From Candidatus Nomurabacteria bacterium (GTDB lineage Bacteria; Patescibacteriota; Minisyncoccia; Phycocordibacterales; UBA9973): DNA of 64,000 nucleotides. A program made the translations under genes and the position numbers. The notes beneath the pieces were generated by a model. That model was given only the letters and a program-made list of their open reading frames with translations, was not told where the DNA came from and did no database searches. Numbering within the stretch: the stretch's first letter is position 1; each line of letters begins with the position of its first letter. The stretch covers positions 4,829 through 68,828 of the forward strand of contig CALRAL010000001.1 in NCBI GenBank assembly GCA_943350875.1. The letters are read 5' to 3'. Shown piece after piece: positions 1 through 64,000 of the stretch.

Positions 1-719
1 AAGGTCATATCTGGTGTATAACCGATCAAATATGCCCAACCATTAATTGGATAATCATCAAATACTTCAAGATGAATATCATATAAATGGGGGATGCTTT
101 CTTTTGTTACGACAGTTGAAATACCTATGTAAGCACCAGCTTTCGATAATAGTTTAACTGCTTTCTCAAAGTCATTTTGTGAATTATTATTTTTAGATGT
201 TCTATTTTTTATTTGCCATCCAAAACCATCATATGAAAGGCCAATAGAAAACTTATATTCAGCAAGAAATGTTGCTATTTCTTGTGTTATCAGACTTCCA
301 TTTGTAACTATAGAATAAGAATGTTGGGGGTATTTTTTAACTAGTTCTTTAATTAGTTCGAACTTTATTAATGGTTCACCACCAAAAAATCTTAATTGGC
401 TACTATCCGGTAATTTATCAATAGCTTTACATGCTGTTTGATAATCAAGCGATTTTCTCATTTTGTAATTAGAACCTTCAAAACAATAATGACAGTTATA
501 ATTACATTCCTCGGTTATTTCTAAGGCTAATATTTGGTTAGCTTTACTTTTTTGATAAACAATACTTGAATCAGAATTAACTATTTCTCTAAATGAATCT
601 GATTTAAAAAATTCACTATTGATTTGTTGTTCTCCTAATTCAATTAATTGTTTAGTTTCAATATTGAAAGCATATCCATCTATACAGACCCATTTCCCAA
701 AATACTTAATTTTTTCCAT
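1..719 (-). CDS. Radical SAM enzyme, N-terminal part (gene runs off the window start). CxxxCxxC cluster preceded by a ~75-aa N-terminal extension.
   Basis: Manual reverse-complement translation from the ATG at 719-717 gives MEKIKYFGKWVCIDGYAFNIETKQ...ALEITEECNYNCHYCFEGSNYK... with the canonical rSAM Cx3Cx2C motif. It is not in the ORF track because it leaves the window. Confidence 0.6.
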   Translation of the reverse strand, partial: MEKIKYFGKWVCIDGYAFNIETKQLIELGEQQINSEFFKSDSFREIVNSDSSIVYQKSKANQILALEITEECNYNCHYCFEGSNYKMRKSLDYQTACKAIDKLPDSSQLRFFGGEPLIKFELIKELVKKYPQHSYSIVTNGSLITQEIATFLAEYKFSIGLSYDGFGWQIKNRTSKNNNSQNDFEKAVKLLSKAGAYIGISTVVTKESIPHLYDIHLEVFDDYPINGWAYLIGYTPDMT

Positions 720-928
720 TCACGACCTCTTTTATTTTTTGTTTTCGATGAGCAATATTACTCACATACAGGATACCACATCATGATATAAAATTCAGGT
801 GCTATAAATTTTCCTAGTGTTGTGGTAAACTATAGAAGTTAATAACATTTTATGTTGCCAGAATTCCCAAAGTTCAAAAATATTGAGTTGTCGGACAAGG
901 AAGATGTGGAGAGAGGTGTGGAATTTTA

Positions 929-1324
929 GTGTTATTTAGTACTTTTATGGAAAATGAACAGAAAAAACCAAAGACTTGGCTTATGCAGACACTCATAATA
1001 TGTTGTCTACTTTCTATTGTTGTATCGTTCTATTTTTTCTATTACAAAAAAGATTTTGATTTTATTGTAGAAGTTACTTGCGACAAAACCAAAGAGACTT
1101 GTTTTGAGCGTGATTGTTCCAATCCTGACGATTGCCCACCAAACGGTCTGTCTGATTTTAAAAGGTATAGCCTAAAGGCTAGTGATTTTGATAAGTGTAA
1201 AAATGAAGATTGCGCTAGTGTGTGTGCAAGTGGGGAGATAAAGTGTACAGCAGTAAAATGCGAACCTGATACCGAGACAGGAGAGTCTTGTGTGTCTCCA
1301 GAGATACCAGAAAATAGTCAATAA
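929..1324 (+). CDS. Small Cys-rich protein (131 aa) with an N-terminal TM helix and 12 Cys in the C-terminal half
   Basis: ORF track; hydrophobic segment TWLMQTLIICCLLSIVVSFYFFYY, then a CxxC / CxxxC-rich acidic domain. Confidence 0.45.
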   Translation: MLFSTFMENEQKKPKTWLMQTLIICCLLSIVVSFYFFYYKKDFDFIVEVTCDKTKETCFERDCSNPDDCPPNGLSDFKRYSLKASDFDKCKNEDCASVCASGEIKCTAVKCEPDTETGESCVSPEIPENSQ

Positions 1325-1433
1325 TCTTTAACATCCTTGACTTTTTGCGGGGGGGGGGTTATACTCCCTTTTGGATCAAGGTTCTTCGAAATTCATTGAG
1401 GAATAATACAAGGATCCAGAAAGTGAAAAAAGA

Positions 1434-1925
1434 ATGAAAAATAATGATATTAAACCTTTTAAAATAAGGTTGGTTCATAAAAATGACATTCTAATTCTTT
1501 CGGAAATATTTTCAAAAGTATTTACCGAAGCAGATATAAAAAAGCCTTGGGATAAAGATAATTCATATAAACATCTTATGTACTGGTTAAAAATACAGCC
1601 AGATATGTTCTTTGGTGCATTTAAAGATAATAAACCAATAGGAGCTATTGCTGTTAATATAAAGCCATGGAGAACTGGTATGAGATGTTGTGCTGGAATT
1701 ATTTTTGTTGATTCTCAATATAAAAAACAAAAAATTGCAAAATTCTTGTTTAAAAAAATATTAGAGAAAGCTGTAGGGAAATACAAGGCAATGAGTTTCG
1801 AAGCAGTAACTTTTGCTGGTAAAGATTTCCCGTTGAATTGGTATGAGAGAGTTGGGCTTGTATCTGACAAAAACACAGTACTCATAAAAGGTGATTGTCT
1901 AGATATATTAAAAAATCTCTTTTAA
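1434..1925 (+). CDS. GNAT-family N-acetyltransferase
   Basis: 163 aa; acetyl-CoA binding-like core (IGAIAVNIKPW...GIIFVDSQYKKQKIAKFL), typical GNAT size. Confidence 0.5.
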   Translation: MKNNDIKPFKIRLVHKNDILILSEIFSKVFTEADIKKPWDKDNSYKHLMYWLKIQPDMFFGAFKDNKPIGAIAVNIKPWRTGMRCCAGIIFVDSQYKKQKIAKFLFKKILEKAVGKYKAMSFEAVTFAGKDFPLNWYERVGLVSDKNTVLIKGDCLDILKNLF

Positions 1926-1983
1926 CATCATTTATAATAACACATGCTTTTTATTGGGTATGTGTTATTATTTTATATAAAAT

Positions 1984-3942
1984 ATGACAAATCAAAATAT
2001 ACACAAAGGTAATTTAATAGTAATATTTGGTTTACCTGGTTCTGGTAAATCAACACAATCAATTCTTCTTGAAGAAAAAATGGGTTATAAATATATTTCT
2101 TGGGGTAAAATTACAAGGAATATATTAAACAGTAAATTTGGTTCTGAAGATGATAAGAGGATTATACTTAATAATATAAAACATGGTTTTTCATATCCTG
2201 AAAAGTATATAAAAGAAAAAATAGTTCAGGCTTTTGTTCAAGATTTAGAAGCCGGTAACACTGATTTTGTCATTGATGGTTTTCCAAAAAGAACACAAGA
2301 AGCAAAAGATTTTATAGAAATAATAAAAGAGTTAAATTTGAATTTAAAGTGTGTAATCAATATTGCATGCACAGAAAAAACCCTTTTTAAAAGAATAGAA
2401 AGTAGAAAATATTGTGAAAACTGTGGTAAATTCTTTAATGATATTTTAAGACCCAGGAACGAGGGAATTTGTGATTTTGATTCAGGCAAACTAATAAGAA
2501 GAATTGATGATGATCCAGAGGTGGTAAAATTAAGAATCAATGAATATTTAAATTATGTAAATCCGGCTATTCAATTATTATCAAGTATATCAGAATCTTT
2601 TTTTTCTATAAATGGTGATCAAGACGAATTATTGATATTTTCAGATATTGTTACAAAACTCAAATCTCATAATAAAGATATATTTTCACTATTTAAAAAT
2701 GTTGGACACACACTTCTTCCAACTAAATATGGATATTTTGACATGTATGTTTACCAAAATATTATAAACTACGAGAGTCATGTTGTGTTAACATGTGGTG
2801 ATGTTTTGAATAAAAGAGGTATTCCCATAAGGATTCATTCGTCTTGTGTTACGGGGGATATTTTTCATTCAGAAAAATGTGATTGTGGAAGTCAAATTGA
2901 TCAGGCTATGTCATTTATACAAAAAAATGGTCAAGGTGTCATCTTATATCTTTTTCAGGAAGGGAGAGGTATAAATATGATAAATAAAATAAAAGCATAT
3001 GACTTACAACAAAAAGGATTTGATACTATATCTGCTAATGAATTTTTGGGTATACCAGCTGAAATGAGGTCTTACGAAGTCGTGAAGGATGTATTAAAAG
3101 ATTTTAGTATTAAATCAATACGTTTAATAACAAATAATCCAGATAAAATTTCAAAAATTCTTGATCTTGGTATAAATGTTGATGATACTATCGAACTTAA
3201 ATCAGAACATTTTGTATTTAATGAAGAGTATTTAAAAACTAAGGTTGACCGAATGATGCATTCAAAAAATCTAATTTCAGATATAAATATTAAACATTCT
3301 AATTTATCAGGTACATATCTTGAAATAGAAAAAAAATATTTACTCAAAAAATCTGATTTAGAATTATTTGAAAAGAAATTATTAGAATTATCTTTATCTC
3401 AAATATCACATCAATACGAGAAAAATCAAAACTTTGATAGAAATGGTATTTTTGAAAAAGAAGATGCTAGATTGCGTTTACGTACTAAAATTACGGATTT
3501 AAATGGGCAGACAAAGAATTTTGAATTTACTTACAAAAAAAGACTTTCTATAAAAAATGGTATTAAAAAAGAGACCGAAGTTAGTTATAATTTTGACTCT
3601 AACCAACCAGCAGAAAATCTTTTGTCTCTTTTTAAAATTATTGGACTCAACGAAAGAGACTCATACGAAAGGATAAGAAAAACATTTTCTAACGATGATA
3701 TAAAAATTACCATTGACGAATTTCCTTTTGGTTACATTGTTGAGATTGAAGGGGAAGAATTAAAAGTTTTAGAATACGAAAATTTACTTAATATGAATAA
3801 TTTTATTCAATATGGAGCAAGTTGTGATGATTTATATATGGAACTCTGTAATAAAAAGGGGGTAAAACCGAAAAACTTTATTCTTTTTGGTGATTTAGAT
3901 ATGCCTAAACTTGAAGATTATATTGAAACATGGAAGAAATAA
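1984..3942 (+). CDS. Three-domain fusion: adenylate kinase (P-loop plus Zn-lid), GTP cyclohydrolase II-like, CYTH (triphosphate tunnel)
   Basis: N-terminus GLPGSGKSTQS with lid CENCG...CDFDSG; middle RIHSSCVTGDIFHSEKCDCGSQ and YLFQEGRGINMINKIKAYDLQ...LITNNPDKI (RibA motifs); C-terminus YLEIEKKYLL (CYTH ExExK). Confidence 0.6.
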   Translation: MTNQNIHKGNLIVIFGLPGSGKSTQSILLEEKMGYKYISWGKITRNILNSKFGSEDDKRIILNNIKHGFSYPEKYIKEKIVQAFVQDLEAGNTDFVIDGFPKRTQEAKDFIEIIKELNLNLKCVINIACTEKTLFKRIESRKYCENCGKFFNDILRPRNEGICDFDSGKLIRRIDDDPEVVKLRINEYLNYVNPAIQLLSSISESFFSINGDQDELLIFSDIVTKLKSHNKDIFSLFKNVGHTLLPTKYGYFDMYVYQNIINYESHVVLTCGDVLNKRGIPIRIHSSCVTGDIFHSEKCDCGSQIDQAMSFIQKNGQGVILYLFQEGRGINMINKIKAYDLQQKGFDTISANEFLGIPAEMRSYEVVKDVLKDFSIKSIRLITNNPDKISKILDLGINVDDTIELKSEHFVFNEEYLKTKVDRMMHSKNLISDINIKHSNLSGTYLEIEKKYLLKKSDLELFEKKLLELSLSQISHQYEKNQNFDRNGIFEKEDARLRLRTKITDLNGQTKNFEFTYKKRLSIKNGIKKETEVSYNFDSNQPAENLLSLFKIIGLNERDSYERIRKTFSNDDIKITIDEFPFGYIVEIEGEELKVLEYENLLNMNNFIQYGASCDDLYMELCNKKGVKPKNFILFGDLDMPKLEDYIETWKK

Positions 3943-4943
3943 AAAATCTTTTTATAAAATATTTTAGATTTTATCCTGACATAATATCAACGACGGAACA
4001 TGCTTATATTTCTCCACCATCAAGAATCATAAGTACTTTATCTAAGCTCTCAAATTATAAAAATAAAAAAATACTTAGAATTGTAATTACAGATACTTTT
4101 TCTTTTAATCCAGAAAGTTGTGTTAAGCAAATATGTATTCCTTATTTTTTAGATAAAAATATTTTTACTATTAACAATTCTTATTCAAAAGAGGATATCA
4201 TTGTAAACTTCGAAAAAGATATTTCAAAAATGGAGAATATATTAAAAGATATAAATCCTTTTTCTTTGAAGGAAAAAATAAATTATAATGAGATTATGGA
4301 TTTTTATAAAAATATACTAAAAAATGTTATAAATATTGATCCTGTTTACATTTATAATAATATTATAAAAGAGTTTTCTTTGAGATTTGATTTTTTTGAC
4401 CTATATAAATGGTTACAAGAGACTAATTTGTACAGCGTAGATTCAAGAGAAATGAGAAGTTTTTTAGTAGAAGCTTTTGAAATTCTTTCAAAACATGATC
4501 CATTGAATGTTAATTTATTCATAAAATACATTGAAGTTAAAAAGAGGCTAAAATACAAAGATTCTACTCATGTTACACATAATGTTCTTTGGAATGAATA
4601 TTTATATATATTAAAAGATTTTTCTATCCTTTGTTCTGTTCCTTTTGAAATTATTTTATATGTATATAGTTATTGTGGGGGCTCTCATTTCGGTAATGAT
4701 TATTTGATAGTTAATGACATAAATAAAATTCGAGGTGATAATTGTATTTTACAACTTACAGAACATAACAAAGATTATTTTTCTAATTTAGAAATTAAAG
4801 ATGTTCCATTTCAGGAAGTTAGTTTTGTTCATGGAACATATAAACTATTACACAAAATATATAAGACAATAAATACACTTCCAGAACTTTATGTTATTCT
4901 TGGTTTCTCTTTGCTAAAAGAAAAGCTTTTTAATGATATATAA
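3930..4943 (+). CDS. Hypothetical protein
   Basis: 337-aa ORF, AT-rich codon usage consistent with neighbours; no motif recognised. Confidence 0.4.
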   Translation: MEEIKNLFIKYFRFYPDIISTTEHAYISPPSRIISTLSKLSNYKNKKILRIVITDTFSFNPESCVKQICIPYFLDKNIFTINNSYSKEDIIVNFEKDISKMENILKDINPFSLKEKINYNEIMDFYKNILKNVINIDPVYIYNNIIKEFSLRFDFFDLYKWLQETNLYSVDSREMRSFLVEAFEILSKHDPLNVNLFIKYIEVKKRLKYKDSTHVTHNVLWNEYLYILKDFSILCSVPFEIILYVYSYCGGSHFGNDYLIVNDINKIRGDNCILQLTEHNKDYFSNLEIKDVPFQEVSFVHGTYKLLHKIYKTINTLPELYVILGFSLLKEKLFNDI

Positions 4944-4969
4944 AAATTTATAAATAATTTTGTTACATT

Positions 4970-5470
4970 ATGAAAAATTGGAAACTTTATTTTGAAAAAC
5001 ATTTAAACAGAAAACCAAAGGAACAGCTCATTAAAGCTCTTTCTTTTTGTGCTTCTAAAAATGTGGCGTTAGATTTAGGAGCAGGTACATTGATTGAATC
5101 AAGAGCCATATTAAATAATGGTTTTAAAAAAGTAATTGCGATAGATAATGCGCCAGATGTAGGGCTTTTTGTTAAGAATTTTAATGATGTTAGACTCAGT
5201 TTTAAAAATATATCTTTTAAGGAATATAATTTTCCAAAAAATAAATTTGATTTAATAAATGCCCAATATGCTTTACCTTTCAATGGGGAAAAAGGTTTTA
5301 ATACTTTGTTTAAAAAAATAAAAAACTCTCTAAAAAACAAAGGAGTTTTTGTAGGTCAATTTTTTGGAGTAAAAGATAGTTGGAATAAAAAAGGTTCAGA
5401 CTTAGTTTTTCATAAAAAATCTGAAGTTTTAAAGCTTCTGTCTGGTTTAGAGGTAATAGAATTTATATAA
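4970..5470 (+). CDS. Class I SAM-dependent methyltransferase
   Basis: Motif I-like VALDLGAGTLIE; 166 aa. Confidence 0.5.
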   Translation: MKNWKLYFEKHLNRKPKEQLIKALSFCASKNVALDLGAGTLIESRAILNNGFKKVIAIDNAPDVGLFVKNFNDVRLSFKNISFKEYNFPKNKFDLINAQYALPFNGEKGFNTLFKKIKNSLKNKGVFVGQFFGVKDSWNKKGSDLVFHKKSEVLKLLSGLEVIEFI

Positions 5471-5653
5471 GAAGAAAAAGATGCCTTGCCTGTTTCTGGA
5501 AAAATGAAACATTGGCATTTTTTTCATATTATTGCTAGAAAGTGCTGTTAAGTAATGATAATCTATATCTAACAAATTCAAGTGCTACGTAATTTTCTGT
5601 TAGTATGGTAAAATATACTTGTTTTTGGATTGATATAACTAATTTTAAATTCT

Positions 5654-6463
5654 ATGAACAAAGTTGATGATTATGATAAAATAATGGCGGATCACAGACT
5701 TTTCAACCAAGTGGTTTATACATCATTGACTGAGGCTATAAAAATTTTAAAAGAAAGGCAAAAAGATAAAGGTTTGAGGGAAAAAATTGAAAAACTTTTA
5801 GGAGGAGACATTCCAGAACCTTTAAGAAAAATTGATAAATATGGAATTAGTAGTAAACAAGTAGCTACCCCTAATTTTGATACTAGATGGTTTTTAAATT
5901 TAATGAAAGAGTTTAGTTTAAAACCAGTTTTTTTAGAATATTATAATGATAAATTTACTTCTAATAATAGTTTTAAACATTCCTTAGGACAATTAATTGT
6001 ATATGATAATTTAAATAAAAAAGGTGAACATAAAATAAAAAAAATTACTATTGTGGATTTTAATAAATACAATGGCAAACCTATTAAAGATGTTTTAACT
6101 CTTTGGTCAGAATCACTGATTGACTTTCATAAAAGATTATTTAAAGTTTGTGGTTATGAAAATGAAAATTTATGTTTTTATGATGAATCTAATTGGTTAA
6201 AGAAACATGGTGATAAAGCAAAAGACTATTATGAAAATGATTTGTTGTTATATGTGTATCATGGTATTCTTTTTGAAAATTTTTTATTAACAGGAGATGA
6301 TGGTAATTTTGTTAAAAATATATTTTTACCAGCTTTTGAAAAGGTGTATAATTTAACAGGTTTGAAACCATTAATAGTACCTATACCACCAATGGATATT
6401 GAAGAAGATACATGTTGGTTATCTTATGATAAAAGAATTGAACCTTATATTAAAATAAAATAA
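5654..6463 (+). CDS. Hypothetical protein
   Basis: 269-aa ORF; no motif recognised. Confidence 0.35.
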   Translation: MNKVDDYDKIMADHRLFNQVVYTSLTEAIKILKERQKDKGLREKIEKLLGGDIPEPLRKIDKYGISSKQVATPNFDTRWFLNLMKEFSLKPVFLEYYNDKFTSNNSFKHSLGQLIVYDNLNKKGEHKIKKITIVDFNKYNGKPIKDVLTLWSESLIDFHKRLFKVCGYENENLCFYDESNWLKKHGDKAKDYYENDLLLYVYHGILFENFLLTGDDGNFVKNIFLPAFEKVYNLTGLKPLIVPIPPMDIEEDTCWLSYDKRIEPYIKIK

Positions 6464-6471
6464 AAATATCT

Positions 6472-8133
6472 ATGCTTGATATAAATGCAGTATTAAATAC
6501 ATGTTATATAAAAAAAGAAATAATCACACTGGCTTTTTATTCCCATTTAATCCCAGTATTTTTTTCAATGTCTTTAGCATTTTTGGTATTTGCGAAAGCG
6601 GGTAGAAGTCTGCTTTCAAAAATTTTTCTTTCTTTCATTTTAGTTTTCTCTATTTGGTTAATTGGAGATTTAATAACTTGGACTTCAAATGATTATTATT
6701 TAGTTTATACAACATGGTCCTTTCTTGCTTATATTGAAATTATCTTTTATGTTTTAGGTCTTTATTTTGCAATTCTGTTCATTAGACAAACTGCACTTTC
6801 ATTTTATACTAAAGTTTTACTTTTTATTATTACACTTCCACCACTTTTCATTACTTTAATTAAACAATCGGTTGGAGGTTTTAATTACCCAGTCTGTGAA
6901 GCATTTAATAATAATTTCCTCGATATTTATAAATTAATTATTGAGGTAGTTATTTTAGTTGTTATTCTCATTTACCTAATTATTCCTTTTATTAAAAAAG
7001 TTTCTTGGAGGATAAACAGGGCGAATCTGGTGGTGTTGGGCTCGATGTTCTTGTTCCTGTCTGTCTTTGGGGTCACGGAATACATCGCTTCTATAACTGG
7101 ATATTATGAGCTCAACTTATACAGTCTATTTATCTTACCTATATTCTTGTTTGCTTTGATTTATTCTGTTTTCGATTTAAATATATTTCATGTGCAGGTT
7201 CTAGGCACTTATTATCTGGTAGCTGGCTTTTTGGTACTTACTAGTGTACAGATATTTTTCGTACAGGGTAGCGTGAATAAATTGCTTACACTCATTACTC
7301 TCATATCAGCAGTGGGCTTAAGCTTTATTTTGTTTAGAAACTTGAAGAGGGAATCAGATCAGAGAGTGCGCATTGAAAAGCTTTCAATAGAACTCGAAGA
7401 CACGAATGTCAACCTTGAAAACTTAGTCAAACAAAGAGAGAGCTTGGTGCACCTCGTTACTCACAAAGTCAAGGGTTCGTTTACACATTCTAAATATATT
7501 TTTGCGGGTATTTTAGAGGGGATGTTCGGTGAGGTAAACGATGAAATAAAGAAAAGGGCTACTCAAGGGCTTGAGTCAGACAATGCTGGTATACAGACTG
7601 TGGACCTTGTTTTGAATGCTGCGAATCTGCAGAAAGGAAATGTGAAATTCGACATGAAAGATTTTGATTTTAAAGATCTGGTTTTAAAAACTATAGATGA
7701 TAAAAAGGGAGCAATAGAAGCAAAAGGGTTGAAGTTAGAAACTAATATAAGTGATGGCAGTTATAATACTCTAGGTGATGTATTTTGGCTCAAAGAAGTA
7801 GTACACAATTTACTTGAGAATTCTATCAGATATACAAAAGAAGGGAAGATAATGGTGGGGCTTGAAAATAAACCTGCCTCGACGCAAGGCGGGGACAGTA
7901 AAATTCTATTTTCTGTAAAAGATACTGGTGTAGGGATAACAGATGAAGATAAAAAGAATTTATTTACTGAAGGCGGGCGAGGCAAGGATTCTGTAAAGGT
8001 AAATGTGGATAGTACCGGCTATGGACTTTATTCTGTAAAGATAATTATGGATGCACACAAAGGCCGTGTCTTGGGTGAGTCCGAAGGTCCAGGCAAAGGC
8101 TCTCAATTCTTCGTCGAATTTAATGCGGAGTAA
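6472..8133 (+). CDS. Sensor histidine kinase with a multi-TM N-terminal domain
   Basis: About seven hydrophobic helices, then a coiled linker and an HATPase_c region (N box HNLLENSIRYT, G boxes DTGVGI and STGYGLYSVK). Confidence 0.6.
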   Translation: MLDINAVLNTCYIKKEIITLAFYSHLIPVFFSMSLAFLVFAKAGRSLLSKIFLSFILVFSIWLIGDLITWTSNDYYLVYTTWSFLAYIEIIFYVLGLYFAILFIRQTALSFYTKVLLFIITLPPLFITLIKQSVGGFNYPVCEAFNNNFLDIYKLIIEVVILVVILIYLIIPFIKKVSWRINRANLVVLGSMFLFLSVFGVTEYIASITGYYELNLYSLFILPIFLFALIYSVFDLNIFHVQVLGTYYLVAGFLVLTSVQIFFVQGSVNKLLTLITLISAVGLSFILFRNLKRESDQRVRIEKLSIELEDTNVNLENLVKQRESLVHLVTHKVKGSFTHSKYIFAGILEGMFGEVNDEIKKRATQGLESDNAGIQTVDLVLNAANLQKGNVKFDMKDFDFKDLVLKTIDDKKGAIEAKGLKLETNISDGSYNTLGDVFWLKEVVHNLLENSIRYTKEGKIMVGLENKPASTQGGDSKILFSVKDTGVGITDEDKKNLFTEGGRGKDSVKVNVDSTGYGLYSVKIIMDAHKGRVLGESEGPGKGSQFFVEFNAE

Positions 8134-8175
8134 AAACCTTTGGCGCCTTAGTTATAATTCTGTTATACTTACAAT

Positions 8176-8958
8176 ATGACTTGGGGACTGAAGAGACAGA
8201 TTTTTTATGTGGCAGTAATCGTGCTGTTTTTTGCAGTTTTTGGATATTTAATAATCGCTCCAAAATTAAACAAAGCTCCTACTTGTGTGGATAATACTCA
8301 AAATGGAAATGAGACGGGGGTGGATTGTGGTGGCTCTTGTGCCAAGGCTTGCACTTACCAAGTAGATCAGATCTCTACTTTTTGGTCCAGAGCTTTCAAG
8401 GTGGTACCAGGGCGATATAACGCAGTAGCGTATTTAGAGAATCATAATAAAAATGCATCCATTTATAAAATAGGCTATAGATTTCGTTTTGCCGATAAAG
8501 ATAATATTTATATAGGCAAGAGGGAAGGCTTTACTTTTGTTCCTCCATCTGGGAAGTTCGCTATCTTTGAGCCAGCAATTGATTTAGGCAATTCTATTCC
8601 TATTTATACTAATTTTGAGTTTACAGAGACACCGACTTGGATTCAAGTATCTACAGATAAAATAAATCAGCTCAAAGTCTTGGTTTCAGATATTAAATTA
8701 GAAGGTGAAAATGTTAGTCCAAAACTTTCTGCTACCGTCAAGAATAGTTCACTTTTTAACATTTCTGAAGTGAATTTTGTGACGATTCTATATGACGAGA
8801 GGGGGGATGCAGTATCTGTGAGTAGAACTTATTTAGACCAATTAAAAGGAGAAGAGACAAATACTATTAATTTCACTTGGCCGGAACCTTTCTCTTCGAA
8901 AGTTGTCCAAAAGGAAATAATACCAATGTTCAATATCTTTTTGGCAAAGTTACAATAA
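8176..8958 (+). CDS. Hypothetical membrane-anchored or secreted protein
   Basis: N-terminal TM (IFYVAVIVLFFAVFGYLII); 260 aa. Confidence 0.4.
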   Translation: MTWGLKRQIFYVAVIVLFFAVFGYLIIAPKLNKAPTCVDNTQNGNETGVDCGGSCAKACTYQVDQISTFWSRAFKVVPGRYNAVAYLENHNKNASIYKIGYRFRFADKDNIYIGKREGFTFVPPSGKFAIFEPAIDLGNSIPIYTNFEFTETPTWIQVSTDKINQLKVLVSDIKLEGENVSPKLSATVKNSSLFNISEVNFVTILYDERGDAVSVSRTYLDQLKGEETNTINFTWPEPFSSKVVQKEIIPMFNIFLAKLQ

Positions 8959-8960
8959 CT

Positions 8961-10091
8961 ATGGCAGAAAAAGTTCTTAACAGAATAGACTGGATGGTAG
9001 TTTTCTTTGTGTTGCCGATAATTCTGGCTGGGCTTGCCACCATGAAGTCTTTTGCTGGAGTAGAGGATAGTGATACTTTTTTTAATAAACAAATAATTTG
9101 GGTTCTAATATCTTTTTTAATTTTCTTTGTTTTTTCTTTTATTGATTTTCGTTTCTTAAAACGCACAGATGTACTAGTTTTTATTTTCCTTTTTTTCTCA
9201 GGGATTTTACTAGTGCTTTTTGGCTTAGGAAAAGTTTCTCATGGGGCTAGGAGCTGGCTTTCTCTCGGAGGATTCTCTTTTCAGCCTGTGGATATGATGA
9301 AGCTCACTTTAGTACTCGTTTTAGCTAAATATTTCTCTCGCAGGCATGTAGAAATAAAGGCCATAAAGCATATTTTTATTTCTGGATTTTATGCTTTTAT
9401 TCCTTTTGTTTTAGTCTTGCTCCAGCCAGACTTTGGTTCGGCGATGATTATATTTTTGATTTGGCTAGGAATGGTGTTAGTATCTGGAATTTCTAAAATG
9501 CACTTACTTTTGATTTTCTTGTCTGCTGGTCTTGTTTTTATGTCGCTCTGGTTCTTTGCTTTTGCTCCATATCAAAAAGAACGTATTTCTAACTTCTTGA
9601 ATCCGTTTGCGAATATCCATGGTTCAGGTTATAACGCCTTACAATCCACTATCGCTGTTGGTTCGGGGCAAGTTTTGGGTAAAGGTCTTGGCTTTGGTAC
9701 TCAATCACGACTTAAATTCTTACCTGAATACCAGTCTGACTTTGTTTTTGCAGCCTTTGCTGAAGAATGGGGGTTTATCGGATCATTACTTATATTGATG
9801 CTTTTTGGTTTAGTTATCTGGCGTATTTTGTATTATGCCTCTTTGGGGGCATCGAATTTTGAAATGCTTTTTGGTATGGGTATTGCTATTTTGCTTTCGA
9901 GTCATATACTCATAAATATATCTATAAATTTAGGTCTTTTACCCGTAACAGGGATACCACTGCCATTTATGAGCTATGGTGGCTCGCATTTACTAGCTGA
10001 ATTTGCTGGTCTTGGGATCTTAATGAGTATGAGGAGGTATGCAAAAGGAGCTCATACTGATGATACAAAAAATGAATTTTTAGGAATATGA
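8961..10091 (+). CDS. SEDS-family peptidoglycan glycosyltransferase (RodA/FtsW)
   Basis: Conserved GSGYNALQSTIAVGSGQVLGKGLGFGTQSRLKFLPEYQSDFVFAAFAEEWGFIGS. Start set at the ATG at 8961 (MAEKVLNRIDWMVV) rather than the longer ORF-track start. Confidence 0.8.
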   Translation: MAEKVLNRIDWMVVFFVLPIILAGLATMKSFAGVEDSDTFFNKQIIWVLISFLIFFVFSFIDFRFLKRTDVLVFIFLFFSGILLVLFGLGKVSHGARSWLSLGGFSFQPVDMMKLTLVLVLAKYFSRRHVEIKAIKHIFISGFYAFIPFVLVLLQPDFGSAMIIFLIWLGMVLVSGISKMHLLLIFLSAGLVFMSLWFFAFAPYQKERISNFLNPFANIHGSGYNALQSTIAVGSGQVLGKGLGFGTQSRLKFLPEYQSDFVFAAFAEEWGFIGSLLILMLFGLVIWRILYYASLGASNFEMLFGMGIAILLSSHILINISINLGLLPVTGIPLPFMSYGGSHLLAEFAGLGILMSMRRYAKGAHTDDTKNEFLGI

Positions 10092-10144
10092 CCTCACCCC
10101 TTCGCCCCTCTCCTTGATAAGGAGAGGGGTTGGGGGAGAGGTGA
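10092..10144. repeat. GC-rich palindromic element, copy A (core CCCCTCTCCTTGATAAGGAGAGGGG)
   Basis: Perfect 11-bp-arm palindrome filling exactly the RodA/FtsW-folD intergenic gap. Near-identical cores at 10960-10984 and 11766-11790. Confidence 0.7.
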
Positions 10145-10149
10145 ATTAT

Positions 10150-10959
10150 ATGCAATTAATAGACGGTAAAAAAATACAAAAAGATATTTTAGATGATATA
10201 AAAAAAGAAGTAGCTACTTTGACTTTTCAGCCTGTTTTTTGTGATGTTTTAGTAGGAGCAGATCCTGCTTCGATGCAATACGTCCGTATGAAAAACAAAA
10301 CTGCTGAAGACGTAGGGATGAAGACCAAAAATGCAATTTTTCCAGAAAATATTTCAACCAAAAATTTAATAAAAGAAATAAAAAAGTTAAACGAGATTGA
10401 AAACATGTGTGGTATTATCGTGCAACTTCCTTTACCAAAACACATAGACACACACGCTGTTTTAAATAATATAGAAAAGAAATTAGATGTAGATACACCT
10501 TCACCAGCAGCACTTGCTTGTATGATGGTTCTTGATTCTTTGAAAATAAATTTAGTTGATAAAAAGATAGTGGTGTTAGGCCAAGGTGAATTAGTAGGCA
10601 AACCTGTTGCAGAATTATTAAAGTCTCGTGAATTAGATTTTGAAATTATAAATAGTAAAACAGAAGAAAAAGAAAAATTAAATTTATTAAAAAATGCTGA
10701 TATTATTATTTCTGGTATGGGTAAAGGTAAATATATAACTAGTGATATGATTAAGGATGGAGTAGTATTGATAGATGCTGGTACTTCTGAATCGACTGGA
10801 GGAATGGTGGGGGATGTAGATTTAGAATCAGTCAAAGACAAAGCCTCTTTTGTGTCTCCTGTGCCTGGGGGTGTAGGCCCTGTGACTGTAGCTATGCTTT
10901 TGAAGAATGTTTTACAAGTAGCAAAGTCCCTCACCCCAACTTATTCACCTCACCCCTAA
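10150..10959 (+). CDS. folD: Bifunctional methylenetetrahydrofolate dehydrogenase / methenyl-THF cyclohydrolase
   Basis: MQLIDGKKIQ...GIIVQLPLP...VLGQGELVGKPVAELL...PVPGGVGPVTVAMLL, which is FolD-like; start set at the ATG at 10150. Confidence 0.75.
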   Translation: MQLIDGKKIQKDILDDIKKEVATLTFQPVFCDVLVGADPASMQYVRMKNKTAEDVGMKTKNAIFPENISTKNLIKEIKKLNEIENMCGIIVQLPLPKHIDTHAVLNNIEKKLDVDTPSPAALACMMVLDSLKINLVDKKIVVLGQGELVGKPVAELLKSRELDFEIINSKTEEKEKLNLLKNADIIISGMGKGKYITSDMIKDGVVLIDAGTSESTGGMVGDVDLESVKDKASFVSPVPGGVGPVTVAMLLKNVLQVAKSLTPTYSPHP

Positions 10960-10990
10960 CCCCTCTCCTTATAAAGGAGAGGGGAAGATG
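10928..10990. repeat. GC-rich palindromic element, copy B (core CCCCTCTCCTTATAAAGGAGAGGGG, with CCTCACCCC flank repeats)
   Basis: Overlaps the last codons of folD; same family as 10092 and 11761. Confidence 0.7.
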
Positions 10991-11026
10991 TCGCTATTTT
11001 TCAGAATAAATTAATGAGTTAGTACT

Positions 11027-11410
11027 ATGAGTCAAAATATAAAATATACAGCTTTATTTGTTAAAGATATCGAGGATTTACTAAAAAGATTTCCACCTAA
11101 ACATCAAAAAATCTTTGGTCATCATTCAACAATTGAATTTGAGCCAGAAAATTTAAATGGAATTGAAACAGGCAAAGAATATTCTATAAAAATTATTGGA
11201 CGTGCCCATGATGAATTTGGAGATGATTTACTTGTTGAAAATTTAAAATCAAAAAATAAATATCCTCATATAACTTTATCTCGTGCAGAAAATGCACCGC
11301 CTTTATATTCAAAGATATTATTTGAAAAAGCCATAGCTTCTAATAATATTAAATATTTTAATAATGAAAAAGTTGAGGTCGTTGAAGGTTATGGAATAGG
11401 TGAAAAATAA
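11027..11410 (+). CDS. Putative 2H-phosphoesterase-like protein (two HxT/S motifs)
   Basis: GHHSTIEF and PHITLSR resemble the paired H-x-T/S-x motifs of LigT / cyclic phosphodiesterases; 127 aa. Weak. Confidence 0.35.
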   Translation: MSQNIKYTALFVKDIEDLLKRFPPKHQKIFGHHSTIEFEPENLNGIETGKEYSIKIIGRAHDEFGDDLLVENLKSKNKYPHITLSRAENAPPLYSKILFEKAIASNNIKYFNNEKVEVVEGYGIGEK

Positions 11411-11419
11411 AATCATTTT

Positions 11420-11818
11420 ATGACTCTTTTAAAAAACAAATCCAAGTTACTTCCAAGACGTAGAGAATTAAGAAAAAACCAGACTAAACAAGAAGAAATT
11501 TTATGGGAAAAGATAAGAAATCGGAAACTTGGAATTAAATTTAAAAGGCAGTATAGTATAGGTGGTTATGTTTTAGATTTTTATTCTCCAGAATGTAAAT
11601 TAGTTATAGAATTAGATGGTAACCAGCATTTAGCAAAAGAGAATGCTTTGTATGATAGATACAGGACAGAATATTTGGAAATTTTAGGTTGTGAAGTTTT
11701 AAGGATTAAAAATAGTGAATTAGATAAAAATTTGGAAAAAGTTTTATTACAAATTAAGAAGTTTACCCCTCTCCTTGATAAGGAGAGGGGAAGGGGTGAG
11801 GTGAATATGAATTTATGA
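11420..11818 (+). CDS. DUF559 / Vsr-like endonuclease domain protein
   Basis: LRKNQTKQEEILWEKIRNRKLGIKFKRQYSIGGYVLDFY...LVIELDGNQH...EILGCEVLRIKNSEL matches the DUF559 consensus. Confidence 0.65.
   Translation: MTLLKNKSKLLPRRRELRKNQTKQEEILWEKIRNRKLGIKFKRQYSIGGYVLDFYSPECKLVIELDGNQHLAKENALYDRYRTEYLEILGCEVLRIKNSELDKNLEKVLLQIKKFTPLLDKERGRGEVNMNL
11761..11806. repeat. GC-rich palindromic element, copy C
   Basis: Core identical to copy A, followed by GGGGTGAGGTGA; overlaps the 3' end of the DUF559 gene and abuts the PAP2 start. Confidence 0.7.
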
Positions 11819-12348
11819 ATGACACAGTCTTTTTCTTTTTTTATAATTTAGCCCATCAGTCTATTTTTCTAGATAAAATGATTGTTTTTCTGGCTGACAC
11901 TTTTCCGTATATAGTTGCTGTAGGTGCTGGCATTTTTTTGTTCTACAAACATTTTAAAATAAAAGAATTTATCTTTGTTTTTCTATCTTCTTTTTTTGCT
12001 TATGCCATAGCATCTATTTTGAAAATTTTAATTCATACTCCACGTCCATTTCTAGTATTTTCAGATGTACAAAGTTTATTTATTGAGAATAGTTTTGCTT
12101 TTCCTTCTGGACATGCGGCATTTTTCTCTTGCTTAGCCATGACTATATTTTTTATAAATAAAAAAGTGGGCTATTATTTTATGTTTTTTGCTTTCCTAAT
12201 AGGAATTACTCGTATTGCTTCTGGTGTGCATTTTCCAGTTGATATTTTAGGCGGTTTTGCCATAGGTATTGCTATTTCTTTTGTATTTAAGTATATCTTT
12301 GAAAAACCCTTATTTTTTGGCATTTTTACGGAAAATTTGACAAAATAA
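11815..12348 (+). CDS. PAP2-family phosphatase (undecaprenyl-diphosphatase-like)
   Basis: PAP2 motifs KILIHTPRPF, PSGHAAFF and SGVHFPVDILGG; multi-TM. Confidence 0.7.
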   Translation: MNDTVFFFFYNLAHQSIFLDKMIVFLADTFPYIVAVGAGIFLFYKHFKIKEFIFVFLSSFFAYAIASILKILIHTPRPFLVFSDVQSLFIENSFAFPSGHAAFFSCLAMTIFFINKKVGYYFMFFAFLIGITRIASGVHFPVDILGGFAIGIAISFVFKYIFEKPLFFGIFTENLTK

Positions 12349-12441
12349 TCAAACGGGTGTATAATGTACTTGAATATGGTTACCTCCCTATGTTCGCTTT
12401 TTTTATGGAGGAATTTGAAAACACAATAAACAGATACGAAA

Positions 12442-13212
12442 ATGACTCAAAAAACTGATAAAAATAGTAATGTTCGTACTTGGAATTCAGATATGAGAGA
12501 TGAAATAGTATCATCTTTTGTAAAAAATTTACCGAGTTTGAACGAAAATGTTTCTTTTGATTTGACGGATAAATATATAAAAAAACCGTTAACATTTAAA
12601 AGAAAAATACGGGAAATATTTTTCCCAAGTGAAAATGGATTGACAAAAAGAGTAGAGGGAATTTATCCCGAATCTCTGCTTGAATTTCATGAAGGATGGG
12701 TGGATTTTTATAAAAATTTTGGAGAAACTATTGATCTTGCAAATTTTCCTTTGCCCAAGAATTTAATTCTTGAAGAAGGGAAAGAGTATTGGTCAATCGT
12801 GGTGCCAGATAGTATGAATCCGCAAAAAGCTTTTGAGCTACGGAAGCAGATTACTATAGTTTATGAAAATACATCAGTTGCAAGAATAATTGATGTGTTT
12901 CCAAGAATGAAAGTTTCTGTAATTCGTGCAGAGCAAAATGCAAAAGTTTTACACCCACACATTTCGCTTAATCACAGCATGAAACTTGGATTATGTGGCA
13001 CAACATTTACTGAAGGTTGTATTATTGATGGGAGAATTTTCAAAGATAATGGCATGCATTTAGATGTTGATGGTTGGACGCTTCATTGTGGTTCTCGTAA
13101 CGAGCATGGCGATGCCGTGAGCTCGGACTGGTGCGCCGGCAGGTTTCTGGTGAGTTGGAGCAATCCGGATAATGCCGGTCCGAACTTGTCTATCCGTCAG
13201 AAGCAGTTTTAA
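12442..13212 (+). CDS. DGR target (variable) protein; C-terminal FGE/C-type-lectin-like variable region
   Basis: The C-terminal 38 codons form the VR (13089-13203), matching the TR except at TR adenines. The C-terminus HCGSRNEHGDAVSSDWCAGRFLVSWSNPDNAGPNLSIRQ resembles DGR variable-protein ends. Confidence 0.85.
   Translation: MTQKTDKNSNVRTWNSDMRDEIVSSFVKNLPSLNENVSFDLTDKYIKKPLTFKRKIREIFFPSENGLTKRVEGIYPESLLEFHEGWVDFYKNFGETIDLANFPLPKNLILEEGKEYWSIVVPDSMNPQKAFELRKQITIVYENTSVARIIDVFPRMKVSVIRAEQNAKVLHPHISLNHSMKLGLCGTTFTEGCIIDGRIFKDNGMHLDVDGWTLHCGSRNEHGDAVSSDWCAGRFLVSWSNPDNAGPNLSIRQKQF
13089..13203 (+). repeat. DGR variable repeat (VR), 115 nt
   Basis: Aligns base-for-base with 13480-13594. All ~16 mismatches fall where the TR has A (A to C/G/T). 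The 3' 24 nt are identical (IMH-like). Confidence 0.9.
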
Positions 13213-13237
13213 ACTTTTTGTTTTTAACTTTTATCCT

Positions 13238-13270
13238 AATCACGTTAGCTTTCCAAAGCTAACGTGATTT
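13238..13270 (+). terminator. Perfect 15-bp stem hairpin (loop CCA) followed by a T-rich tract, downstream of the VR
   Basis: AATCACGTTAGCTTT-CCA-AAAGCTAACGTGATT then TATTTTTGTG. Read as a terminator for the target gene; it may also be the DGR-associated hairpin. Confidence 0.6.
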
Positions 13271-13479
13271 ATTTTTGTGTTATAATAGATTTGGCTGATA
13301 AACTGATTTTAATTAAATTAAAATAACAGTTTGCCATATTTAGAAACTGCTTGCTTGAAATTTGAGCATAGATAATTCAGATAAATTAAGATGCTACACA
13401 TTGCTCTATAATGTAGAGAATAATACAGGTTGTTGAGTAATCGATAATCGGTGAATATAGATTTATTCCAAGCATAGTA

Positions 13480-13594
13480 TGGTTCTCGTAACGAGAATGG
13501 CAATGCCGTGAACTCGAACTGGAACGACGACAAGTTTCAAGTGAATTGGAACAATCCGAATAATGCCAATCCGAACTTGTCTATCCGTCAGAAG
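13480..13594 (+). repeat. DGR template repeat (TR), 115 nt
   Basis: Adenine-rich invariant copy of the VR (it would encode the Asn-rich peptide GSRNENGNAVNSNWNDDKFQVNWNNPNNANPNLSIRQ); lies between the target and avd/RT. Confidence 0.9.
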
Positions 13595-13610
13595 TTTCTC
13601 ATTTAATCCG

Positions 13611-13997
13611 CTACAAACTTAATTGTGGCGGATTTTGTGTTTGAGCGTATTTGAGCCAGCCGTTGGTCATTTTAGAAATTTCCTGTAATTTTAGCTCTAT
13701 ATTCAGATACACTTTTTCGGTGATTATTTTTAATTCAAATTCTATTCTAAATAACTGTTTTAATGTTTCTATTTGAATTCTTGCTTTTTTCAGTGAAATC
13801 ACTTTTTCATATTTTGCTTCCAGTGAAGCGCTAATCAAAAGTGAGAAACTTTTTAAAAATTCTTTTTCAATATAGCTATGGATTCCCAATTTATCTCGTT
13901 TTGGCAATTTGTTGCCAATTAAATACACATAGGCGTATAATTTCCCCATCTTATGCACAACAGGGATGTCAAAATTGCGTTGGGGGGGGGGTTCCAT
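13611..13997 (-). CDS. avd: Accessory variability determinant (Avd) / four-helix-bundle protein
   Basis: 128 aa; NFDIPVVHKMGKLYAYVYLIGNKLPKRDKLGIHSYIEKEFLKSFSLLISASLEA parallels the Avd/TIGR02436 consensus (F.DL.VWQKA..L...IY.LTK.FPK.E.FGL.SQ.RRAA.SI.SNIAEG). The N-terminal codons include the C10 run. Confidence 0.7.
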   Translation of the reverse strand: MEPPPQRNFDIPVVHKMGKLYAYVYLIGNKLPKRDKLGIHSYIEKEFLKSFSLLISASLEAKYEKVISLKKARIQIETLKQLFRIEFELKIITEKVYLNIELKLQEISKMTNGWLKYAQTQNPPQLSL

Positions 13998-15030
13998 TCA
14001 AAGTCTTTTTCATAATATAGTTAGTCTATCAAATTTACTGAAAGCTTGGAAGGAATTTAAAAAATGCAAAAATTCTAAAACGGATATTGCCGAATTTGAG
14101 TTTAATTTGGAAAATAATTTATTTTCTTTGTATCAGGATTTAATAAACAAAACTTACAAACCAGATCCATACCAAGCATTTTATGTGTATGATCCAAAAA
14201 AGCGACATATTCATAAAGCTGTAGTTCGGGATAGAGTTTTACATCAAGCTATCTTCAGAATTTTATATCATATTTTTGATAAGCATTTTATTTTTGATTC
14301 ATATTCTTCAAGATTAAACAAGGGAACACATAAAGCTTCGAAAAGACTTTTTAGAGCTTTAAGAAAAGAGAGCAAAAACTGGCACACGCCAGTTTTTGCT
14401 CTTAAATGCGATATTAGAAAATTCTTTGATTCTATAAATCATGATATTTTATTTTCTCTAATCAAAAAGAAAATTACAGATTCAGAAACTCTCATACTTT
14501 TAGATCAGATTTTAAAAAGTTTTGGAAAAAGTCCAAATACTGGACTGCCATTGGGCAATGTGACGAGTCAGCTTTTTGCTAATATTTATCTCAATGAGTT
14601 TGACCAATTTATGAAACACAAATTAAAAGTTAGATATTATTTTAGATATGCGGATGACTTTGTGATAATAGATAGAAATAAAGAATCTTTAGAAAATTAT
14701 CTTTCAAATATTAAATTATTTTTAGCAGAAAATCTAAAATTAGAATTGCACCCCGGTAAAGTATTTATACGAAAATTAAGACAGGGAATTGATTTTGTGG
14801 GTTATGTGATTTTACCAAATGTTGCAGTTTTAAGAACTAAAACAAAAAACAGGATTTTTAAAAAGCTAAAAAATGCTAAAAGCAAATTATTAGAAGGAAA
14901 AATAAGCCAAGAAAATTTTGAACAAATTAAAGCATCTTATATGGGTGTTTTGAAGCATTGTAAAAATAAAGAGATTAAGAGGAAAATAAAATTTGCATAT
15001 TTACTAGAAAACATATACCCGTACACTTAA
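13966..15030 (+). CDS. DGR reverse transcriptase
   Basis: RT motifs: CDIRKFFDSINHDIL, GLPLGNVTSQLFANIYLNEFD (the DGR-typical SQ/FANIYL block), YFRYADDFVII (YxDD), LHPGKV. It directly follows the TR. The G10 tract lies in codons 6-9. Confidence 0.85.
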   Translation: MSKLRWGGGSIQSLFHNIVSLSNLLKAWKEFKKCKNSKTDIAEFEFNLENNLFSLYQDLINKTYKPDPYQAFYVYDPKKRHIHKAVVRDRVLHQAIFRILYHIFDKHFIFDSYSSRLNKGTHKASKRLFRALRKESKNWHTPVFALKCDIRKFFDSINHDILFSLIKKKITDSETLILLDQILKSFGKSPNTGLPLGNVTSQLFANIYLNEFDQFMKHKLKVRYYFRYADDFVIIDRNKESLENYLSNIKLFLAENLKLELHPGKVFIRKLRQGIDFVGYVILPNVAVLRTKTKNRIFKKLKNAKSKLLEGKISQENFEQIKASYMGVLKHCKNKEIKRKIKFAYLLENIYPYT

Positions 15031-15074
15031 TTTTGACTTTTTAAGTGTTCGGGTATAGAATACAGTATCTTTAT

Positions 15075-16436
15075 ATGATTAAAAAGATTATTTTATCGGT
15101 AATATTGCTTGGTTTAGGAGCTACTTTTGCCTTTTTTGTCTATAAATCAGAACCTAAATTAAACCATAATTTTCAAGCTGAAAGTTCGTTTTTTAAGAAT
15201 CATCCTTTTCGTTTGGGGTTAGATCTTTCTGGCGGAAGTCATCTAGTATATAAAGCAGATGTTTCTGCTATAAAGGCTAGTGATGTTTCCGGTTCTATGG
15301 ATGCTCTTCGGGATGTGATAGAAAGGAGAGTAAACTTGTTTGGAGTTTCTGAACCAGTTGTACAAGTGCAAGGTGGCGGGTTTATTTCTGGAGGAGAAAA
15401 CAAACTCATCATCGATCTTCCAGGAGTAACAGATGTTGAAAAAGCGACCACGATGATAGGCCAGACTCCACTTCTAGAATTCAAAACCGAAGCTCCAAAG
15501 GGTACACCTCAGACTGCGACAGTCGGCAAAGACGGTAAAGTCAATATTGATGTTGGTTCGCAATTTATTGCTACCGATTTAACTGGCAGATATTTAAAGA
15601 AGGCCGTTTTGCAATTCGATCAGAACACTAGAGAACCAAAAGTCTCTCTTCAGTTTGATGACACAGGTACAAAACTTTTTGCACAGATTACAAAAGCAAA
15701 TGTTGGTAAGATGGTAGCCATATATCTAGATGGTGCCCCTATCTCTACCCCTGTAGTGCGAGAAGAGATAACAGGTGGGCAAGCAGTGATTTCTGGTAGT
15801 TTTAACCCTACAGAAGCAAGGACCCTTGTAGGTAGGTTGAATTCTGGTGCATTGCCTGTACCTATCAGTTTACTTTCAAAACAAACTATTGGTGCGACAT
15901 TGGGAGATACTGCTACAAATGCTGGAGTGAAAGCCACAATTATTGGATTTTTGTTAGTAGCCTTTTTCCTTGTTATCTGGTACAGACTTCCAGGGCTAAT
16001 AGCAGTTATCTCACTTTGTATTTTTATTTCAATAATTTTGACTCTTTTCAAAATGATGCCTGTTACTCTCACTGCTGCTGGTATCGCTGGATTTATCATT
16101 TCTATTGGTATTGCTGTCGATGCAAATGTTCTTATCTTTGAACGTGTAAAAGAAGAGTTGCGTTTAGGTAAAACTATTCATGATGCTGTTTCGGCTGGAT
16201 TCTCCCGTGCTTGGTCTTCAATTCGTGATTCTAATATTTCCAGTATTATTACTGCTGTTATTTTGTTCTGGTTTGGTACATCTTTAATTAAAGGTTTTGC
16301 CCTTACTCTCGGTATGGGAGTCTTAGTGTCGATGTTTTCAGCCATCACTGTCACCAAGATTTTCCTTTCAACACTTAACTTCATCGGAGAAAACAAGGTC
16401 GCTAGATTTTTATTCAGTTCAGGAATTTCAAAATAA
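15075..16436 (+). CDS. secD: Protein translocase subunit SecD
   Basis: LGLDLSGGSHLVY..., periplasmic domain, C-terminal 6-TM with GIAVDANVLIFERVKEE; start set at MIKKIILSVILL. Confidence 0.8.
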   Translation: MIKKIILSVILLGLGATFAFFVYKSEPKLNHNFQAESSFFKNHPFRLGLDLSGGSHLVYKADVSAIKASDVSGSMDALRDVIERRVNLFGVSEPVVQVQGGGFISGGENKLIIDLPGVTDVEKATTMIGQTPLLEFKTEAPKGTPQTATVGKDGKVNIDVGSQFIATDLTGRYLKKAVLQFDQNTREPKVSLQFDDTGTKLFAQITKANVGKMVAIYLDGAPISTPVVREEITGGQAVISGSFNPTEARTLVGRLNSGALPVPISLLSKQTIGATLGDTATNAGVKATIIGFLLVAFFLVIWYRLPGLIAVISLCIFISIILTLFKMMPVTLTAAGIAGFIISIGIAVDANVLIFERVKEELRLGKTIHDAVSAGFSRAWSSIRDSNISSIITAVILFWFGTSLIKGFALTLGMGVLVSMFSAITVTKIFLSTLNFIGENKVARFLFSSGISK

Positions 16437-16453
16437 CTTTATAACTATTCAAC

Positions 16454-17362
16454 ATGTTTATAATAAAACACAAAAAAATATTTATCGGTATATCTACAGC
16501 CTTAGTAGTCTTTTCTATTGCTTTCTTATTATTTTGGGGTTTAAAAACTGGGATAGATTTTAAAGGGGGAGCAATAGTGGAAGTTTTATACAAAGACAGT
16601 CGTCCCGATCAAGTAGCCCTCGGTAAGGATATTGAGGCTTTGAATCTTGGCTCAGTGCTTATCCAGCCGACAGGGGATCTAGGTTATATTATAAAATCTC
16701 GTGAACTTTCAGATACAGAACATTCTGCACTTCTAAAAATATTATCTGCAAATGGCAAGAACAAATTTGAAGAAACAGGTTTTAATTCGATTGGTCCTTC
16801 TGTCGGCCACGAACTTACCAGAAAGGCAATTATTGCTATTATTCTAGTTTCTCTCGGTATCATTTGTTTTATTGCTTTCGCTTTTCGTAAAGTTTCAAAA
16901 CCAGTTTCATCTTGGAGATATGGTTTTATCGCAATTATCACACTTCTTCACGATGTAGCCATTCCTGTCGGTTTATTTGTGATGTTGTCTCATTATTATG
17001 GGGCAGAACTGGACACACTTTTCGTAGTAGCAGTATTGACAGTACTAGGCCTCTCTGTTTCAGATACCATCGTCATCTTTGATAGAATTCGTGAGAATTT
17101 GAGGAATCAAGTGAATATTTCCAAAGTCAATTTTAGTGAAGTAGTGGGGAAAAGTCTCGAGCAATCTTATGTCCGTTCTATCTGTACTTCTTTGACTGTC
17201 ATTTTGGTTCTTTTATCCTTATTCTTCTTTGGCCCAGTTTCTACTAAATATTTTGCCTTGATGCTCGTTTCAGGGATGTTCTTTGGAACATATTCCTCAA
17301 TATTCCTTGCATCTCCACTCCTCGTTCTTATCGAAGAATGGCAACAAAACAAAAAGAAATAA
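16454..17362 (+). CDS. secF: Protein translocase subunit SecF
   Basis: Adjacent to secD; GLDFKGGAIVEV... and TM-rich C-terminus DTIVIFDRIRENL. Confidence 0.75.
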   Translation: MFIIKHKKIFIGISTALVVFSIAFLLFWGLKTGIDFKGGAIVEVLYKDSRPDQVALGKDIEALNLGSVLIQPTGDLGYIIKSRELSDTEHSALLKILSANGKNKFEETGFNSIGPSVGHELTRKAIIAIILVSLGIICFIAFAFRKVSKPVSSWRYGFIAIITLLHDVAIPVGLFVMLSHYYGAELDTLFVVAVLTVLGLSVSDTIVIFDRIRENLRNQVNISKVNFSEVVGKSLEQSYVRSICTSLTVILVLLSLFFFGPVSTKYFALMLVSGMFFGTYSSIFLASPLLVLIEEWQQNKKK

Positions 17363-17384
17363 TTTTGTGCTATAATACAGCTAT

Positions 17385-17966
17385 ATGGAAACAAATTTTT
17401 GGCAGAAGAATAAAAAAATTATCATTATTTTAGCAATAATAGTTGTTTTGGTACTTTGGGTTGTCGGTAAATATAATTTCTTTGTAAAACAAAATGAAGC
17501 TACAACTTCACAATGGGCGCAGGTAGAGAATCAATTACAAAGGCGTTTTGATTTGATTCCCAATGTCATCAATACTGTCAAAGGGATAACCAAACAAGAA
17601 AAAGATGTTTTTGGAGCTCTTGCAGAAGCTCGCACACGTTATGCAGGTTCTACCTCGGTAGATGAAAAAGCTAAATATGCGAGTCAAGTAGAATCTTCCC
17701 TTGGCAGACTTTTGGTGATTGCAGAGAATTATCCTCAATTGAAATCTTCAGAATCTTTTCGTGATTTGACGGTAACTCTTGAAGGCACAGAAAACAGGAT
17801 TTCAGTCGAGAGAATGAATTACAATAATCTGGTAAAGAATTTAAATGCTAATATAAAAACTTTCCCTAGTTCTATAATCGCTTCTATTTTTGGAGTGAAA
17901 GAACATTCTTATTTTGAAGTAAAAGATGAAGCAAAAGAAGTGCCAAAAGTTGACTTTACTCAATAA
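17385..17966 (+). CDS. lemA: LemA family protein
   Basis: N-terminal TM, then QLQRRFDLIPNVINTVKG...LLVIAENYPQLKSSESFRDL...VERMNYNNLVKNLN. Confidence 0.7.
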   Translation: METNFWQKNKKIIIILAIIVVLVLWVVGKYNFFVKQNEATTSQWAQVENQLQRRFDLIPNVINTVKGITKQEKDVFGALAEARTRYAGSTSVDEKAKYASQVESSLGRLLVIAENYPQLKSSESFRDLTVTLEGTENRISVERMNYNNLVKNLNANIKTFPSSIIASIFGVKEHSYFEVKDEAKEVPKVDFTQ

Positions 17967-17975
17967 TATAAAAAA

Positions 17976-18713
17976 ATGAAGAAATATTTTCTTCTTTTCC
18001 TAATCTTTACATTATTTACGCTATTTACTATTGCAAATGTAAGTATGGCTTTTGATATATCGAGTAGGCCTAAGAATTTTGTAAATGATTATGCGGGGAT
18101 TTTGTCGGGAGATAATATAAATTCTCTTGAAGAAAAAATTTCAAATTTTGAAAAACAGACTACTGATGAAATAGCTGTAGTGATAATCCCATCTCTAGAT
18201 GGAGATGTAGTTGAGAATATAGCACAAGACATTTTTACCAAGTGGGGGATTGGCAAGAAAGATAAAAACAATGGAGTTCTGCTCCTTGTGGCTATGGCTG
18301 AACACAAAACTCGGATTCAGACCGGGTATGGAGTAGAGGGGGATTTGACTGATCTTGCTACGTCATATATCCAAAGTGAAATTATCACTCCAGCGTTTCG
18401 TCAGGATAATTATTTTGGAGGCATAAATAATGGAGTAGATAAAATAATAGAAACTCTTAATGGTGGCAATGTTGTGCCAGAGGGATATAAAGTAAATAAA
18501 AAATCTAATATAAATATTGGGAATATTTTATTTTTTGCTTTTTTGATTTTACAAATTTTTCTTATTATTAGAAGGTCAAAAAACAAGAATAGAAGGCCTC
18601 CATGGTGGTTCTTTGGAGGTTTTGGCGGGGGATCGGGCGGTGCTGGAAGTGGAGGATTTGGAGGTTTTGGCGGTGGTTCTTCTGGGGGAGGGGGTTCCTC
18701 GGGGTCTTGGTAG
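17976..18713 (+). CDS. TPM-domain (TLP18.3/Psb32-like) protein with a Gly-rich C-terminal tail
   Basis: Signal peptide, TPM core (DYAGILSGDNINSLEEKISNFEKQTTDEIAVVII...GVEGDLTDL), C-terminal TM and GGFGGGSGGAG repeats; the usual LemA-TPM pairing. Confidence 0.6.
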   Translation: MKKYFLLFLIFTLFTLFTIANVSMAFDISSRPKNFVNDYAGILSGDNINSLEEKISNFEKQTTDEIAVVIIPSLDGDVVENIAQDIFTKWGIGKKDKNNGVLLLVAMAEHKTRIQTGYGVEGDLTDLATSYIQSEIITPAFRQDNYFGGINNGVDKIIETLNGGNVVPEGYKVNKKSNINIGNILFFAFLILQIFLIIRRSKNKNRRPPWWFFGGFGGGSGGAGSGGFGGFGGGSSGGGGSSGSW

Positions 18714-18716
18714 TGT

Positions 18717-18822
18717 AAAGTCGCAGAAATAGCTTTTTCTAGGGTACGGATTTTTTGAAGCTTAAAAAATCCTGAAGTTTTCGCTCCGTCGAGCTCAAAA
18801 CCCCCTAAAAAAGCTATTTCTG
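18717..18822. other. Long inverted repeat: 19-bp perfect arms (GTCGCAGAAATAGCTTTTT / AAAAAGCTATTTCTGCGAC) around a ~65-nt spacer
   Basis: Seen directly; lies between the TPM gene and gatC. Confidence 0.6.
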
Positions 18823-18861
18823 CGACTTTTATTTTTAGCCCAATTTTGTTATACTGTTTTT

Positions 18862-19140
18862 ATGAACATAAAGGATGTGGAGAACTTGGCGGAGCTGGCT
18901 AGGATTGATCTGACAGAAGAAGAAAAACAGGGTCTTTTGAAAGATTTTGATAGTATTTTGGCGTATGTGGATACGATAAAAAGTGCCGAAATTGGCGACA
19001 TAGAACTACATAACGATGTCTATAACGCTTGGCGTGAGGACGAGCCACGTGTAGGTGAACCGGATTTCTCCCTTCAATTAATAAAAGAAGGCTTCCCAGA
19101 TTCACAAGATGGATTTTTGAAAGTTAAAAAAATACTTTAG
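18862..19140 (+). CDS. gatC: Asp/Glu-tRNA amidotransferase subunit C
   Basis: MNIKDVENLAELARIDLTEEEKQGLLKDFDSILAYVDTI; 92 aa; precedes gatA. Confidence 0.8.
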   Translation: MNIKDVENLAELARIDLTEEEKQGLLKDFDSILAYVDTIKSAEIGDIELHNDVYNAWREDEPRVGEPDFSLQLIKEGFPDSQDGFLKVKKIL

Positions 19141-19155
19141 TTTATTATATTCGCT

Positions 19156-20589
19156 ATGATTGATTTAAAAAACCTAACAATTGAAAAAGCACATAATAGT
19201 CTAAAAAAAGGCGAATTTACTTGCCGTCAATTAGCTGAAGCTTATTTAGAAAATATAAAAGAAAAAAATAAATTACTCAATGCATATTTGGAAATTTATG
19301 ATGATGTATTAGCGCAAGCAGATAAAGCACAGAAAATGTTTAAGGAGGGGCAGGATACAATACTCACTGGTATTCCGTTTGGTATTAAAGATAATATTTT
19401 ATTTGAAGGACATATAGCTTCGGCTGGTTCGAAAATTTTAGAGAATTATAAAGCATCTTATAGTGCTACAGTTATAAAAGAATTAATTAAAGCCGGGGCA
19501 GTTATTTTAGGACGTACCAATATGGATGAGTTTGCCATGGGTTCTTCCACTGAATATTCTGCTTATGGGCCTACAAAAAATCCTCTTGATACTTCTCGAG
19601 TGCCAGGTGGAACCTCTGGGGGCTCAGCTGCTGTGACATCTGCAAATATGGCTTTGGTGACATTGGGGACAGAGACTTGTGGCTCAGTCAGGGAGCCCGC
19701 TGCCTTTTGTGGAGTAGTAGGTATCAAGCCGACTTATGGGGGAATTTCAAGACATGGGGTGATAGCTATGGGGAACTCTTTAGATCAAGTTTCACCATTT
19801 GGTAAAACTGTAGGGGATGCCGAGATAGTTTGTAATGCGCTTTTAAAATATGACAAAGATGATGCTACTTCTGTACCTGTCTCCTCAAGGACGGTCCTTA
19901 AGAAGTCTCTCCAAGGACCGTCCTTTTCCCGACAGAAAATAGGTGTGCCGTGGCATTTATTTGAAAATGATCTAGATAAAGTAATCATGGATAATTTTAA
20001 AGAATCTATTGAGAAATTAAAAAAGGCTGGATATGAGATAGTAGATATCGAACTTCCCTATGCTAAATATTCTCTCGCAGTATATTACATAGTCATGCCG
20101 GCGGAAGTATCTACGAACCTTTCCCGTTTTGATGGTATCCGTTATGGTTTTCATTACGACGGCAAAGACTTGATGGAAGTGTACAAGAAAAGCAGAGCTA
20201 AAGGCTTCGGAGCCGAAGCAAGGAGAAGAATTTTACTTGGTACCTATGTGCTTTCTCATGGATATTACGATGCGTATTATAATAGAGCTGTGAAAATACG
20301 TGAGAAAATAAAAGAGGAGATGAATGAAGCTTTTCAAAAAGTTGATTTTATTGTCACTCCCACCGCGCCATTTTTACCATTTAAATTAGGGGAGAAACTC
20401 AATGATCCAGTGTCGATGTATCTCTGCGATTTATTTAATGCACCGGCAAACCTGACAGGCACACCATCGATAGCTATCCCAGCTGGATTTAACAGTGAAG
20501 GTTTACCTTTTTCAATCCAGTTTACAGCGCCTCACTTTTGCGAAGATGCGTTATTTAATGTCGGTAAGAAATTTGAAGAAATAAGGTAA
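19156..20589 (+). CDS. gatA: Asp/Glu-tRNA amidotransferase subunit A (amidase)
   Basis: Amidase signature GGTSGGSAAVTSANMALVTLGTETCGSVREPAAFCGVVGIKPTYG. Confidence 0.85.
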   Translation: MIDLKNLTIEKAHNSLKKGEFTCRQLAEAYLENIKEKNKLLNAYLEIYDDVLAQADKAQKMFKEGQDTILTGIPFGIKDNILFEGHIASAGSKILENYKASYSATVIKELIKAGAVILGRTNMDEFAMGSSTEYSAYGPTKNPLDTSRVPGGTSGGSAAVTSANMALVTLGTETCGSVREPAAFCGVVGIKPTYGGISRHGVIAMGNSLDQVSPFGKTVGDAEIVCNALLKYDKDDATSVPVSSRTVLKKSLQGPSFSRQKIGVPWHLFENDLDKVIMDNFKESIEKLKKAGYEIVDIELPYAKYSLAVYYIVMPAEVSTNLSRFDGIRYGFHYDGKDLMEVYKKSRAKGFGAEARRRILLGTYVLSHGYYDAYYNRAVKIREKIKEEMNEAFQKVDFIVTPTAPFLPFKLGEKLNDPVSMYLCDLFNAPANLTGTPSIAIPAGFNSEGLPFSIQFTAPHFCEDALFNVGKKFEEIR

Positions 20590-20617
20590 TTTTCGTGATA
20601 TAATTCTGTTATAAATT

Positions 20618-21238
20618 ATGTATACATCATCAAGCCCTAGCGATATTTTTGGAAAATCTTTTTTGGATTCTAAATTTTTCAATGCTGATTATTTATTTAA
20701 AAGTGGCACTCACATATTAAGTCAAATTAATTATTTAGAAATCTGGAGTATTATAAAAGTATTTTTATTGATTATTTCCATTTTTTTCTTAATCTTGATT
20801 GCTTATGTAGTAGTGCGAATGCTTGAACTTCGTAAAAAAGAACACGAACATTTGCATCATGAGATAGAGGAATACGCGCATCACCACGCAGAAAAAGAAA
20901 CTTCAGTTATAGGAGCAGATTTTAAGAATGAAAAATGGAAAAAGGTTTTAGAATATACCTTGTCTCCAAATGAAAATGATTGGAAACTGGCAGTGATAGA
21001 AGCTAATTCCATGCTTGAAGTTTTGGTAGGGGATCTTGGTTTTAAAGGGGAAAGTTTAGGGGAGAAACTCAAAAATGCTGACAGAGATAGTTTTCATAGT
21101 TTGAGTTCAGCTTGGGAAGTTCATACTATTAGGAATAGGATTGCTCACGAAGGTTCTGCATTTATACTTACTCAACGTGAAGCAAAGAGGGTAGTAGCCC
21201 TCTATGAGCAGATTTTTAAAGAGTTTGGGTTTATTTAG
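20618..21238 (+). CDS. Membrane-anchored hypothetical protein with a C-terminal Rx4H (HEPN-like) motif
   Basis: TM IIKVFLLIISIFFLILIAYVVV; C-terminal TIRNRIAHEGSAF. The domain call is weak. Confidence 0.4.
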   Translation: MYTSSSPSDIFGKSFLDSKFFNADYLFKSGTHILSQINYLEIWSIIKVFLLIISIFFLILIAYVVVRMLELRKKEHEHLHHEIEEYAHHHAEKETSVIGADFKNEKWKKVLEYTLSPNENDWKLAVIEANSMLEVLVGDLGFKGESLGEKLKNADRDSFHSLSSAWEVHTIRNRIAHEGSAFILTQREAKRVVALYEQIFKEFGFI

Positions 21239-21244
21239 AATTGT

Positions 21245-21547
21245 TGCGGGGAACCGAATCGAACGGTTGTCTTAAGGTTATGCTTTACCACTATAGTTTT
21301 CACTACAAAAATTTTGTGGTCTGGACTATACCATCTCCTTTTCTAAAAAATAAATTAAAGATTAAGGAGCTCGCCATCTAGTCTCTACACTTTTATCTTT
21401 AGTTAAACACCAAAGAATTTAGCTCGGAATTGTCTTTCTACAAAATATGCAGATAGGATTTCTCCGAATTTGACGAGTACACACCCCTATGTTTCCAAAG
21501 AGGGGGCCCATATTTTCTAACGCTGAGCCTTATGAGATACCACTTCT
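21245..21547 (-). tRNA. Initiator-type tRNA-Met(CAT) interrupted in the anticodon loop by a ~233-nt putative group I intron
   Basis: Minus-strand 5' exon 21547-21516: CGCGGGG-TA-GAGA-AGTGGTA-TCTC-A-TAAGG-CT. Minus-strand 3' exon 21282-21245: CATAA-CCTTA-AGAC-AACCG-TTCGATT-CGGTT-CCCCGCA-A. Joined, these give a cloverleaf with C1·A72, anticodon CAU and loop CUCAUAA. The exon ends in U and the intron ends in G (21283). The intron carries GTAGAGACTAGATGG (R-like) and GAGATGGTATAGTCCAGAC (S-like). Confidence 0.6.
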
Positions 21548-21614
21548 CTACCCCGCGATGTTTTCTATGATACATTAAAAAATTAGTTTTTGCAAATGTA
21601 ACTTATGATTTTCT

Positions 21615-22349
21615 ATGGTTTGCATTAATAATAGAACTTATGATATACTGTTATATATGTCTAAATATAATGAACGAATAAGAGCTTTATCAATGAGAAG
21701 AGAAGGAGTTTCTATTCTTGTCATTGCGAGAGAACTTGGAGTCTCAAAAGGTACAGCTAGTAAATGGTGTCGAAATATAGTTTTGACTAAAGAACAATTT
21801 GAAAATTTAAAAAGAAATCAAGGAATATCAGTAAAAACAGGTCAAAGAATTGGAGCGGAAATGAACAAAAGGAAAAGGATTGATGCTATTAAGTCGGCTG
21901 ATATTTGGGGAAGTGAACTTATTAAAAAAATTTCTAAAAGAGAGTTATTATTGATCGCTACAGCGTTGTATTGGAGTGAAGGATCAAAAAGTGATCGTAC
22001 TTCGGGTTTTATATTTGTTAATTCGGACCCAGAGATGATTTTGGTAATGAAATTGTTTTTAGTAAATGTTCTAGATATACCGTCTGAAGAAATAGTATGT
22101 TCTATTCAGATTAATAGGATTCATGAAAAAAGGATAAACACTGTCTTGAATTTTTGGAAAAAACTGCTAAACTTACCAGATAATCAGTTTAGAAAACCTT
22201 ATTATGTAAATACCAAAATAAGTAAGGTGTATGATAATTATGATAATTATTACGGTATATGTAGATTGGTTGTAAGGAAAGGTATGAATTGGAAATACAG
22301 AATGATTGGTTTAATCAAGGCAGTAAAGAATAATATATTGTCGGCATAG
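21615..22349 (+). CDS. HTH-domain protein (resolvase-type HTH plus uncharacterised C-terminal domain)
   Basis: ILVIARELGVSKGTASKW HTH; its stop overlaps the first nucleotides of tRNA-Met. Confidence 0.4.
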   Translation: MVCINNRTYDILLYMSKYNERIRALSMRREGVSILVIARELGVSKGTASKWCRNIVLTKEQFENLKRNQGISVKTGQRIGAEMNKRKRIDAIKSADIWGSELIKKISKRELLLIATALYWSEGSKSDRTSGFIFVNSDPEMILVMKLFLVNVLDIPSEEIVCSIQINRIHEKRINTVLNFWKKLLNLPDNQFRKPYYVNTKISKVYDNYDNYYGICRLVVRKGMNWKYRMIGLIKAVKNNILSA

Positions 22350-22414
22350 CTCAGGTAGTTAGAGCGGGCGTTTCATAAGCGCCAGGTCCCAAGTGCAACT
22401 CTTGGTGCCGACAC
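22341..22414 (+). tRNA. tRNA-Met/Ile2 (anticodon CAT), elongator type (G1-C72)
   Basis: GTCGGCA-TA-GCTC-AGGTAGTTA-GAGC-G-GGCGT-TTCATAA-GCGCC-AGGTC-CCAAG-TGCAACT-CTTGG-TGCCGAC-A. Confidence 0.8.
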
Positions 22415-22461
22415 AAGCAGATTAGGGAATTACCTTAATTTGTGATTAAATACATACGTTT

Positions 22462-22535
22462 GCGGCTGTAGCTCAACGGTAGAGCACCCGCCTGTCACGT
22501 GGGAGGCCGTGGGGTCAGCACCCATCAGCCGCGCA
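22462..22535 (+). tRNA. tRNA-Asp (GTC)
   Basis: GCGGCTG...CCCGC-CTGTCAC-GTGGG...CAGCCGC; anticodon loop with U33-GUC-A37; unusual T-loop GTCAGCA. Confidence 0.65.
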
Positions 22536-22555
22536 AATTAAAAAAGAACTTAGCT

Positions 22556-22582
22556 TCGGCTAAGTCTTTTTTAATTCTTGCA
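22556..22582 (+). terminator. Rho-independent terminator hairpin (CTTAGC-TTCG-GCTAAG plus T6)
   Basis: Seen directly downstream of tRNA-Asp. Confidence 0.6.
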
Positions 22583-22810
22583 AGACGAAAAAATATCTTT
22601 TAGACATTTCGTTGGGTGCTGACAGGCGGAGCTATATTTTGTCAGCAGATAAAATTACGAGCCGGGGTCGCGAAATTTCCGAGCGACGGCGAGGAAATAT
22701 TTGTGACCAAACCCATCAGTCGCACAAACAGCAAAAATTACTAGGTCTTGCCTAGTAATTTTTGCTTTTAAAAAGCCTCTTTTTTTGCTATAGTGGCTAA
22801 GTTAGCTTAT

Positions 22811-22882
22811 GCCGTCGTAGCTTAGTGGTAAAGCACTGACTTGGTAAGTCAGAGACCATGGGTCCGATCCCCATCGACGGCT
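22811..22882 (+). tRNA. tRNA-Thr (GGT)
   Basis: GCCGTCG-TA-GCTT-AGTGGTA-AAGC-A-CTGAC-TTGGTAA-GTCAG-...-CGACGGC-T. Confidence 0.8.
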
Positions 22883-22889
22883 CTCGTTT

Positions 22890-22965
22890 GCCGATGTAGC
22901 TCAGTTGGTAGAGCATCGCTTTCGTAAAGCGAGGGTCGACAGTTCAATCCTGTCCATCGGCTCCA
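22890..22965 (+). tRNA. tRNA-Thr (CGT) with encoded CCA
   Basis: GCCGATG-TA-GCTC-AGTTGGTA-GAGC-A-TCGCT-TTCGTAA-AGCGA-GGGTC-GACAG-TTCAATC-CTGTC-CATCGGC-T-CCA. The last ~5 nt coincide with the start of the recombinase-element inverted repeat. Confidence 0.85.
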
Positions 22966-24493
22966 AAACCCGACTTTTTTGTTGGGAACTCACAAAGGAG
23001 TGGGCGTCGCAAAGCGACGCCCATGCTGTTTGCATTTGTTTTGCGGGGGGATTCAGAAATTCTGGCGCGCTTGCGCGCACTAATTTGTTTTGGAGGAGGA
23101 GGTTCGAGCCAAAGATTTCTTTGGCACAGACCTTTTTGCAAAAAAGGTCTGTATCCAATGCAATTTTTTCCATATTCTGGGCTTTATTTATCCATTTTTG
23201 CATCGGTTCGAGCCACAATTTTTGTTTACCTTCCGAACGAGAAATTTCTGTCTCCAGCGACTTTTTCTCGGATAACAATTTTGATTTTTCAGAACGATAA
23301 ATTTCCTTTTCTATATCTTGGTCTAAATATCCGTCTAAAAGTCGCTGGAGCTTCACCACGATGTCTTGTATCTTCTTCTCGTTCTCCGAAACAAAAATTT
23401 GAACAGATTGGGCGGATTCCGTTTTGTCTTTTTCAAGTCTCATATTCAAATAATCCGCCCAATCTTGCGGCATAGAAACTTTTTGCAAGAGTGATGAAAT
23501 TTGTTCGTCCAACGACTCTTGGCGAATACAAGGTTCAGGACATTTCATATCTCGGCGTTTCTTGGTGCAACGATAGTAAGTGTAAAAATGTTGAGTTCCG
23601 TTAAGCTGTGTCTTCACCTTGTATTCGCCAGTGATCATCATTCCGCAAGTGGCACATGATAACAAACCACAATATGCTTGCGGTTCATTTTTCATTTTAT
23701 GTCGTGGACGACCTCTTTCTTTCATCACTTCTTGCACTTTGTCCCAAAGTCTCTTATCCACGATTGGCTCATGCTTGCCCTCATACACTTCTTTATTAAA
23801 TCTAAAATGTCCGTAATAAAATGGATTGGATAAAATGAAAGTGGCACGGGTTCGGTGGATTTTCTTTCCGTTTTTTGCAAAAAGATTATTCTGCGCCAAA
23901 AACATACCGATAGTGTCTAGTGTTTGATTTCCCTCTGAATACATCTCAAACGCCTTGAGAATAACAGGCGCGGACTTTTTATCAACTGCGATAGTTTTTG
24001 TTCGTGAATCGTTGATATAACCAACAGGAGTTAGTCCTGGATATTCTCCGCGCCTAACTTTTTGGCGCATCCCCCTTTTTGTATTTTCGGAAAGAGAATC
24101 CACATAATACTTACTTTGCCCAAACGCCATGTTGAGCATAAATTTTCCTTGTGAAGTGCTATCGCACCAAAATGTTGGAAATTTTAGCGTAGCAAGTTTC
24201 TCTGTGTCGAGGAGGTAAATTACTCGTCCACCATCAACGCTATTTCTTGCGAGACGATCCGGATGCCAAGCGAGAATGCTTCCGCCGAGTTTTTCAATCT
24301 CATCTAACATTTTATTAAATATCGGACGACCTGGAATTTTCGCAGATTGTTTTTCCACATACTCGGCGGAAATTTCAATCGCTTCTCGCTTGGCATAGTC
24401 TCGCAATTCGTCCAACTGTGCTTCAATAGACAAAACTTGTTTATCCTCGACATCAGTAGACTTGCGAGCGTACAAAAAGAATTTTTGTGACAT
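22901..24493 (-). CDS. Large serine recombinase (resolvase/invertase N-terminal domain plus recombinase domain plus Zn ribbon)
   Basis: N-terminus FLYARKSTDVEDKQVLSIEAQLDELRDY (catalytic Ser in YARKST); Zn-ribbon Cys pairs CGLLSCATCG...CTKKRRDMKC; 530 aa. The C-terminal ~60 aa read through the TIR and antisense across the tRNA, so the true stop is uncertain. Confidence 0.8.
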   Translation of the reverse strand: MSQKFFLYARKSTDVEDKQVLSIEAQLDELRDYAKREAIEISAEYVEKQSAKIPGRPIFNKMLDEIEKLGGSILAWHPDRLARNSVDGGRVIYLLDTEKLATLKFPTFWCDSTSQGKFMLNMAFGQSKYYVDSLSENTKRGMRQKVRRGEYPGLTPVGYINDSRTKTIAVDKKSAPVILKAFEMYSEGNQTLDTIGMFLAQNNLFAKNGKKIHRTRATFILSNPFYYGHFRFNKEVYEGKHEPIVDKRLWDKVQEVMKERGRPRHKMKNEPQAYCGLLSCATCGMMITGEYKVKTQLNGTQHFYTYYRCTKKRRDMKCPEPCIRQESLDEQISSLLQKVSMPQDWADYLNMRLEKDKTESAQSVQIFVSENEKKIQDIVVKLQRLLDGYLDQDIEKEIYRSEKSKLLSEKKSLETEISRSEGKQKLWLEPMQKWINKAQNMEKIALDTDLFCKKVCAKEIFGSNLLLQNKLVRASAPEFLNPPAKQMQTAWASLCDAHSFVSSQQKSRVLEPMDRIELSTLALRKRCSTN

Positions 24494-24811
24494 ATATTTT
24501 TTTGTTAAAGCAGAAATGACTATTCCAGTGTTGAAACCTTAACGCTAATTAAGATATCTGGAATAGTCATTTCTGCTAATTAGCTAATAACTGGTTTCAA
24601 CATTTCTAGTATAGCAAAAAATATTTGAGAACAAAAATTCTTTTTGAATAATTGCAAAAATTGCATTAGATTCCGAACCTCCTCCTCCAAAACAAATTAG
24701 TGCGCGCAAGCGCGCCAGAATTTCTGAATCCCCCCGCAAAACAAATGCAAACAGCATGGGCGTCGCTTTGCGACGCCCACTCCTTTGTGAGTTCCCAACA
24801 AAAAAGTCGGG
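22961..24811 (-). mobile_element. Serine-recombinase element 1: recombinase gene bounded by perfect ~140-bp terminal inverted repeats (22961-23102 / 24670-24811)
   Basis: The reverse complement of 24670-24811 is identical to 22961-23102 (CTCCAAAACCCGACTTTTTTGTTGGGAACTCACAAAGGAGTGGGCGTCGCAAAGCGACGCCCATGC...GGAGGAGGAGGTTCG). The outer end overlaps the 3' CCA end of tRNA-Thr(CGT). Confidence 0.75.
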
Positions 24812-25130
24812 TTTTGGAGTGTCTTTACGATTCCGCTCGAACTTACTTTATCAAAAATTCCTGAGAATATCCACAAGCGTTCCCCGCGCGCTAAAGCGCC
24901 ACCACGCGAAGCGTGGTGCTTCTGCTGAAGCAGAAGTGCGGGAAACGCTCTGCACCTCGCCACTAATGTTTTTCAAACGAGGCGAGGTGCAGAAATGCGG
25001 AACGCGAGCGAAATTTTGCGAAATGCTGGGGGTGTGGGGGAAAGTATTTCGCAAAAATTCGCTCGCGTACTTCCTGATTTTTTTTGGCAAATTAATTTTT
25101 TTGAATTTTTGCTCTCAGAGTTTTGAGCCT
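24812..25130. repeat. Inverted repeat C, left copy (~320 bp); partner at 28270-28602
   Basis: The reverse complement of 28270-28602 aligns along its full length with a few indels. The substitutions are compensatory within hairpins (CCACGCGAAGCGTGG vs CTGTGCGAAGCACAG; CTGCACCTCGCC...GGCGAGGTGCAG vs CTGCACTCCGCC...GGCGGAGTGCAG). Confidence 0.8.
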
Positions 25131-25355
25131 ACAATAAAAAAGTAAAATATGTTATAGTATATTTGCTGACAGATAAATATATTTAGAGCATTCATTGATG
25201 GTTTTTCCGTCAATCGCGTCCAATATTGGCATCCCAATATGAGGAAACACGATTGACGGTGAATGCCGTTTATCTGTCAGCACCTCTTTGTTGGGGTGCC
25301 TATTTTGTTTTTAGGTATCCAATACAAAGATTTTATAAATATAAATCTTAATAAA

Positions 25356-26189
25356 ATGGAAAACCTAGAGACACCCAAAAAAATTGAAACAAAATTTGAA
25401 AGATTAAAAAATTTTCTTGAAACACATAAAAATTCGATTGCAATGGTGTTTCATCGTCATGCCGAGCATACTAATGATAAAACTCAACCCGATGAATTTA
25501 GGAGATTGGCTATTGAAACTGATATAGATAAAACAATTGAGGCAGCAGGTTTAATTGATTTCGATTTAACAGTAGCATATTCTGTAAAAAGTTTACGTTC
25601 ATTTTTAACTGCTTATTATTTATTAAAACCAAATGATAGTATAAGTCTCGATCAAGAATCTCAAATTTTGCAATATGAAGCAATTCATTCTGGGCCAATG
25701 AAAAACAAAATACGTTCAAAAAAAGAACTAGATTATAAAGATCCAACAAAATTTAGTTTTTTTGAAGAATTAACAAAAGCTTTTAATGAAAACAAAATGT
25801 TGGAATTTTTAGTACATCATTCTGATGAATATGTTGCTAAGGGTGAAGATATTAGTGCTTACACTGTTGTGGCAAAAGATATAGCAAAAATTGCTCAAAC
25901 CTATATTAGATTTATTCCTAGGTGGAAAAATTTATCTACATCAAAATTTAACAATAAAAATCTATTTAGAACATTTTGTGCTAGAGAAATGGTATATGGA
26001 TGCTTTCGAGCGAAAATTACTGAGTTAGTTTCAGGAATTGAAGAGAGGGATTCGTTTGTTAAATATTATGATAAAAATTTAAGTCAAAAAGATATTGGGG
26101 TAATTATTATTAAAGATCAAGAAAATTTAGTTCTATTCGATGGTTTTGGACAATTAAGTTTTACAAGCTCAATTTTAGAAAAGATTTAA
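25356..26189 (+). CDS. Hypothetical protein (cargo gene 1)
   Basis: ORF 25263..26189; start trimmed to MENLETPKK downstream of the palindromic leader. No motif recognised. Confidence 0.4.
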   Translation: MENLETPKKIETKFERLKNFLETHKNSIAMVFHRHAEHTNDKTQPDEFRRLAIETDIDKTIEAAGLIDFDLTVAYSVKSLRSFLTAYYLLKPNDSISLDQESQILQYEAIHSGPMKNKIRSKKELDYKDPTKFSFFEELTKAFNENKMLEFLVHHSDEYVAKGEDISAYTVVAKDIAKIAQTYIRFIPRWKNLSTSKFNNKNLFRTFCAREMVYGCFRAKITELVSGIEERDSFVKYYDKNLSQKDIGVIIIKDQENLVLFDGFGQLSFTSSILEKI

Positions 26190-26199
26190 TTAGAAATTT

Positions 26200-27153
26200 A
26201 TGGCTTTACATAATTTAACATTGGGAATCCCTGTAAGAAATGAATCATTAAACTTAAAACAATTTATTAATTCTTTAAACATTTCTGTCGATTATTTACA
26301 AAATATCTACAAAGATATCAAGATTGAAATTATAGTTTGCATAAATGGCTCTACGGACAATTCAGAAAATATTATAAAAAATGAAATAATTGCCTCACAT
26401 TTAGACGTCCATCTAATTTTTAGCTCGGAGGGTAAATTAAATGCAATCGATGCTATTTTAAATTCTAAAAAATACAATGATCTAATTGGATTTATTGATG
26501 CAGATACTTTACTTGAGGTGTCGGCAATTTATGAATTGTATGCAGAAATTGTAGATAACAAAAATTTATTTGCAGTGTATTCAAATATGACCCCTAGGGG
26601 TAATGATAGTTTTATTTATAGAATACAGAAAAGCCATTATGATTCACGTTTCTCAAATACGAGAGGATATATTCACGGAAGATTTTACATTTTAAAAAAT
26701 GCTGATTTATTAAAAGTTGAAAGAATAAAAAGAAATAATAAAAAATGGATTTTAGAATACGGTCCGTTAGTTGATGATATATATCTTTCAAGGGTAATTG
26801 TAGCGACTTATGGAGTTGGCGCCATAAAAGAAGTTGAAAAATCAATTATTTATTTTAAACCACCGCAAAATCTAATAGATTTTTTCTTTGGTTATCGTAG
26901 AATTATTATTGAGCTCAAAAGATTATCTTTTTTATATCCCGAACATAATTTTATTCAGAAAAAATATTTTTCAAAAAATAGGTATGGGTTTAAAAAATAT
27001 AAAAATTATGAACAAAAATTTTTATATTTAATTTATCAAATAATTGTTCATTTCATTAAACTGATTGTCGGTTTGGAAATATTATTAATTAATTTTAAAA
27101 TTATAAAATTAAAACATGTCTGGAAAACAACACACTCAACAAAAGTTATTTAA
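26200..27153 (+). CDS. Family-2 glycosyltransferase
   Basis: LTLGIPVRNESLNLKQFINSL...IVCINGSTDNSENII...GFIDADTLLE (GT2 DxD motif). Confidence 0.6.
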   Translation: MALHNLTLGIPVRNESLNLKQFINSLNISVDYLQNIYKDIKIEIIVCINGSTDNSENIIKNEIIASHLDVHLIFSSEGKLNAIDAILNSKKYNDLIGFIDADTLLEVSAIYELYAEIVDNKNLFAVYSNMTPRGNDSFIYRIQKSHYDSRFSNTRGYIHGRFYILKNADLLKVERIKRNNKKWILEYGPLVDDIYLSRVIVATYGVGAIKEVEKSIIYFKPPQNLIDFFFGYRRIIIELKRLSFLYPEHNFIQKKYFSKNRYGFKKYKNYEQKFLYLIYQIIVHFIKLIVGLEILLINFKIIKLKHVWKTTHSTKVI

Positions 27154-27154
27154 T

Positions 27155-27733
27155 ATGGACAAATATTCCAAGTTAAATTTAGCATGTGGCCCAAAGGTAA
27201 AAAATAAATTTAAATTACCTTGGCTAAATGTTGATATCGATGGAAAAGCAGCTGATTTTATCTGTGATATAATGGTATTACAGAAAGAATGGAGTGGTAA
27301 ATTTGAAGAAGTTAGGGCTTCTCATGTATTAGAGCATATTTTTTTAGACGATGTGCCAAAAGTTTTATCCGAATGGATACGAGTATTAAAACCAAACGGC
27401 GTGTTAAGAATCATAGTTCCTGATCTTGATATTGTAATTGAGTCTTTAAACAGTGGTATTGATCAGAAAAAAAGGAAATCTTTATCGGTCGATACTACTA
27501 CCCCGATTTTATCTCAAATTTATGGATGGGGTTATTGGACAAAAAATACAAAAAAGGAATGGAGACACAGAATGATATATAATGAGAAACTTATTATTAA
27601 GATTTTGAAAAATCAGAAAAAATTAAAAAATATAAAAACCTACAAACAAGATCAAGATCCAGCATTTATATTCAAAATAAAAGATGATTCACAAAATATT
27701 TTTTCTTTATGTGTCCAAGCTCAAAAAAAGTAA
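27155..27733 (+). CDS. SAM-dependent methyltransferase (class I)
   Basis: LNLACGPKV...LNVDIDGKAADFICD...LKPNGVLRIIVPD resembles methyltransf_11/23-type motifs I, II and post-II. Confidence 0.5.
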   Translation: MDKYSKLNLACGPKVKNKFKLPWLNVDIDGKAADFICDIMVLQKEWSGKFEEVRASHVLEHIFLDDVPKVLSEWIRVLKPNGVLRIIVPDLDIVIESLNSGIDQKKRKSLSVDTTTPILSQIYGWGYWTKNTKKEWRHRMIYNEKLIIKILKNQKKLKNIKTYKQDQDPAFIFKIKDDSQNIFSLCVQAQKK

Positions 27734-27775
27734 AGTCGATTATATTTATTAGTATTAATAGTTTAAAATAAAATT

Positions 27776-28261
27776 ATGGAACAACCAATGGATAATAAAA
27801 TGAGTAGCAAAATAGAATCAACTAATTTAAAAATTGAATTTGTAAATTTAACTTTAGGAATTGAACCCTCTAATATTGAGACTTCCCACATAAGTGCCAT
27901 ATTTCTAGTTGGCATAAAAGACGGGATGATACTCGCTGCAAGAAATGAAAGAGGGTGGGATATCCCAGGAGGTCACGTAGATGCTGATGATACAGATTTG
28001 TATTCTGCATTAGTACGAGAAGTAGATGAAGAATCAGGTGTAACACTCAAAAAAGCTAAGCCTTTTGCTATCATGAGATTTGATGGAAAAGATAAATCAA
28101 TGCTGTTTTATGTATCCGATGCTTTTGAATTAGAAGAGTTTATACCAAAGGAAGATGCGTTTGAAAGACAAATGATGCCCATTCCAGAATTTATAGAAAA
28201 ATATAATTGGAAGAAAAACGTAATTCAACCAATAATTGAATATGCTATTCAAAATAAATAA
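27776..28261 (+). CDS. Nudix hydrolase
   Basis: Nudix box GGHVDADDTDLYSALVREVDEESGV (Gx5Ex7REVxEExG). Confidence 0.75.
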   Translation: MEQPMDNKMSSKIESTNLKIEFVNLTLGIEPSNIETSHISAIFLVGIKDGMILAARNERGWDIPGGHVDADDTDLYSALVREVDEESGVTLKKAKPFAIMRFDGKDKSMLFYVSDAFELEEFIPKEDAFERQMMPIPEFIEKYNWKKNVIQPIIEYAIQNK

Positions 28262-28269
28262 GAATTTAA

Positions 28270-28602
28270 ATTAAAGTATTTACTCCTCTCAAAACTCTGA
28301 GAGCAAAAATTCAAAAAAATTAATTTGCCAAAAAAAATCAAGAAGCACGCGAAGCGAATTTTGCGAAATACTTTCCCCCAAACCCCCAGCATTTCGCAAA
28401 ATTTCGCTCGCGTTCCGCATTTCTGCACTCCGCCTCCTTTGCCCCCAAAACATTGTGGCGGAGTGCAGAGCATTCTCCCGCACTTCTGCTTCAGCAGAAG
28501 CTCTGTGCTTCGCACAGAGGCGCTTCAGCGCGCGGGGAACGCTTGTGGATATTCTCACGAATTTTTGATAAAGTAAGTTCGAGCGGAATCGTAAAGACAC
28601 TC
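28270..28602. repeat. Inverted repeat C, right copy; ends exactly at the prfB ATG
   Basis: See 24812-25130; ...CGTAAAGACACTC|ATG. Confidence 0.8.
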
Positions 28603-29484
28603 ATGGAAAAAGAAGAAATACAAAATAAAATAGGTACATTAGAAAAGGAAATGACAAGTCCAGATTTTTGGAATGATAAAATAAAAGCGCAAAATATCAT
28701 AAAAGAAATTGCTGAATTAAAGTCAAAGAAAGAGGGTTTTGGAAAATATGATAAAGGGAATGCAATCATCACTATTATCTCTGGCGCAGGAGGGGATGAT
28801 TCTGAAGATTTTGCAAATATGTTGCTCCAAATGTATGTGAAATATGCTGGGAAAAAAGGCTGGGGTGTTTCTTTCATTCATGAAAATAAAAATGAACATG
28901 GTGGTTATAAAAATGTATCTTTTGAAATAGAGGGAAAGGGCGCTTATGGGAATTTAAAAAACGAAGGAGGAGTGCATCGTCTCGTACGTATTTCTCCTTT
29001 TAATGCTAAAAAATTACGTCATACTTCTTTTGCACTGGTTGAGGTTTTGCCAAAATTCTCAAAACTCGAAGAGAAGGATTTTGTGATTCCAGAAGCGGAT
29101 TTGAAAATAGAATTTGCTCGCTCCGGTGGTCCTGGCGGGCAAAATGTGAACAAGAGAGAGACTGCAGTTAGAGTGGTGCATATTCCAAGTGGTATAGCTG
29201 TGCATGCTTCAAATGAGCGTTCGCAAGAGCAGAATAGGGAGCGAGCAATGGCAATCCTGCGGGCTAAAATATTCAAAAAAGCTGAACAAGATAAAAAAAC
29301 AATAGAAGAAAGTCTAAAATTAACTAAAAATACTCAGATAGAGTGGGGGAATCAGATTCGTTCGTATGTTTTGCACCCGTATAAAATGGTGAAAGACCAT
29401 AGGACAGAAGCAGAGACTTCCAATGTTGACGAAGTCCTCGCTGGCGATTTAGAACTATTCATTGAAGCGGAGAAAAATTTGTAA
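28603..29484 (+). CDS. prfB: Peptide chain release factor 2 (SPF motif), apparently without a programmed +1 frameshift and with a short N-terminus
   Basis: RISPFNAKK (SPF tripeptide anticodon), GGQNVNKRETAVR (GGQ). The single ORF runs from MEKEEIQ with no CUU-UGA-type shift site. The upstream in-frame extension belongs to the repeat. Confidence 0.8.
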   Translation: MEKEEIQNKIGTLEKEMTSPDFWNDKIKAQNIIKEIAELKSKKEGFGKYDKGNAIITIISGAGGDDSEDFANMLLQMYVKYAGKKGWGVSFIHENKNEHGGYKNVSFEIEGKGAYGNLKNEGGVHRLVRISPFNAKKLRHTSFALVEVLPKFSKLEEKDFVIPEADLKIEFARSGGPGGQNVNKRETAVRVVHIPSGIAVHASNERSQEQNRERAMAILRAKIFKKAEQDKKTIEESLKLTKNTQIEWGNQIRSYVLHPYKMVKDHRTEAETSNVDEVLAGDLELFIEAEKNL

Positions 29485-29503
29485 TTGTGATACAATTAGT
29501 AGT

Positions 29504-30286
29504 ATGAACCCTTGGATACAGCTAAGTATTGATTACGCAAATCAGAGAAGTTATTTGGATGATCTTTTTAAAGTTTATCCAACTATACCAGATGGTATAC
29601 GCGAAATTAATGAAGAACTTTGGAAAAATATAGAAAACTCCTTCAAAAGTAAAAACAATAAAAACTTAATTGAAAATTTAGTTAAGTTAGATTTATTTCC
29701 TATCAAAGATTCCTATGTTGCTTATTTAAAGAAAGATAAAACAGCTTCTCTAAGAAATCCAAAAACAATATCAAGATTAGCAGGGCGTTTATATGAAATG
29801 GGTTTGAATACTATCTATGAACGTTGTTCAGAGCCAAAAGAAACAAATAGACAAATTGGTCCGTTGTTTCGTCGTTGGTTGAGTAGCAAATCTTTAGGTG
29901 TTCCATACTTGGAATCTACAGAATTTTTAGCTACAAAAGAAAATGCTGTGCTAGATGCAGGTGATGCAGAAATGATGACTTTTGCTAAAAAACATTTTAA
30001 TTATAAACACAATAAAGGGTTAGATTTTATTGCTCGTTTTAATGGTAAATATGTAATTGGGGAAGCGAAATTCTTGACTGACTTTGGTGGACATCAAAAT
30101 GCCCAATTTAATGATGCTATTTCTACAATAAAAACTAAGCATGTAAATGCAGTTAAAATAGCTATTTTAGATGGAGTTCTTTATATTAAAGGAAATAATA
30201 AAATGTATAGAAGTATTACGACAAAATATAAAAAAGAAAATATAATGAGTAGTCTTGTATTACGTGAATTTCTTTATCAACTTTAA
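29504..30286 (+). CDS. Putative Type II restriction endonuclease (PD-(D/E)xK)
   Basis: GLDFIARFNGKYVIGEAKF (D...E-A-K); directly upstream of and co-oriented with a DNA methyltransferase; start trimmed to MNPWIQL. Confidence 0.5.
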   Translation: MNPWIQLSIDYANQRSYLDDLFKVYPTIPDGIREINEELWKNIENSFKSKNNKNLIENLVKLDLFPIKDSYVAYLKKDKTASLRNPKTISRLAGRLYEMGLNTIYERCSEPKETNRQIGPLFRRWLSSKSLGVPYLESTEFLATKENAVLDAGDAEMMTFAKKHFNYKHNKGLDFIARFNGKYVIGEAKFLTDFGGHQNAQFNDAISTIKTKHVNAVKIAILDGVLYIKGNNKMYRSITTKYKKENIMSSLVLREFLYQL

Positions 30287-30294
30287 ATTTTTAT

Positions 30295-31521
30295 ATGTTT
30301 ATAACATACAAAAACAAAAAAGAAGAATTTGAGATCTTAAATACTCCAAAAGCGAGCCTAGAAATTATTTCAGGGAAAGGTTCAAAAAATAAACTTATTC
30401 AAGGTGATAATTTAAGTATTCTTCAGTCTTTAATGAAAGATTATAATTTGAAAGGAAAAATTGATTTGATTTATATTGATCCGCCTTTTGCCACCAATAC
30501 TGATTTTAAAATAGGAGATAGAACAAGTACTATCAGTAGTAGCAATCTTGATGAAATTGCGTATAGCGATACATTAATTGGGGATGATTTTTTGGAGTTT
30601 TTAAGAGAGAGATTAATTTTGCTTCGTGAATTATTGTCAGAAAGAGGCTCTATTTATTTACATATTGATTATAAAATTGGTCATTATGTAAAATTGATAA
30701 TGGATGAAGTTTTTGGAGTAAAAAACTTTCGTAATGATATAACCAGAATTAAATGCAACCCAAAAAATTTTCATAGAAAAGCATATGGCAATGTGAAAGA
30801 TATGATACTTTTTTATACAAAAAATGGAAATCCTATTTGGAATGATCCTCGTGTTGCTTTTTCGAATGAAGACGAAGAACGGTTATTTAAAAAAACTGAT
30901 AAAGATGGAAGAAAATACACAACAATACCATTACATGCTCCAGGAGAAACAACAAAGGGAAATACGGGTAAAGAATGGCGTGGTGTTAAACCACCAAAAG
31001 GACGGCATTGGAGAACCGACCCAAAAATTCTTGAAGAATGGGACAAAGAAGGTTTGATTGAGTGGTCAAAAAATGATGTTCCAAGAAAAAAAATTTATAT
31101 TGATGAAAGGGATGGTAAAAAAACACAAGATATTTGGGAGTTTAAAGATCCGCAATATCCCAATTATCCAACCGAAAAAAATCTTAATCTGCTTAAATTT
31201 ATTATTTCCGCTTCATCTAATAAAGATAGTATTGTTTTAGATTGTTTTTGTGGTTCAGGTACAACATTAATAGGTGCACAAGAATTGGATAGGAATTGGA
31301 TAGGAATAGATCAGTCAGAACAAGCAATAAAAGTTATAAAAGAACGCTTAAATAAAATACAAAATGGTTTTTTTTCAAAAAAAGATTATGAATTTATTAT
31401 AGAAGGTAAAGAATTAATACATCCAAAATATACAATAGAAGATATGGTAAAAGGTATTACAAAGAAAAATAGACACAAGGAAGTTGATTGGGGGCCTCCA
31501 AGAGGTAAAGAAGTATGGTAG
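30295..31521 (+). CDS. DNA methyltransferase, beta-class (N6-adenine or N4-cytosine)
   Basis: IYIDPPFATNTDF (DPPF motif IV) N-terminal; LDCFCGSGTTLIGAQELDRNWIGID (motif I) C-terminal. Confidence 0.75.
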   Translation: MFITYKNKKEEFEILNTPKASLEIISGKGSKNKLIQGDNLSILQSLMKDYNLKGKIDLIYIDPPFATNTDFKIGDRTSTISSSNLDEIAYSDTLIGDDFLEFLRERLILLRELLSERGSIYLHIDYKIGHYVKLIMDEVFGVKNFRNDITRIKCNPKNFHRKAYGNVKDMILFYTKNGNPIWNDPRVAFSNEDEERLFKKTDKDGRKYTTIPLHAPGETTKGNTGKEWRGVKPPKGRHWRTDPKILEEWDKEGLIEWSKNDVPRKKIYIDERDGKKTQDIWEFKDPQYPNYPTEKNLNLLKFIISASSNKDSIVLDCFCGSGTTLIGAQELDRNWIGIDQSEQAIKVIKERLNKIQNGFFSKKDYEFIIEGKELIHPKYTIEDMVKGITKKNRHKEVDWGPPRGKEVW

Positions 31522-31566
31522 AAAATCTTTTGTTTTACTAATCTGCAATTATGCTATAATTGATAG

Positions 31567-32247
31567 GTGATTTATTTTAACAATGTTTCAAAAGTTTATA
31601 ACAAGGATTCGGTGGCACTCGATGATGTGACATTGACCATAAAAGCAGGTGAATTTGTCTCTATCGTGGGGCATTCTGGGGCGGGGAAGACGACACTACT
31701 TAAAATGATTCTTGCAGAGGATGTGCCCACCAATGGCACAGTGTTTTTTGAGTCTCAAAATGTGCATAAATTGAAAAATAAAGATTTGACCAAGCTACGT
31801 TGTCGTATTGGGACAGTTTTTCAAGATTTTAAACTTTTATCAAACAAAACTGCTTATGAGAATATCGCTTTTGCTATGGAAGCAGTAGGGAAAACAGACG
31901 AGGAGATAGCCGGTGACGTACCACATGTTTTAGAGCTTGTAGATTTAGGTAGTAAGATTTTCCATTTTCCGCATCAAATGTCAGGCGGTGAACAGCAACG
32001 CCTTGCTATTGCTCGAGCTATTATCAATCAACCAGAACTCATTATTGCCGATGAACCGACTGGGAATTTGGACCCTATAAATACTTACGAGATTGTGCAA
32101 ATTCTTAAAAAAATAAATGACCTTGGCACCACTGTGATATTAACGACGCACAACAGAGGCGTGATAGACTCAGTCGGCAAGAGAGTGGTGACGATGGAAA
32201 AAGGAAAAGTTATTAGAGATGACAAAGAAGGGAAATACGTTATATAA
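31567..32247 (+). CDS. ftsE: Cell-division ABC ATPase FtsE
   Basis: Walker A GHSGAGKTTLLKMI, signature MSGGEQQRLAIARAI, Walker B LIIADEPTGNLD; followed by ftsX. Confidence 0.8.
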   Translation: MIYFNNVSKVYNKDSVALDDVTLTIKAGEFVSIVGHSGAGKTTLLKMILAEDVPTNGTVFFESQNVHKLKNKDLTKLRCRIGTVFQDFKLLSNKTAYENIAFAMEAVGKTDEEIAGDVPHVLELVDLGSKIFHFPHQMSGGEQQRLAIARAIINQPELIIADEPTGNLDPINTYEIVQILKKINDLGTTVILTTHNRGVIDSVGKRVVTMEKGKVIRDDKEGKYVI

Positions 32248-32260
32248 TTAATCAATTTTT

Positions 32261-33178
32261 ATGATCGGATTTAAAAGGATTTTAAAAGCTGGATTCATAA
32301 ACTTCAAAAGAGGTGGACTCGTTTCTTATGCATCTGTATTGGTGATGACTATTACTCTCTCGGTCATCACTGCTCTTATTTTGCTCCAAGCTGTGCTTCA
32401 CTTTTCACTTGATCAAATAAAAAACAAAGTGGACGTGACGATTTATTTTAATGTAAATGCTGACGAAGATAAAATAACAGCTTTGAAATCATATTTAGAA
32501 AAAATGCCAGAAGTGGCAGAAGTTTCTTACACTTCATCTGCACAGGCATTGAAGATCTTTCGTGACAGGCATTCTGCAGATTATCCTACTATTCAAGCTT
32601 TGGATGAGATAGGTCAGAATCCTCTCGGTGCTTATTTGAATATCAAAGCCAAAGAGGTTTCTCAATATGAAAGCATTGCAAACTTCTTGAAATCAGACAA
32701 TGCTCTCGTACTAGGTTCTGCTTCAATTATAGATAAGGTGAATTATTATCAAAACAAACTTGTGATAGACAGGTTAAATAATATAATTTCTGGGGCACAA
32801 AAACTTGGCTTCTTGATAACTATTATTTTGGTTATAATTTCTATTATTATTACCTTCAATACTATCCGTTTGGCTATATTCATTTCTAAGGAAGAAATAG
32901 GGGTGATGCGTCTAGTTGGAGCGAGTAAAATGCGTACTAGAGGGCCATTTTTAGTGGAGGGAGCTGTTTATGGGTGTATTGCCACTTTTGTCACCTTTCT
33001 CTTGTTTTGGCCTATTACAGCGTGGTTGGGGCACAATATGACTCCGCTTTTAGGCACAAATATGTATGATTATTACTTTTCAAATATATTGCAAATACTA
33101 GCCATAGTCTTGCTTTCAGGTATCACAATTGGTATTCTTTCTTCGTTACTGGCCATCCGTAAATATTTAAATATATAA
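32261..33178 (+). CDS. ftsX: Cell-division permease FtsX
   Basis: Four-TM topology with a large first periplasmic loop and a C-terminal GVMRLVGASKMRTRGPFLVEG block. Confidence 0.75.
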   Translation: MIGFKRILKAGFINFKRGGLVSYASVLVMTITLSVITALILLQAVLHFSLDQIKNKVDVTIYFNVNADEDKITALKSYLEKMPEVAEVSYTSSAQALKIFRDRHSADYPTIQALDEIGQNPLGAYLNIKAKEVSQYESIANFLKSDNALVLGSASIIDKVNYYQNKLVIDRLNNIISGAQKLGFLITIILVIISIIITFNTIRLAIFISKEEIGVMRLVGASKMRTRGPFLVEGAVYGCIATFVTFLLFWPITAWLGHNMTPLLGTNMYDYYFSNILQILAIVLLSGITIGILSSLLAIRKYLNI

Positions 33179-33182
33179 CAGT

Positions 33183-34850
33183 ATGTCAAAAAAAGAGGCA
33201 AAATATATTTTTGTGGTTGGAGGAGTTATTTCTGGAGTAGGGAAAGGTATTACTTCTTCTTCAATCGGAGTAGTATTACAGAATCGCGGACTCAAAGTGA
33301 CGGCTCTAAAAATCGACCCTTATATCAATATTGATGCTGGTACTATGAACCCCACTGAGCACGGTGAGGTTTTTGTATTGTCGGATGGTGATGAGACGGA
33401 TCAAGATATGGGGAACTATGAAAGATTTTTAAATTTGGATTTAACTAAGGTAAATTATATGACGACCGGTAGAGTGTATCAGACAGTCATAGAAAAAGAA
33501 CGAAATCTAGAATATAAAGGCAAATGTGTAGAAGTCGTACCTCATATACCACTTGAAGTTATAGCTAGGATAAAAAAGGCAGGTAAAGAAGCAGAGGCAG
33601 ATGTGGTGATAGTAGAGATAGGAGGGACGATAGGTGAATATCAAAACATGCTTTTCCTAGAAGCGGCCAGAATGATGAAAATAGAGTATCCAAAAGATGT
33701 GGTTTTTGTGATGGTTTCTTATTTACCGACTCCTTATGTGGTAGGAGAAATGAAGACCAAGCCTACCCAACATGCTTCTAGAATGCTCAACTCTTCGGGA
33801 ATTCAAGCTGACATATTAATAGCTCGAGCTGATACAAAACTGGATGAAAAAAGAAAAGAAAAACTTGCTCTGTCTTGTAGTGTGATAACTGACAGAATAA
33901 TTTCTGCGCCAGATGTAGAAAGCATTTATGATATTCCAATAAATTTCGAACGGGAAAAACTTTCAGATAAACTTTGCGATATCTTAGGTGTCACTTGTAA
34001 AAAGCCAGATGAGAAAGCTTGGAATAAATGGAAAGATTTTGCCAAGCATGCACATAATGGTAAAGAAACTATAGAAATAGCAATAGTAGGAAAGTATTTT
34101 GAAACAGGGGATTTTGTTTTGTCTGATGCATATCTATCTGTGATTGAAGCGATAAAATATTCTAGTTATGCCCAAAATAAAAAGCCAATTATTTATTGGC
34201 TCAATTCGACTGATTTCGAGGGTGATAAAAGTAAATTAAAAGAATTGAAGAAATATGATGGTATATTGGTACCAGGAGGATATGGTGCCCGAGGAGTAGA
34301 AGGCAAACTAAATGTGGTTAAATATGCCCGAGAGAACAAGATTCCGTATTTTGGACTTTGTTATGGAATGCAAATGATGGTGATAGAATACGCGCGGAAT
34401 GTTTTAGGTCTCAAAGATGCAAATACTAGAGAAATAAATCCAGATTCAAAAAATATAGTGATAGATGTGATGGATTCTCAAAAAGAACATTTGAAAAAGC
34501 ATTTATATGGTGGAACTAACAGACTTGGGAGTTATAAAGCTATTTTGCGTGATGGTACTATTGCGCGTTCTGCTTATGTCAAAAAAGAAATAGTAGAGCG
34601 TCACAGACATCGCTACGAAGTAAATCCTGCATTTATAGCAGAATTGGAGGCCAAAGGTTTAGTATTTTCAGGTCGTTCTCCAGATGGACAGTTGATGGAG
34701 ATAGCGGAACTTCCGAAAAAAGTTCACCCTTTCTTTTTAGGTACTCAATTCCATCCGGAATTTCTCGCCCGACCCCTTTCTCCACATCCACTTTTCACCG
34801 CTTTTATAAGAGCGTGTATTGCTAAGCTTGCCCACAATGCTAAAGCGTAG
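33183..34850 (+). CDS. pyrG: CTP synthase
   Basis: YIFVVGGVISGVGKGITSSSIG..., glutamine amidotransferase domain GLCYGMQMMVIEYARN...HRHRYEVN. Confidence 0.9.
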   Translation: MSKKEAKYIFVVGGVISGVGKGITSSSIGVVLQNRGLKVTALKIDPYINIDAGTMNPTEHGEVFVLSDGDETDQDMGNYERFLNLDLTKVNYMTTGRVYQTVIEKERNLEYKGKCVEVVPHIPLEVIARIKKAGKEAEADVVIVEIGGTIGEYQNMLFLEAARMMKIEYPKDVVFVMVSYLPTPYVVGEMKTKPTQHASRMLNSSGIQADILIARADTKLDEKRKEKLALSCSVITDRIISAPDVESIYDIPINFEREKLSDKLCDILGVTCKKPDEKAWNKWKDFAKHAHNGKETIEIAIVGKYFETGDFVLSDAYLSVIEAIKYSSYAQNKKPIIYWLNSTDFEGDKSKLKELKKYDGILVPGGYGARGVEGKLNVVKYARENKIPYFGLCYGMQMMVIEYARNVLGLKDANTREINPDSKNIVIDVMDSQKEHLKKHLYGGTNRLGSYKAILRDGTIARSAYVKKEIVERHRHRYEVNPAFIAELEAKGLVFSGRSPDGQLMEIAELPKKVHPFFLGTQFHPEFLARPLSPHPLFTAFIRACIAKLAHNAKA

Positions 34851-34914
34851 CTTTTGCCCGCCCGCATGACTAGCTTTAGCGTGTCGGGCAGGCAGGCGGG
34901 AAATAATAGTCTTC

Positions 34915-35517
34915 TTAAGAAAGTTTTTGTTTACGTTTTCGAATTAGGGAAACGATAAACATTGCAACAAGGGTGCCTATGGCAGCCATGGCCATATCTT
35001 TTGGTGTATCAAAGATGTCTCCTTGTGAACCATAGAATGAAGTAGCGAGGACTGGGTTCACAGTCTCGGCGGCGAGCCATTCAAATATCTCATATATTGC
35101 AGAGAAGGCGAGGATGGTTTCCATTGGTACATAATAACTCCAACCATTCTCTACTTTCTTTATATTTATTACAAATTCATGTACTGGGTAAAAAAATAAA
35201 AATCCAAACATAAAATGCGTGAATCTATCATACATATTTCTCGTAGATCCTAAGAATTCCCCCAAGCCATTTCCAAAAGGTACGCCTGTCACTCCATAAT
35301 GCGAAGTTACGAGTGGTAGGAGTAGGTATGCCACTATGAGGGTGAGAGATAAATTTGATATTTGGAGACGTTTTCCGAATATGCCAAAAAATATCAGCCC
35401 CACAAATATCGGGCTGTTCTCAAGCCACCAGTCTGACTGTGATGCCGGGGGGCGTATGCCTGACCATATAAGGACCACAACGAAAACTATCAGTAAAAAC
35501 CATTTATACTTGCTCAT
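34915..35517 (-). CDS. Integral membrane protein (DUF2238/YjdF-like)
   Basis: 200 aa, ~5 TM; family assignment tentative. Confidence 0.45.
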   Translation of the reverse strand: MSKYKWFLLIVFVVVLIWSGIRPPASQSDWWLENSPIFVGLIFFGIFGKRLQISNLSLTLIVAYLLLPLVTSHYGVTGVPFGNGLGEFLGSTRNMYDRFTHFMFGFLFFYPVHEFVINIKKVENGWSYYVPMETILAFSAIYEIFEWLAAETVNPVLATSFYGSQGDIFDTPKDMAMAAIGTLVAMFIVSLIRKRKQKLS

Positions 35518-35555
35518 TTATAAAATAAATCTTAACTCTTTTTTTATCCAAATTC

Positions 35556-35760
35556 AAGACAAAATGTTGATAAAAAAGACGTGCTGTGTCTCTTGAATAA
35601 AATCCGAACTTTTTTCCAAAACAATCCGGATGCTGACTAATACCGACCAGCGCCTCGCAAAGCCTCGGCGCTCCGCCCTCGCCCCATTCCGCCTTTCATT
35701 CTAATTTTTTTCGCGGGGGGATTCTTTTTGAAATTGTATGGGCGGAAACGGGGCTCGGTC
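35556..35760. repeat. Inverted repeat D, left copy (~200 bp, GC-rich); partner at 43195-43382
   Basis: The reverse complement of 43195-43382 is essentially identical (TGCTGTGTCTCTTGAATAAAATCCGAAC...CGCCTCGCAAAGCCTCGGCG...CGCGGGGGGATTC...GGCTCGGTCGGGC). Confidence 0.8.
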
Positions 35761-36207
35761 GGGCTTCTTCTAAGGAAGAAGCGGTCGGTAAATACGTGGT
35801 GTCTCGGACATTATACTATTTTTGATCGTCCGTGACCAAAGGAGTCCATCCTCGGCATTCGCCTCGGACATTTCCGCTAGGGCTACTCGCGCCTAGATGT
35901 CTAGGTTTGGCGCGTTTCCTCGCTCTACGGCACTGTGGTGCCGGAGCTCGGGCGCCAGCAGTTTGGGGGAAGGAAGGAATCCTTCCCCCAGCTTCGCCTC
36001 GTCTCGGCAGGGCTCGACCAACCGGCTCAGCCAACCCCCATCCTCGTTTTCATATCCGAGTATTTCTCAAGATTTTAGATTATCCTTTGTTTATATCGTC
36101 GGCGCTCATCCTTTAGCCACGGACGCCCGTCGCGGAAATGTCCGAGGCTCAAATTCGTATTGCACACTTGACCCACCCTCCCGTTCGCGTGTGCGCAAAA
36201 CCCCGCT
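35761..36207. ncRNA. GC-rich ~450-bp non-coding island with many nested hairpins; candidate structured RNA of unknown class
   Basis: Much more GC-rich than surrounding CDSs (as are the rRNA and tRNAs here). Long-range inverted pair CGCCTCGGACATTTCCGC (35858) / GCGGAAATGTCCGAGG (36128); perfect 9-bp stem GGGGGAAGG-AAGGAAT-CCTTCCCCC; a TTGGTC-N18-TATAAT-like promoter on the minus strand near 35800-35830. The ORFs here are Arg/Pro/Ala-rich and look spurious. Confidence 0.4.
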
Positions 36208-36240
36208 CGCAAGGACGAGAGGCGTGCGAGCGGGGCTCCC
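36208..36240 (-). terminator. Rho-independent terminator for the minus-strand operon (11-bp stem CCCCGCTCGCA...TGCGAGCGGGG, then a T-tract on the minus strand)
   Basis: Seen directly after the stop of the nuclease gene. Confidence 0.65.
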
Positions 36241-36990
36241 TTAATTTTCTAAAACTTTTCTTGCGTTCCAGTATGCACACCAATCACAATGCTCACCAGA
36301 TTTTGGTATCACATCACTTTCTAAACATTTTTTAATTTCAAACAAAGTTTTTTCAACCCAAGAATCATCGCCTTTGTGTTCAATCAAATTGACATCAAAA
36401 TCAATTCGTTTATCAAATGCTTGTCTATCCATTTTTCCAGTGCAATATACAAAATAACCAATATCAGAGACCTTTAGCCCATTCTGCCTCAAAAGCCACT
36501 GATACACCTCCATTTGGCGTTTATAGCCATCTTGCCACTCTTTATCCAGCGCTTTAACAGCTTCATCCTTTGCAGTGGCTTTATAATCCACGACAATATA
36601 CTCGTCTTTTCCGTTGATCCACAAATCATCAATCGCACCAGTTACCAAAAGTCCAGTCGGCTCATGCAAATATCTAATACCACCAAAATTTCTTCGCCAT
36701 TCATCAAGCTCTTTGTGAGACATTGGTCGTGCGTCAATTCCATATTCTTTTTGTAGTGGGTGCTGTTCGTTTTTTGTACGGTATGAATCAAATTCTTGTT
36801 TAAGAAGATAATCAACCGCACTATTGATAGAAAACGGAAATCCGGGTACTCGTTTTACACCAAGTTTGTTATCAATGTAAAAACATCGTGGACACTCTTT
36901 AAACAAATCAATTTTAGAACGAGAAAGTTTCCAGTTCTTTCCGCCATAATTCCACCCATCACCTCTATTTGCTTTATAGTATTCAGACAT
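36241..36990 (-). CDS. Cas4/RecB-like PD-(D/E)xK nuclease with four Cys (CxxC...CxxC), putative Fe-S cluster
   Basis: N-terminal CPRC, core GAIDDLWING...DEYIVVDYKATAK (D...E-x-x-x-D-Y-K), C-terminal HCDWC. Confidence 0.65.
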   Translation of the reverse strand: MSEYYKANRGDGWNYGGKNWKLSRSKIDLFKECPRCFYIDNKLGVKRVPGFPFSINSAVDYLLKQEFDSYRTKNEQHPLQKEYGIDARPMSHKELDEWRRNFGGIRYLHEPTGLLVTGAIDDLWINGKDEYIVVDYKATAKDEAVKALDKEWQDGYKRQMEVYQWLLRQNGLKVSDIGYFVYCTGKMDRQAFDKRIDFDVNLIEHKGDDSWVEKTLFEIKKCLESDVIPKSGEHCDWCAYWNARKVLEN

Positions 36991-36999
36991 AAAATTTTG

Positions 37000-38502
37000 T
37001 TAATTATAATATGAGTCAAACACTTGCACCTCCTTTTTGCTAATAAGAGTCTTCGTTTTGCCGATTTTTGCCTTATCAATATATGACCTATCCTCGATTG
37101 ATTTTTTAATCACTGCATCATCAATCCAATCTGTAACAAAGATATTTTGCGCTTCACCATCTACGGCTTTACACAATTTCTCATTAAGCGATAGTTTAAA
37201 TTTCAAACCAATCGACATTCTCTGTATCCAAATTTCAATTAGTCCAGTATTTGAAAGATTACAAATCTTATTCTGAATTTTTAGAAGTAGTTCTTTTTTA
37301 GATTTTATTGTTAGTTTTGATATACAACTCGATACTAAACCAGCGATCACGGGAAAAGCGTTTGGATTGTTATAAGCAATATCAATAAGCAAACTTGTTA
37401 TCAGTTTTTGTTGATTATAAAAATCTTTGTCATTAACCGCATCGAGAATTTTAGACAGTCTATTTTTAAGAGTTCCTGAATTTGGATGCCACTTTCCAAT
37501 TTGTTGGACAATCATTAACTGCCGGAGTAATTCTTTTTTTGATAATTTTTTAGGAACGGCTTCAAATTTAAGAGCCTCTATCTTGTCGGGTTTTATTGAG
37601 CCTGTAACAACATCGTCGCAAGAATATGTTTTATTAGTATTTAGACGGAAACCGAATCCTATCAGTGTTTCGCTTAGACATTTTAGAATTATATCTCCAT
37701 CCATTGTATCATTCGTGAAAATTCTATAATCATCTCGATACCGAAGTATGTGAAATTTTTTATCTTTCAACGTAGTATTAAGTTTGTTTGATAATTCAGT
37801 ATCAGCATAACCTAGGACTATCTCTGCTATAAAATCCATCAAAATACTTCCTTGTGGTATTCCATTAGTTTGACCATAAGACATTGCTTGAACATGGTGA
37901 TCAATTTTATTTCCAAATAAGTCTGCATATTTTTGCTTTTTCTTTGATTCTTCTTTTGTATGAATAGCCCAAGGTATTGAGTGCGTATAAATAGAGCCAT
38001 AACAATCAGTAATATCAGTCTGATATAAAAACTTATATTCCAAAGCTAGAGTTACAGATTTCTTTTCTACATTATTAACCCATTGCGAAATTTGAGATGC
38101 TCTTTGTTTAGATTTATATCTTGGCAATACAGGAATACTTTCGCATTCGATATTTTTATCACCTTGAAATTCTTTAAATCTATCTTGTAAAGATTTCCAG
38201 TTATCTTTCTGTGTGATTACATTTACTAGAGAAACATACAACAACGGGTTTATAATTTCATATTTTCTCCAAGCATATTTTCCATCCTTATTACCATATA
38301 AGATATGATTAACTGTTTCGTATTTTTTCGCTTTTTTAAGATCGTCAAATGTGAGTTCTTTATCTTTAAAATTCTTTGTAATAACAGAAAGTAATTTACT
38401 AAATGAAAAATAGGGTGGCAATTCTATATTAGAAAAGGATTCTTGGTTTATAAAGAATTTTTTTGCATCTGTTGGGTTTAAATTTAAGACATTTTTTGAC
38501 AT
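37000..38502 (-). CDS. Reverse transcriptase of the Abi/UG (defence-associated) type with an alpha-helical C-terminal extension
   Basis: RT motifs QTDITDCYGSIYTHSI (motif 2), NGIPQGSILMDFIAEIVL (motif 4, PQG), HILRYRDDYRIF (YxDD variant), LIGFGFRLNTNKT (motifs 6/7). About 180 aa N-terminal and ~200 aa helical C-terminal regions, with no maturase/En domains. Confidence 0.7.
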   Translation of the reverse strand: MSKNVLNLNPTDAKKFFINQESFSNIELPPYFSFSKLLSVITKNFKDKELTFDDLKKAKKYETVNHILYGNKDGKYAWRKYEIINPLLYVSLVNVITQKDNWKSLQDRFKEFQGDKNIECESIPVLPRYKSKQRASQISQWVNNVEKKSVTLALEYKFLYQTDITDCYGSIYTHSIPWAIHTKEESKKKQKYADLFGNKIDHHVQAMSYGQTNGIPQGSILMDFIAEIVLGYADTELSNKLNTTLKDKKFHILRYRDDYRIFTNDTMDGDIILKCLSETLIGFGFRLNTNKTYSCDDVVTGSIKPDKIEALKFEAVPKKLSKKELLRQLMIVQQIGKWHPNSGTLKNRLSKILDAVNDKDFYNQQKLITSLLIDIAYNNPNAFPVIAGLVSSCISKLTIKSKKELLLKIQNKICNLSNTGLIEIWIQRMSIGLKFKLSLNEKLCKAVDGEAQNIFVTDWIDDAVIKKSIEDRSYIDKAKIGKTKTLISKKEVQVFDSYYN

Positions 38503-38527
38503 ATTCTTTAGTAAACATGGAACGGAA

Positions 38528-40435
38528 CTATCTCCATAAATCTAAAATCGTATTCCTAAGCAAAACATCCTCTTTATTTAGATTGTTTCTTAATTTCTCT
38601 ACTTCATCGTACTTTTTCACTATTTTTATTTGTTCTGAAATTGATGGTAGTGGAATATATATTTTTTCCAATAAATCAGGCGGTGTTAGATATTTTCTAT
38701 TTGTTGATCCAGATGAAGCATTTGCCACTATAGACTCAAAGTCGCCTGATGAAATCACAAGATTAAGAAATTTTGGCAAGATTAAGTCAGTGTTTAATTT
38801 TGCGGTAGCCATGTTCGAAGTCACAACACAATCAGAATAATCTTTAGTTATTAATCCGAATCCACCAGATTTTGTATCAACCTTACACCAGAACAAAGAA
38901 TCATTTTTAACCGGTCTATATTTTAGAGTTTTCTTTAATTCTTTTCCCTTTACAACTTTAGAAATAAAACATCCTTTACCATGCGACCGCACTCCAAGAA
39001 CTTTATATTCCTTTTCATCGACAAGTGATATGGGTTTCTCATTATAAAATGATAGTACTTTTGATAATTTTACAAAATCATCATTTTCAGCATTATGATT
39101 TTTCAAGTATTCATTAGCTAACAGCTTTGATTGTTTACTTAGTAAAATACTTTCTTTTTTAACTATATGAAATACTAAATTGGTTTTGTGTGCTAGTTTA
39201 TAACTTCCTAAAATTGATTTCTTGATTTCATCTAGCAATTCTACACATAATGGTAAATCATTTTTTTCAAATTCTTTTCTTTGTAACCCCAAATCATAGC
39301 CGTCATTTTGAATATCGATAAAATACACAGAATCACTCTTTTTTGAAATCTCTTTATCAAAAAAGAGTATATTTGTTTTGTTGTCTGCGTAAGGATTAAA
39401 AACTCCTGAGGGAAGTGAGATTACAGCCCACAACCAATTATCTTTAACCAATTTTGTTCTAAGAGATCTAAAAGAGCTTTGGGTGTTAAATACTACTCCT
39501 TCAGGAACGATTACTCCGCCTCTACCGTTAATCCCTAAATGTTCTAACATATAATCAACAAAAAGAACTTCCGCTTTATTTGCTTGAACAGAAAATCTTT
39601 TGTGTGGCTTGATTCCGCCTGTTGGTGTCATAAAGGGAGGATTTGCCATTATTACATCGTACATTTCGTCCCACTTCTCATCGCTTGAAAGTGTGTCGTA
39701 TTCAAAAATTTTAGGCTCGGCGAAACCATGCAAATACATATTTACTTTTGAAAGTTTTACCATGTCAGGAGAAATATCATAGCCGACTAAATTATTCATC
39801 AATTTTTCTTTTTCGTCGGGGGTAAGTGGCTTGTCTTTTTGTTGTTTGAGAATATGTTTGTATGCAGAAATTAAAAATCCAGCCGTACCGCAAGCAGGAT
39901 CTAAAATTTTATCTCCTTTCTTTGGGTCTACTACCTCGGCTATAAAATCAATAATGTGGCGTGGTGTGCGAAATTGTCCTGCATCGCCTTGAGAGCCGAG
40001 AATAGAGAGTAAATATTCAAAAGCATTTCCTAAATCTTCGCTGTGGTCATAAGTAAAACCGTTAATTTCTTTCAAAAACAAAGTTAAAGTTTCGGGACTT
40101 CGGTATGGAAGAAAGGCATCTTTGAAAATATCTCGGAATAATTGTGGGATGTGTGGATTTTGAGACATTTTAGCAACGGCTTCGCCATAAAGCTCTAAAC
40201 GCTCATGTCCACCGAGTTTTTGGTCAAGTAATTTCGTCCACGCATATTTTTCAAAACCTTTTGTGAAAAATCTTGCTTTTCCGCCAAGTTCAATCGCTTC
40301 TTTATCCATATCGTCCATAAACTTGTAAATCAAAGCCGTTGTGATTTGTTCAACTTGGGCTTTTGGGTCGGGGACTTTGCCGACAAGAATATTGCGGGCA
40401 GAGTCAATTTTTCGTTTTGTTTCTTGAGTAAGCAT
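38528..40435 (-). CDS. N6-adenine DNA methyltransferase fused to a single target-recognition domain (M-S fusion)
   Basis: Motif I ILDPACGTAGFLIS; motif IV MANPPF; C-terminal TRD ending in the HsdS-type conserved block IYIPLPSISEQIKIVKKYDEVEKL. Confidence 0.8.
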   Translation of the reverse strand: MLTQETKRKIDSARNILVGKVPDPKAQVEQITTALIYKFMDDMDKEAIELGGKARFFTKGFEKYAWTKLLDQKLGGHERLELYGEAVAKMSQNPHIPQLFRDIFKDAFLPYRSPETLTLFLKEINGFTYDHSEDLGNAFEYLLSILGSQGDAGQFRTPRHIIDFIAEVVDPKKGDKILDPACGTAGFLISAYKHILKQQKDKPLTPDEKEKLMNNLVGYDISPDMVKLSKVNMYLHGFAEPKIFEYDTLSSDEKWDEMYDVIMANPPFMTPTGGIKPHKRFSVQANKAEVLFVDYMLEHLGINGRGGVIVPEGVVFNTQSSFRSLRTKLVKDNWLWAVISLPSGVFNPYADNKTNILFFDKEISKKSDSVYFIDIQNDGYDLGLQRKEFEKNDLPLCVELLDEIKKSILGSYKLAHKTNLVFHIVKKESILLSKQSKLLANEYLKNHNAENDDFVKLSKVLSFYNEKPISLVDEKEYKVLGVRSHGKGCFISKVVKGKELKKTLKYRPVKNDSLFWCKVDTKSGGFGLITKDYSDCVVTSNMATAKLNTDLILPKFLNLVISSGDFESIVANASSGSTNRKYLTPPDLLEKIYIPLPSISEQIKIVKKYDEVEKLRNNLNKEDVLLRNTILDLWR

Positions 40436-40438
40436 AAT

Positions 40439-42925
40439 TTACATATAAGTATTTACGGACACATAATCTTTGACATATTCCGGTATCACTTCACGAAAGC
40501 CGTTTAGCTCTTTGAAATCTCCCATTGATACTTTTGGATTTGTAGCAAAACGACCATATTCTTTTGATTCCACAATCTCACGAATTTCATTGTCGGTTAT
40601 GTATGCCTTTAGGAAATTTTTGATTGGATAGTAATATTTGCTATCGGGTTTGTAGATAGAGATAAACTTTTCAAATTCTTCTTCCAAAAGCTCATCTTTA
40701 TTTTTGAATTTATCAAGGCGACCAAAAATTTTGTCTATGACTTCTCGTAGGGAAATGCGACGATCAACTTTTGCTGATTTTCGGAGTTTTTCAAGGTTGT
40801 AAAATTCCTGCGGTTTATCGAAAATCTCCGTTTTTACATATTCCTCAACGGCTTGCATATCGCCCTGTTCATATTTCTCTTTGATAAATGAATCAGCTTT
40901 GATTGTGTCCTCAAATTTCTCAAAGAGTTTCCTATCAACTTTCATTCCCTCAACGCCTACGGCTTTTTCGTTGAAAGTTTTAAGTGGGTCAGGAGTTCCA
41001 ATAATTATTTCGTCAATATCAACTCCTCCGCCACCTGTACCACCAGTTCCAATTTTTGGTATTTTTAGAATCTCGTCATAGTTAAACTTTTCCTCAAAAT
41101 ATTCGCAGTTTGCAAAGAAATCAAAAAGCTTGAATTTGTCTTTTTCGGTATTATTTTTGTCGCCATCGTTTTCAAACGAAAAAACATATTTTCTTGTACC
41201 ACGCCCTTTGATCTGAATGAAATCTGTCGGCGAGAAAATCGGGCGCATAAGTCCGAGGTTTAATATATTTTGGCAGTCATAGCCAGTAGTCATCATCCCG
41301 ACAGTTACGCAAACTCTCGTTTTACTTGATTTATACCCATCGAGCCATTTTGTATGTCCGTTGAGATTATCATTTGAAAAATTGATTGTGAATTGCTGGG
41401 CGTCGCTGATATTTGAAGTAACTTGAACGGCAAAATCGGAATTGTATTTATTCGGGTAGTGCTTATCAGCTAATTGGTTAAGTATTTGCGTAATTTTTGT
41501 CGCATGGTTTTGACTAACGCAATAAATAATACTTTTACCAATTTCTCCACTCACTGGATCAACAAGAGCATTTTTGAGAAAAGTTTCGCAAAAAATCGTG
41601 TTTGTCTTATCCGAGAAAAATTTCCTTTCAAAATCCTTTTGGTAAAAAGTTTGTTCCTCTTTTCCTTCCTCCGTATCAACAAGCAGAGAATATCCCTCAT
41701 CAGATAAAAGCTGTGTTGTTATTTCTGTTCGAGCGTCAGCAACGATAGGATTTACCAAAAATCCCTCTTTCACACCATCTAACAAGCTGTAACGGAAAGT
41801 TGGCTCACCGTTTTCGCAACCAAAAGTAGTGTATGTATCAAGAAGTTGCCGACGCTCCCAAGCTCGCGGGTCTTTTTCGCCTAATTTTACAGGGTCAATG
41901 CCTTTGAGATAATTTTTCGGTGTTGCTGTAAGTCCCAGTTTATACCCAACAAAGTATTCAAAAACCGCTCTGCTATTTCCGCCGATTGATCGGTGCGCTT
42001 CGTCTGAAATAATAAGGTCAAAATCTGTCGGAGAGAAAAGTTTTTGATATTTATCAGAAATGCTTTGAATCGTGGTAACGACAATTTCTGCCTTTCGCCA
42101 ATCATCACGATTTTCTTTATATATCACAGTCGTATAATCTTTTGAAAGCCACTTTTTGAAATTTTTTGCCGCCTGATCTTCAAGCTCTATGCGGTCTACT
42201 AAAAACAATACTCTTTTCGCGTTTCCTGTTTTAAGAAATAATTTTATAACGGCGGCACAAGTAAGGGTTTTACCTGTTCCAGTCGCCATTTCAAAAAGAT
42301 AACGATCTTTTCCACTACTAGCCCAGCCCTGTAATGCCTCAATCGCTTTCAACTGGTACGGACGCAGAAATTTTAGGTCGTATTCTTTTACAAGTTCAGA
42401 TTTCTTGTCGTCGTTCCATCGTGGGTCTTTTTGATAACTAGGATTTTGTGTTAGTGCGATATAATCGGCAGTCAATTTTTCGTCCGCAAGTTTTTTCGGG
42501 TCTGGTTTGAATGCTTCAAAATGCTTCAGAGATTCCTGTGTTGGGAAAACTGTAATTATTTGTGGATTACCTCGCTCCAAATCCCAAAAATAATGTATAT
42601 TGCCATTTGAAAGAATTATAAAACGAACATTGAGCGATTGAGCATATCGACGAGCCTGTTCTTTTCCGTTCAGAGGGTCTTTCTCTTCTGATTTCGCCTC
42701 CAAAACTAAATACGGGAAACCTTTTTCGTCGAGCAAGAGAAAATCGACAAAGCCATCTTTCGTTTTATCAAAATCATTACCAAGCTCATCAACGGCATTT
42801 TTTGTCAGCTTCACATTGTTTTCTAGAGCAATGTTTGCTGTGCCTTTTTCATCGTCAAAAAATCTCCAGTTGGATTCTTGAAGTAAATTATTGATTTTGA
42901 TTCTGGCTTTGGCTTCTTTTTGCAT
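40439..42925 (-). CDS. Restriction subunit: N-terminal Mrr/PD-(D/E)xK nuclease plus SF2 helicase-like ATPase (HsdR / Type ISP-like)
   Basis: VDFLLLDEKGFPYLVLEAKSEEK nuclease motif; Walker A MATGTGKT; DEAH-box LIISDEAHRS; 828 aa. Confidence 0.8.
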   Translation of the reverse strand: MQKEAKARIKINNLLQESNWRFFDDEKGTANIALENNVKLTKNAVDELGNDFDKTKDGFVDFLLLDEKGFPYLVLEAKSEEKDPLNGKEQARRYAQSLNVRFIILSNGNIHYFWDLERGNPQIITVFPTQESLKHFEAFKPDPKKLADEKLTADYIALTQNPSYQKDPRWNDDKKSELVKEYDLKFLRPYQLKAIEALQGWASSGKDRYLFEMATGTGKTLTCAAVIKLFLKTGNAKRVLFLVDRIELEDQAAKNFKKWLSKDYTTVIYKENRDDWRKAEIVVTTIQSISDKYQKLFSPTDFDLIISDEAHRSIGGNSRAVFEYFVGYKLGLTATPKNYLKGIDPVKLGEKDPRAWERRQLLDTYTTFGCENGEPTFRYSLLDGVKEGFLVNPIVADARTEITTQLLSDEGYSLLVDTEEGKEEQTFYQKDFERKFFSDKTNTIFCETFLKNALVDPVSGEIGKSIIYCVSQNHATKITQILNQLADKHYPNKYNSDFAVQVTSNISDAQQFTINFSNDNLNGHTKWLDGYKSSKTRVCVTVGMMTTGYDCQNILNLGLMRPIFSPTDFIQIKGRGTRKYVFSFENDGDKNNTEKDKFKLFDFFANCEYFEEKFNYDEILKIPKIGTGGTGGGGVDIDEIIIGTPDPLKTFNEKAVGVEGMKVDRKLFEKFEDTIKADSFIKEKYEQGDMQAVEEYVKTEIFDKPQEFYNLEKLRKSAKVDRRISLREVIDKIFGRLDKFKNKDELLEEEFEKFISIYKPDSKYYYPIKNFLKAYITDNEIREIVESKEYGRFATNPKVSMGDFKELNGFREVIPEYVKDYVSVNTYM

Positions 42926-42931
42926 AAAAAT

Positions 42932-43219
42932 TTATTTCAAAAGTTCGCTACTGGAAATCCCCAACGCATTAGCAATCTTTTCCAAGGTGGAAAGAGTGGG
43001 GTTCATACGACCATTCTCAATATTGCTAATATATGCTCTATCCACACTCAAAGCGGTCGCAAGGTCTCCTTGCGACATATTCTTTTTCAGACGCCATTTT
43101 CTAAGGTTTTCACCTAATTTCTTGCCAGATGACATATTTTGTATTTTATTCTCACTTGCATCATATTGCAATCGTGTAATATAATGCACATAGCCCGACC
43201 GAGCCCCGTTTCCGCCCAT
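42932..43219 (-). CDS. XRE-family HTH transcriptional regulator (putative controller of the defence operon)
   Basis: LRKWRLKKNMSQGDLATALSVDRAYISNIENGRMNPTLSTLEKIANALGISSSEL. Confidence 0.75.
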   Translation of the reverse strand: MGGNGARSGYVHYITRLQYDASENKIQNMSSGKKLGENLRKWRLKKNMSQGDLATALSVDRAYISNIENGRMNPTLSTLEKIANALGISSSELLK

Positions 43220-43382
43220 ACAATTTCAAAAAGAATCCCCCCGCGAAAAAAATTAGAATGAAAGGCGGAATGGGGCGAGGGCGGAGCGCCGAGGCTTTGC
43301 GAGGCGCTGGTCGGTATTAGTCAGCATCCGGATTGTTTTGGAAAAAAGTTCGGATTTTATTCAAGAGACACAGCCCTGAATG
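43195..43382. repeat. Inverted repeat D, right copy
   Basis: See 35556-35760; abuts the recombinase-element inverted repeat at 43371. Confidence 0.8.
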
Positions 43383-45068
43383 CAAATCGCCGTTTTCGCC
43401 AAAATGCGGAGCGTCGCAAAGCGACGCGACCGGAGTTTCCGCCAGAATTCGCCAAGGGTTTTTGAAATCCAAAAGGAGCGAGCGGGACGCGAGGCGGGGG
43501 TTCTCTGTTCTCCGAACAGTCAAAACAAAGTTTTGTGAGCCAATCTTGAAGCGATAATTATCAATATTTAACATAAACCTTTTTCTATGAACAAATTCTT
43601 TCTCTACGCTAGAAAATCTACCGACGAGCCCGATCGTCAGATTTTGAGTATTGAAGCGCAGATTGACGAGTTGAAAGAATTTGCCACGCGAGAGCAGTTA
43701 GAGATTCTTGAAACTTTTATTGAATCACAGACCGCTAAAGAGCCGGGTAGACCTATTTTCAACAATATGCTCTCGCTCATAGAAAAAGGAAAAGCGTCGG
43801 GAATTTTAGCTTGGCACCCCGATAGATTAGCGAGAAATAGTATTGATGGCGGAAAGATAATCTATCTGTGCGACCTTGGCAAAATTAAAGAGCTAAAATT
43901 CCCGACCTTTTGGTTTGATGCTACGCCACAAGGTAAGTTTATGTTAAATATTGCTTTTGGGCAGAGCAAATACTATGTAGATAATCTTTCAGAGAATGTA
44001 AAGCGTGGACTTCGACAAAAAGTAAGACGAGGCGAACAAAGTGGTCAAGCTCCGACAGGATATTTGAATGACAAACTAAACAAGAAAATTATTCCCGACC
44101 CTGAAAGATTTCGCCTCGTCAGGAAAATGTTCGAAGTCTACGCTACTGGAAATTATTCTCTGAAAGAAACAAGGAATTTGCTCGCCCAAAAGGGCTTGGT
44201 GTCTAAAAATGGTAAAGTTCTCACTATTTCAAACACACAAATGATATTGAAAAATCCTTTTTACTACGGAATGTTTTTATTTAATCGAGAACTTTACCAA
44301 GGAAAGCACGAGCCAGCGATTTCAAAGAAACTTTTTGATAAGTGCGCAGAGGTATCGGCGAGGAACGCTCACCCAACAAAGCGAGGAATTATCAAACACA
44401 CTTTTCGCGGAATATTTTTTTGCGGAGAATGTGGCTGTGGTATCACCAGCGAAATACAAAAAGGTCATACCTATTATCGTTGCACCAAAAAGAAAGGTGT
44501 TTGCACACAAAAATATATCCGCGAAGAATTCCTCGCCGAACGAGTAAATGAGACTATCAAAAAGGTTTCTTTGCCGTCCGAGTGGAAAGAATTCATGCTC
44601 GCTGAACTAGATAAGGAGCAAGCGAGCAGTTTCCACTCTGACGAGCTTTTCGTTCAAAATTTGAAAAATCAAATCAAAAGTGTTGAGGAGACGCTGGACA
44701 GGCTTCTTGACGCTCATTTGGACAGCACAATTACGAGCGATGAGTATATCGCCAAAAAGCAAAAGCTCCTCAACCAGAAAATTGATTTTTCAGAGAAATT
44801 GAAAGATTTTGAACGAAAAGGCAATCGCTGGCTCGAACTTTCTAAACAATTTATTTTAGACAGCAACCAAGCCTTAATTATCGCTTCCGAAGAAAATCTC
44901 GAAGCCAAAAGAGATTTTCTTAAAAAGATTGGCTCGAACCCCCGCCTCGCGTCCCGCTCGCTCCTTTTGGATTTCAAAAACCCTTGGCGAATTCTGGCGG
45001 AAACTCCGGTCGCGTCGCTTTGCGACGCTCCGCATTTTGGCGAAAACGGCGATTTGCATTCAGGGCTG
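43371..45068 (+). mobile_element. Serine-recombinase element 2: recombinase gene bounded by perfect ~133-bp terminal inverted repeats (43371-43503 / 44936-45068)
   Basis: The reverse complement of 44936-45068 equals 43371-43503 (CAGCCCTGAATGCAAATCGCCG...GCGTCGCAAAGCGACGCGACC...GAGGCGGGGGTTC). The outer end overlaps the 3' end of tRNA-Gln. Shares the GCGTCGCAAAGCGACGC hairpin core with element 1. Confidence 0.75.
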
Positions 45069-45125
45069 CGGGTCAGGGACTCGAACCCCAATACCATCCT
45101 CCAGAGGGATGTGTCCTACCGTTAG
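43587..45125 (+). CDS. Large serine recombinase, paralogue of the 22901-24493 gene
   Basis: FLYARKSTDEPDRQILSIEAQIDELKEF...AWHPDRLARNSIDGG...NPFYYG...CGECGCG...YYRCTKKKGVC. The C-terminus reads through the TIR and the antisense tRNA, so the true end is uncertain. Confidence 0.8.
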   Translation: MNKFFLYARKSTDEPDRQILSIEAQIDELKEFATREQLEILETFIESQTAKEPGRPIFNNMLSLIEKGKASGILAWHPDRLARNSIDGGKIIYLCDLGKIKELKFPTFWFDATPQGKFMLNIAFGQSKYYVDNLSENVKRGLRQKVRRGEQSGQAPTGYLNDKLNKKIIPDPERFRLVRKMFEVYATGNYSLKETRNLLAQKGLVSKNGKVLTISNTQMILKNPFYYGMFLFNRELYQGKHEPAISKKLFDKCAEVSARNAHPTKRGIIKHTFRGIFFCGECGCGITSEIQKGHTYYRCTKKKGVCTQKYIREEFLAERVNETIKKVSLPSEWKEFMLAELDKEQASSFHSDELFVQNLKNQIKSVEETLDRLLDAHLDSTITSDEYIAKKQKLLNQKIDFSEKLKDFERKGNRWLELSKQFILDSNQALIIASEENLEAKRDFLKKIGSNPRLASRSLLLDFKNPWRILAETPVASLCDAPHFGENGDLHSGLRVRDSNPNTILQRDVSYR

Positions 45126-45135
45126 ACGAACCCGC
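45067..45135 (-). tRNA. tRNA-Gln (CTG)
   Basis: Minus-strand GCGGGTT-CG-TCTAACGGTAGGACA-CATCC-CTCTGGA-GGATG-GTAT-TGGGG-TTCGAGT-CCCTG-ACCCGC-A. Short D-arm; moderate confidence. Confidence 0.6.
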
Positions 45136-45192
45136 AATATAATGATAGAATAATACAATAATAGTTTTTAATCAAATAGTTTTAAATTCATT

Positions 45193-45654
45193 ATGAAAAA
45201 TAAATCGTTTTCTTTTATTATAGGTATTATTGTAGTCTTAGTGGCTGTTGTAGTCGTATTTATAGGTAATAGCAACAAAAAGATTATTGACTATAAAGCA
45301 AAAACACCTATCCAAAATAACATTAACATTGTCGATAATACAAAAAATACAGTAATTCCGCCTAATAATACAAATATAGGTAGCATTTCTAATACACCAA
45401 ATTCTCCTGCTCCATCTATAAAATCATACACCCTTACTGATGTTGCAAAACATGCTAGCAGTTCTGATTGTTGGACTACCATAAATGGTGCAGTCTATAA
45501 TGTGACGCCTTTTATTTCTCAACATCCCGGTGGAGAAGAAGCTATAATGAGTCTTTGCGGTATAGATGGTTCTGATGGTTTTAATGGTCAGCATGGTGGA
45601 CAACGTCGTCCAGCCAGTGAGCTTGCAAATTTTAAAATAGGGGTATTAAAATAA
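45193..45654 (+). CDS. Cytochrome b5-like haem-binding domain protein, membrane-anchored
   Basis: N-terminal TM; HASSSDCWTTINGAVYNVTPFISQHPGGEEAI (HPGG motif). Confidence 0.65.
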   Translation: MKNKSFSFIIGIIVVLVAVVVVFIGNSNKKIIDYKAKTPIQNNINIVDNTKNTVIPPNNTNIGSISNTPNSPAPSIKSYTLTDVAKHASSSDCWTTINGAVYNVTPFISQHPGGEEAIMSLCGIDGSDGFNGQHGGQRRPASELANFKIGVLK

Positions 45655-45686
45655 TTTTAAAAAACAAAAACAAAGATATAAATATT

Positions 45687-46088
45687 ATGAATAAATTAAA
45701 AATATTTGCGCCAATAGTTTTACGCTTAGGAATGGTTTTTGTATTTGTTTGGTTTGGACTCAATCAACTTTTAAATCAATCGATGTGGGTTTCGCTCATA
45801 CCAGTTTGGATTGTGAATGCGACAGGTATCAGTGCTGGAGCATTTGTGGTGATAAATGGTTTATTTGAAATTATTATGGCCATGATGCTTTCTTTTGGTT
45901 TTCATATTCGCTTGGTTGCTACACTATTGTTCCTACATTTAGCGATGATTGTTTCTGATGTGGGTCTTTCTGCAGTAGGTGTTCGAGATGTTGGGCTAAT
46001 GTTTGGTTTGCTTTCTGTGGCTTTTCAAGGAGCTGATATTTATTCTTATGATGAGGTAGAAATAGTATCTGAAATGAGTCCGCAATAA
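45687..46088 (+). CDS. DoxX-family membrane protein
   Basis: 133 aa, 4 TM, LRLGMVFVFVWFGLNQL-type N-terminus. Confidence 0.45.
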   Translation: MNKLKIFAPIVLRLGMVFVFVWFGLNQLLNQSMWVSLIPVWIVNATGISAGAFVVINGLFEIIMAMMLSFGFHIRLVATLLFLHLAMIVSDVGLSAVGVRDVGLMFGLLSVAFQGADIYSYDEVEIVSEMSPQ

Positions 46089-47254
46089 TGAGAAAAAGAA
46101 TTTATTTTATTTTAATTATTTTAGCTTTAGCTTTTTTGCTGTTTATAATTTTTTCTATTGTGCCAGAGTTTTTTGGTGCCGGAATTGTTTCTTACAAAAA
46201 AAGGGAAGTGATAAAAGAGATGATTAAAAAAGTGGTAGAACATAAATTACCTCCTCTTGACACTGTGCTTTATGATAAGAAAATGCTTGTTTTAGCAAAC
46301 AATCCTGTGCCTAAGGTAGTGGTGCCAAAAGTGCCCAAAACAGTGAAAAAGGTCAAAGCTGGCAAAACAGCAGTATCAGCTGTTTTGCCAGCTCCCGAGC
46401 CTGTTCCAACGCCTTCACCTGCCCTCAAACCCACGCTTTGGCCTGTAAAGACCATGTATCCCCTCGCTGGGGCAATATTGCCATTTAGCCGAATAGTCGC
46501 TTATTATGGCAATTTATACTCAAAAGGGATGGGTGTTTTGGGTCAATATTCAACAGATGAGATGCTTTCTCAGCTCGATGTAGAGGTGAAGAAATGGAAA
46601 CTTGCCGACCCGAGCACTCCTGTCATTCCAGCACTTCATTACATAACAGTTGTAGCTCAAGGTAATGCAGGAGCCGATGGAAAATATCGATCTAGGATGC
46701 CATACAGTGAAATAGATAAAGTGTTAGAAATTGCTAAAAAAGTGAATGCTATTCTATTTCTAGATGTGCAAGTTGGGTTTAGCACTCTAGAGAATGAGCT
46801 TCCACTTTTAGAAAAATATTTAAAATTACCACAGGTCCACCTAGGAATAGATCCAGAATTTTCCATGAAGGGGACTATTCGCCCGGGGAAGATAGTAGGG
46901 ACGTATGATGCGTCTGATATAAATTATGCGATAGATTTTTTAGCTAAAATTGTAAAAGATAATAATTTAACCCCAAAAATACTTGTAGTGCATCGTTATA
47001 CAGAAAAAATGGTGACGAATTATAAAAATATAAAGCCAGTGCCTGAGGTAGAAGTAGTGATGAATATGGATGGGTGGGGGGTGAAGGCGAAAAAGTTGAA
47101 TACCTATAAAGAATTTGTATATAAACAACCAGTGCAGTTTACAGGTTTTAAATTATTTTACAAAAATGATGTTTTGACGCCAGGTACTGTACTATTTACT
47201 CCCGAAGAATTACTCAAACTAAACCCTCGTCCGATATATATACAATATCAGTAG
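46088..47254 (+). CDS. Hypothetical membrane-anchored protein with a Pro/Val/Lys-rich linker
   Basis: 388 aa; N-terminal TM; PVPKVVVPKVPKTVKKVKAGK linker. Confidence 0.4.
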   Translation: MRKRIYFILIILALAFLLFIIFSIVPEFFGAGIVSYKKREVIKEMIKKVVEHKLPPLDTVLYDKKMLVLANNPVPKVVVPKVPKTVKKVKAGKTAVSAVLPAPEPVPTPSPALKPTLWPVKTMYPLAGAILPFSRIVAYYGNLYSKGMGVLGQYSTDEMLSQLDVEVKKWKLADPSTPVIPALHYITVVAQGNAGADGKYRSRMPYSEIDKVLEIAKKVNAILFLDVQVGFSTLENELPLLEKYLKLPQVHLGIDPEFSMKGTIRPGKIVGTYDASDINYAIDFLAKIVKDNNLTPKILVVHRYTEKMVTNYKNIKPVPEVEVVMNMDGWGVKAKKLNTYKEFVYKQPVQFTGFKLFYKNDVLTPGTVLFTPEELLKLNPRPIYIQYQ

Positions 47255-47446
47255 AAAGTAGTATAATGTATAGCATTATGGAAAATATAAATTTAAATAA
47301 AAACACTAAGAAGAAGGCCTTTTTAGATTATTCTGAAGGAGGAAAAGAAAGGTTAAAAAATTCGATCCGTGAAAAACAAAGACTTGGTATTAATTTCACT
47401 AAAGAAGAAAGTGATTTTTGGGAGGCAGATAAAGCTTTCTTTGATA

Positions 47447-47872
47447 ATGATGACCAGCCTTATCACTATCATGGCAAGCATCATTAATTATATGGAATCA
47501 GATAAAGAAGAAAAGGCTTGGCGGGAGGTGAAGAAAAGTGAAAGGTTTAAAAACGCATTTAGGGGTTTGCGAGTTTTGAGTGCGACAACTAGGCATCTAT
47601 GGGTGCATGTATTTTTTACTGTATTGGCTGTAGTTTTTGGATTTTGTTTTAATATTTCTAGTTTTGAATGGATAGTAATTATTTTTTCTATTGGTTTTGT
47701 CTTTGTGACAGAAGCGGTAAATACAGCCATAGAGATAGACATAGATCTGACTTCTCCAGAATATCATCCATACGCTAGAGACACTAAAGACGTCGCTGCG
47801 GGGGCAGTATTGCTCTCTGTTTTTACTGCAGTAACAGTCGGACTCATTATTTTCCTGCCTAAAATTTTTTAA
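47447..47872 (+). CDS. dgkA: Diacylglycerol kinase (prokaryotic DgkA family)
   Basis: FVTEAVNTAIEIDIDL (EAxNTAIE motif), 3 TM; start trimmed (the ORF-track start at 47369 overlaps the upstream small ORF). Confidence 0.65.
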   Translation: MMTSLITIMASIINYMESDKEEKAWREVKKSERFKNAFRGLRVLSATTRHLWVHVFFTVLAVVFGFCFNISSFEWIVIIFSIGFVFVTEAVNTAIEIDIDLTSPEYHPYARDTKDVAAGAVLLSVFTAVTVGLIIFLPKIF

Positions 47873-47873
47873 G

Positions 47874-47898
47874 AATATCAAGGGTAGTCCTTGATATT
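47874..47898. repeat. REP-like palindrome AATATCAAGGGTAGTCCTTGATATT (copy 1 of 4)
   Basis: Perfect palindrome, near-identical to copies at 61072, 61780 and 62478 that flank a RAYT gene. Confidence 0.7.
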
Positions 47899-47935
47899 TT
47901 ATTGTTATTTTTTAATTTGGTGCTATAATTTCCTT

Positions 47936-48361
47936 ATGGAAAATCAAAAATTAAATGTAGTTTTTATTATTATTTTTGTTCTAATTTTAGGAGGGGTTTT
48001 AACTTTTGTCTCAAAAAGAGGAGGAGATGCCAGTGGTGTGCCAGATGGTAAATATGATACATTTGCCCAATGTTTGAAAGACAAGGGTGCTACTTTTTAT
48101 GGCGCTTTTTGGTGTCCACATTGCCAAGCACAGAAGAAGCTTTTTGGTTCAGCTTATAAATTATTAAATTATGTTGAATGTTCTACGGCTGATGGTAATG
48201 GTCAGACACAGATATGTAAAGATAAAAAGATAGCAAGTTACCCAACTTGGGAATTAAAAGATGGTACTCGTTTACCGGTAGAGAATAGTGCTGGAGTGAC
48301 ACTCGAAACATTGGCACAAAAAACTTCTTGTGAACTTCCACCAGAAGGTGCTACAAAATAA
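47936..48361 (+). CDS. Thioredoxin-fold protein with a CxxC motif (DsbA/thioredoxin-like), membrane-anchored
   Basis: AFWCPHCQAQKK; N-terminal TM; start trimmed to MENQKLNVVF. Confidence 0.6.
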   Translation: MENQKLNVVFIIIFVLILGGVLTFVSKRGGDASGVPDGKYDTFAQCLKDKGATFYGAFWCPHCQAQKKLFGSAYKLLNYVECSTADGNGQTQICKDKKIASYPTWELKDGTRLPVENSAGVTLETLAQKTSCELPPEGATK

Positions 48362-48362
48362 T

Positions 48363-48908
48363 ATGCCAGAATATGTACATATTTTTAATTTGATTTTCGG
48401 TTATGGGGCAATAGTGGCACAGGTTTTATGTTTACTTGTTTTATTCTTATTATTTTTTGGTCCCAAAGAGAATAAATTACTTACTATTATTAAAGAGAAT
48501 TTTGTAACGATTGGATTTATTTTTTCACTACTTATTGCTTTATCTTCATTATTCTATTCCCAAATAGTAGGTTTTGCGCCATGTGCTCTGTGTTGGTGGC
48601 AAAGAGTATTTATCTTCCCGCAAGTTTTTCTTTTTGGGGTAGCATATTTCAAAAAGGATAAAGGAATTTTAAGTTATTCTTTTCCTTTACTCATAACAGG
48701 TATGGTGATAGCTTTTTACCACAATTATATTTACTATTTTGGTGAGGGATTAGCACCTTGTGATTCTTCTGGAGTGTCTTGTGTTCAACGTTTAGTAAAC
48801 GAAATGGGTGGGTACATATCTATCCCATCTTTGTCACTTACGAGTTTTGTTATTTTAATTACTATTTTACTTGTTGTTAAGTTTTACAAAAAAGAGAATG
48901 TTTTGTAA
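48363..48908 (+). CDS. DsbB/BdbC-like disulfide-bond formation protein
   Basis: 4 TM; PCALCWWQRVFIFP (CxxC in the first loop) and a second Cys pair CDSSGVSC; start trimmed to MPEYVH. Confidence 0.6.
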   Translation: MPEYVHIFNLIFGYGAIVAQVLCLLVLFLLFFGPKENKLLTIIKENFVTIGFIFSLLIALSSLFYSQIVGFAPCALCWWQRVFIFPQVFLFGVAYFKKDKGILSYSFPLLITGMVIAFYHNYIYYFGEGLAPCDSSGVSCVQRLVNEMGGYISIPSLSLTSFVILITILLVVKFYKKENVL

Positions 48909-49535
48909 ATGAATTCTTTTACTAAAGAAGAAAAAAAGTTAATGCAGAAGCTAAACACTCCGGCAAAGGTGCAGGATTTCTTAAACACTTTAGAATTTAA
49001 TTTTGAGAAGCCTGCCCGCCGTGGAGGGAATGGGGAAACTCTTAAATCTCCATTATTTACTTTGAGGGCACGAAAGGCGCATTGTATGGAGGGAGCACTC
49101 CTGGGTGCTTATATCTTGTCTCTTCATGGCTATAAGCCACTTATAATGTATATACAATCTACCAAAGATGATTTTGATCATGTAATAGCAATTTTTAAAA
49201 AAGGTGGATTTTATGGAGCGCTCTCAAAGACTAATCATGCAGTACTGCGATATCGTGAGCCAGTTTACAAAAGTATTCGTGAGCTTGTGATATCGTATTT
49301 TCACGAATATTTTTTAGATAATGGTAAAAAGACTTTACGTAAATATTCTTGCTTACTAAACTTAAATATTTTTGGTTCAAAATGGGTGACAGAAGAAGGA
49401 AATTTGTGGTATATAGATAAAAAGCTAGACAAGATGAAACATTATGATATTGCTCCAAAAAAAGTTTTTAAAAATTTGCGCAAGGCAGATAAAATAGAGA
49501 TAAAAGCAGGGAAACTTGTGGAATATAAAAAATAA
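48909..49535 (+). CDS. Hypothetical protein
   Basis: 208-aa ORF; no motif recognised. Confidence 0.35.
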   Translation: MNSFTKEEKKLMQKLNTPAKVQDFLNTLEFNFEKPARRGGNGETLKSPLFTLRARKAHCMEGALLGAYILSLHGYKPLIMYIQSTKDDFDHVIAIFKKGGFYGALSKTNHAVLRYREPVYKSIRELVISYFHEYFLDNGKKTLRKYSCLLNLNIFGSKWVTEEGNLWYIDKKLDKMKHYDIAPKKVFKNLRKADKIEIKAGKLVEYKK

Positions 49536-49964
49536 ATGCAAAAAAATATAAAAGTAAAAGTGATGGTATTTGGGACATTTGATGGGGTACATCCTGGGCA
49601 TTTGGATTTCTTTAAACAAGCAAAAAAGTTAGCAGAAAATGCTTTCTTGACAGTGTCTATTGCTCGAGATAAAAACGTAATTAAAATAAAAAGGGAAAAA
49701 CCCATTTTAAATGAAAAAGAAAGACTTAATTTATTAAAAAAGATAGAAATAATTGATAAAGTAGTACTATCTGGTATTAAAAATCATATACCACACATAG
49801 CTGCGGAAAAACCTGCTATAATAGCCTTGGGATATGATCAAAAAGATTATGTCAGAAACTTAAAAAAAGATTTGAAAAATAAGGGAATTTTAGTAAAAAT
49901 AGTTAGGTTGAAGCCATACAAACAGACTGTTTATAAAAACCACTTGCTTAATAAAAAAAGATAA
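49536..49964 (+). CDS. Nucleotidyltransferase (cytidylyl/adenylyltransferase fold, HxGH)
   Basis: VMVFGTFDGVHPGHLDFFKQAKK. Confidence 0.6.
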   Translation: MQKNIKVKVMVFGTFDGVHPGHLDFFKQAKKLAENAFLTVSIARDKNVIKIKREKPILNEKERLNLLKKIEIIDKVVLSGIKNHIPHIAAEKPAIIALGYDQKDYVRNLKKDLKNKGILVKIVRLKPYKQTVYKNHLLNKKR

Positions 49965-49980
49965 ATATAATATAAATATT

Positions 49981-51282
49981 ATGAAAAATATAAAAGATTT
50001 TTTAACAAATAAAAATTTTATAAATGGGTTTTTGACCAGTCTTATTTCGGTTATTATTGTTTTGGGTATTGTTTCTAGTATTGTTTGGCACAATAGAGGG
50101 GATATTTTTGGATATTTTGCTAAAGAATATCTAAAAGAAACTACAGAAATCGGTTCTGGTAATAAAAATGATACAAAGAATGTTACAGAAAAAATAATTG
50201 AGAAACAATCAATATTTACACAAGAATCTTTTGTCATTGATGCAGTGAAAAAGACGAATCCAGCCGTGGTGTCTATAATCATCTCCAAAGAAGTTCCAAA
50301 GTATGAAGCTTATACAGATCCCAACCAACAGCAAAATCCTTTTGGCGATTTGTTTCCAGGTTTTAATTTCAATTTTAATATCCCACAATATCGTCAAAAT
50401 GGCACAGAGAAGAAAGACATCGGTGGTGGCTCTGGGTTCTTTGTTTCTAGCGATGGTTTGATTGTGACGAACAAACACGTAGTAGATCAAAAGGATGTAG
50501 AATACACTGTTTTTACAAATGATGGCAAAAAGCATTCTGCTAAAGTTATAGCTCGTGATCCAGTTCTCGACATTGCACTGATAAAAGTTGATGGTTCTGG
50601 TTATCCATACCTCTCACTCGGTAATTCTGATTCATTACAAATTGGGCAGAGTGTCATTGCTATAGGGAATGCGCTTGGGGAATTTCGCAATACTGTTTCT
50701 GTCGGCGTTGTTTCAGGACTGGCTCGTTCCATCACCGCTGGAGATGCTTCTGGTAAATCAGAAACCCTTGATCATGTGATCCAGACAGATGCCGCTATTA
50801 ACCCAGGGAATTCTGGTGGACCACTTTTGAATTTATCAGGACAAGTTATTGGGGTGAATGTGGCAGTGGCACAAGGATCTCAGAATATCGGCTTTGCTTT
50901 ACCTATAAATAGTGTTAAAAGCGCCATAGAATCAGTTAAATCAACTGGTAAAATAGTCCGTCCGTATCTAGGAGTCCGTTATGTGGCTATTAATGCAGAA
51001 ATGAAAGAGAAAAATAATTTGACAGTGGATTATGGAGTGCTGGTGAAAGCGGGGAGCAATCCAAATGAGTTGGCGGTCATTCCAGGGAGTCCTGCCGATA
51101 AAGCGGGGATAGTAGAGAATGACATAATACTTGAAGTAGATGCGGTAAAATTGGATGATAAAAATAGTTTGGCTTCTGTCATTAGACAAAAAAGTATTGG
51201 AAATGTTTTGAACCTAAAAATCCTGCACAAAGGTGCAGAAAAAACCGTCTCCGTCACCCTCGAAACTGCGAAGGATAATTAA
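49981..51282 (+). CDS. htrA: HtrA/DegP-family serine protease with a PDZ domain
   Basis: N-terminal TM; catalytic GNSGGPLLNLSGQVIGVN; His and Asp blocks (VVTNKHVV; DIALIKV); C-terminal PDZ. Confidence 0.8.
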   Translation: MKNIKDFLTNKNFINGFLTSLISVIIVLGIVSSIVWHNRGDIFGYFAKEYLKETTEIGSGNKNDTKNVTEKIIEKQSIFTQESFVIDAVKKTNPAVVSIIISKEVPKYEAYTDPNQQQNPFGDLFPGFNFNFNIPQYRQNGTEKKDIGGGSGFFVSSDGLIVTNKHVVDQKDVEYTVFTNDGKKHSAKVIARDPVLDIALIKVDGSGYPYLSLGNSDSLQIGQSVIAIGNALGEFRNTVSVGVVSGLARSITAGDASGKSETLDHVIQTDAAINPGNSGGPLLNLSGQVIGVNVAVAQGSQNIGFALPINSVKSAIESVKSTGKIVRPYLGVRYVAINAEMKEKNNLTVDYGVLVKAGSNPNELAVIPGSPADKAGIVENDIILEVDAVKLDDKNSLASVIRQKSIGNVLNLKILHKGAEKTVSVTLETAKDN

Positions 51283-51295
51283 CTAATACAACCCT

Positions 51296-51360
51296 CTAAA
51301 TCCCCCTTATCAAGGGGACTTAAATAAATACCTCCCCTGACAAGGGGAGGCTAGGAGGGG
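51296..51360. terminator. Tandem GC-rich hairpins (CCCCTTATCAAGGGG and CCTCCCCTGACAAGGGGAGG)
   Basis: Seen directly after htrA; related in style to the 10092-family palindromes. Confidence 0.5.
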
Positions 51361-51438
51361 TTTAAGTTATGGCAGTTGACTTTCGGCTATATATATATTA
51401 GTCTTTAATTGAATAAGATTAATTGAAAGGAATCTATT

Positions 51439-51729
51439 ATGAAAAACATATGTATTATCAAGGACAGTAATACTATCCTTGGTAGTGCTAATGATTTTAT
51501 ACAACGAAAATTCCCAGAACTTATATGTGTTTCCCATTTTAATTCAGTTGATTCTTTTTTTTCGAAAGAAGGGAAAAAACAAGCTGATTTAATTTTGGTT
51601 GATGTTTTCTCAACCACACAGTATGGGTTTAGCACAGTTAGGGCATTAGCGGGATTTGGAAAATCGGTTAGCACTTTTAGCGGAATTTATGAACTTGAAA
51701 GAGAAATTAGTTCTCTGATGAATTCATAA
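51439..51729 (+). CDS. Hypothetical small protein
   Basis: 96-aa ORF. Confidence 0.3.
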   Translation: MKNICIIKDSNTILGSANDFIQRKFPELICVSHFNSVDSFFSKEGKKQADLILVDVFSTTQYGFSTVRALAGFGKSVSTFSGIYELEREISSLMNS

Positions 51730-51777
51730 ATATTCCAATTCAATATATAAAAAAGGGTTCAAGAAATTGAATCCTTT

Positions 51778-52926
51778 TTATTTCACATCTTTCAAACGCA
51801 GAGTCACGAAGAATCCAAAAAGCATGATGGCGCCCAAGATGTAGAAAAGGTAGCCGAAGGAAGGGACTAGGAGGAGTATTGGGATAGCGAGAAGTGGAGC
51901 GATGATAAAAGAAAGCGGGGAAGTATTTCTGAAGAAACTAATTGCATCTGCATCTTTTTCATCTTCTAATTTAAAGAAATAACTTTCGCTCAATACTTCT
52001 ATCATTGAAGCTCCTATCCTCGTGCCGAAAAGTATGATGGCCCAAGTTATCAAACTAGGCTTTTCAAAAAAAGGCATTATCAAAGTAAATATAGCTGTAA
52101 TTATAAATCCATAAAGAAGCATTTTTTTCTCACCTATTTTGTCAGATAAGCGTCCAAGAGGGAACTCTATAACTACAAAAGGAATAAGCATGATGGTGAA
52201 TATTATTCCTATTTTATCCCAACTAAATCCTAAATATTCATGTAAATATATTGGAGTGTAAATAGCCATCCAAGCGAAAAAGAATTTTAAAATAAAATTA
52301 ATTATATAAATTTTAGAGATGTTTCTATTTTTTATGAAGAATCTTACTGTTTTTAAAATAGATATTTTTTTGTATTCTGGATCTTTAAAATTTTTTAAAA
52401 ATAAAGCAAAAATTATCAAAATGAATGCCATGATGCTTGCTGATAGTAGATATATACTACTGAAAGATGCTTTATTTATGATAGGTATAGAAATAACTTG
52501 AGAAATTACCCAGCCTAGATTAAGTATGACTAAATAAAAACCTCTAGATTTACCAATCGAAGAACTTTTTGAGAAATCTTCGACAAATATATCAAACGAT
52601 GAAACTATAAGGTTTATTGATATTATATTTAATACAAAAGCTGAAATAACGACAAATACATTTTTACTAATCCCCATCAAAATAAGTGAAAGTAAAATCA
52701 ATACGCCCATAAATAAGGTGTTTTTTTTGTTACCTATTTTATTTAATAGTTTTGGCACCTCTAACATTCCCCAGATACTCAAAACAGATGCTAGTATGTA
52801 TACCAAACTTACGTAATATTTATTTATATAAATTTCTAAAAAACTGGAACTTATAAAATAAGTAAGAGAGATAGAAATAGAGAACAGAAAACCTATGAAA
52901 TATATTATAATTCTATTATTTTTCAT
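51778..52926 (-). CDS. MFS transporter
   Basis: 382 aa, ~12 TM, Gly-rich loop motifs. Confidence 0.6.
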   Translation of the reverse strand: MKNNRIIIYFIGFLFSISISLTYFISSSFLEIYINKYYVSLVYILASVLSIWGMLEVPKLLNKIGNKKNTLFMGVLILLSLILMGISKNVFVVISAFVLNIISINLIVSSFDIFVEDFSKSSSIGKSRGFYLVILNLGWVISQVISIPIINKASFSSIYLLSASIMAFILIIFALFLKNFKDPEYKKISILKTVRFFIKNRNISKIYIINFILKFFFAWMAIYTPIYLHEYLGFSWDKIGIIFTIMLIPFVVIEFPLGRLSDKIGEKKMLLYGFIITAIFTLIMPFFEKPSLITWAIILFGTRIGASMIEVLSESYFFKLEDEKDADAISFFRNTSPLSFIIAPLLAIPILLLVPSFGYLFYILGAIMLFGFFVTLRLKDVK

Positions 52927-52929
52927 TTT

Positions 52930-54888
52930 TTATACAGCTAAAACTACCGGGATGACGAGTGGTCTCTTGGCAGTTTTTTGATACAAGAATTTTGAAATAT
53001 TTTCACCGAGTCCAGCTTTGATATTATCAAAGTCTATAGGCTGTCCATTATACCCAGGCATTCTAGTCGTAGCGTCTTCTACTGATTTTTTGATAATGAT
53101 TCTTACTTGTCGTAAAAGCTCTTGATTTTCTTTCAGATATACAAATCCACGTGAGATAAGGTCTGGAGACTTCTTTAACTTTCCAGTATTTTGATCAACT
53201 AGCGCAATGATTACAAACATTCCATCTTGGGCGAGCATCAAACGGTCTCTGATGACCACATCCTGAGTGTCGCCGACAGAGACTCCGTCCACCATCATTG
53301 CCCCGCTAGCGGCCTTTTCTTTCCTTAAAATAATTTTTTCTCCATCAGCGGATATTTCAATAATAGAGCCATTGTCGGGAACTATTATATTTTCTTCAGA
53401 CATACCGAGCTCAAGCGCGAGTTCTTTGTGTCGGACTAGCATCGAATGCCAACCATGAATAGGTATGAAGAATTTTGGGTGAGTTTTCCGGTGGAGCCAT
53501 TTTATGTCTTCTTGGTTACCATGACCTGTAGCATGCACAAAATCTTCTCCTGAAGTACGATAGCTGATGATACGTACACCTTGTCTAGTTAATCCGTCTT
53601 TCATCTTTTGGACATCAAGTTCATTACCGGGGACGATAGATGCCGAGAGAACTATGGTGTCATCTTTATGTAAAGTGAATTTCGTATGAGTTTTATTGGC
53701 TGCTCTGTTTAGGGCTGCGAATTCTTCACCCTGTGCACCAGTCATTAGGATCAAGACTTTATTTGGAGGATAATCATTAACTTGTTCTATCGGTATAATG
53801 GTGCCCTTTTTAGGGGTGAAAAGCCCAGCTTCGATAGCTACTTCGATATTTGTTTTCATTGAACGTCCTTCTAGAGCTATCTTTTTGCCGATAGATTCTG
53901 CAAATTTGACTACATGAGCCAGACGAGTGATGTGTGAGGCAAAAGCGGCTATGATCATTCTGCCATTTACTTTTTTTATTAAGTTTTCAAGCCCTTTGTG
54001 TACTTTTTCTTCAGCTAAAGAGAATCCTTCATTTTCTATGTTTGTAGAATCTGTCATCAAGAGTAAAACTTTTGCTTTATCAAAAATAGAATATTCTTTT
54101 TCTTCTTCTTTTGAAACTATCCCATCAACTTGGTCGAGTTTGTAGTCTCCTGGGGTTACTATCCATCCATGGGGTGTTTCTATTATCACTCCCATAGAGT
54201 CTGGTACAGTGTGAGTGACTCCAAAGAATCTGATTTTTATTTTCCCACACATTATAACGTCATCTTTAGTCACGATATTTTCTTTCATAGCTGGCAGGTG
54301 GGGGAATTCTGACTGGCGTTTACGCATGAGAAGGATGGAAAGATTTCTAGAATATACAGGAGGATTTCCGATACGTGAGAGCACAAGTGGTACACCTCCT
54401 ATATGGTCGAGGTGTCCATGGGTGACAATGAGCGCACGAATTTTGTCTTTACGTTCTTCAAGGTACGTAGTATTTGGGATGACATAATCCACCCCGGGGG
54501 TTTCTTCAGTAGAGAAATGCATGCCTGCGTCGACGATGATGATGTCATCTCCTATTTCTATCGCAGTCATATTTTTACCTATTTCTTCAACTCCACCGAG
54601 TGGGATAATACGTACTACACCTTCCTCCGGTGGAGGTATTTTGGCGTCATTTACATTTTTGTATTGATTTTTATTTTGGAAAGATTGGCTCTTATTTCCA
54701 CCCCTTTTACCAAATTTAGAATATTGATAAGTAGAACCTTTTTGAGTTCTCTTCTTTTCTCCACCTTTATGAGCAAAATTGTGTCCTTTATTATTTCCCA
54801 CTGTTCCACTATTATGTGTCGCTTCATGAACTGGTTTCTTTTCATCTATGCTCATAGCAGAAAAGGGCAGTATTGATTTCTTTTTCAT
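52930..54888 (-). CDS. rnj: Ribonuclease J with an N-terminal Lys/Gly-rich extension
   Basis: Metallo-beta-lactamase HGHLDHIGG; beta-CASP and C-terminal domain; ~90-aa basic N-terminal extension. Confidence 0.8.
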   Translation of the reverse strand: MKKKSILPFSAMSIDEKKPVHEATHNSGTVGNNKGHNFAHKGGEKKRTQKGSTYQYSKFGKRGGNKSQSFQNKNQYKNVNDAKIPPPEEGVVRIIPLGGVEEIGKNMTAIEIGDDIIIVDAGMHFSTEETPGVDYVIPNTTYLEERKDKIRALIVTHGHLDHIGGVPLVLSRIGNPPVYSRNLSILLMRKRQSEFPHLPAMKENIVTKDDVIMCGKIKIRFFGVTHTVPDSMGVIIETPHGWIVTPGDYKLDQVDGIVSKEEEKEYSIFDKAKVLLLMTDSTNIENEGFSLAEEKVHKGLENLIKKVNGRMIIAAFASHITRLAHVVKFAESIGKKIALEGRSMKTNIEVAIEAGLFTPKKGTIIPIEQVNDYPPNKVLILMTGAQGEEFAALNRAANKTHTKFTLHKDDTIVLSASIVPGNELDVQKMKDGLTRQGVRIISYRTSGEDFVHATGHGNQEDIKWLHRKTHPKFFIPIHGWHSMLVRHKELALELGMSEENIIVPDNGSIIEISADGEKIILRKEKAASGAMMVDGVSVGDTQDVVIRDRLMLAQDGMFVIIALVDQNTGKLKKSPDLISRGFVYLKENQELLRQVRIIIKKSVEDATTRMPGYNGQPIDFDNIKAGLGENISKFLYQKTAKRPLVIPVVLAV

Positions 54889-54968
54889 TTGTTGGCTTTT
54901 TTTGTTTTTAAAAATTAATAATTAGTTTTCCGCCCAAGGCAGCCTGTCCGCCTCGGGTGGAGATCAGC

Positions 54969-56732
54969 CTAGGGCTGATAGTTTGAAAACATTTTCCAAA
55001 CATTATCCGTTTTAGTATACCATAGATATGAGTCAAAGAACCTATCCGACGGGGATATGATGTTACCCATCTTAAATCCCTTTAGGTTTTTCGATACTAC
55101 ATATATAAAGTCTGGACTGTAGAGGAATACAGCCGGTATATCTTTCTTTATTTCATCTTCGAATTGGGCGTACTTTTTTACCCTTGCTTTTTCGTCTATG
55201 GTCACATACGCGTCTTCCAATATCTTGTCGACTTTTGTATTGGTGTACATTGCCACGTTTAGCCCTGGGTCTTTTCTCTGTGAGGAATGCCAGAATGCAA
55301 AAAGTTCTGATTCGTGATTTATGATTTGCCCAAAGAGCAAAGCATCGTATTTACGAGGACGAATGACTGATTGGTTCAAATTCCCGATATCAAAAGTTTT
55401 CACATTTACTTTTATACCTATCTCTTTTAAATTATCTTGTATTATTTCTGCTGATTTTACAAGTTCGGCTGAGTTGCCTGTGGATATTGAGAATTCTAAA
55501 CGAGAGGTAGTTTTCTTTTTCTTGGCAACAGTATTCTTTTCTAAAAATCCATCCACTCCTGTCTTCCATCCAGCTTTTGCTAAACTTGCTTGTATTTTTT
55601 GCACTTTTTCATCACGAGTAGAGTCACCGCTCTCACTACTTAATTTCAGGTAGGAGATTATACCCTCTGGTATTGGGCTATCTATGGTAGTGCCATATCC
55701 TTGCAACACCTCCTGTACTATTTTTTCTTTGTCTACTGCTTCGTTTATGGCTTTTAGAACTACTTTGTCTGTAAATATCTGATTTTGGTTTTGATTAAAG
55801 AATAATCCAAACACGCGGGGGAGTATAGAAGATTCTATTCTATAACCTTTCTCTTTTAGTATCAGAGCATCCTCAGGGGTTATAGAACTTATCTGATCTA
55901 CTTCATTATTTAAAAAGGCCGTCACTAAATCATTCTCATTTGAATAAAATCTTAAAGTTACGTTTTTGATGTATGGCTTGCCCAAAGCAAATTTCTTGAA
56001 CTGGGTTAATTCATAATAGTCTATTATTCCAGAAGATTGTTTGCTTACCTTAGAGACTTGATATGGGCCAGAACCGATGGGGTTAGTATTGGCATCGTTT
56101 AATTCTACTATTGAGTTACCCCATACGTGGAGAGGCATGATGCCGAGTGTTGTATTTTCCAAGAATGAAGAATAGGGTTGCTTCAAAGTAAACTTCACTG
56201 TCTTTTCATCCACCTTTTCGACACTTACTCCATCCCAATTACCCTTTTTGGGACTTTTTAAAACTTTGTCTTTTACTTCATTTATCGTAAATACTATGTC
56301 ATCAGCTGTGACAGGTTTGCCATCTTGGAAATAAATATTGTTTTTAAGAGTGAAAGTATAGATTAAACCATCTTTTGATATATCATATTTTTCTGCTAAG
56401 TCAGGAATCAAATTATCGTCGCTATCTTTCCTCATCAGCCCTGAGTATATAAGCGATACTAAGTCTCTATCAGCATCGGAAATAGCCAAAATTGGATTTA
56501 CAAAGCGAGGAGTGCCCACTATTCCTTCACTGATTGATCCACCTTTCATCGGTATGCTCACCATAAAAGATTGATTTACTTTTTGGAGTAGTATTATCGT
56601 GCTTATGACTAAAATAACTGCCAAAATCCAAAAACTAATCCATTCTTTTTTAGAAAAATAAGAAAAAACCGAATTTAATTCGTGTTTCTTTGGAAATTTA
56701 AAATTGCGTATATTATTATAGAATTTTTCCAT
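54969..56732 (-). CDS. ABC transporter substrate-binding protein, family 5 (peptide/nickel type)
   Basis: 587 aa; N-terminal TM anchor; SBP_bac_5-like length and motifs. Confidence 0.55.
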   Translation of the reverse strand: MEKFYNNIRNFKFPKKHELNSVFSYFSKKEWISFWILAVILVISTIILLQKVNQSFMVSIPMKGGSISEGIVGTPRFVNPILAISDADRDLVSLIYSGLMRKDSDDNLIPDLAEKYDISKDGLIYTFTLKNNIYFQDGKPVTADDIVFTINEVKDKVLKSPKKGNWDGVSVEKVDEKTVKFTLKQPYSSFLENTTLGIMPLHVWGNSIVELNDANTNPIGSGPYQVSKVSKQSSGIIDYYELTQFKKFALGKPYIKNVTLRFYSNENDLVTAFLNNEVDQISSITPEDALILKEKGYRIESSILPRVFGLFFNQNQNQIFTDKVVLKAINEAVDKEKIVQEVLQGYGTTIDSPIPEGIISYLKLSSESGDSTRDEKVQKIQASLAKAGWKTGVDGFLEKNTVAKKKKTTSRLEFSISTGNSAELVKSAEIIQDNLKEIGIKVNVKTFDIGNLNQSVIRPRKYDALLFGQIINHESELFAFWHSSQRKDPGLNVAMYTNTKVDKILEDAYVTIDEKARVKKYAQFEDEIKKDIPAVFLYSPDFIYVVSKNLKGFKMGNIISPSDRFFDSYLWYTKTDNVWKMFSNYQP

Positions 56733-56765
56733 AAAGAAGAATATCCCGAACGGTATTCTCTGGGG

Positions 56766-57005
56766 TTAGCTCTTAGCTTTCAATATTATAGCTAAAATTG
56801 CAGACAAAGCAAAAAGAATTCCACAGACAATAGATAAATAAAAGAGGAATTTTTCAAAACCTCGACGTGTATGACTAAAAGACTCAGTGCTTCCACCACC
56901 TAGAGCCCCCTCTCCGGCGGAAGATTGCTGGAGTAAAATAGCGATTATTAAGACCACTGAAAGTATGATTTCTATATATGGTAGTATTTGCTTCAATAAA
57001 ATCAT
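56766..57005 (-). CDS. secG: Preprotein translocase subunit SecG
   Basis: 79 aa, two TM, SSAGEGALGGGSTESF linker. Confidence 0.7.
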   Translation of the reverse strand: MILLKQILPYIEIILSVVLIIAILLQQSSAGEGALGGGSTESFSHTRRGFEKFLFYLSIVCGILFALSAILAIILKAKS

Positions 57006-57061
57006 GGGTCCATTATCGCATTTTTGCCTCCAAAATGCAAATACTGTATAATTTACATATT

Positions 57062-58057
57062 ATGAAAAAAGAAATATCAATGCTTAATTTGTTTCAAAAA
57101 TTATTCCACAACTTTAACGCTCGGGCGATGAAAGATGCAACTTTGGCCTTCAAGGCTCATTTAGATAAAGGGGGCAAGATGTTGCTTGCTATGGGAGGGG
57201 CGATGTCTTCCGCGCAAATGGGCATCACCCTCGCTCCGATGATAAAAGAAGGCAAGATTCATGCTATATCTTGCACGGGTGCGAATTTAGAAGAATCCGT
57301 TTTCCGGCTTGTGGCTCATGAGAGTTATAAGGATTATCCAGATTACAGATATTTTACGAAGAAAGACGATGAAGAGATTCTAAATAGAGGGGAAAGGAGG
57401 GTGACAGATACTTCGATTCCTGAGGAAGAGGCATTTCGGGTGGTTGAGCCGATTATTTTAAAAAGATGGAAAGAGGCGGGAAAAAACGGCCAGCGTTTTT
57501 TCCCGCATGAATACTTTTATCAGATTTTACTCTCTGATGAATTAAAAGATAAGTATGAGGGTGATCCAGAGGCTTGCTGGCTCTTGCAAGCGGCCAAGAA
57601 GAATTTTCCTATAGTGGTGCCAGGGTGGGAAGACTCAACATTGGGGAATATTTTTGCTGGATATTGTAAAGCTGGTGAAGTAAGTCCGACTGTGATGAAG
57701 ACAGGGGTGGAATACATGATGTACTTATATGACAGATATACTGAGCTTGCGAAAGATGGCCCAGGGCTTGGGTTCTTCCAAATAGGAGGAGGAATTTCCG
57801 GAGACTTCCCAATATGCGTCGTGCCTTCTATTAAATATGATTTGAAGAGACCTGTTCGTCCGTGGGGATATTTCTGTCAGATTTCAGATTCTACGACTTC
57901 GTATGGTTCATATTCAGGCGCTACTCCAAATGAGAAAATCACGTGGGATAAATTGACTGTAGACACTCCAATGTTCGTGATAGAGTCTGATGCTACCATC
58001 GTCGCTCCATTCATATTTGAAGCGATATTGGACAGGTATTCTATAAATGAAAAATAA
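57062..58057 (+). CDS. Deoxyhypusine synthase-like family protein (putative)
   Basis: LLAMGGAMSSAQMG...IKEGKIHAISCTGANLEESV resembles the DHS Rossmann/TTAGGxEED block; start trimmed to MKKEISMLNL. Confidence 0.4.
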   Translation: MKKEISMLNLFQKLFHNFNARAMKDATLAFKAHLDKGGKMLLAMGGAMSSAQMGITLAPMIKEGKIHAISCTGANLEESVFRLVAHESYKDYPDYRYFTKKDDEEILNRGERRVTDTSIPEEEAFRVVEPIILKRWKEAGKNGQRFFPHEYFYQILLSDELKDKYEGDPEACWLLQAAKKNFPIVVPGWEDSTLGNIFAGYCKAGEVSPTVMKTGVEYMMYLYDRYTELAKDGPGLGFFQIGGGISGDFPICVVPSIKYDLKRPVRPWGYFCQISDSTTSYGSYSGATPNEKITWDKLTVDTPMFVIESDATIVAPFIFEAILDRYSINEK

Positions 58058-58307
58058 AAGTTTTACACAAAAAGTTTTGGAAGTTGTTGGTAAAATACCA
58101 AAAGGTAAAATGCTCACGTATAAAGGTGTGGCAAAGAGAGCAGGGAATGTGAATGCATCACGGGCCGTGGGGAGTATTTTAAAGAAAAATTACAATCCGA
58201 AAATCCCTTGCCACCGTGTTATCCGTTCCGATGGATTGATAGGGGAATATAACAGAGGCAGAGCGGAAAAATTACGTAAGTTAAAAGCCGAAGGCGCAAT
58301 TGTTTAG
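58047..58307 (+). CDS. Methylated-DNA-protein-cysteine methyltransferase DNA-binding domain protein (short Ogt/ATL-like)
   Basis: IPCHRVIRSDGLIGEY (PCHR active-site motif). Confidence 0.7.
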   Translation: MKNKSFTQKVLEVVGKIPKGKMLTYKGVAKRAGNVNASRAVGSILKKNYNPKIPCHRVIRSDGLIGEYNRGRAEKLRKLKAEGAIV

Positions 58308-58708
58308 TTACCCTTCAAGGGTGACACTGTGGATAAATAATAATTAAGTTTCTCGACCGGTATCATGCCGTTTAAATATTTTCCTAAATGGATTCTTTCA
58401 TAGTTGTAGAAATGTAAATATTCTTCTAAACTTTTCCATGTGCGTGTTGGATTTAGATAGTACTCTTGATCAATCACTCCATGAGCTCTTTCTACCGCTC
58501 CATCCCACATAGACACTGAATCAAGTCGGTCAGTCACTACTGCGTGCTGGAATCCTGTGTATATATCAATGAATGTTCGTTGATACTTTCGTTCATTTTC
58601 AATCCAAATATATTTATCGTCAGCTTGCACTACATCACCAGGAGCCTTAGGTATTACATGGTCTTTCAGTGGTTTGTACCAAGGTAATTTCTTTTGGGGT
58701 CTTCTCAC
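58304..58708 (-). pseudogene. Truncated DDE transposase (rve integrase core only), IS3/IS481-like
   Basis: DVVQADDKYIWIENERKYQRTFIDIYTGF...SLEEYLHFYNYERIHLGKYLNGMIPVEKL (rve C-terminal signature). No HTH N-terminal domain and no inverted repeats found. Confidence 0.6.
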
Positions 58709-58853
58709 TAATCCCTTCTTCTTGTAGAATTGATAGATTGAAGTTTAGGCCGCCACTTGATTTTTGTTTGCCATATATGTGAATTTTACACGGTTACCCT
58801 TTGTCACCTCAATTGTATCTTAATTGTCACCTCATATGGTTAACTGTACACTG

Positions 58854-58884
58854 GCTTGACTTGGTAATCGGATTGGTATATACT
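58854..58884 (+). promoter_or_regulatory. Sigma70-like promoter (TTGACT-N17-TATACT), probably for the rRNA
   Basis: Seen directly ~280 bp upstream of the 16S 5' end, followed by two short GC hairpins. Confidence 0.45.
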
Positions 58885-59156
58885 CCCATAGCGTCTAATT
58901 CTATATGGAATAGGGCGTTTTTATTTCAATGTTGAAGTGAAACTTTGATAATTGAATAGCCCCGACGATACGTCGGGGTAGATTGAGAACCCCCTGATTT
59001 AATCAGGGGAGCAAGTCTCAGCAGAAAGTTTTCTTTGTTTTTTTAAAATAATTCCTGCCCGCAATGCTAAAACATAGCTTTTGCAGGCGGGTCAGAGCTA
59101 GGATAAAAGTAAAAACAAAAACATGCTGTTTTTTGTTTTGTTTCGTTCTAATTAAC

Positions 59157-60777
<1,621 letters not shown>

Positions 60778-61071
60778 TGAAAAACGTCCGGTAGTGAGAC
60801 TTTGCGACGCATCGCAAGATGCAGTGCTACGCACATCGCAAAGCTCTACTACCGGACTAAGAAGTCGGTATTGTGTAGCTCAATTGACTACACAATAGTT
60901 TGGAAAAACTTAAAATTTTATGACAAGCGTGGAAAGACATGCAAATAAAAAAGTTTCAGCCTTCGGGCTGATCCGCCTCTGGCGGAAAAAAGAACGAAAC
61001 AAAACAAAGAACAGCAAAATACAAAAAATACCCCACAAGGGGTATTTTTTGTTGTCTTTATAATAAGATAC

Positions 61072-61094
61072 AAAATATCGAGGACTACCCTTGA
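61072..61094. repeat. REP-like palindrome ATATCGAGGACTACCCTTGATAT (copy 2)
   Basis: Same family as 47874, 61780 and 62478. Confidence 0.7.
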
Positions 61095-61165
61095 TATTTT
61101 TATTAGATATGATAACCTTAAGAAAAGTACATTTCAATCATAAATTAATCCAAGAAAGGGTATAT

Positions 61166-61708
61166 ATGAATCTTATCTCGCTTATGTTTTCATCCACTTT
61201 CTTTACTGGTTTTTTGCCTGGCAAAATTATTAGTAAAGATGGTGCTGGTGGAGGATTAATGGGAAGTATTGTCGGTTTCTTCATTCAACTGTATTTCATT
61301 TATTACGGTTTTGGTTTTGAAGCTGATATATTGCTCATTTTATTTTCTTTTGTATTGGGTCTTATCTGTGTTGAAAAAGCAGAAAAATATATGTTCTTAA
61401 AATACGGGAAAAGAAAAAGACATACCGGTGAATTGGTGGATTATGATTATAATCAAACAAATATTGATGAAGTTCATGGTCAAGCTATTGCTGGTCTTCC
61501 AATTTTTTTCTTTAATTTAACTTTCAGTTGGCAAGTTACGATGTTAATGTTTTCTTTTATTGCTTTTAGGATTTTTGATGTTTCAAAACCTTGGCCAATA
61601 AAATTAATTGAGAGGAATATTAAAGGTTCTTTTGGAATAATGTTTGATGATACAATTGCTGGTTTGATGGCTGGCGTTGTAGTTATAATTACTTACTTAT
61701 CTTTTTAA
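61166..61708 (+). CDS. pgpA: Phosphatidylglycerophosphatase A
   Basis: FFTGFLPGKIISKDGAGGGLMGSIVG...WPIKLIERNIKGSFGIMFDDTIAGLMAG (PgpA DDxxAG block); start set at MNLISLMF. Confidence 0.65.
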   Translation: MNLISLMFSSTFFTGFLPGKIISKDGAGGGLMGSIVGFFIQLYFIYYGFGFEADILLILFSFVLGLICVEKAEKYMFLKYGKRKRHTGELVDYDYNQTNIDEVHGQAIAGLPIFFFNLTFSWQVTMLMFSFIAFRIFDVSKPWPIKLIERNIKGSFGIMFDDTIAGLMAGVVVIITYLSF

Positions 61709-61779
61709 ACAATAAAATTTCCCATCGGAGACAAAAAACTTGCTTCGGTGGGTTTTTTGTTTGTATTTAGCTACAACAA

Positions 61780-61803
61780 AATATCAAGGACTACCCTTGA
61801 TAT
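61780..61803. repeat. REP-like palindrome (copy 3), immediately upstream of the RAYT gene
   Basis: ATATCAAGGACTACCCTTGATAT. Confidence 0.7.
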
Positions 61804-61822
61804 CTCGTGGTATACTTAAGGT

Positions 61823-62491
61823 ATGGAAAGAAAAGTAAAATTTGCACCTAAAGAATATTATCATCTATACAGTCGCGGAGTAGAAAAAAGAAAAATTTTT
61901 CTTAATACAAAAGATTATGAAAGGTTCATAGCTTTGCTTTATATTATGAACCAATCAGGTGAATTTCATCTTGCCAATTTTTTGAAAAAGAAAAAGTTAG
62001 TAGAGATTTTTAATGAATCAAAAGAAAAGAAATTAGTGTCAGTTCTAAGCTATACGCTTATACCGAATCATTTCCACATTTTAGTTTATGAAAACGAAGA
62101 AGGTGGAATTAGTAAATTTATGTCTCGTTTACTTACAGCTTATTCAATGTATTTTAATACTAAATATGAAAGAAGTGGTCCTTTATTTACTCATCCTTTT
62201 CGCTCACAACATATATTAAATGAATCTCAATATTTATGGATATTTTCTTATATACATTTAAATCCAATAGGAATTATAAAAAAAGATTTCAAAGAAAATG
62301 GAATTGGAGATAAAACCATTATTCAAAAGTTTTTAGAATCTTATAAGTATTCAAGTTACCTAGATTATCAAGAAATAAATCGTCCTGAATCAAAAATTCT
62401 AGATTTTTCATTGGTTCCAGAGTACCTTTTAAAGAATAAATTAAACATAGAAAAGTATGATGAATGGTTCTCTATAAAATATCAAGGGTAG
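61823..62491 (+). CDS. REP-associated tyrosine transposase (IS200/IS605-like Y1 HuH transposase, RAYT)
   Basis: HuH motif LIPNHFHILV; catalytic Tyr region FSYIHLNPIG; flanked on both sides by the 23-bp REP palindrome. Confidence 0.7.
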   Translation: MERKVKFAPKEYYHLYSRGVEKRKIFLNTKDYERFIALLYIMNQSGEFHLANFLKKKKLVEIFNESKEKKLVSVLSYTLIPNHFHILVYENEEGGISKFMSRLLTAYSMYFNTKYERSGPLFTHPFRSQHILNESQYLWIFSYIHLNPIGIIKKDFKENGIGDKTIIQKFLESYKYSSYLDYQEINRPESKILDFSLVPEYLLKNKLNIEKYDEWFSIKYQG

Positions 62492-62502
62492 TCCTCGATA
62501 TT
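62478..62502. repeat. REP-like palindrome (copy 4), overlapping the RAYT stop
   Basis: ATATCAAGGGTAGTCCTCGATAT. Confidence 0.7.
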
Positions 62503-62528
62503 TTGTTTTTTATTGTATAATTAAATAT

Positions 62529-63443
62529 ATGAAAACTGTTGGAGTATTGCGAGGAGGGGATTTTGAGAATTACGAAGATTCTCTGCGTGAAGGTGCGGAA
62601 ATTATTTCTTATATCATTTCAAATTTTAATAATGAATTTGATGTTTTAGATATTTTTGTAGACAGAAAAGGAGTTTGGCATTTGAAAGGTCTACCAATAA
62701 TTCCTTCGACACTAGTGCATAAAGTTGATGTTGTTTGGAATACTGCACATCCGAATCTGGCTCAAATTTTGGAGAGTTTTTCTATTCCCGTTATTGGTTC
62801 ATCATCTTTTAATTTTTCAATATCACAAAATAGAGCTTTGTTGGGTGAACAGATGAAAAATATCGGCATAGACATGCCTAGACATTTATTAATTCCAGCT
62901 TACCAAAAAGATTTTGATGGCGGTGTTGAAGAATATGTCCGCAAAAAAACTAGAGAAGTTTTCGGTAAATTTTCTCCTCCTTGGATAGTCAGATCTCTAA
63001 GTAAGAATTCGAGTATGGGAGTGCATGTTGCCAAAATGTTAATAGAATTAGAGAAAGCAATAGCTGACGGAGTAGACCATGGTGTCAGTATTTTGATTGA
63101 AGAATTTATCACTGGCAAAGTCGCATATATGCATTCTGTGTCAGGGTTCAGAAACCAAAACGTCTATGTTTTTCCTGTCTGCACAGGCGAGTCTTTTAAT
63201 AGCTTTTCAAAAAACGAAAAAGAAAAGTTGGAAACTATTTCCAAAGATTTACATAAACATTTAGGAGTAAAACGTTATCTAAAATCTAGTTTTATAGTGC
63301 ACCCCAAAGGGAAGATATATCTAACTGGTGTAAATTTAAGTCCTAATTTAAAAGATAATTCACATTTTCGCCAATCTTGTGAATCCGTAGGAGCTAAGAC
63401 TAGCCACATTATCAAACATATATTAGAACAAGCTTTAAAATAA
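62529..63443 (+). CDS. ATP-grasp ligase, D-alanine--D-alanine ligase-like
   Basis: MKTVGVLRGGDFENYEDSLREGAEI (Ddl-type N-terminus), central and C-terminal ATP-grasp regions; 304 aa. Confidence 0.5.
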   Translation: MKTVGVLRGGDFENYEDSLREGAEIISYIISNFNNEFDVLDIFVDRKGVWHLKGLPIIPSTLVHKVDVVWNTAHPNLAQILESFSIPVIGSSSFNFSISQNRALLGEQMKNIGIDMPRHLLIPAYQKDFDGGVEEYVRKKTREVFGKFSPPWIVRSLSKNSSMGVHVAKMLIELEKAIADGVDHGVSILIEEFITGKVAYMHSVSGFRNQNVYVFPVCTGESFNSFSKNEKEKLETISKDLHKHLGVKRYLKSSFIVHPKGKIYLTGVNLSPNLKDNSHFRQSCESVGAKTSHIIKHILEQALK

Positions 63444-63906
63444 TTGTGTTATAATCTATTTAAGAAATTATTTTTATCTGTAGCGGGTGATCGCACTCAC
63501 ATAGGCACATATGTTGGAGTTTAGCCGTCACCCGCTTCAAATGGAAATAATTTTTTTGTTTATATAAAAAAGAAAATAAATTTTTTAGAAAAGTTATCCA
63601 CAGTTTTTTTGTAAAAATCATTGTGTTTGATTCCGATATGCGGGATAATTAAATAAGTTTGATACGATAATTATTTTTAGAAATTATTTCTAGGGTCGTG
63701 ATTATCGTAAACCCTTGGCCGTAGCTCTATGGACGAGGCTAAAATTAAAAATTTAATAAAAAAATATTATGGCAGCAAAAAAGAAAGCAAAGAAGAGCGC
63801 AAAGAAGCGAGCTTAGTCTTCTCTAGAAAACTCCCCACAAAACGGGGAGTTTTTTCGTTTTTACCCTGTCATTCGCGAATGACAGGGTTTATGCTAATAT
63901 ATAGCA

Positions 63907-64000
63907 ATGGGTTTATTGAGCGGAATATTTGGAGATGTGTCTTCAAAATTCATTAAAGACGCAGAGAAAATAGTAGCAAAAATAAATGCTTTAGAGGCGG
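63907..64000 (+). CDS. secA: Preprotein translocase SecA, N-terminal fragment (runs off the window end)
   Basis: MGLLSGIFGDVSSKFIKDAEKIVAKINALEA parallels the SecA N-terminus (ML..L.K.FG...R.L.....V..IN..E). Confidence 0.5.
   Translation, partial: MGLLSGIFGDVSSKFIKDAEKIVAKINALEA

Follow-up and report, generated by a model that had tools for sequence, protein, structure and literature searches.

Five tightly spaced genes on the minus strand of a Patescibacteria contig raise the question of whether a reverse transcriptase (RT) and a Cas4-like nuclease that are encoded side by side form a new defense system. The genes lie in a 64,000-nucleotide stretch of DNA from a Candidatus Nomurabacteria bacterium (contig CALRAL010000001.1), which we will call the window. 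They encode an XRE regulator, an HsdR-like protein, an HsdM-like protein with a fused TRD (M-TRD), the RT, and a PD-(D/E)xK nuclease (Table 1). The coordinates of the five ORFs and the lengths of R, M-TRD, and the RT are as given in a preliminary description of this DNA, and so is the order of domains (HTH_3; HSDR_N and ResIII; N6_Mtase and TRD; RVT_1; PDDEXK_1), with the XRE gene at the head of the operon. The gaps between successive genes, from XRE to the nuclease, are 6, 3, 25, and 9 nt, and the genes are presumably transcribed as a single unit. The same arrangement is found in an independent assembly (ERZ27280322; 99.7% identity over 16.9 kb). We think that the region is probably one operon of independent, known defense modules and that a mobile element carries this operon as its cargo. 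In the order of transcription, these modules would be the XRE regulator, a Type I-like restriction-modification (R-M) pair, an AbiP2 polymerase, and the Cas4-like nuclease.

Table 1. Features of the operon and of the surrounding element, with positions in the window.
Feature	Positions	Strand	Evidence or remarks
Repeat arm A, outer left end, adjoining the host flank (upstream of DUF2238)	35583..35765	.	
Structured GC-rich module, flanked by the nuclease gene and arm A	35766..36240	.	z = -6.4 (minus), -5.2 (plus)
GC-rich hairpin plus T run, immediately past the stop codon of the nuclease	36196..36240	-	Read in the sequence
Patescibacteria PD-(D/E)xK nuclease (Cas4/RecB/Exo5 fold), last operon gene, 249 aa	36241..36990	-	PDDEXK_1 E=8e-14
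AbiP2-family (UG/Abi class 1) RT-like polymerase, 500 aa	37000..38502	-	PADLOC AbiP2 E=6e-178
Gamma-class N6-adenine methyltransferase (HsdM-like) with one fused TRD, 635 aa	38528..40435	-	N6_Mtase E=1e-53
HsdR-like restriction subunit, 828 aa	40439..42925	-	N-terminal PD-(D/E)xK domain (HSDR_N), then SF2 ResIII motor
XRE/Cro-C1 HTH regulator, first cargo gene	42932..43219	-	HTH_3 E=4e-19
Repeat arm A' (internal copy)	43192..43374	.	Complement of arm A
Repeat arm B' (internal copy)	43371..43503	.	133 nt, 100% complementary to 44936-45068
Large serine recombinase	43587..45125	+	Resolvase, Recombinase, and Zn_ribbon_recom; PHROG integrase E=1e-77
Repeat arm B, adjoining the tRNA-Gln 3' end	44936..45068	.	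Complement of B'
tRNA-Gln(CUG), integration target	45063..45137	-	ARAGORN and Rfam

AbiP2 proteins are mainly known from prophages and plasmids of E. coli, and this RT now places the family in Patescibacteria, which have very few CRISPR systems and whose defenses have been little studied. The preliminary description was right to put the RT in the Abi/UG class rather than with the RTs of group II introns or retrons, but it could not assign the arrangement, an RT paired with a Cas4-like nuclease within an R-M operon, to any described DRT, Abi, or retron type. The RT is a full-length member of AbiP2: residues 2–499 (of 500) align to positions 4–487 (of 489) of the PADLOC profile, and the next-best PADLOC match, Drt6, is far weaker (E = 4e-57). 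RVT_1 is the only Pfam domain, with no maturase or endonuclease domain, and a group II RT/maturase model scores just 43.6 bits (cut-off 300). A search of 35400–36400 for a cognate intron or retron RNA gave no Rfam match at E ≤ 1. The RT also aligns to the structure of Abi-P2 (PDB 7R08; E = 1e-76) as far as residue 451, within the helical domain; the YRDD motif is identical, and Y31 aligns with residue 61 of the chain, which is the priming Tyr61. So the RT resembles Abi-P2 (P2-EC30, 7R08) in having an RT-like domain with a C-terminal helical domain, YRDD, the priming tyrosine, and a length of about 500 amino acids. On the other hand, it is only 33% identical to the RT of phage P2-EC30 (over 99% of its length), it lies on a Patescibacteria recombinase element instead of in a P2 hotspot, and, in the present clade, a conserved nuclease usually follows it. 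Tyr61 of Abi-P2 is reported to be the priming residue, and DNA synthesis to be protein-primed and template-independent (PMC9508834). AbiP2 enzymes are also characterized by assembly into trimers or hexamers and by an abortive-infection phenotype. By homology to the solved enzyme, the AbiP2 protein that we describe would prime on its own Y31 and would make untemplated single-stranded DNA in abortive infection; no RNA template or partner gene would be required.

The nuclease has the Cas4/RecB-like fold that was claimed for it, including the DYK motif and both CxxC pairs. Its motifs (D121, D135-x-K137, and Q159xxxY163) and cysteines (C33xxC36 and C235xxC238) are invariant across 32 homologs (78–93% identity), as are 111 alignment columns in all. 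Besides PDDEXK_1, there is a weak match to Cas4 profiles, below their cut-offs (21.5 versus 22.7 bits for PF01930, and 29.7 versus 65 for TIGR00372). A sequence search of the PDB gave no informative match, and there was no match in 50,697 phage records. In an AlphaFold2 model (pLDDT 79), the nuclease is similar to Cas4, Exo5, RecE, and AdnAB (Foldseek; TM 0.4–0.5). It shares with Cas4, AddB-AdnAB, Exo5, and RecE, which are PD-(D/E)xK exonucleases stapled by a metal cluster, the fold class, the D...DxK...QxxxY motifs, and the presence of cysteines at both termini. However, its cysteines are arranged as CxxC...CxxC (2+2), while the cluster cysteines of Cas4 and AddB follow a 1+3 pattern (C...CxxC...C). 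Unlike Cas4, the nuclease scores under the Cas4 cut-offs and has no adjacent cas genes (its neighbors include none, either in the window or across the loci that we surveyed, which we number with an L). And unlike the Cas4 group, it belongs to a huge and very uniform clade, in Patescibacteria, at the ends of defense islands.

Judging from its distribution, the nuclease is a generic, horizontally moving gene of Patescibacteria that recurs as the last gene after varied defense systems. Our guess is that it would act on DNA ends as a general exonuclease and complete the destruction of DNA that has been cut by whichever system is encoded upstream. We found at least 8000 clusters of homologs in Patescibacteria (all at E ≤ 0.001), and the best 120 are at least 78% identical. 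Across 80 species genomes, the nuclease is the sole gene in common, and DNA homology begins at its start codon and stops at its stop codon. Synteny around it is not conserved, and no other gene cluster is common to more than 11 loci. (We also considered an integron-like attI model, which is unsupported because the 5' borders of the nuclease in the 80 loci are merely AT-rich, with no motif.) The upstream neighbor is on the same strand, is mostly 2–20 nt away, and encodes anything from 72 to 1106 amino acids. Of the 63 nuclease loci with a close upstream gene on the same strand, four have AbiP2 and 59 have something else. These neighbors include HerA, Old/GajA, GajB, a retron RT, REases of types I, II, and III, IetA, and RhuM-Fic; in a one-in-three sample of the neighbors, 14 of 20 matched PADLOC models (these are matches to models, not verified systems). 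The genes on the 3' side are often ordinary, such as TspO, transporters, or a P-type ATPase, and pyrG is nearby in three loci.

This pattern is reminiscent of the P2/P4 prophage hotspots and the defense islands of E. coli, where unrelated systems interchange at a fixed position beside conserved genes and AbiP2 is one interchangeable occupant (PMC9122126, PMC10121019). But here the fixed neighbor is a single conserved nuclease gene, which itself moves between distant lineages, and the hosts are Patescibacteria. An incomplete literature search, which is weak evidence of novelty, found no description of Patescibacteria defense hotspots of such design.

On the sequence evidence, the operon is the cargo of a large serine recombinase (LSR) element whose insertion site is the 3' end of tRNA-Gln. 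CAGC, the crossover sequence, takes in the final acceptor bases and the discriminator of this tRNA plus one more base, and counting L106, L107, and L108, four independent loci adjoin tRNA-Gln. The ORF of the recombinase continues through arm B into the tRNA gene; its relatives have 443–535 amino acids. It is 47% identical to a second LSR in the window, and it has 7994 clusters of homologs at E ≤ 1e-30, of which the best 120 are 64–96% identical. One pair of long inverted repeats flanks the cargo and another flanks the recombinase gene, and the two pairs meet at the crossover point. Arm A (183 nt) is 100% complementary to A', the outer end of A' carries the conserved motif AAGTTCGGATTTnnTTCAnnAnnnACAGC next to the crossover, and the junction of A' and B', when read as its reverse complement, gives the joined ends of the element. 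The same design is found at tRNA-Thr in the window, and again in other genomes. Among contigs with identical flanking proteins, we found neither an empty tRNA-Gln/DUF2238 site nor the opposite orientation of the repeat-bounded segments; these contigs agree with the window or stop in the repeats. Scans of the arms for sigma-70-type promoters yielded no convincing candidate on the strand from which the recombinase would be driven, so outward promoters in the arms are speculative.

In its domains (Resolvase, Recombinase, and zinc ribbon), its site-specific insertion, and its accessory or defense cargo, the element is similar to known LSR elements (phiC31/Bxb1, SCCmec Ccr, and XisF). Short hybrid att sites are all that a classical LSR element leaves, whereas here the recombinase gene and the cargo each lie within inverted repeats of 100–310 nt and an inverted copy of the joined ends lies inside the element. 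The layout recalls the yeast 2-micron plasmid and its inverted repeats. We found no description of such a repeat-framed LSR element in our literature search (which was incomplete, so this too is weak evidence of novelty).

Between the nuclease and arm A there is a GC-rich region, which the preliminary description saw as RNA-like and as a potential non-coding partner of the RT. The structure is real and strong, with a 17-bp closing stem and a 22-nt long-range stem (35861–35882 with 36127–36148). A copy in L014, which is 89–94% identical, has three compensatory pairs in one helix; there, the module lies behind an extra Shedu-type gene, and the assembled DNA stops short upstream. But the region does not behave as a partner of the RT. 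We checked seven of the nine other loci with the RT and the nuclease (all but L039 and L090), and the module was absent 3' of the nuclease in each of them (L008, L027, L032, L088, L089, L091, and L097). In these loci, the module does not accompany the RT, unlike the non-coding RNA partners of DRT systems (DRT2, DRT9). Rfam has no family that matches the region at gathering or permissive thresholds, and in five related loci it reported rRNA alone. We read it as part of the mobile element, forming one of its ends, and not as a template for the RT. A GC-rich stretch 3' of the nuclease in L032, which has the RT, was considered as a second RNA-like copy and was rejected: it is a high-GC protein-coding gene. 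Similarly, L089 has a gene with 60% GC. The hairpin just after the nuclease stop codon, which is the first helix of the minus-strand fold and is kept in L014 and L010, is likely the terminator of the operon; a consensus terminator scan did not call it.

Could the AbiP2-type RT and the Cas4-like nuclease nevertheless be a dedicated two-gene defense system, perhaps one that also includes the GC-rich RNA? The nuclease might be the effector, for example, or it might process the DNA product of the RT. In ten loci, no more than about 15 nt separates the two genes (RT 58–100% and nuclease 54–100% identical to the copies in the window). All of the AbiP2 relatives that we found at 70% identity or more (L008, L027, L032, L039, and L088–L091), as well as a more distant one (L097; RT 58% identical), have a nuclease homolog or its remnant at most about 15 nt downstream, and the nuclease is kept beside the RT even when it has diverged to 54–55% identity. 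Furthermore, in L008, L088, and L089 the RT and nuclease form a block with 86–88% DNA identity and sharp borders in otherwise unrelated contexts; therefore, there may be a functional link within the present clade. We still consider a dedicated system to be quite improbable. Besides the 59 of 63 nuclease loci with another gene upstream and the absence of the GC-rich region from the other RT loci examined, there are RTs without the nuclease in L095 (67% identical), L096 (63%), and L098 (49%). L090 has an intact RT beside a nuclease match that is in two pieces, with residues 101–131 unaligned. Also, AbiP2 is counted among the stand-alone multi-domain proteins, and the AbiP2 of P2-EC30 protects on its own (PMC9226505). 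The records for phage P2-EC30 have no such nuclease. So the new RT-nuclease system, as first framed, is not upheld, and the locus would otherwise have been mis-filed as a new type of DRT. The preliminary description had named as a refuting outcome that the nuclease be a routine recombination protein, co-located by chance. In spirit, this outcome was obtained, except that the co-location comes from the gene's place in defense islands and not from a routine role in recombination.

The nuclease might also be a chromosomal housekeeping gene, for example for repair or DNA uptake, that has no functional link to defense, the spot upstream of it being simply a favored landing site for defense islands. 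The very strong purifying selection that is implied by the invariant columns, the uniform identity (77–78%) of four copies from Andersenbacteria, the ordinary genes that often lie downstream, and the presence of pyrG nearby in three loci are consistent with this. We consider it unlikely, though less so than a dedicated pair, because the identity of the nuclease does not track the distance between hosts. Two genomes have pyrG genes that are 58% and 60% identical, but their nucleases share 85% and 61% identity with that of the window; with pyrG divergence being equal, this implies horizontal movement. Similarly, nucleases from members of different candidate phyla can be 92–95% identical, and one MAG has two copies (L020 and L035). 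The lack of conserved flanking synteny argues against a housekeeping gene as well, and so does the position of the nuclease inside repeat-bounded mobile cargo in the window, a position that it probably shares in L014 and L089. Finally, the operon could be an ordinary chromosomal locus, with the frame of inverted repeats arising as an artifact of assembly or amplification. Inverted copies can be joined in metagenome assemblies, and several contigs terminate within the repeats, with several assemblies breaking at arm A. But an artifact is very hard to reconcile with the independent assembly ERZ27280322, which has the same junctions and whose A arms differ by one mismatch and two gaps (97.8% identity), or with the window's second element, whose arms have diverged (92–93% identity). 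Public genomes that are unrelated and come from other projects (L106, L107, and L108) show the same design, and the borders of the repeats coincide exactly with the 3' end of the tRNA.

Within our preferred reading of the region as independent modules on a mobile element, two further and linked ideas are tentative, and we would lean against holding both: (a) that the element represents a widespread family of LSR elements in Patescibacteria, of which we found no description, and (b) that the nuclease is shared at the ends of defense islands. The geometry of such a family would be tRNA, repeat b, recombinase, b', a, cargo, a', flank, where the internal junction of b' and a repeats the joined ends of the element in inverted form. 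If (a) is true, then flip-flop isomers, two-way integration, or repeat-driven exchange of modules would be possible. The analysis exposes a design of recombinase element with nested inverted repeats that are centered on the crossover site; if these elements are active, they show a way in which inversion or the exchange of modules might be built into serine integrase systems. Under (b), the nuclease may cooperate with whatever system lies upstream, AbiP2 included, and may replace the degradation of DNA after restriction that RecBCD or AddAB performs elsewhere. This single, extremely conserved nuclease gene also stands out as a marker for defense islands across Patescibacteria and could be used to mine for new systems.

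As to the R-M genes, the preliminary description had read them as a split Type ISP system. The methyltransferase is indeed gamma-class with a single TRD (N6_Mtase and one Specificity_I stretch), but R and M match the profiles and structures of Type I HsdR (EcoAI family) and HsdM instead. The HsdR-like protein, which has homologs of about 80% identity in L016 and L029, matches ResIII (E = 2e-39), HSDR_N_2 (E = 2e-7), PADLOC's REase_I (E = 2e-56), and PDB 3H1T (E = 2e-29). In M-TRD, where DPACGTAGF precedes NPPF, the PADLOC matches are MTase_I (E = 2e-96) and Specificity_I (E = 3e-31, residues 452–630), there is a half-size match to Methylase_S (residues 498–621), and the PDB matches are Type I HsdM chains (5YBB; E = 8e-41). 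No LlaGI or LlaBIII chain was among the PDB matches of R or M at E ≤ 1e-3. The locus resembles Type ISP (LlaGI/LlaBIII) in having a single TRD, but the activities are on two polypeptides rather than one, with a stop codon and 3 nt between the ORFs. With Type I R-M (EcoAI/FtnUII, family IB) it shares an HsdR with a PD-(D/E)xK nuclease and an SF2 motor and a gamma-class N6A methyltransferase. It differs from Type I in that the operon has no hsdS ORF for a separate HsdS with two TRDs (one TRD-sized stretch is fused to HsdM), and in that the R protein scores 225.8 bits against the NCBIfam EcoAI/FtnUII equivalog, under the cut-off of 550. "Type I with an M-half-S fusion" describes the features that we tested, whereas "split ISP" is an analogy. 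The HsdR-like protein would provide the nuclease and the ATP-driven motor, and HsdM, with its own single recognition domain, would probably dimerize, with a target site that is symmetric or bipartite.

As in known R-M systems, a gene resembling those for XRE or C proteins comes first in the operon (PADLOC Control_protein, E = 1e-17; HTH_VI, E = 3e-17). Its true start is probably the internal ATG at 43135, which gives a protein of 67 amino acids, because the first 28 nt of the longer ORF fall within the inverted repeat and because there is a promoter-like site at 43171–43143. In L005, L089, and L107, too, the cargo begins with an XRE gene.

The operon consists of five minus-strand ORFs separated by 6, 3, 25, and 9 nt (see the table for their domains). 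Directly 3' of the last stop codon lies a GC-rich hairpin, followed by a run of T. The five-gene operon reported in the preliminary description is thus borne out. An independent assembly has the identical arrangement across 16.9 kb, at 99.7% identity. The window is AT-rich by composition (about 25–45% GC), and in homology searches, related sequences came from Patescibacteria. The preliminary description also proposed that the reverse transcriptase (RT) and the nuclease form a novel system with a GC-rich RNA partner. This is not supported; it is the surroundings of the locus that still give it moderate interest.

The RT is a new member of the known AbiP2 family. It matches PADLOC's AbiP2 model from end to end (E = 6e-178), and none of the runner-up models (Drt6, UG14, and Drt4) does better than E = 4e-57. 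Abi-P2 itself, whose structure is solved (7R08), matches at E = 1e-76 and shares the VRYRDDYRIF motif unchanged; Y31 of the RT aligns with its Tyr61, the priming residue for template-independent DNA synthesis (Figiel et al., PMC9508834). The known source of the family is the RTs of P2 prophages; one of these, from phage P2-EC30, is 33% identical to our RT over 99% of its length. AbiP2 is among the multi-domain stand-alone UG/Abi proteins (Mestre et al., PMC9226505). The Abi/UG class was correctly recognized in the preliminary description, but the RT can be assigned more exactly.

The nuclease does not seem to be dedicated to this RT. A search of 5.8 billion proteins gave at least 8,000 candidates, all significant; the best 120 of these clusters are 78–94% identical to the nuclease, and the source names of the best matches are almost all Patescibacteria lineages. 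The wider family, clustered at 50%, has 271 clusters with E ≤ 1e-30. Across 80 species-representative genomes, DNA similarity to the window starts about 20 nt or less from the nuclease's start codon and ends at its stop codon, and no other gene family occurs in more than 11 loci. In 63 loci, there is an upstream gene on the same strand, usually 2–20 nt away and encoding 72–1106 amino acids, but only 4 of these 63 genes are AbiP2. By Pfam, they include RVT_1 (7), ResIII (5), N6_Mtase (3), and Eco57I (3), as well as SLFN helicase, OLD-TOPRIM/AAA_15, UvrD, HerA, T5orf172, and RhuM-Fic. When one in three were compared to PADLOC (n = 20, E ≤ 1e-6), 14 matched defence models (HerA, Old/GajA, GajB, retron RT, REase I/II/III, IetA, AriA/AbiL, and several PDC candidates). 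Conversely, a survey seeded with the RT found the nuclease or a remnant behind the RT in five comparison loci from other genomes (L088, L089, L090, L091, and L097); in L090, next to an intact RT, the nuclease match is split in two and residues 101–131 are missing from it. No nuclease was found near the RT in L095 (RT 67% identical, annotated Moraniibacteria), L096 (63%), L098 (49%), or L092 and L093 (35–36%). These neighbourhoods argue against a dedicated pair.

In three others of the 63 loci (L021, L023, and L029), the nuclease directly follows a gene for an RT of 305–306 amino acids, which itself comes after an HTH gene. In L023, this RT scores as retron-type (PADLOC RT_VI, E = 2e-62). R-M genes (Type III or Type I) stand ahead of this module in L021 and L029, much like the order of R-M, RT, and nuclease in the window.

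Sequence comparisons suggest that the nuclease moves horizontally. In two genomes whose CTP synthases are 58% and 60% identical to the window's, the nucleases are 85% and 61% identical, and copies that are 92–95% identical occur in different candidate phyla. Directly downstream of the nuclease in L032 and L089 are coding genes with about 60% GC, in loci that are otherwise 35–38% GC; these look like recent foreign insertions.

As for its identity, the invariant residues D121, D135-x-K137, and Q159-xxx-Y163 form the RecB/Cas4 motif set, and C33xxC36 and C235xxC238 are invariant too. An AlphaFold2 model (pLDDT 79) matches Cas4, Exo5, RecE, and the nuclease domains of AdnAB and AddB, with TM scores of 0.4–0.5. 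Its score is under both curated Cas4 cut-offs, and there are no cas genes among its neighbours. We retain the Cas4/RecB-like assignment, as a predicted Cas4-like exonuclease-fold protein. From its fixed place at the end of defence operons, it might be a general helper that processes DNA ends. We found no description of this island-terminal habit in the literature searched.

Could the GC-rich region encode an RNA partner for the RT? It folds much more stably than shuffled sequence (z = -6.4 for the minus strand, -5.2 for the plus strand). L014 has a copy of this module (89–94% identical), with a Shedu-type gene (SduA_C) between the nuclease and the module, and the comparison gives one helix with three compensatory changes; the L010 contig ends 13 nt into the module. 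Seven other loci with both RT and nuclease (L008, L027, L032, L088, L089, L091, and L097) lack the module downstream of the nuclease. Furthermore, it adjoins the left repeat arm of a mobile element; the window contains another such element, whose arms likewise consist of GC-rich hairpins. For these reasons, we assign the module to the mobile element's end.

This carrier is a serine-recombinase element with unusual repeat geometry. One perfect inverted-repeat pair (A/A', 183 nt) brackets the GC-rich module and the complete operon; another (B'/B, 133 nt) flanks the gene for a large serine recombinase. A' runs directly into B', the two sharing 4 nt (CAGC), and B stops at the discriminator end of tRNA-Gln. 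Starting at the tRNA, one meets tRNA/B', recombinase, B/A, XRE to nuclease, GC-rich module, and A'/flank. Reverse-complementing the joined ends A'/B' gives exactly the internal B/A junction. A motif common to the ends of the A-type arms, beside CAGC, resembles the T-arm and acceptor sequence of tRNA-Gln. We propose a circular element composed of two modules, each bounded by repeats and linked to the other at two inverted attP copies, one of which would have recombined into the tRNA. Among the contigs searched, we found neither the opposite orientation of a segment nor an empty site.

The repeat frame is not an artefact, as indicated by diverged arms elsewhere (one mismatch and two gaps separate the A arms of another sample), by the second element, and by relatives in public genomes. 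The second element has the same nested plan, at the 3' end of tRNA-Thr(CGU). Its 530-aa recombinase shares 47% identity with that of the first element and lies between arms that are 100% complementary; its outer arms (92–93% identical as complements) surround four genes, three of them annotated as glycosyltransferase, methyltransferase, and NUDIX, and one ends exactly at the start codon of prfB. Recombinase relatives in public Patescibacteria genomes have the same plan. In L107, the full double repeat set lies by tRNA-Gln, and the cargo of 7.3 kb, led by an XRE gene (with Dam-like MTases, a trypsin-like protease, and unknowns), has no nuclease. In L106 and L108, a recombinase between two repeats lies beside tRNA-Gln. 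Among the RT and nuclease loci, L089 has its XRE-led cargo between repeats of 111 nt or more. Many recombinase homologues are known solely from contigs of about 1.8–2.4 kb, as would be expected if assemblies break at such repeats.

Both recombinase ORFs read without a stop through the adjoining arm into the tRNA gene, so the att region codes for their last ~60 residues, which inversion of the segment or excision of the element would alter. L096 contains a different large serine recombinase, which overlaps the tmRNA gene's 3' end; this points to a further recombinase element with the same RT as cargo.

The R-M pair is of a known kind, with an M-S fusion. R is nearest to EcoAI-type Type I HsdR (226 bits in NCBIfam, under the cut-off of 550; PDB 3H1T, E = 2e-29). 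In PDB sequence searches, M is nearest to Type I HsdM chains, and no Type ISP structure was returned for R or M; the PADLOC models matched by M are MTase_I (E = 2e-96) and Specificity_I (E = 3e-31). The "split Type ISP" of the preliminary description is an analogy. We read the pair as a putative Type I-like system with a half-size S fused to M. L016 and L029 have R homologues (~80% identical) and M homologues (66–71% identical). These M proteins differ in length (648 and 815 amino acids), and their match to the window's M stops ahead of the C-terminal recognition-domain region, which would fit specificity-domain swapping.

Features of the window and of comparison loci (L numbers)
Feature	Sequence	Position	Strand	Description
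Operon	window	36241-43219	minus	five ORFs
XRE regulator	window		minus	first gene; HTH_3 E = 4e-19; PADLOC R-M control protein E = 1e-17
R, 828 aa	window		minus	HSDR_N nuclease domain, ResIII motor
M-TRD, 635 aa	window		minus	N6_Mtase; single Specificity_I-type recognition domain, residues 452-630
RT, 500 aa	window		minus	RVT_1
Nuclease, 249 aa	window		minus	PDDEXK_1
A/A'	window	35583-35765, 43192-43374
B'/B	window	43371-43503, 44936-45068
First recombinase	window	43587-45125	plus
Second element	window	22890-28602
tRNA-Thr	window	22890-22965
Second element, recombinase arms	window	22961-23106, 24674-24819
Second recombinase	window	22901-24493
Second element, outer arms	window	~24817-25127, 28288-28602
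Type II R-M pair	window	29462-31521
Group I intron match	window	21303-21535	minus
tRNA cluster	window	22340-22965
16S rRNA match	window	59158-60777
Inverted repeat, 42 nt	window	61059-61100, 62476-62517
Direct repeat, 115 nt	window	13089-13203, 13480-13594
Full double repeat set	L107	1987-11562
Repeat-recombinase-repeat	L106	9811-11541
Repeat-recombinase-repeat	L108	93-1859
HTH and RT module	L021	8719-9995
HTH and RT module	L023	2834-4110
HTH and RT module	L029	7799-9075
AbiP2 homologue locus	L096	2341-4252
High-GC genes	L032	10941-11650
High-GC genes	L089	10544-12448

Elsewhere in the window, a separate Type II R-M pair (a Tsp45I-family endonuclease and an N6_N4 methyltransferase) lies between prfB and ftsE; counting it, the 64 kb hold at least two R-M systems and AbiP2. 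A group I intron match (Rfam, 78 bits, full model) lies between two plus-strand ORFs, close to the tRNA cluster. The 16S rRNA match spans 1620 nt of sequence for a model of 1533 positions, which suggests an insertion, and just downstream of it, the 42-nt inverted repeats bracket 1.4 kb. The two copies of the direct repeat are 86% identical and 391 nt apart.

Follow-up and report, generated by a model that had tools for sequence, protein, structure and literature searches.

What occupies the tRNA-Gln gene's 3' end in the window (the whole 64,000-nucleotide stretch that was analysed), and where does it begin and end? The sequence-only reading had described a 512-aa large serine recombinase (LSR) gene, bracketed by perfect inverted repeats, as an element with terminal repeats of its own next to a cargo island. 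The repeats are as described: the arms at 43371-43503 and 44936-45068 are 133 nt long and 100% complementary, with 1432 nt between them, and a chance origin is excluded. The recombinase call also stands, the ORF at 43587-45125 (+) comprising Resolvase, Recombinase and Zn_ribbon_recom domains (PF00239 catalytic domain, E = 7e-22; PF07508, DBD1, E = 7e-14; PF13408 zinc ribbon, DBD2, E = 4e-9). Across 23 recombinase sequences, S11 and R9 of the Y-x-R-K-S-T-D motif and the zinc-ribbon residues C279, C282, C299 and C306 are invariant, and some 120 conserved residues (aa 330-448) lie C-terminal to the zinc ribbon. In large serine integrases directionality is governed by a coiled coil set into DBD2. 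The arms do lie at either side of the recombinase, but the bracketing is not a simple one: the conserved part of the protein stops at G449-S450-N451, at whose codons (44931-44939) the overlap with the right arm begins, and the last ~63 codons fall inside that arm. The tail is thus coded by the right arm and, beyond it, by the antisense strand of the tRNA-Gln gene, into which the reading frame continues.

The surroundings are likewise as first reported. ARAGORN places a tRNA-Gln(CTG) at 45063-45137(-) and Rfam at 45066-45136 (51.6 bits), the right arm overlapping its 3' end by 3-6 nt. The hairpin GCGTCGCAAAGCGACGC, said to be common to this element and to a second one in the window, occurs exactly four times in the window, once per arm (0 expected). 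At the other end, the left arm abuts a cargo repeat of 183 nt (35583-35765 / 43192-43374), itself perfect, and shares 4 nt with it (CAGC, 43371-43374). In an Rfam scan of the repeat region the tRNA alone passed, the left arm having no RNA-family match; that this arm is a degenerate tRNA or T-arm was rejected, as it has neither a T-stem complement nor an ARAGORN or Rfam match. A sigma-70 promoter and terminator scan of 42.85-45.25 kb was uninformative.

It is the junctions that define the unit. Their logic, in the window and in 23 resolved relatives, does not bear out the view that the 133-nt repeats are the ends of a separate recombinase element, and points to one 9.5-kb defence-gene island, 35583-45068, at the tRNA-Gln 3' end. 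Its parts, with the cargo-repeat arms called x and x' and the recombinase-repeat arms y and y', are as follows.

35583..35586 (-), attR core CAGC at the junction of host flank and element; the same 4 nt at 43371-43374 and 45065-45068
35583..35765 (+), x, the outer cargo-repeat arm and P arm of the integration-split attP; 183 nt, 100% identical to 43192-43374
35602-35609 (-), GTTCGGAT motif in x
35897..36244 (+), cargo, 115-aa ORF without a family match
36241..36990 (-), cargo, Cas4-like PD-(D/E)XK nuclease (PF12705 E = 8e-14; PADLOC Cas4 E = 3.5e-9)
37000..38502 (-), cargo, AbiP2-type defence reverse transcriptase (PADLOC AbiP2 E = 6e-178; RVT_1)
38528..40435 (-), cargo, Type I RM methyltransferase fused to a specificity domain (N6_Mtase E = 1e-53; PADLOC MTase_I E = 2e-96, Specificity_I E = 3e-31)
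40439..42925 (-), cargo, Type I restriction enzyme R subunit (ResIII and HSDR_N; REase_I E = 2e-56)
42932..43219 (-), XRE-type HTH gene, divergent from the recombinase gene (HTH_3 E = 4e-19)
43192..43374 (+), x', the inner cargo-repeat arm and P arm of the intact internal attP
43348-43355, GTTCGGAT motif in x' (core distance 23 nt)
43371..43374 (+), core CAGC of the inverted internal attP, where the repeat pairs overlap
43371..43503 (+), y, the left recombinase-repeat arm and P' arm of the internal attP; hairpin at 43411-43427
43505..43519 (+), small hairpin CTGTTC-TCC-GAACAG immediately beyond the left arm's inner end
43587..45125 (+), large serine recombinase gene
44931..44939 (+), distal DNA motif GGCTCGAAC where y' ends on its inner side, at a core distance of 134 nt; its reverse complement, GTTCGAGCC, is T-loop-like
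44936..45068 (+), y', the right recombinase-repeat arm and P' arm at attL; hairpin at 45012-45028
45065..45068 (-), attL core CAGC, tRNA positions 71-74
45063..45137 (-), tRNA-Gln(CTG), the B arm of the original attB
45079-45086, T-loop GTTCGAGT of the tRNA-Gln, 18 nt from the core

The order is therefore attR (flank|x), defence cargo and HTH gene, inverted internal attP (x'|y), recombinase gene and attL (y'|tRNA), and the core CAGC is common to the tRNA|y, x'|y and x'|flank junctions. The island truly ends with y' at attL, on the tRNA side, and with x at attR (35583); the restored end of the tRNA gene (CAGC, 45065-68) delimits it on one side and the displaced copy of the crossover segment (35583-86) on the other. 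At 43371-43374, where one repeat pair meets the other, lies an attP that is inverted but intact. The suggestion that the element carries cargo is correct, the defence genes lying inside it. The empty tRNA-Gln site is predicted to read ...GATAAAAAAGACGT-GCTG-CGGGTCAGGGACTCG..., also given as ...AAAAAGACGTGCTGCGGGTCAGGG....

The window holds a second instance of this LSR element family, element 1, with these features.

22890-22965, tRNA-Thr
22901-24493 (-), recombinase gene, 530 aa
22961-23106 / 24674-24819, recombinase repeat, 100% identity
24817-25127 / 28288-28602, cargo repeat, 91% identity

The two recombinases, described earlier as paralogues, align with 47% identity (512 aa versus 530 aa), and the order of parts, starting from the tRNA 3' end, is the same in both elements; their cores differ (CTC versus CAGC). 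Their mirror-image arrangement about prfB-ftsEX-pyrG, to which significance had been attached, is incidental, each element simply facing its own tRNA gene. Cross-reaction of the two recombinases to invert the 22.9-45.1 kb interval appears unlikely from the sequences, since the proteins are only 47% identical and the cores differ.

How general is this organization? Homologues of the recombinase number 7978 at E < 1e-20, nearly all in CPR metagenomes. We surveyed the architecture of 172 related Patescibacteria loci, of which 80 genome loci (L001-L080) formed the first set. A repeat brackets the recombinase in 138/172, and 79 of the 172 have the full canonical layout, in which a P arm stands to the left and a convergent tRNA gene to the right. 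The use of tRNA 3' ends as targets, proposed from the two elements here, extends to other tRNAs in the relatives: canonical loci use Ser, Gln, Asn, Gly, Leu, Asp, Ala, Trp and Thr tRNAs, clades differ in the tRNA used, and the target is strictly the tRNA 3' end in 86 loci. All 23 of the L001-L080 loci that have both repeat pairs obey the attL / internal attP / attR logic, and in all 23 the core is the tRNA 3' end. The repeat arms vary from 75 to 167 nt in length and from 85.7% to 100% in identity, being imperfect in 40 of the 79 canonical loci; in the complete genome CP174360.1 the repeat is 93 nt long with 98.9% identity. A GC hairpin equivalent to that at 43505-43519 is present in most relatives, and the orthologous tRNA-Gln site of one of them (L003) is likewise occupied.

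The cargo is the variable part. Cargo and distal x differ between elements with 92%-identical recombinases, and the sole comparable pair, L012 and the window, is colinear; a search for flipped cargo among relatives was abandoned, the cargos being too dissimilar for comparison. Cargo orientation is constant, and a small HTH gene occupies the equivalent site in at least 11 of 24 other cargos compared (the window's own ORF lay outside this comparison), its homologues adjoining x' being conserved and 65-95 aa long. No recombination-directionality factor (RDF) was identified in the element, for which function the HTH gene is a candidate. With perfect arms and cargo that varies among close relatives, the elements look young or active, in keeping with the earlier impression of a recently active family. 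IMG/VR yielded only three distant relatives, none with this architecture, the best matches in PLSDB and INPHARED, annotated as 'recombinase family protein' or 'integrase', did not exceed 30% identity, and our literature search found no published account of a duplicated inverted attP architecture. The family is very abundant and, apparently, undescribed.

In 69/76 loci the GTTCGRA motif (counted as GTTCGAA) lies 23 nt from the core in the P arm and 18 nt from it in the tRNA T-loop, and large serine integrases as a rule have the DBD2 motif 5 bp nearer the centre in attB than in attP (PMC11722253). Judged from this spacing, the 5-bp shift is the signature of an LSR attP versus its attB; it is visible in the left half-sites only, the P' half being degenerate and without a clean mirrored motif. 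The shared core is only 3-9 nt long in the family, and the cores found (CAGC, CTC, CCGC and others) narrow the crossover to about tRNA positions 72-73, with CCGCCA, GCACCA and similar cores retained at attR of relatives. A third copy of the motif (GGnTCGAAC) is found at the inner end of the y arm, which in 38 of 82 loci lies 0-1 nt from the CGAAC. The distance from CGAAC to core clusters at 91, 102, 113, 126, 134.5, 147 and 155 nt, giving a Rayleigh R of 0.68-0.80 at period 11 versus 0.25-0.61 at period 3, and one clade retains the distal motif in another reading frame. The conservation of the distal GTTCGAAC motif and its ~11-bp spacing classes suggest an accessory-site role. Protein constraint also contributes to the conservation of y, as the peptide KNPWxIL, conserved at the C-terminus, is encoded in part of y'. 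For known large serine integrases an attP of ~50 bp is enough, with a half-site of ~25 nt; that arms of at least 133 nt may be needed here is argued from conservation and phasing.

We think it probable that these features reflect an integrative island whose circular form carries its attP in two inverted copies and integrates through one of them. The free form would be a circle of two unique segments, R (the recombinase gene) and C (the HTH gene and defence cargo), set apart by a ~312-bp 'long-armed' attP region (x' + y) occurring as a pair of inverted copies; it is this circular, quadripartite form that we infer. The recombinase would join the tRNA end to the attP copy that lies downstream of the recombinase gene, crossing over at about tRNA positions 72-73, and the integrating copy would be split, so that y' would come to lie beside the tRNA gene and x at the opposite end. 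The second copy would be kept intact between the divergent HTH and recombinase genes, from which two abutting pairs of perfect repeats would follow without further assumption. The y arm would be a complete functional arm, ending at the helically phased third motif copy (134 nt here). The internal copy would most likely serve as control region and recombinase operator for the divergent genes and, again most likely, as a second live attP that permits opposite integration polarity and segment inversion. The identity of the copies may be kept by recombination or gene conversion between them, and the orientation in which the recombinase gene converges on the tRNA gene would be stable and probably silent.

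Counting against the model, neither a free circle nor a circular junction bearing the far end of the cargo nor an unoccupied tRNA-Gln site was recovered. Were the two attP copies used equally well, opposite polarity would also be expected in roughly half of the loci; the tally is far lower, which counts against the model too. Against ~86 canonical loci, one robust alternative arrangement was seen: L087, of opposite polarity, reads tRNA-Gln, y, recombinase, y'.x, cargo, x', its arm identities being 95% and 85%. In L003 and L086 the recombinase segment has the other orientation, which is ambiguous because their arms are perfect and the assembler may have chosen the direction at random. Protein tails that read into a P arm (12/120) cannot be counted as isomers either, because where a perfect repeat exceeds k the assembler is free to take that exit, and five candidate 'flipped' forms (P0012, P0014, P0068, P0092 and P0080) were recognised as degenerate elements or as junctions of hybrid type with other element families. 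A single-stranded 'dumbbell', in which pairing of x with x' and y with y' rebuilds attP, was rejected on topology, because integration would leave the chromosome capped with hairpins.

The same parts can be read as modular cassettes, R (y-rec-y') and C (x-cargo-x') being separate and each lying between inverted half-att sites, with the recombinase inverting, exchanging and stacking them at the cores (through attL x internal attP recombination, or cassette exchange); repeats would then exist because the same half-site is needed at both cassette ends. This would account well for the swapping of cargo and distal x as a unit between elements with 92%-identical recombinases, for the lack of correlation between y-arm and x-arm identities, and for several unusual loci: the mosaic L171, in which R has a different C cassette on each side, the joins falling exactly at the cores (arms only 80-87% identical), L163, with P arms flanking R on both sides, L073, an array of three tandem units, and at least seven loci with hybrid junctions in which y' is joined to the P arm of other families. 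The hybrid junctions, L171 and L073 speak equally for active sites under the island model, and L087 and the hybrid tandem junctions show that the sites recombine. The cassette model is harder to reconcile with the near-invariant orientations of R and C, with the absence among the loci of lone C or R segments at another tRNA, and with arms of 90-430 nt where ~25 nt suffices for a half-site; the pairing of attP with attL or attR that it calls for is, to our knowledge, one that known large serine integrases never make. We regard it as rather unlikely, and hold in similar doubt the proposal that attL is a live attB, of which the tRNA half alone is read and which recombines with the internal inverted attP. 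If that were true, the recombinase gene would flip between a tRNA-driven ON and a convergent OFF state, a self-silencing integration switch for which an RDF would be unnecessary; R, C and foreign cassettes would be stacked, inverted and exchanged at tRNA genes; and the phased long arms would form a higher-order synaptic complex, although we know of no large serine integrase that needs one.

That the locus is not primarily a mobile element, and is instead a phase-variation switch whose invertase inverts the gene that encodes it (and the cargo) between the long repeats, toggling expression relative to the tRNA promoter, is improbable. Long perfect repeats do bracket both segments, in canonical loci the recombinase gene and a strongly transcribed tRNA gene converge, and L003 and L086 have the other recombinase orientation, albeit between perfect arms at which the assembler's choice may be arbitrary; but such a switch does not predict the three-junction att logic with a displaced tRNA 3' end at attR, different tRNAs in different clades, variable cargo or tandem accretion, and orientation is constant in ~97% or more of loci. 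An invertase of the Hin/Gin type (~190 aa, a C-terminal HTH, ~26-bp sites and an enhancer) is ruled out by the 512-aa protein with its LSR domains and by the attP/attB-asymmetric sites. We give very little credence to the view that the repeats are fold-back chimeras of de Bruijn assemblers, for which the 100% identity of half of the arms and the many contigs terminating exactly at arms, including ~1.8-kb contigs that are y-rec-y' alone, might be cited: fold-back cannot create the imperfect arms (down to 85.7%) of 40/79 canonical loci, the architecture recurs in >130 loci from many projects and assemblers and in the complete genome CP174360.1, and arm lengths of 75-167 nt are independent of k-mer size. 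Hardly more credible is a known serine-recombinase insertion sequence or transposon (IS607-like or Tn4451/Tn5397-like) with terminal inverted repeats, despite the position of the gene between inverted repeats and the likeness of the first letters of the x end, TGTCTCTTGA, to the inside end of IS50; the TGTCTCTT string in question belongs to the conserved P arm and not to a transposon end. IS607 encodes a small serine recombinase with an N-terminal HTH, TnpB being optional, and Tn4451 has TnpX, GA ends and a loose choice of target, whereas here Resolvase, Recombinase and zinc-ribbon domains occur without N-terminal HTH or TnpB, the target is strictly a tRNA 3' end (86 loci) with attP/attB geometry, and the cargo lacks a transposase; domain order and target both fail these types. 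No match to a known IS or transposon family was found, and the best annotated plasmid and phage matches are at most 30% identical.

The integrative island with its inverted, duplicated attP shares much with phage and integrative large serine integrases (phiC31, Bxb1, A118/LI, SPbeta): the same three domains, the catalytic serine and four zinc-ribbon cysteines, and attL and attR with a short shared core. These enzymes recombine attP with attB through a 2-bp staggered crossover, reversal requiring an RDF. The studied ones are remote in sequence (PDB matches are to the catalytic domain only, E ~ 1e-6), although their motif likewise lies 5 bp further out in attP than in attB (PMC11722253). Unlike in known integrases, attB of the island family is the T-loop-to-discriminator part of a tRNA, and the attP region is ~310 bp long with a phased distal motif and is present twice, inverted, around the integrase gene. 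Parallels in lifestyle are offered by the ssrA genomic islands of Dehalococcoides, which are of LSR type and lie at the tmRNA gene (PMC3146451), and the tycheposons of Prochlorococcus, a minority of which bear LSRs (10.1101/2020.12.28.424599). Like the island family they are small, encode a site-specific recombinase, carry adaptive or defence cargo that varies, insert at the 3' end of small-RNA genes and can stack in tandem; they differ in being flanked by direct repeats of the 3' part of the RNA gene, and neither an internal inverted attP nor long inverted repeats have been reported for them, both being absent from the tycheposon text (10.1101/2020.12.28.424599).

Likenesses to other systems are partial. 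The yeast 2-micron plasmid (FLP/FRT) and plastid genomes resemble the putative circle in having two unique segments and two identical inverted repeats, whose length 'ebbs and flows' while the copies remain identical, and each 2-micron repeat carries a site for the element's own recombinase; the island, in contrast, has a serine recombinase, repeat sites that are attP for chromosomal integration, no equimolar isomers to be seen and no replication function, and its circle is inferred only. The res site of Tn3/gamma-delta, like the internal attP, lies between divergent genes that the recombinase could repress, and lambda attP is likewise long-armed with accessory sites at a fixed helical phase, but these belong to other recombinase subfamilies and reactions. 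CTX-phi also has two inverted copies of its own attachment sequence, its dif-like sites being ~90 nt apart and folding in single-stranded DNA into one XerCD substrate, whereas the island has a serine recombinase and its copies, at least 1.4 kb apart, are both complete sites in duplex DNA.

These findings have practical as well as biological consequences. The long perfect repeats are a recurrent break-point in CPR metagenome assemblies and give called recombinases chimeric C-termini, with the ORF entering the tRNA antisense. The family offers a clean natural case of a large serine integrase that reads the tRNA T-loop as its DBD2 motif, and attP and attB are predictable for hundreds of enzymes, which should serve the discovery of integrase tools. 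An inverted, duplicated, long-armed attP with a phased distal site is at odds with the minimal 40-50-bp textbook systems, and raises a testable question about the control of directionality. The CPR/Patescibacteria, ultra-small bacteria in which few mobile elements have been recognised, account for a large part of bacterial diversity; the members of this family run to thousands, with several copies in a genome of ~0.6 Mb, and it appears to be a main vehicle of their defence islands, among them restriction-modification systems, defence reverse transcriptases and others.

The recombinase gene of the element at tRNA-Gln(CTG) is accompanied by a perfect 133-nt inverted repeat (43371-43503 / 44936-45068), which we found again in the window. 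The sequence-only reading had the whole gene bracketed by this repeat; that holds for the 5' 1350 nt of the ORF, which lie between the arms, and fails for the last ~63 codons, which fall within the right arm and the antisense of the tRNA. As it had also stated, the outer (right) arm reaches the 3' end of the minus-strand tRNA-Gln(CTG), with an overlap of 3-6 nt, and the left arm meets a cargo repeat (35583-35765 / 43192-43374), overlapping it by four bases (CAGC); the cargo repeat is itself perfect and encloses 7.4 kb. The 17-nt palindrome GCGTCGCAAAGCGACGC does occur in four copies in the window, one per arm of both elements, where none is expected. The repeat architecture is thus real and beyond chance. 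Below, y and y' denote the left and right arms of the recombinase repeat, x and x' the outer and inner arms of the cargo repeat, and R and C the recombinase and cargo segments; x is taken as the P arm and y as the P' arm.

Features of the window
43587-45125, recombinase ORF, 512 aa, with Resolvase, Recombinase and Zn_ribbon_recom domains
43348-43355, GTTCGAA-like motif in the P arm
45079-45086, GTTCGAA-like motif in the tRNA T-loop
22961-28602, element 1, at tRNA-Thr(CGT), core CTC

Read in the tRNA direction, the tRNA-to-y junction is ...GACCCG-CAGC-CCTGAATGC..., the internal x'-to-y junction ...AAGAGACA-CAGC-CCTGAATGC... and the x'-to-flank junction ...AAGAGACA-CAGC-ACGTCTTTT.... Judged from these sequences, the three are attL, attP and attR, the pattern expected from one site-specific integration; the one departure is that attP persists, inverted, within the element. 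This pattern recurs in element 1, with core CTC. The unit is therefore 35583-45068, which replaces the limits 43371-45135 proposed earlier. Its cargo is a type I restriction-modification system, a Cas4-like nuclease and a defence reverse transcriptase of AbiP2 type; the recombinase gene and an XRE-type HTH gene are divergently transcribed. Element 1 has its parts in the same order, as previously described, and a recombinase 47% identical to that at tRNA-Gln. Its y arms (146 nt) are 100% identical and its x arms (317 nt) only 91%; its cargo genes are for a glycosyltransferase, a methyltransferase, a NUDIX protein and one unknown protein, and no HTH gene was detected.

The window also holds a group I catalytic intron (21303-21535, minus strand, Rfam 78 bits) flanked by ORFs 20618-21238 and 21615-22349 and immediately upstream of the tRNA cluster, and a complete 16S rRNA gene (59158-60777). 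Downstream of the latter (61045-62522) are several 40-55-nt direct and inverted repeats (61062-61107 / 62471-62514, 47870-47917 / 62475-62522), which may be linked to 23S gene insertions. A 115-nt direct repeat with 86% identity (13089-13203 / 13480-13594) contains GTCCGAAC/ATCCGAAC-like strings and has no linked recombinase.

Homologues of the recombinase are numerous (7978 with E < 1e-20) and come almost entirely from metagenomes of Parcubacteria/CPR. We collected 172 loci, 80 from species-representative genomes, 80 from metagenomes and several contigs found via exact protein; a repeat brackets the recombinase in 138, and 79 combine the conserved P arm to the left with a convergent tRNA to the right; 7 more stop at the left arm. 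The targets are tRNA genes for Ser, Gln, Asn, Gly, Leu, Asp, Ala, Trp and Thr, the choice tracking recombinase clade. Among the first 80 genome loci collected (L001-L080), all 23 loci with both repeat pairs complete keep the three-junction logic, with a core formed by the last acceptor-stem bases and the discriminator, often with CCA. Arm identity in the 79 canonical loci is 85.7%-100% (perfect in 39, at least 98% in 58), and the bracket is present, at 98.9% identity, in the complete genome CP174360.1; assembly fold-back therefore cannot be the cause of the repeats. Many contigs end at the arms because of them.

The P arm is kept throughout the family as GAAAnnnGTTCGRAY... followed by the core. 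Measured from the arm boundary, the GTTCGAA-like motif has its start at 23 nt in the P arm and at 18 nt in the tRNA, where it is the T-loop; this holds for 69 of 76 canonical loci. In element 1 the distances to the core are 23 nt (GTTCGAGC, 28577-28584) and 19 nt (T-loop, 22942-22949). In half-sites of large serine integrases the DBD2 (zinc-ribbon) motif lies 5 bp further out in attP than in attB (PMC11722253), and the 5-bp shift seen here matches that rule, tying together enzyme class, target and junction assignment.

The y arms are long. In an alignment (A1) of 23 sequences, the two window recombinases and 21 relatives, protein conservation stops at an invariant G449-S450-N451, whose codons, GGCTCGAAC, are a further copy of the palindromic GTTCGAA-like motif, and the repeat starts 0-1 nt from this distal motif in 38 of 82 loci. 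One clade holds the same DNA motif in a different reading frame (KDRT), which suggests that it is constrained as DNA. Its distance from the core falls into classes of 89-93, 101-103, 113, 125-127, 134-135 (36 loci, including the window element at 134 nt), 146-148 and 155 nt, fitting a period of ~11 bp (Rayleigh R 0.68-0.80 at period 11 vs 0.25-0.61 at period 3), and a small GC hairpin lies directly beyond the left arm (43505-43519 in the window). We infer that y is probably a complete, helically phased P' arm. Protein constraint adds to conservation of y', part of which also encodes the conserved C-terminal peptide KNPWxIL. In 24 loci with 134-135-nt arms, y has the conserved blocks TTYCCGCCA and TTTTGAAATCCAAAA, and its GC hairpin, bordered by GCCTCG...CTCGGC, has a stem that co-varies between elements (GCGC/GCGC, CCCC/GGGG, CGGC/GCCG, CCCCGCC/GGCGGGG). 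The called proteins (P0001-P0120) have C-termini that are translated antisense tRNA (…LRDxDSNQDTxLQRxVSYH) or P arm (…LLNKIRTFF…), so the last 20-30 residues of such database entries are not conserved protein.

The layout could be generated from a putative circle with R and C parted by two inverted copies of a ~312-bp attP region; integration via the copy lying 3' of the recombinase gene would give exactly what is seen. Neither such a circle nor an empty site was recovered. In support of this model, cargo genes have a fixed orientation across the cargos compared, and an HTH gene adjoins x' in at least 11 of 24 others, as in the window. Where recombinases are 92% identical, homology between the elements extends over the recombinase and y and takes in just the final ~55 nt of x'; more distal parts of x diverge between elements, as does the cargo, yet are perfectly repeated within each, a shifting repeat extent like the ebb and flow of plastid-genome repeat boundaries. 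Arm identities for y and x are uncorrelated (86/100, 100/94, 95/85), indicating that the two repeat pairs are homogenised independently.

Of three readings of the retained internal attP, we rank highest that it would serve as control region or operator and as a second attP, with a stable and silent convergent orientation. A cassette system, in which the recombinase drives inversion and exchange, is placed second, and a pure phase switch last. One polarity makes up ~97% or more of loci, and the arms remain identical though no inversion is visible. The opposite polarity does occur: in L087, on a 12.6-kb contig, tRNA-Gln is followed by y, a co-directional recombinase gene, y' abutting x, cargo, x' and flank, and with arms 95% and 85% identical this is a genuine arrangement. 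At the orthologous locus L003 of a Nomurabacteria genome (recombinase 94% identical) the left arm is joined to the tRNA, and in L086 R is inverted relative to C; the arms of both are perfect, so that orientation may be the assembler's choice.

Other loci are composite. At seven or more, y' is fused, precisely at the core, to a P arm belonging to another element family; these are heterologous elements that have accreted at one and the same tRNA. Such fusions (L088, L090, L009, L110, L112, L154, L167; L081, L082) carry the foreign motifs GTTCTAAC, GTTCTGAA, GTTAGAAA and GTTCGAAA, with more cargo beyond, and L082 has an additional 395-aa recombinase. In L171 two different C cassettes flank R. Three complete x-C-x'.y-R-y' units stand in tandem at one tRNA-Ser in L073 (JBAXFJ010000001.1, 73-13415), whose genome also has L001 and hence at least four elements. 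Most simply, new elements would insert at attL, a site that retains the tRNA half; this in turn suggests that attL stays reactive. Separating the L073 units are two identical spacers (~180 nt), each consisting of 21 nt from the tRNA-Ser 3' end and 160 nt of what was originally the downstream flank. L002 has a degenerate copy (2660-3050) lacking left arm and cargo, and a duplicated tRNA-Gln 3' half (CTGGCGGACAGGGACTCGAAC) into which ~120 nt have been inserted precisely at the T-loop, suggesting a second, T-loop-targeting insertion. In L004 and L002, prfB-ftsEX-pyrG (29-35 kb in the window) is inverted and lies 5' of tRNA-Gln; thus tRNA-Gln and element together are inverted against this block relative to the window and L003, with one end point at attR.

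Close relatives were absent from annotated phages and plasmids (best identity at most 30%), the family is nearly absent from IMG/VR, PDB gave only remote catalytic-domain matches, and a full-text literature search found no published description of this architecture. The Dehalococcoides ssrA islands and the tycheposons bearing large serine recombinases are likewise large-serine-integrase islands at a small-RNA gene; what is new in this family is the duplicated, inverted, long-armed attP, its phased distal motif and a tRNA T-loop that serves as the DBD2 motif.
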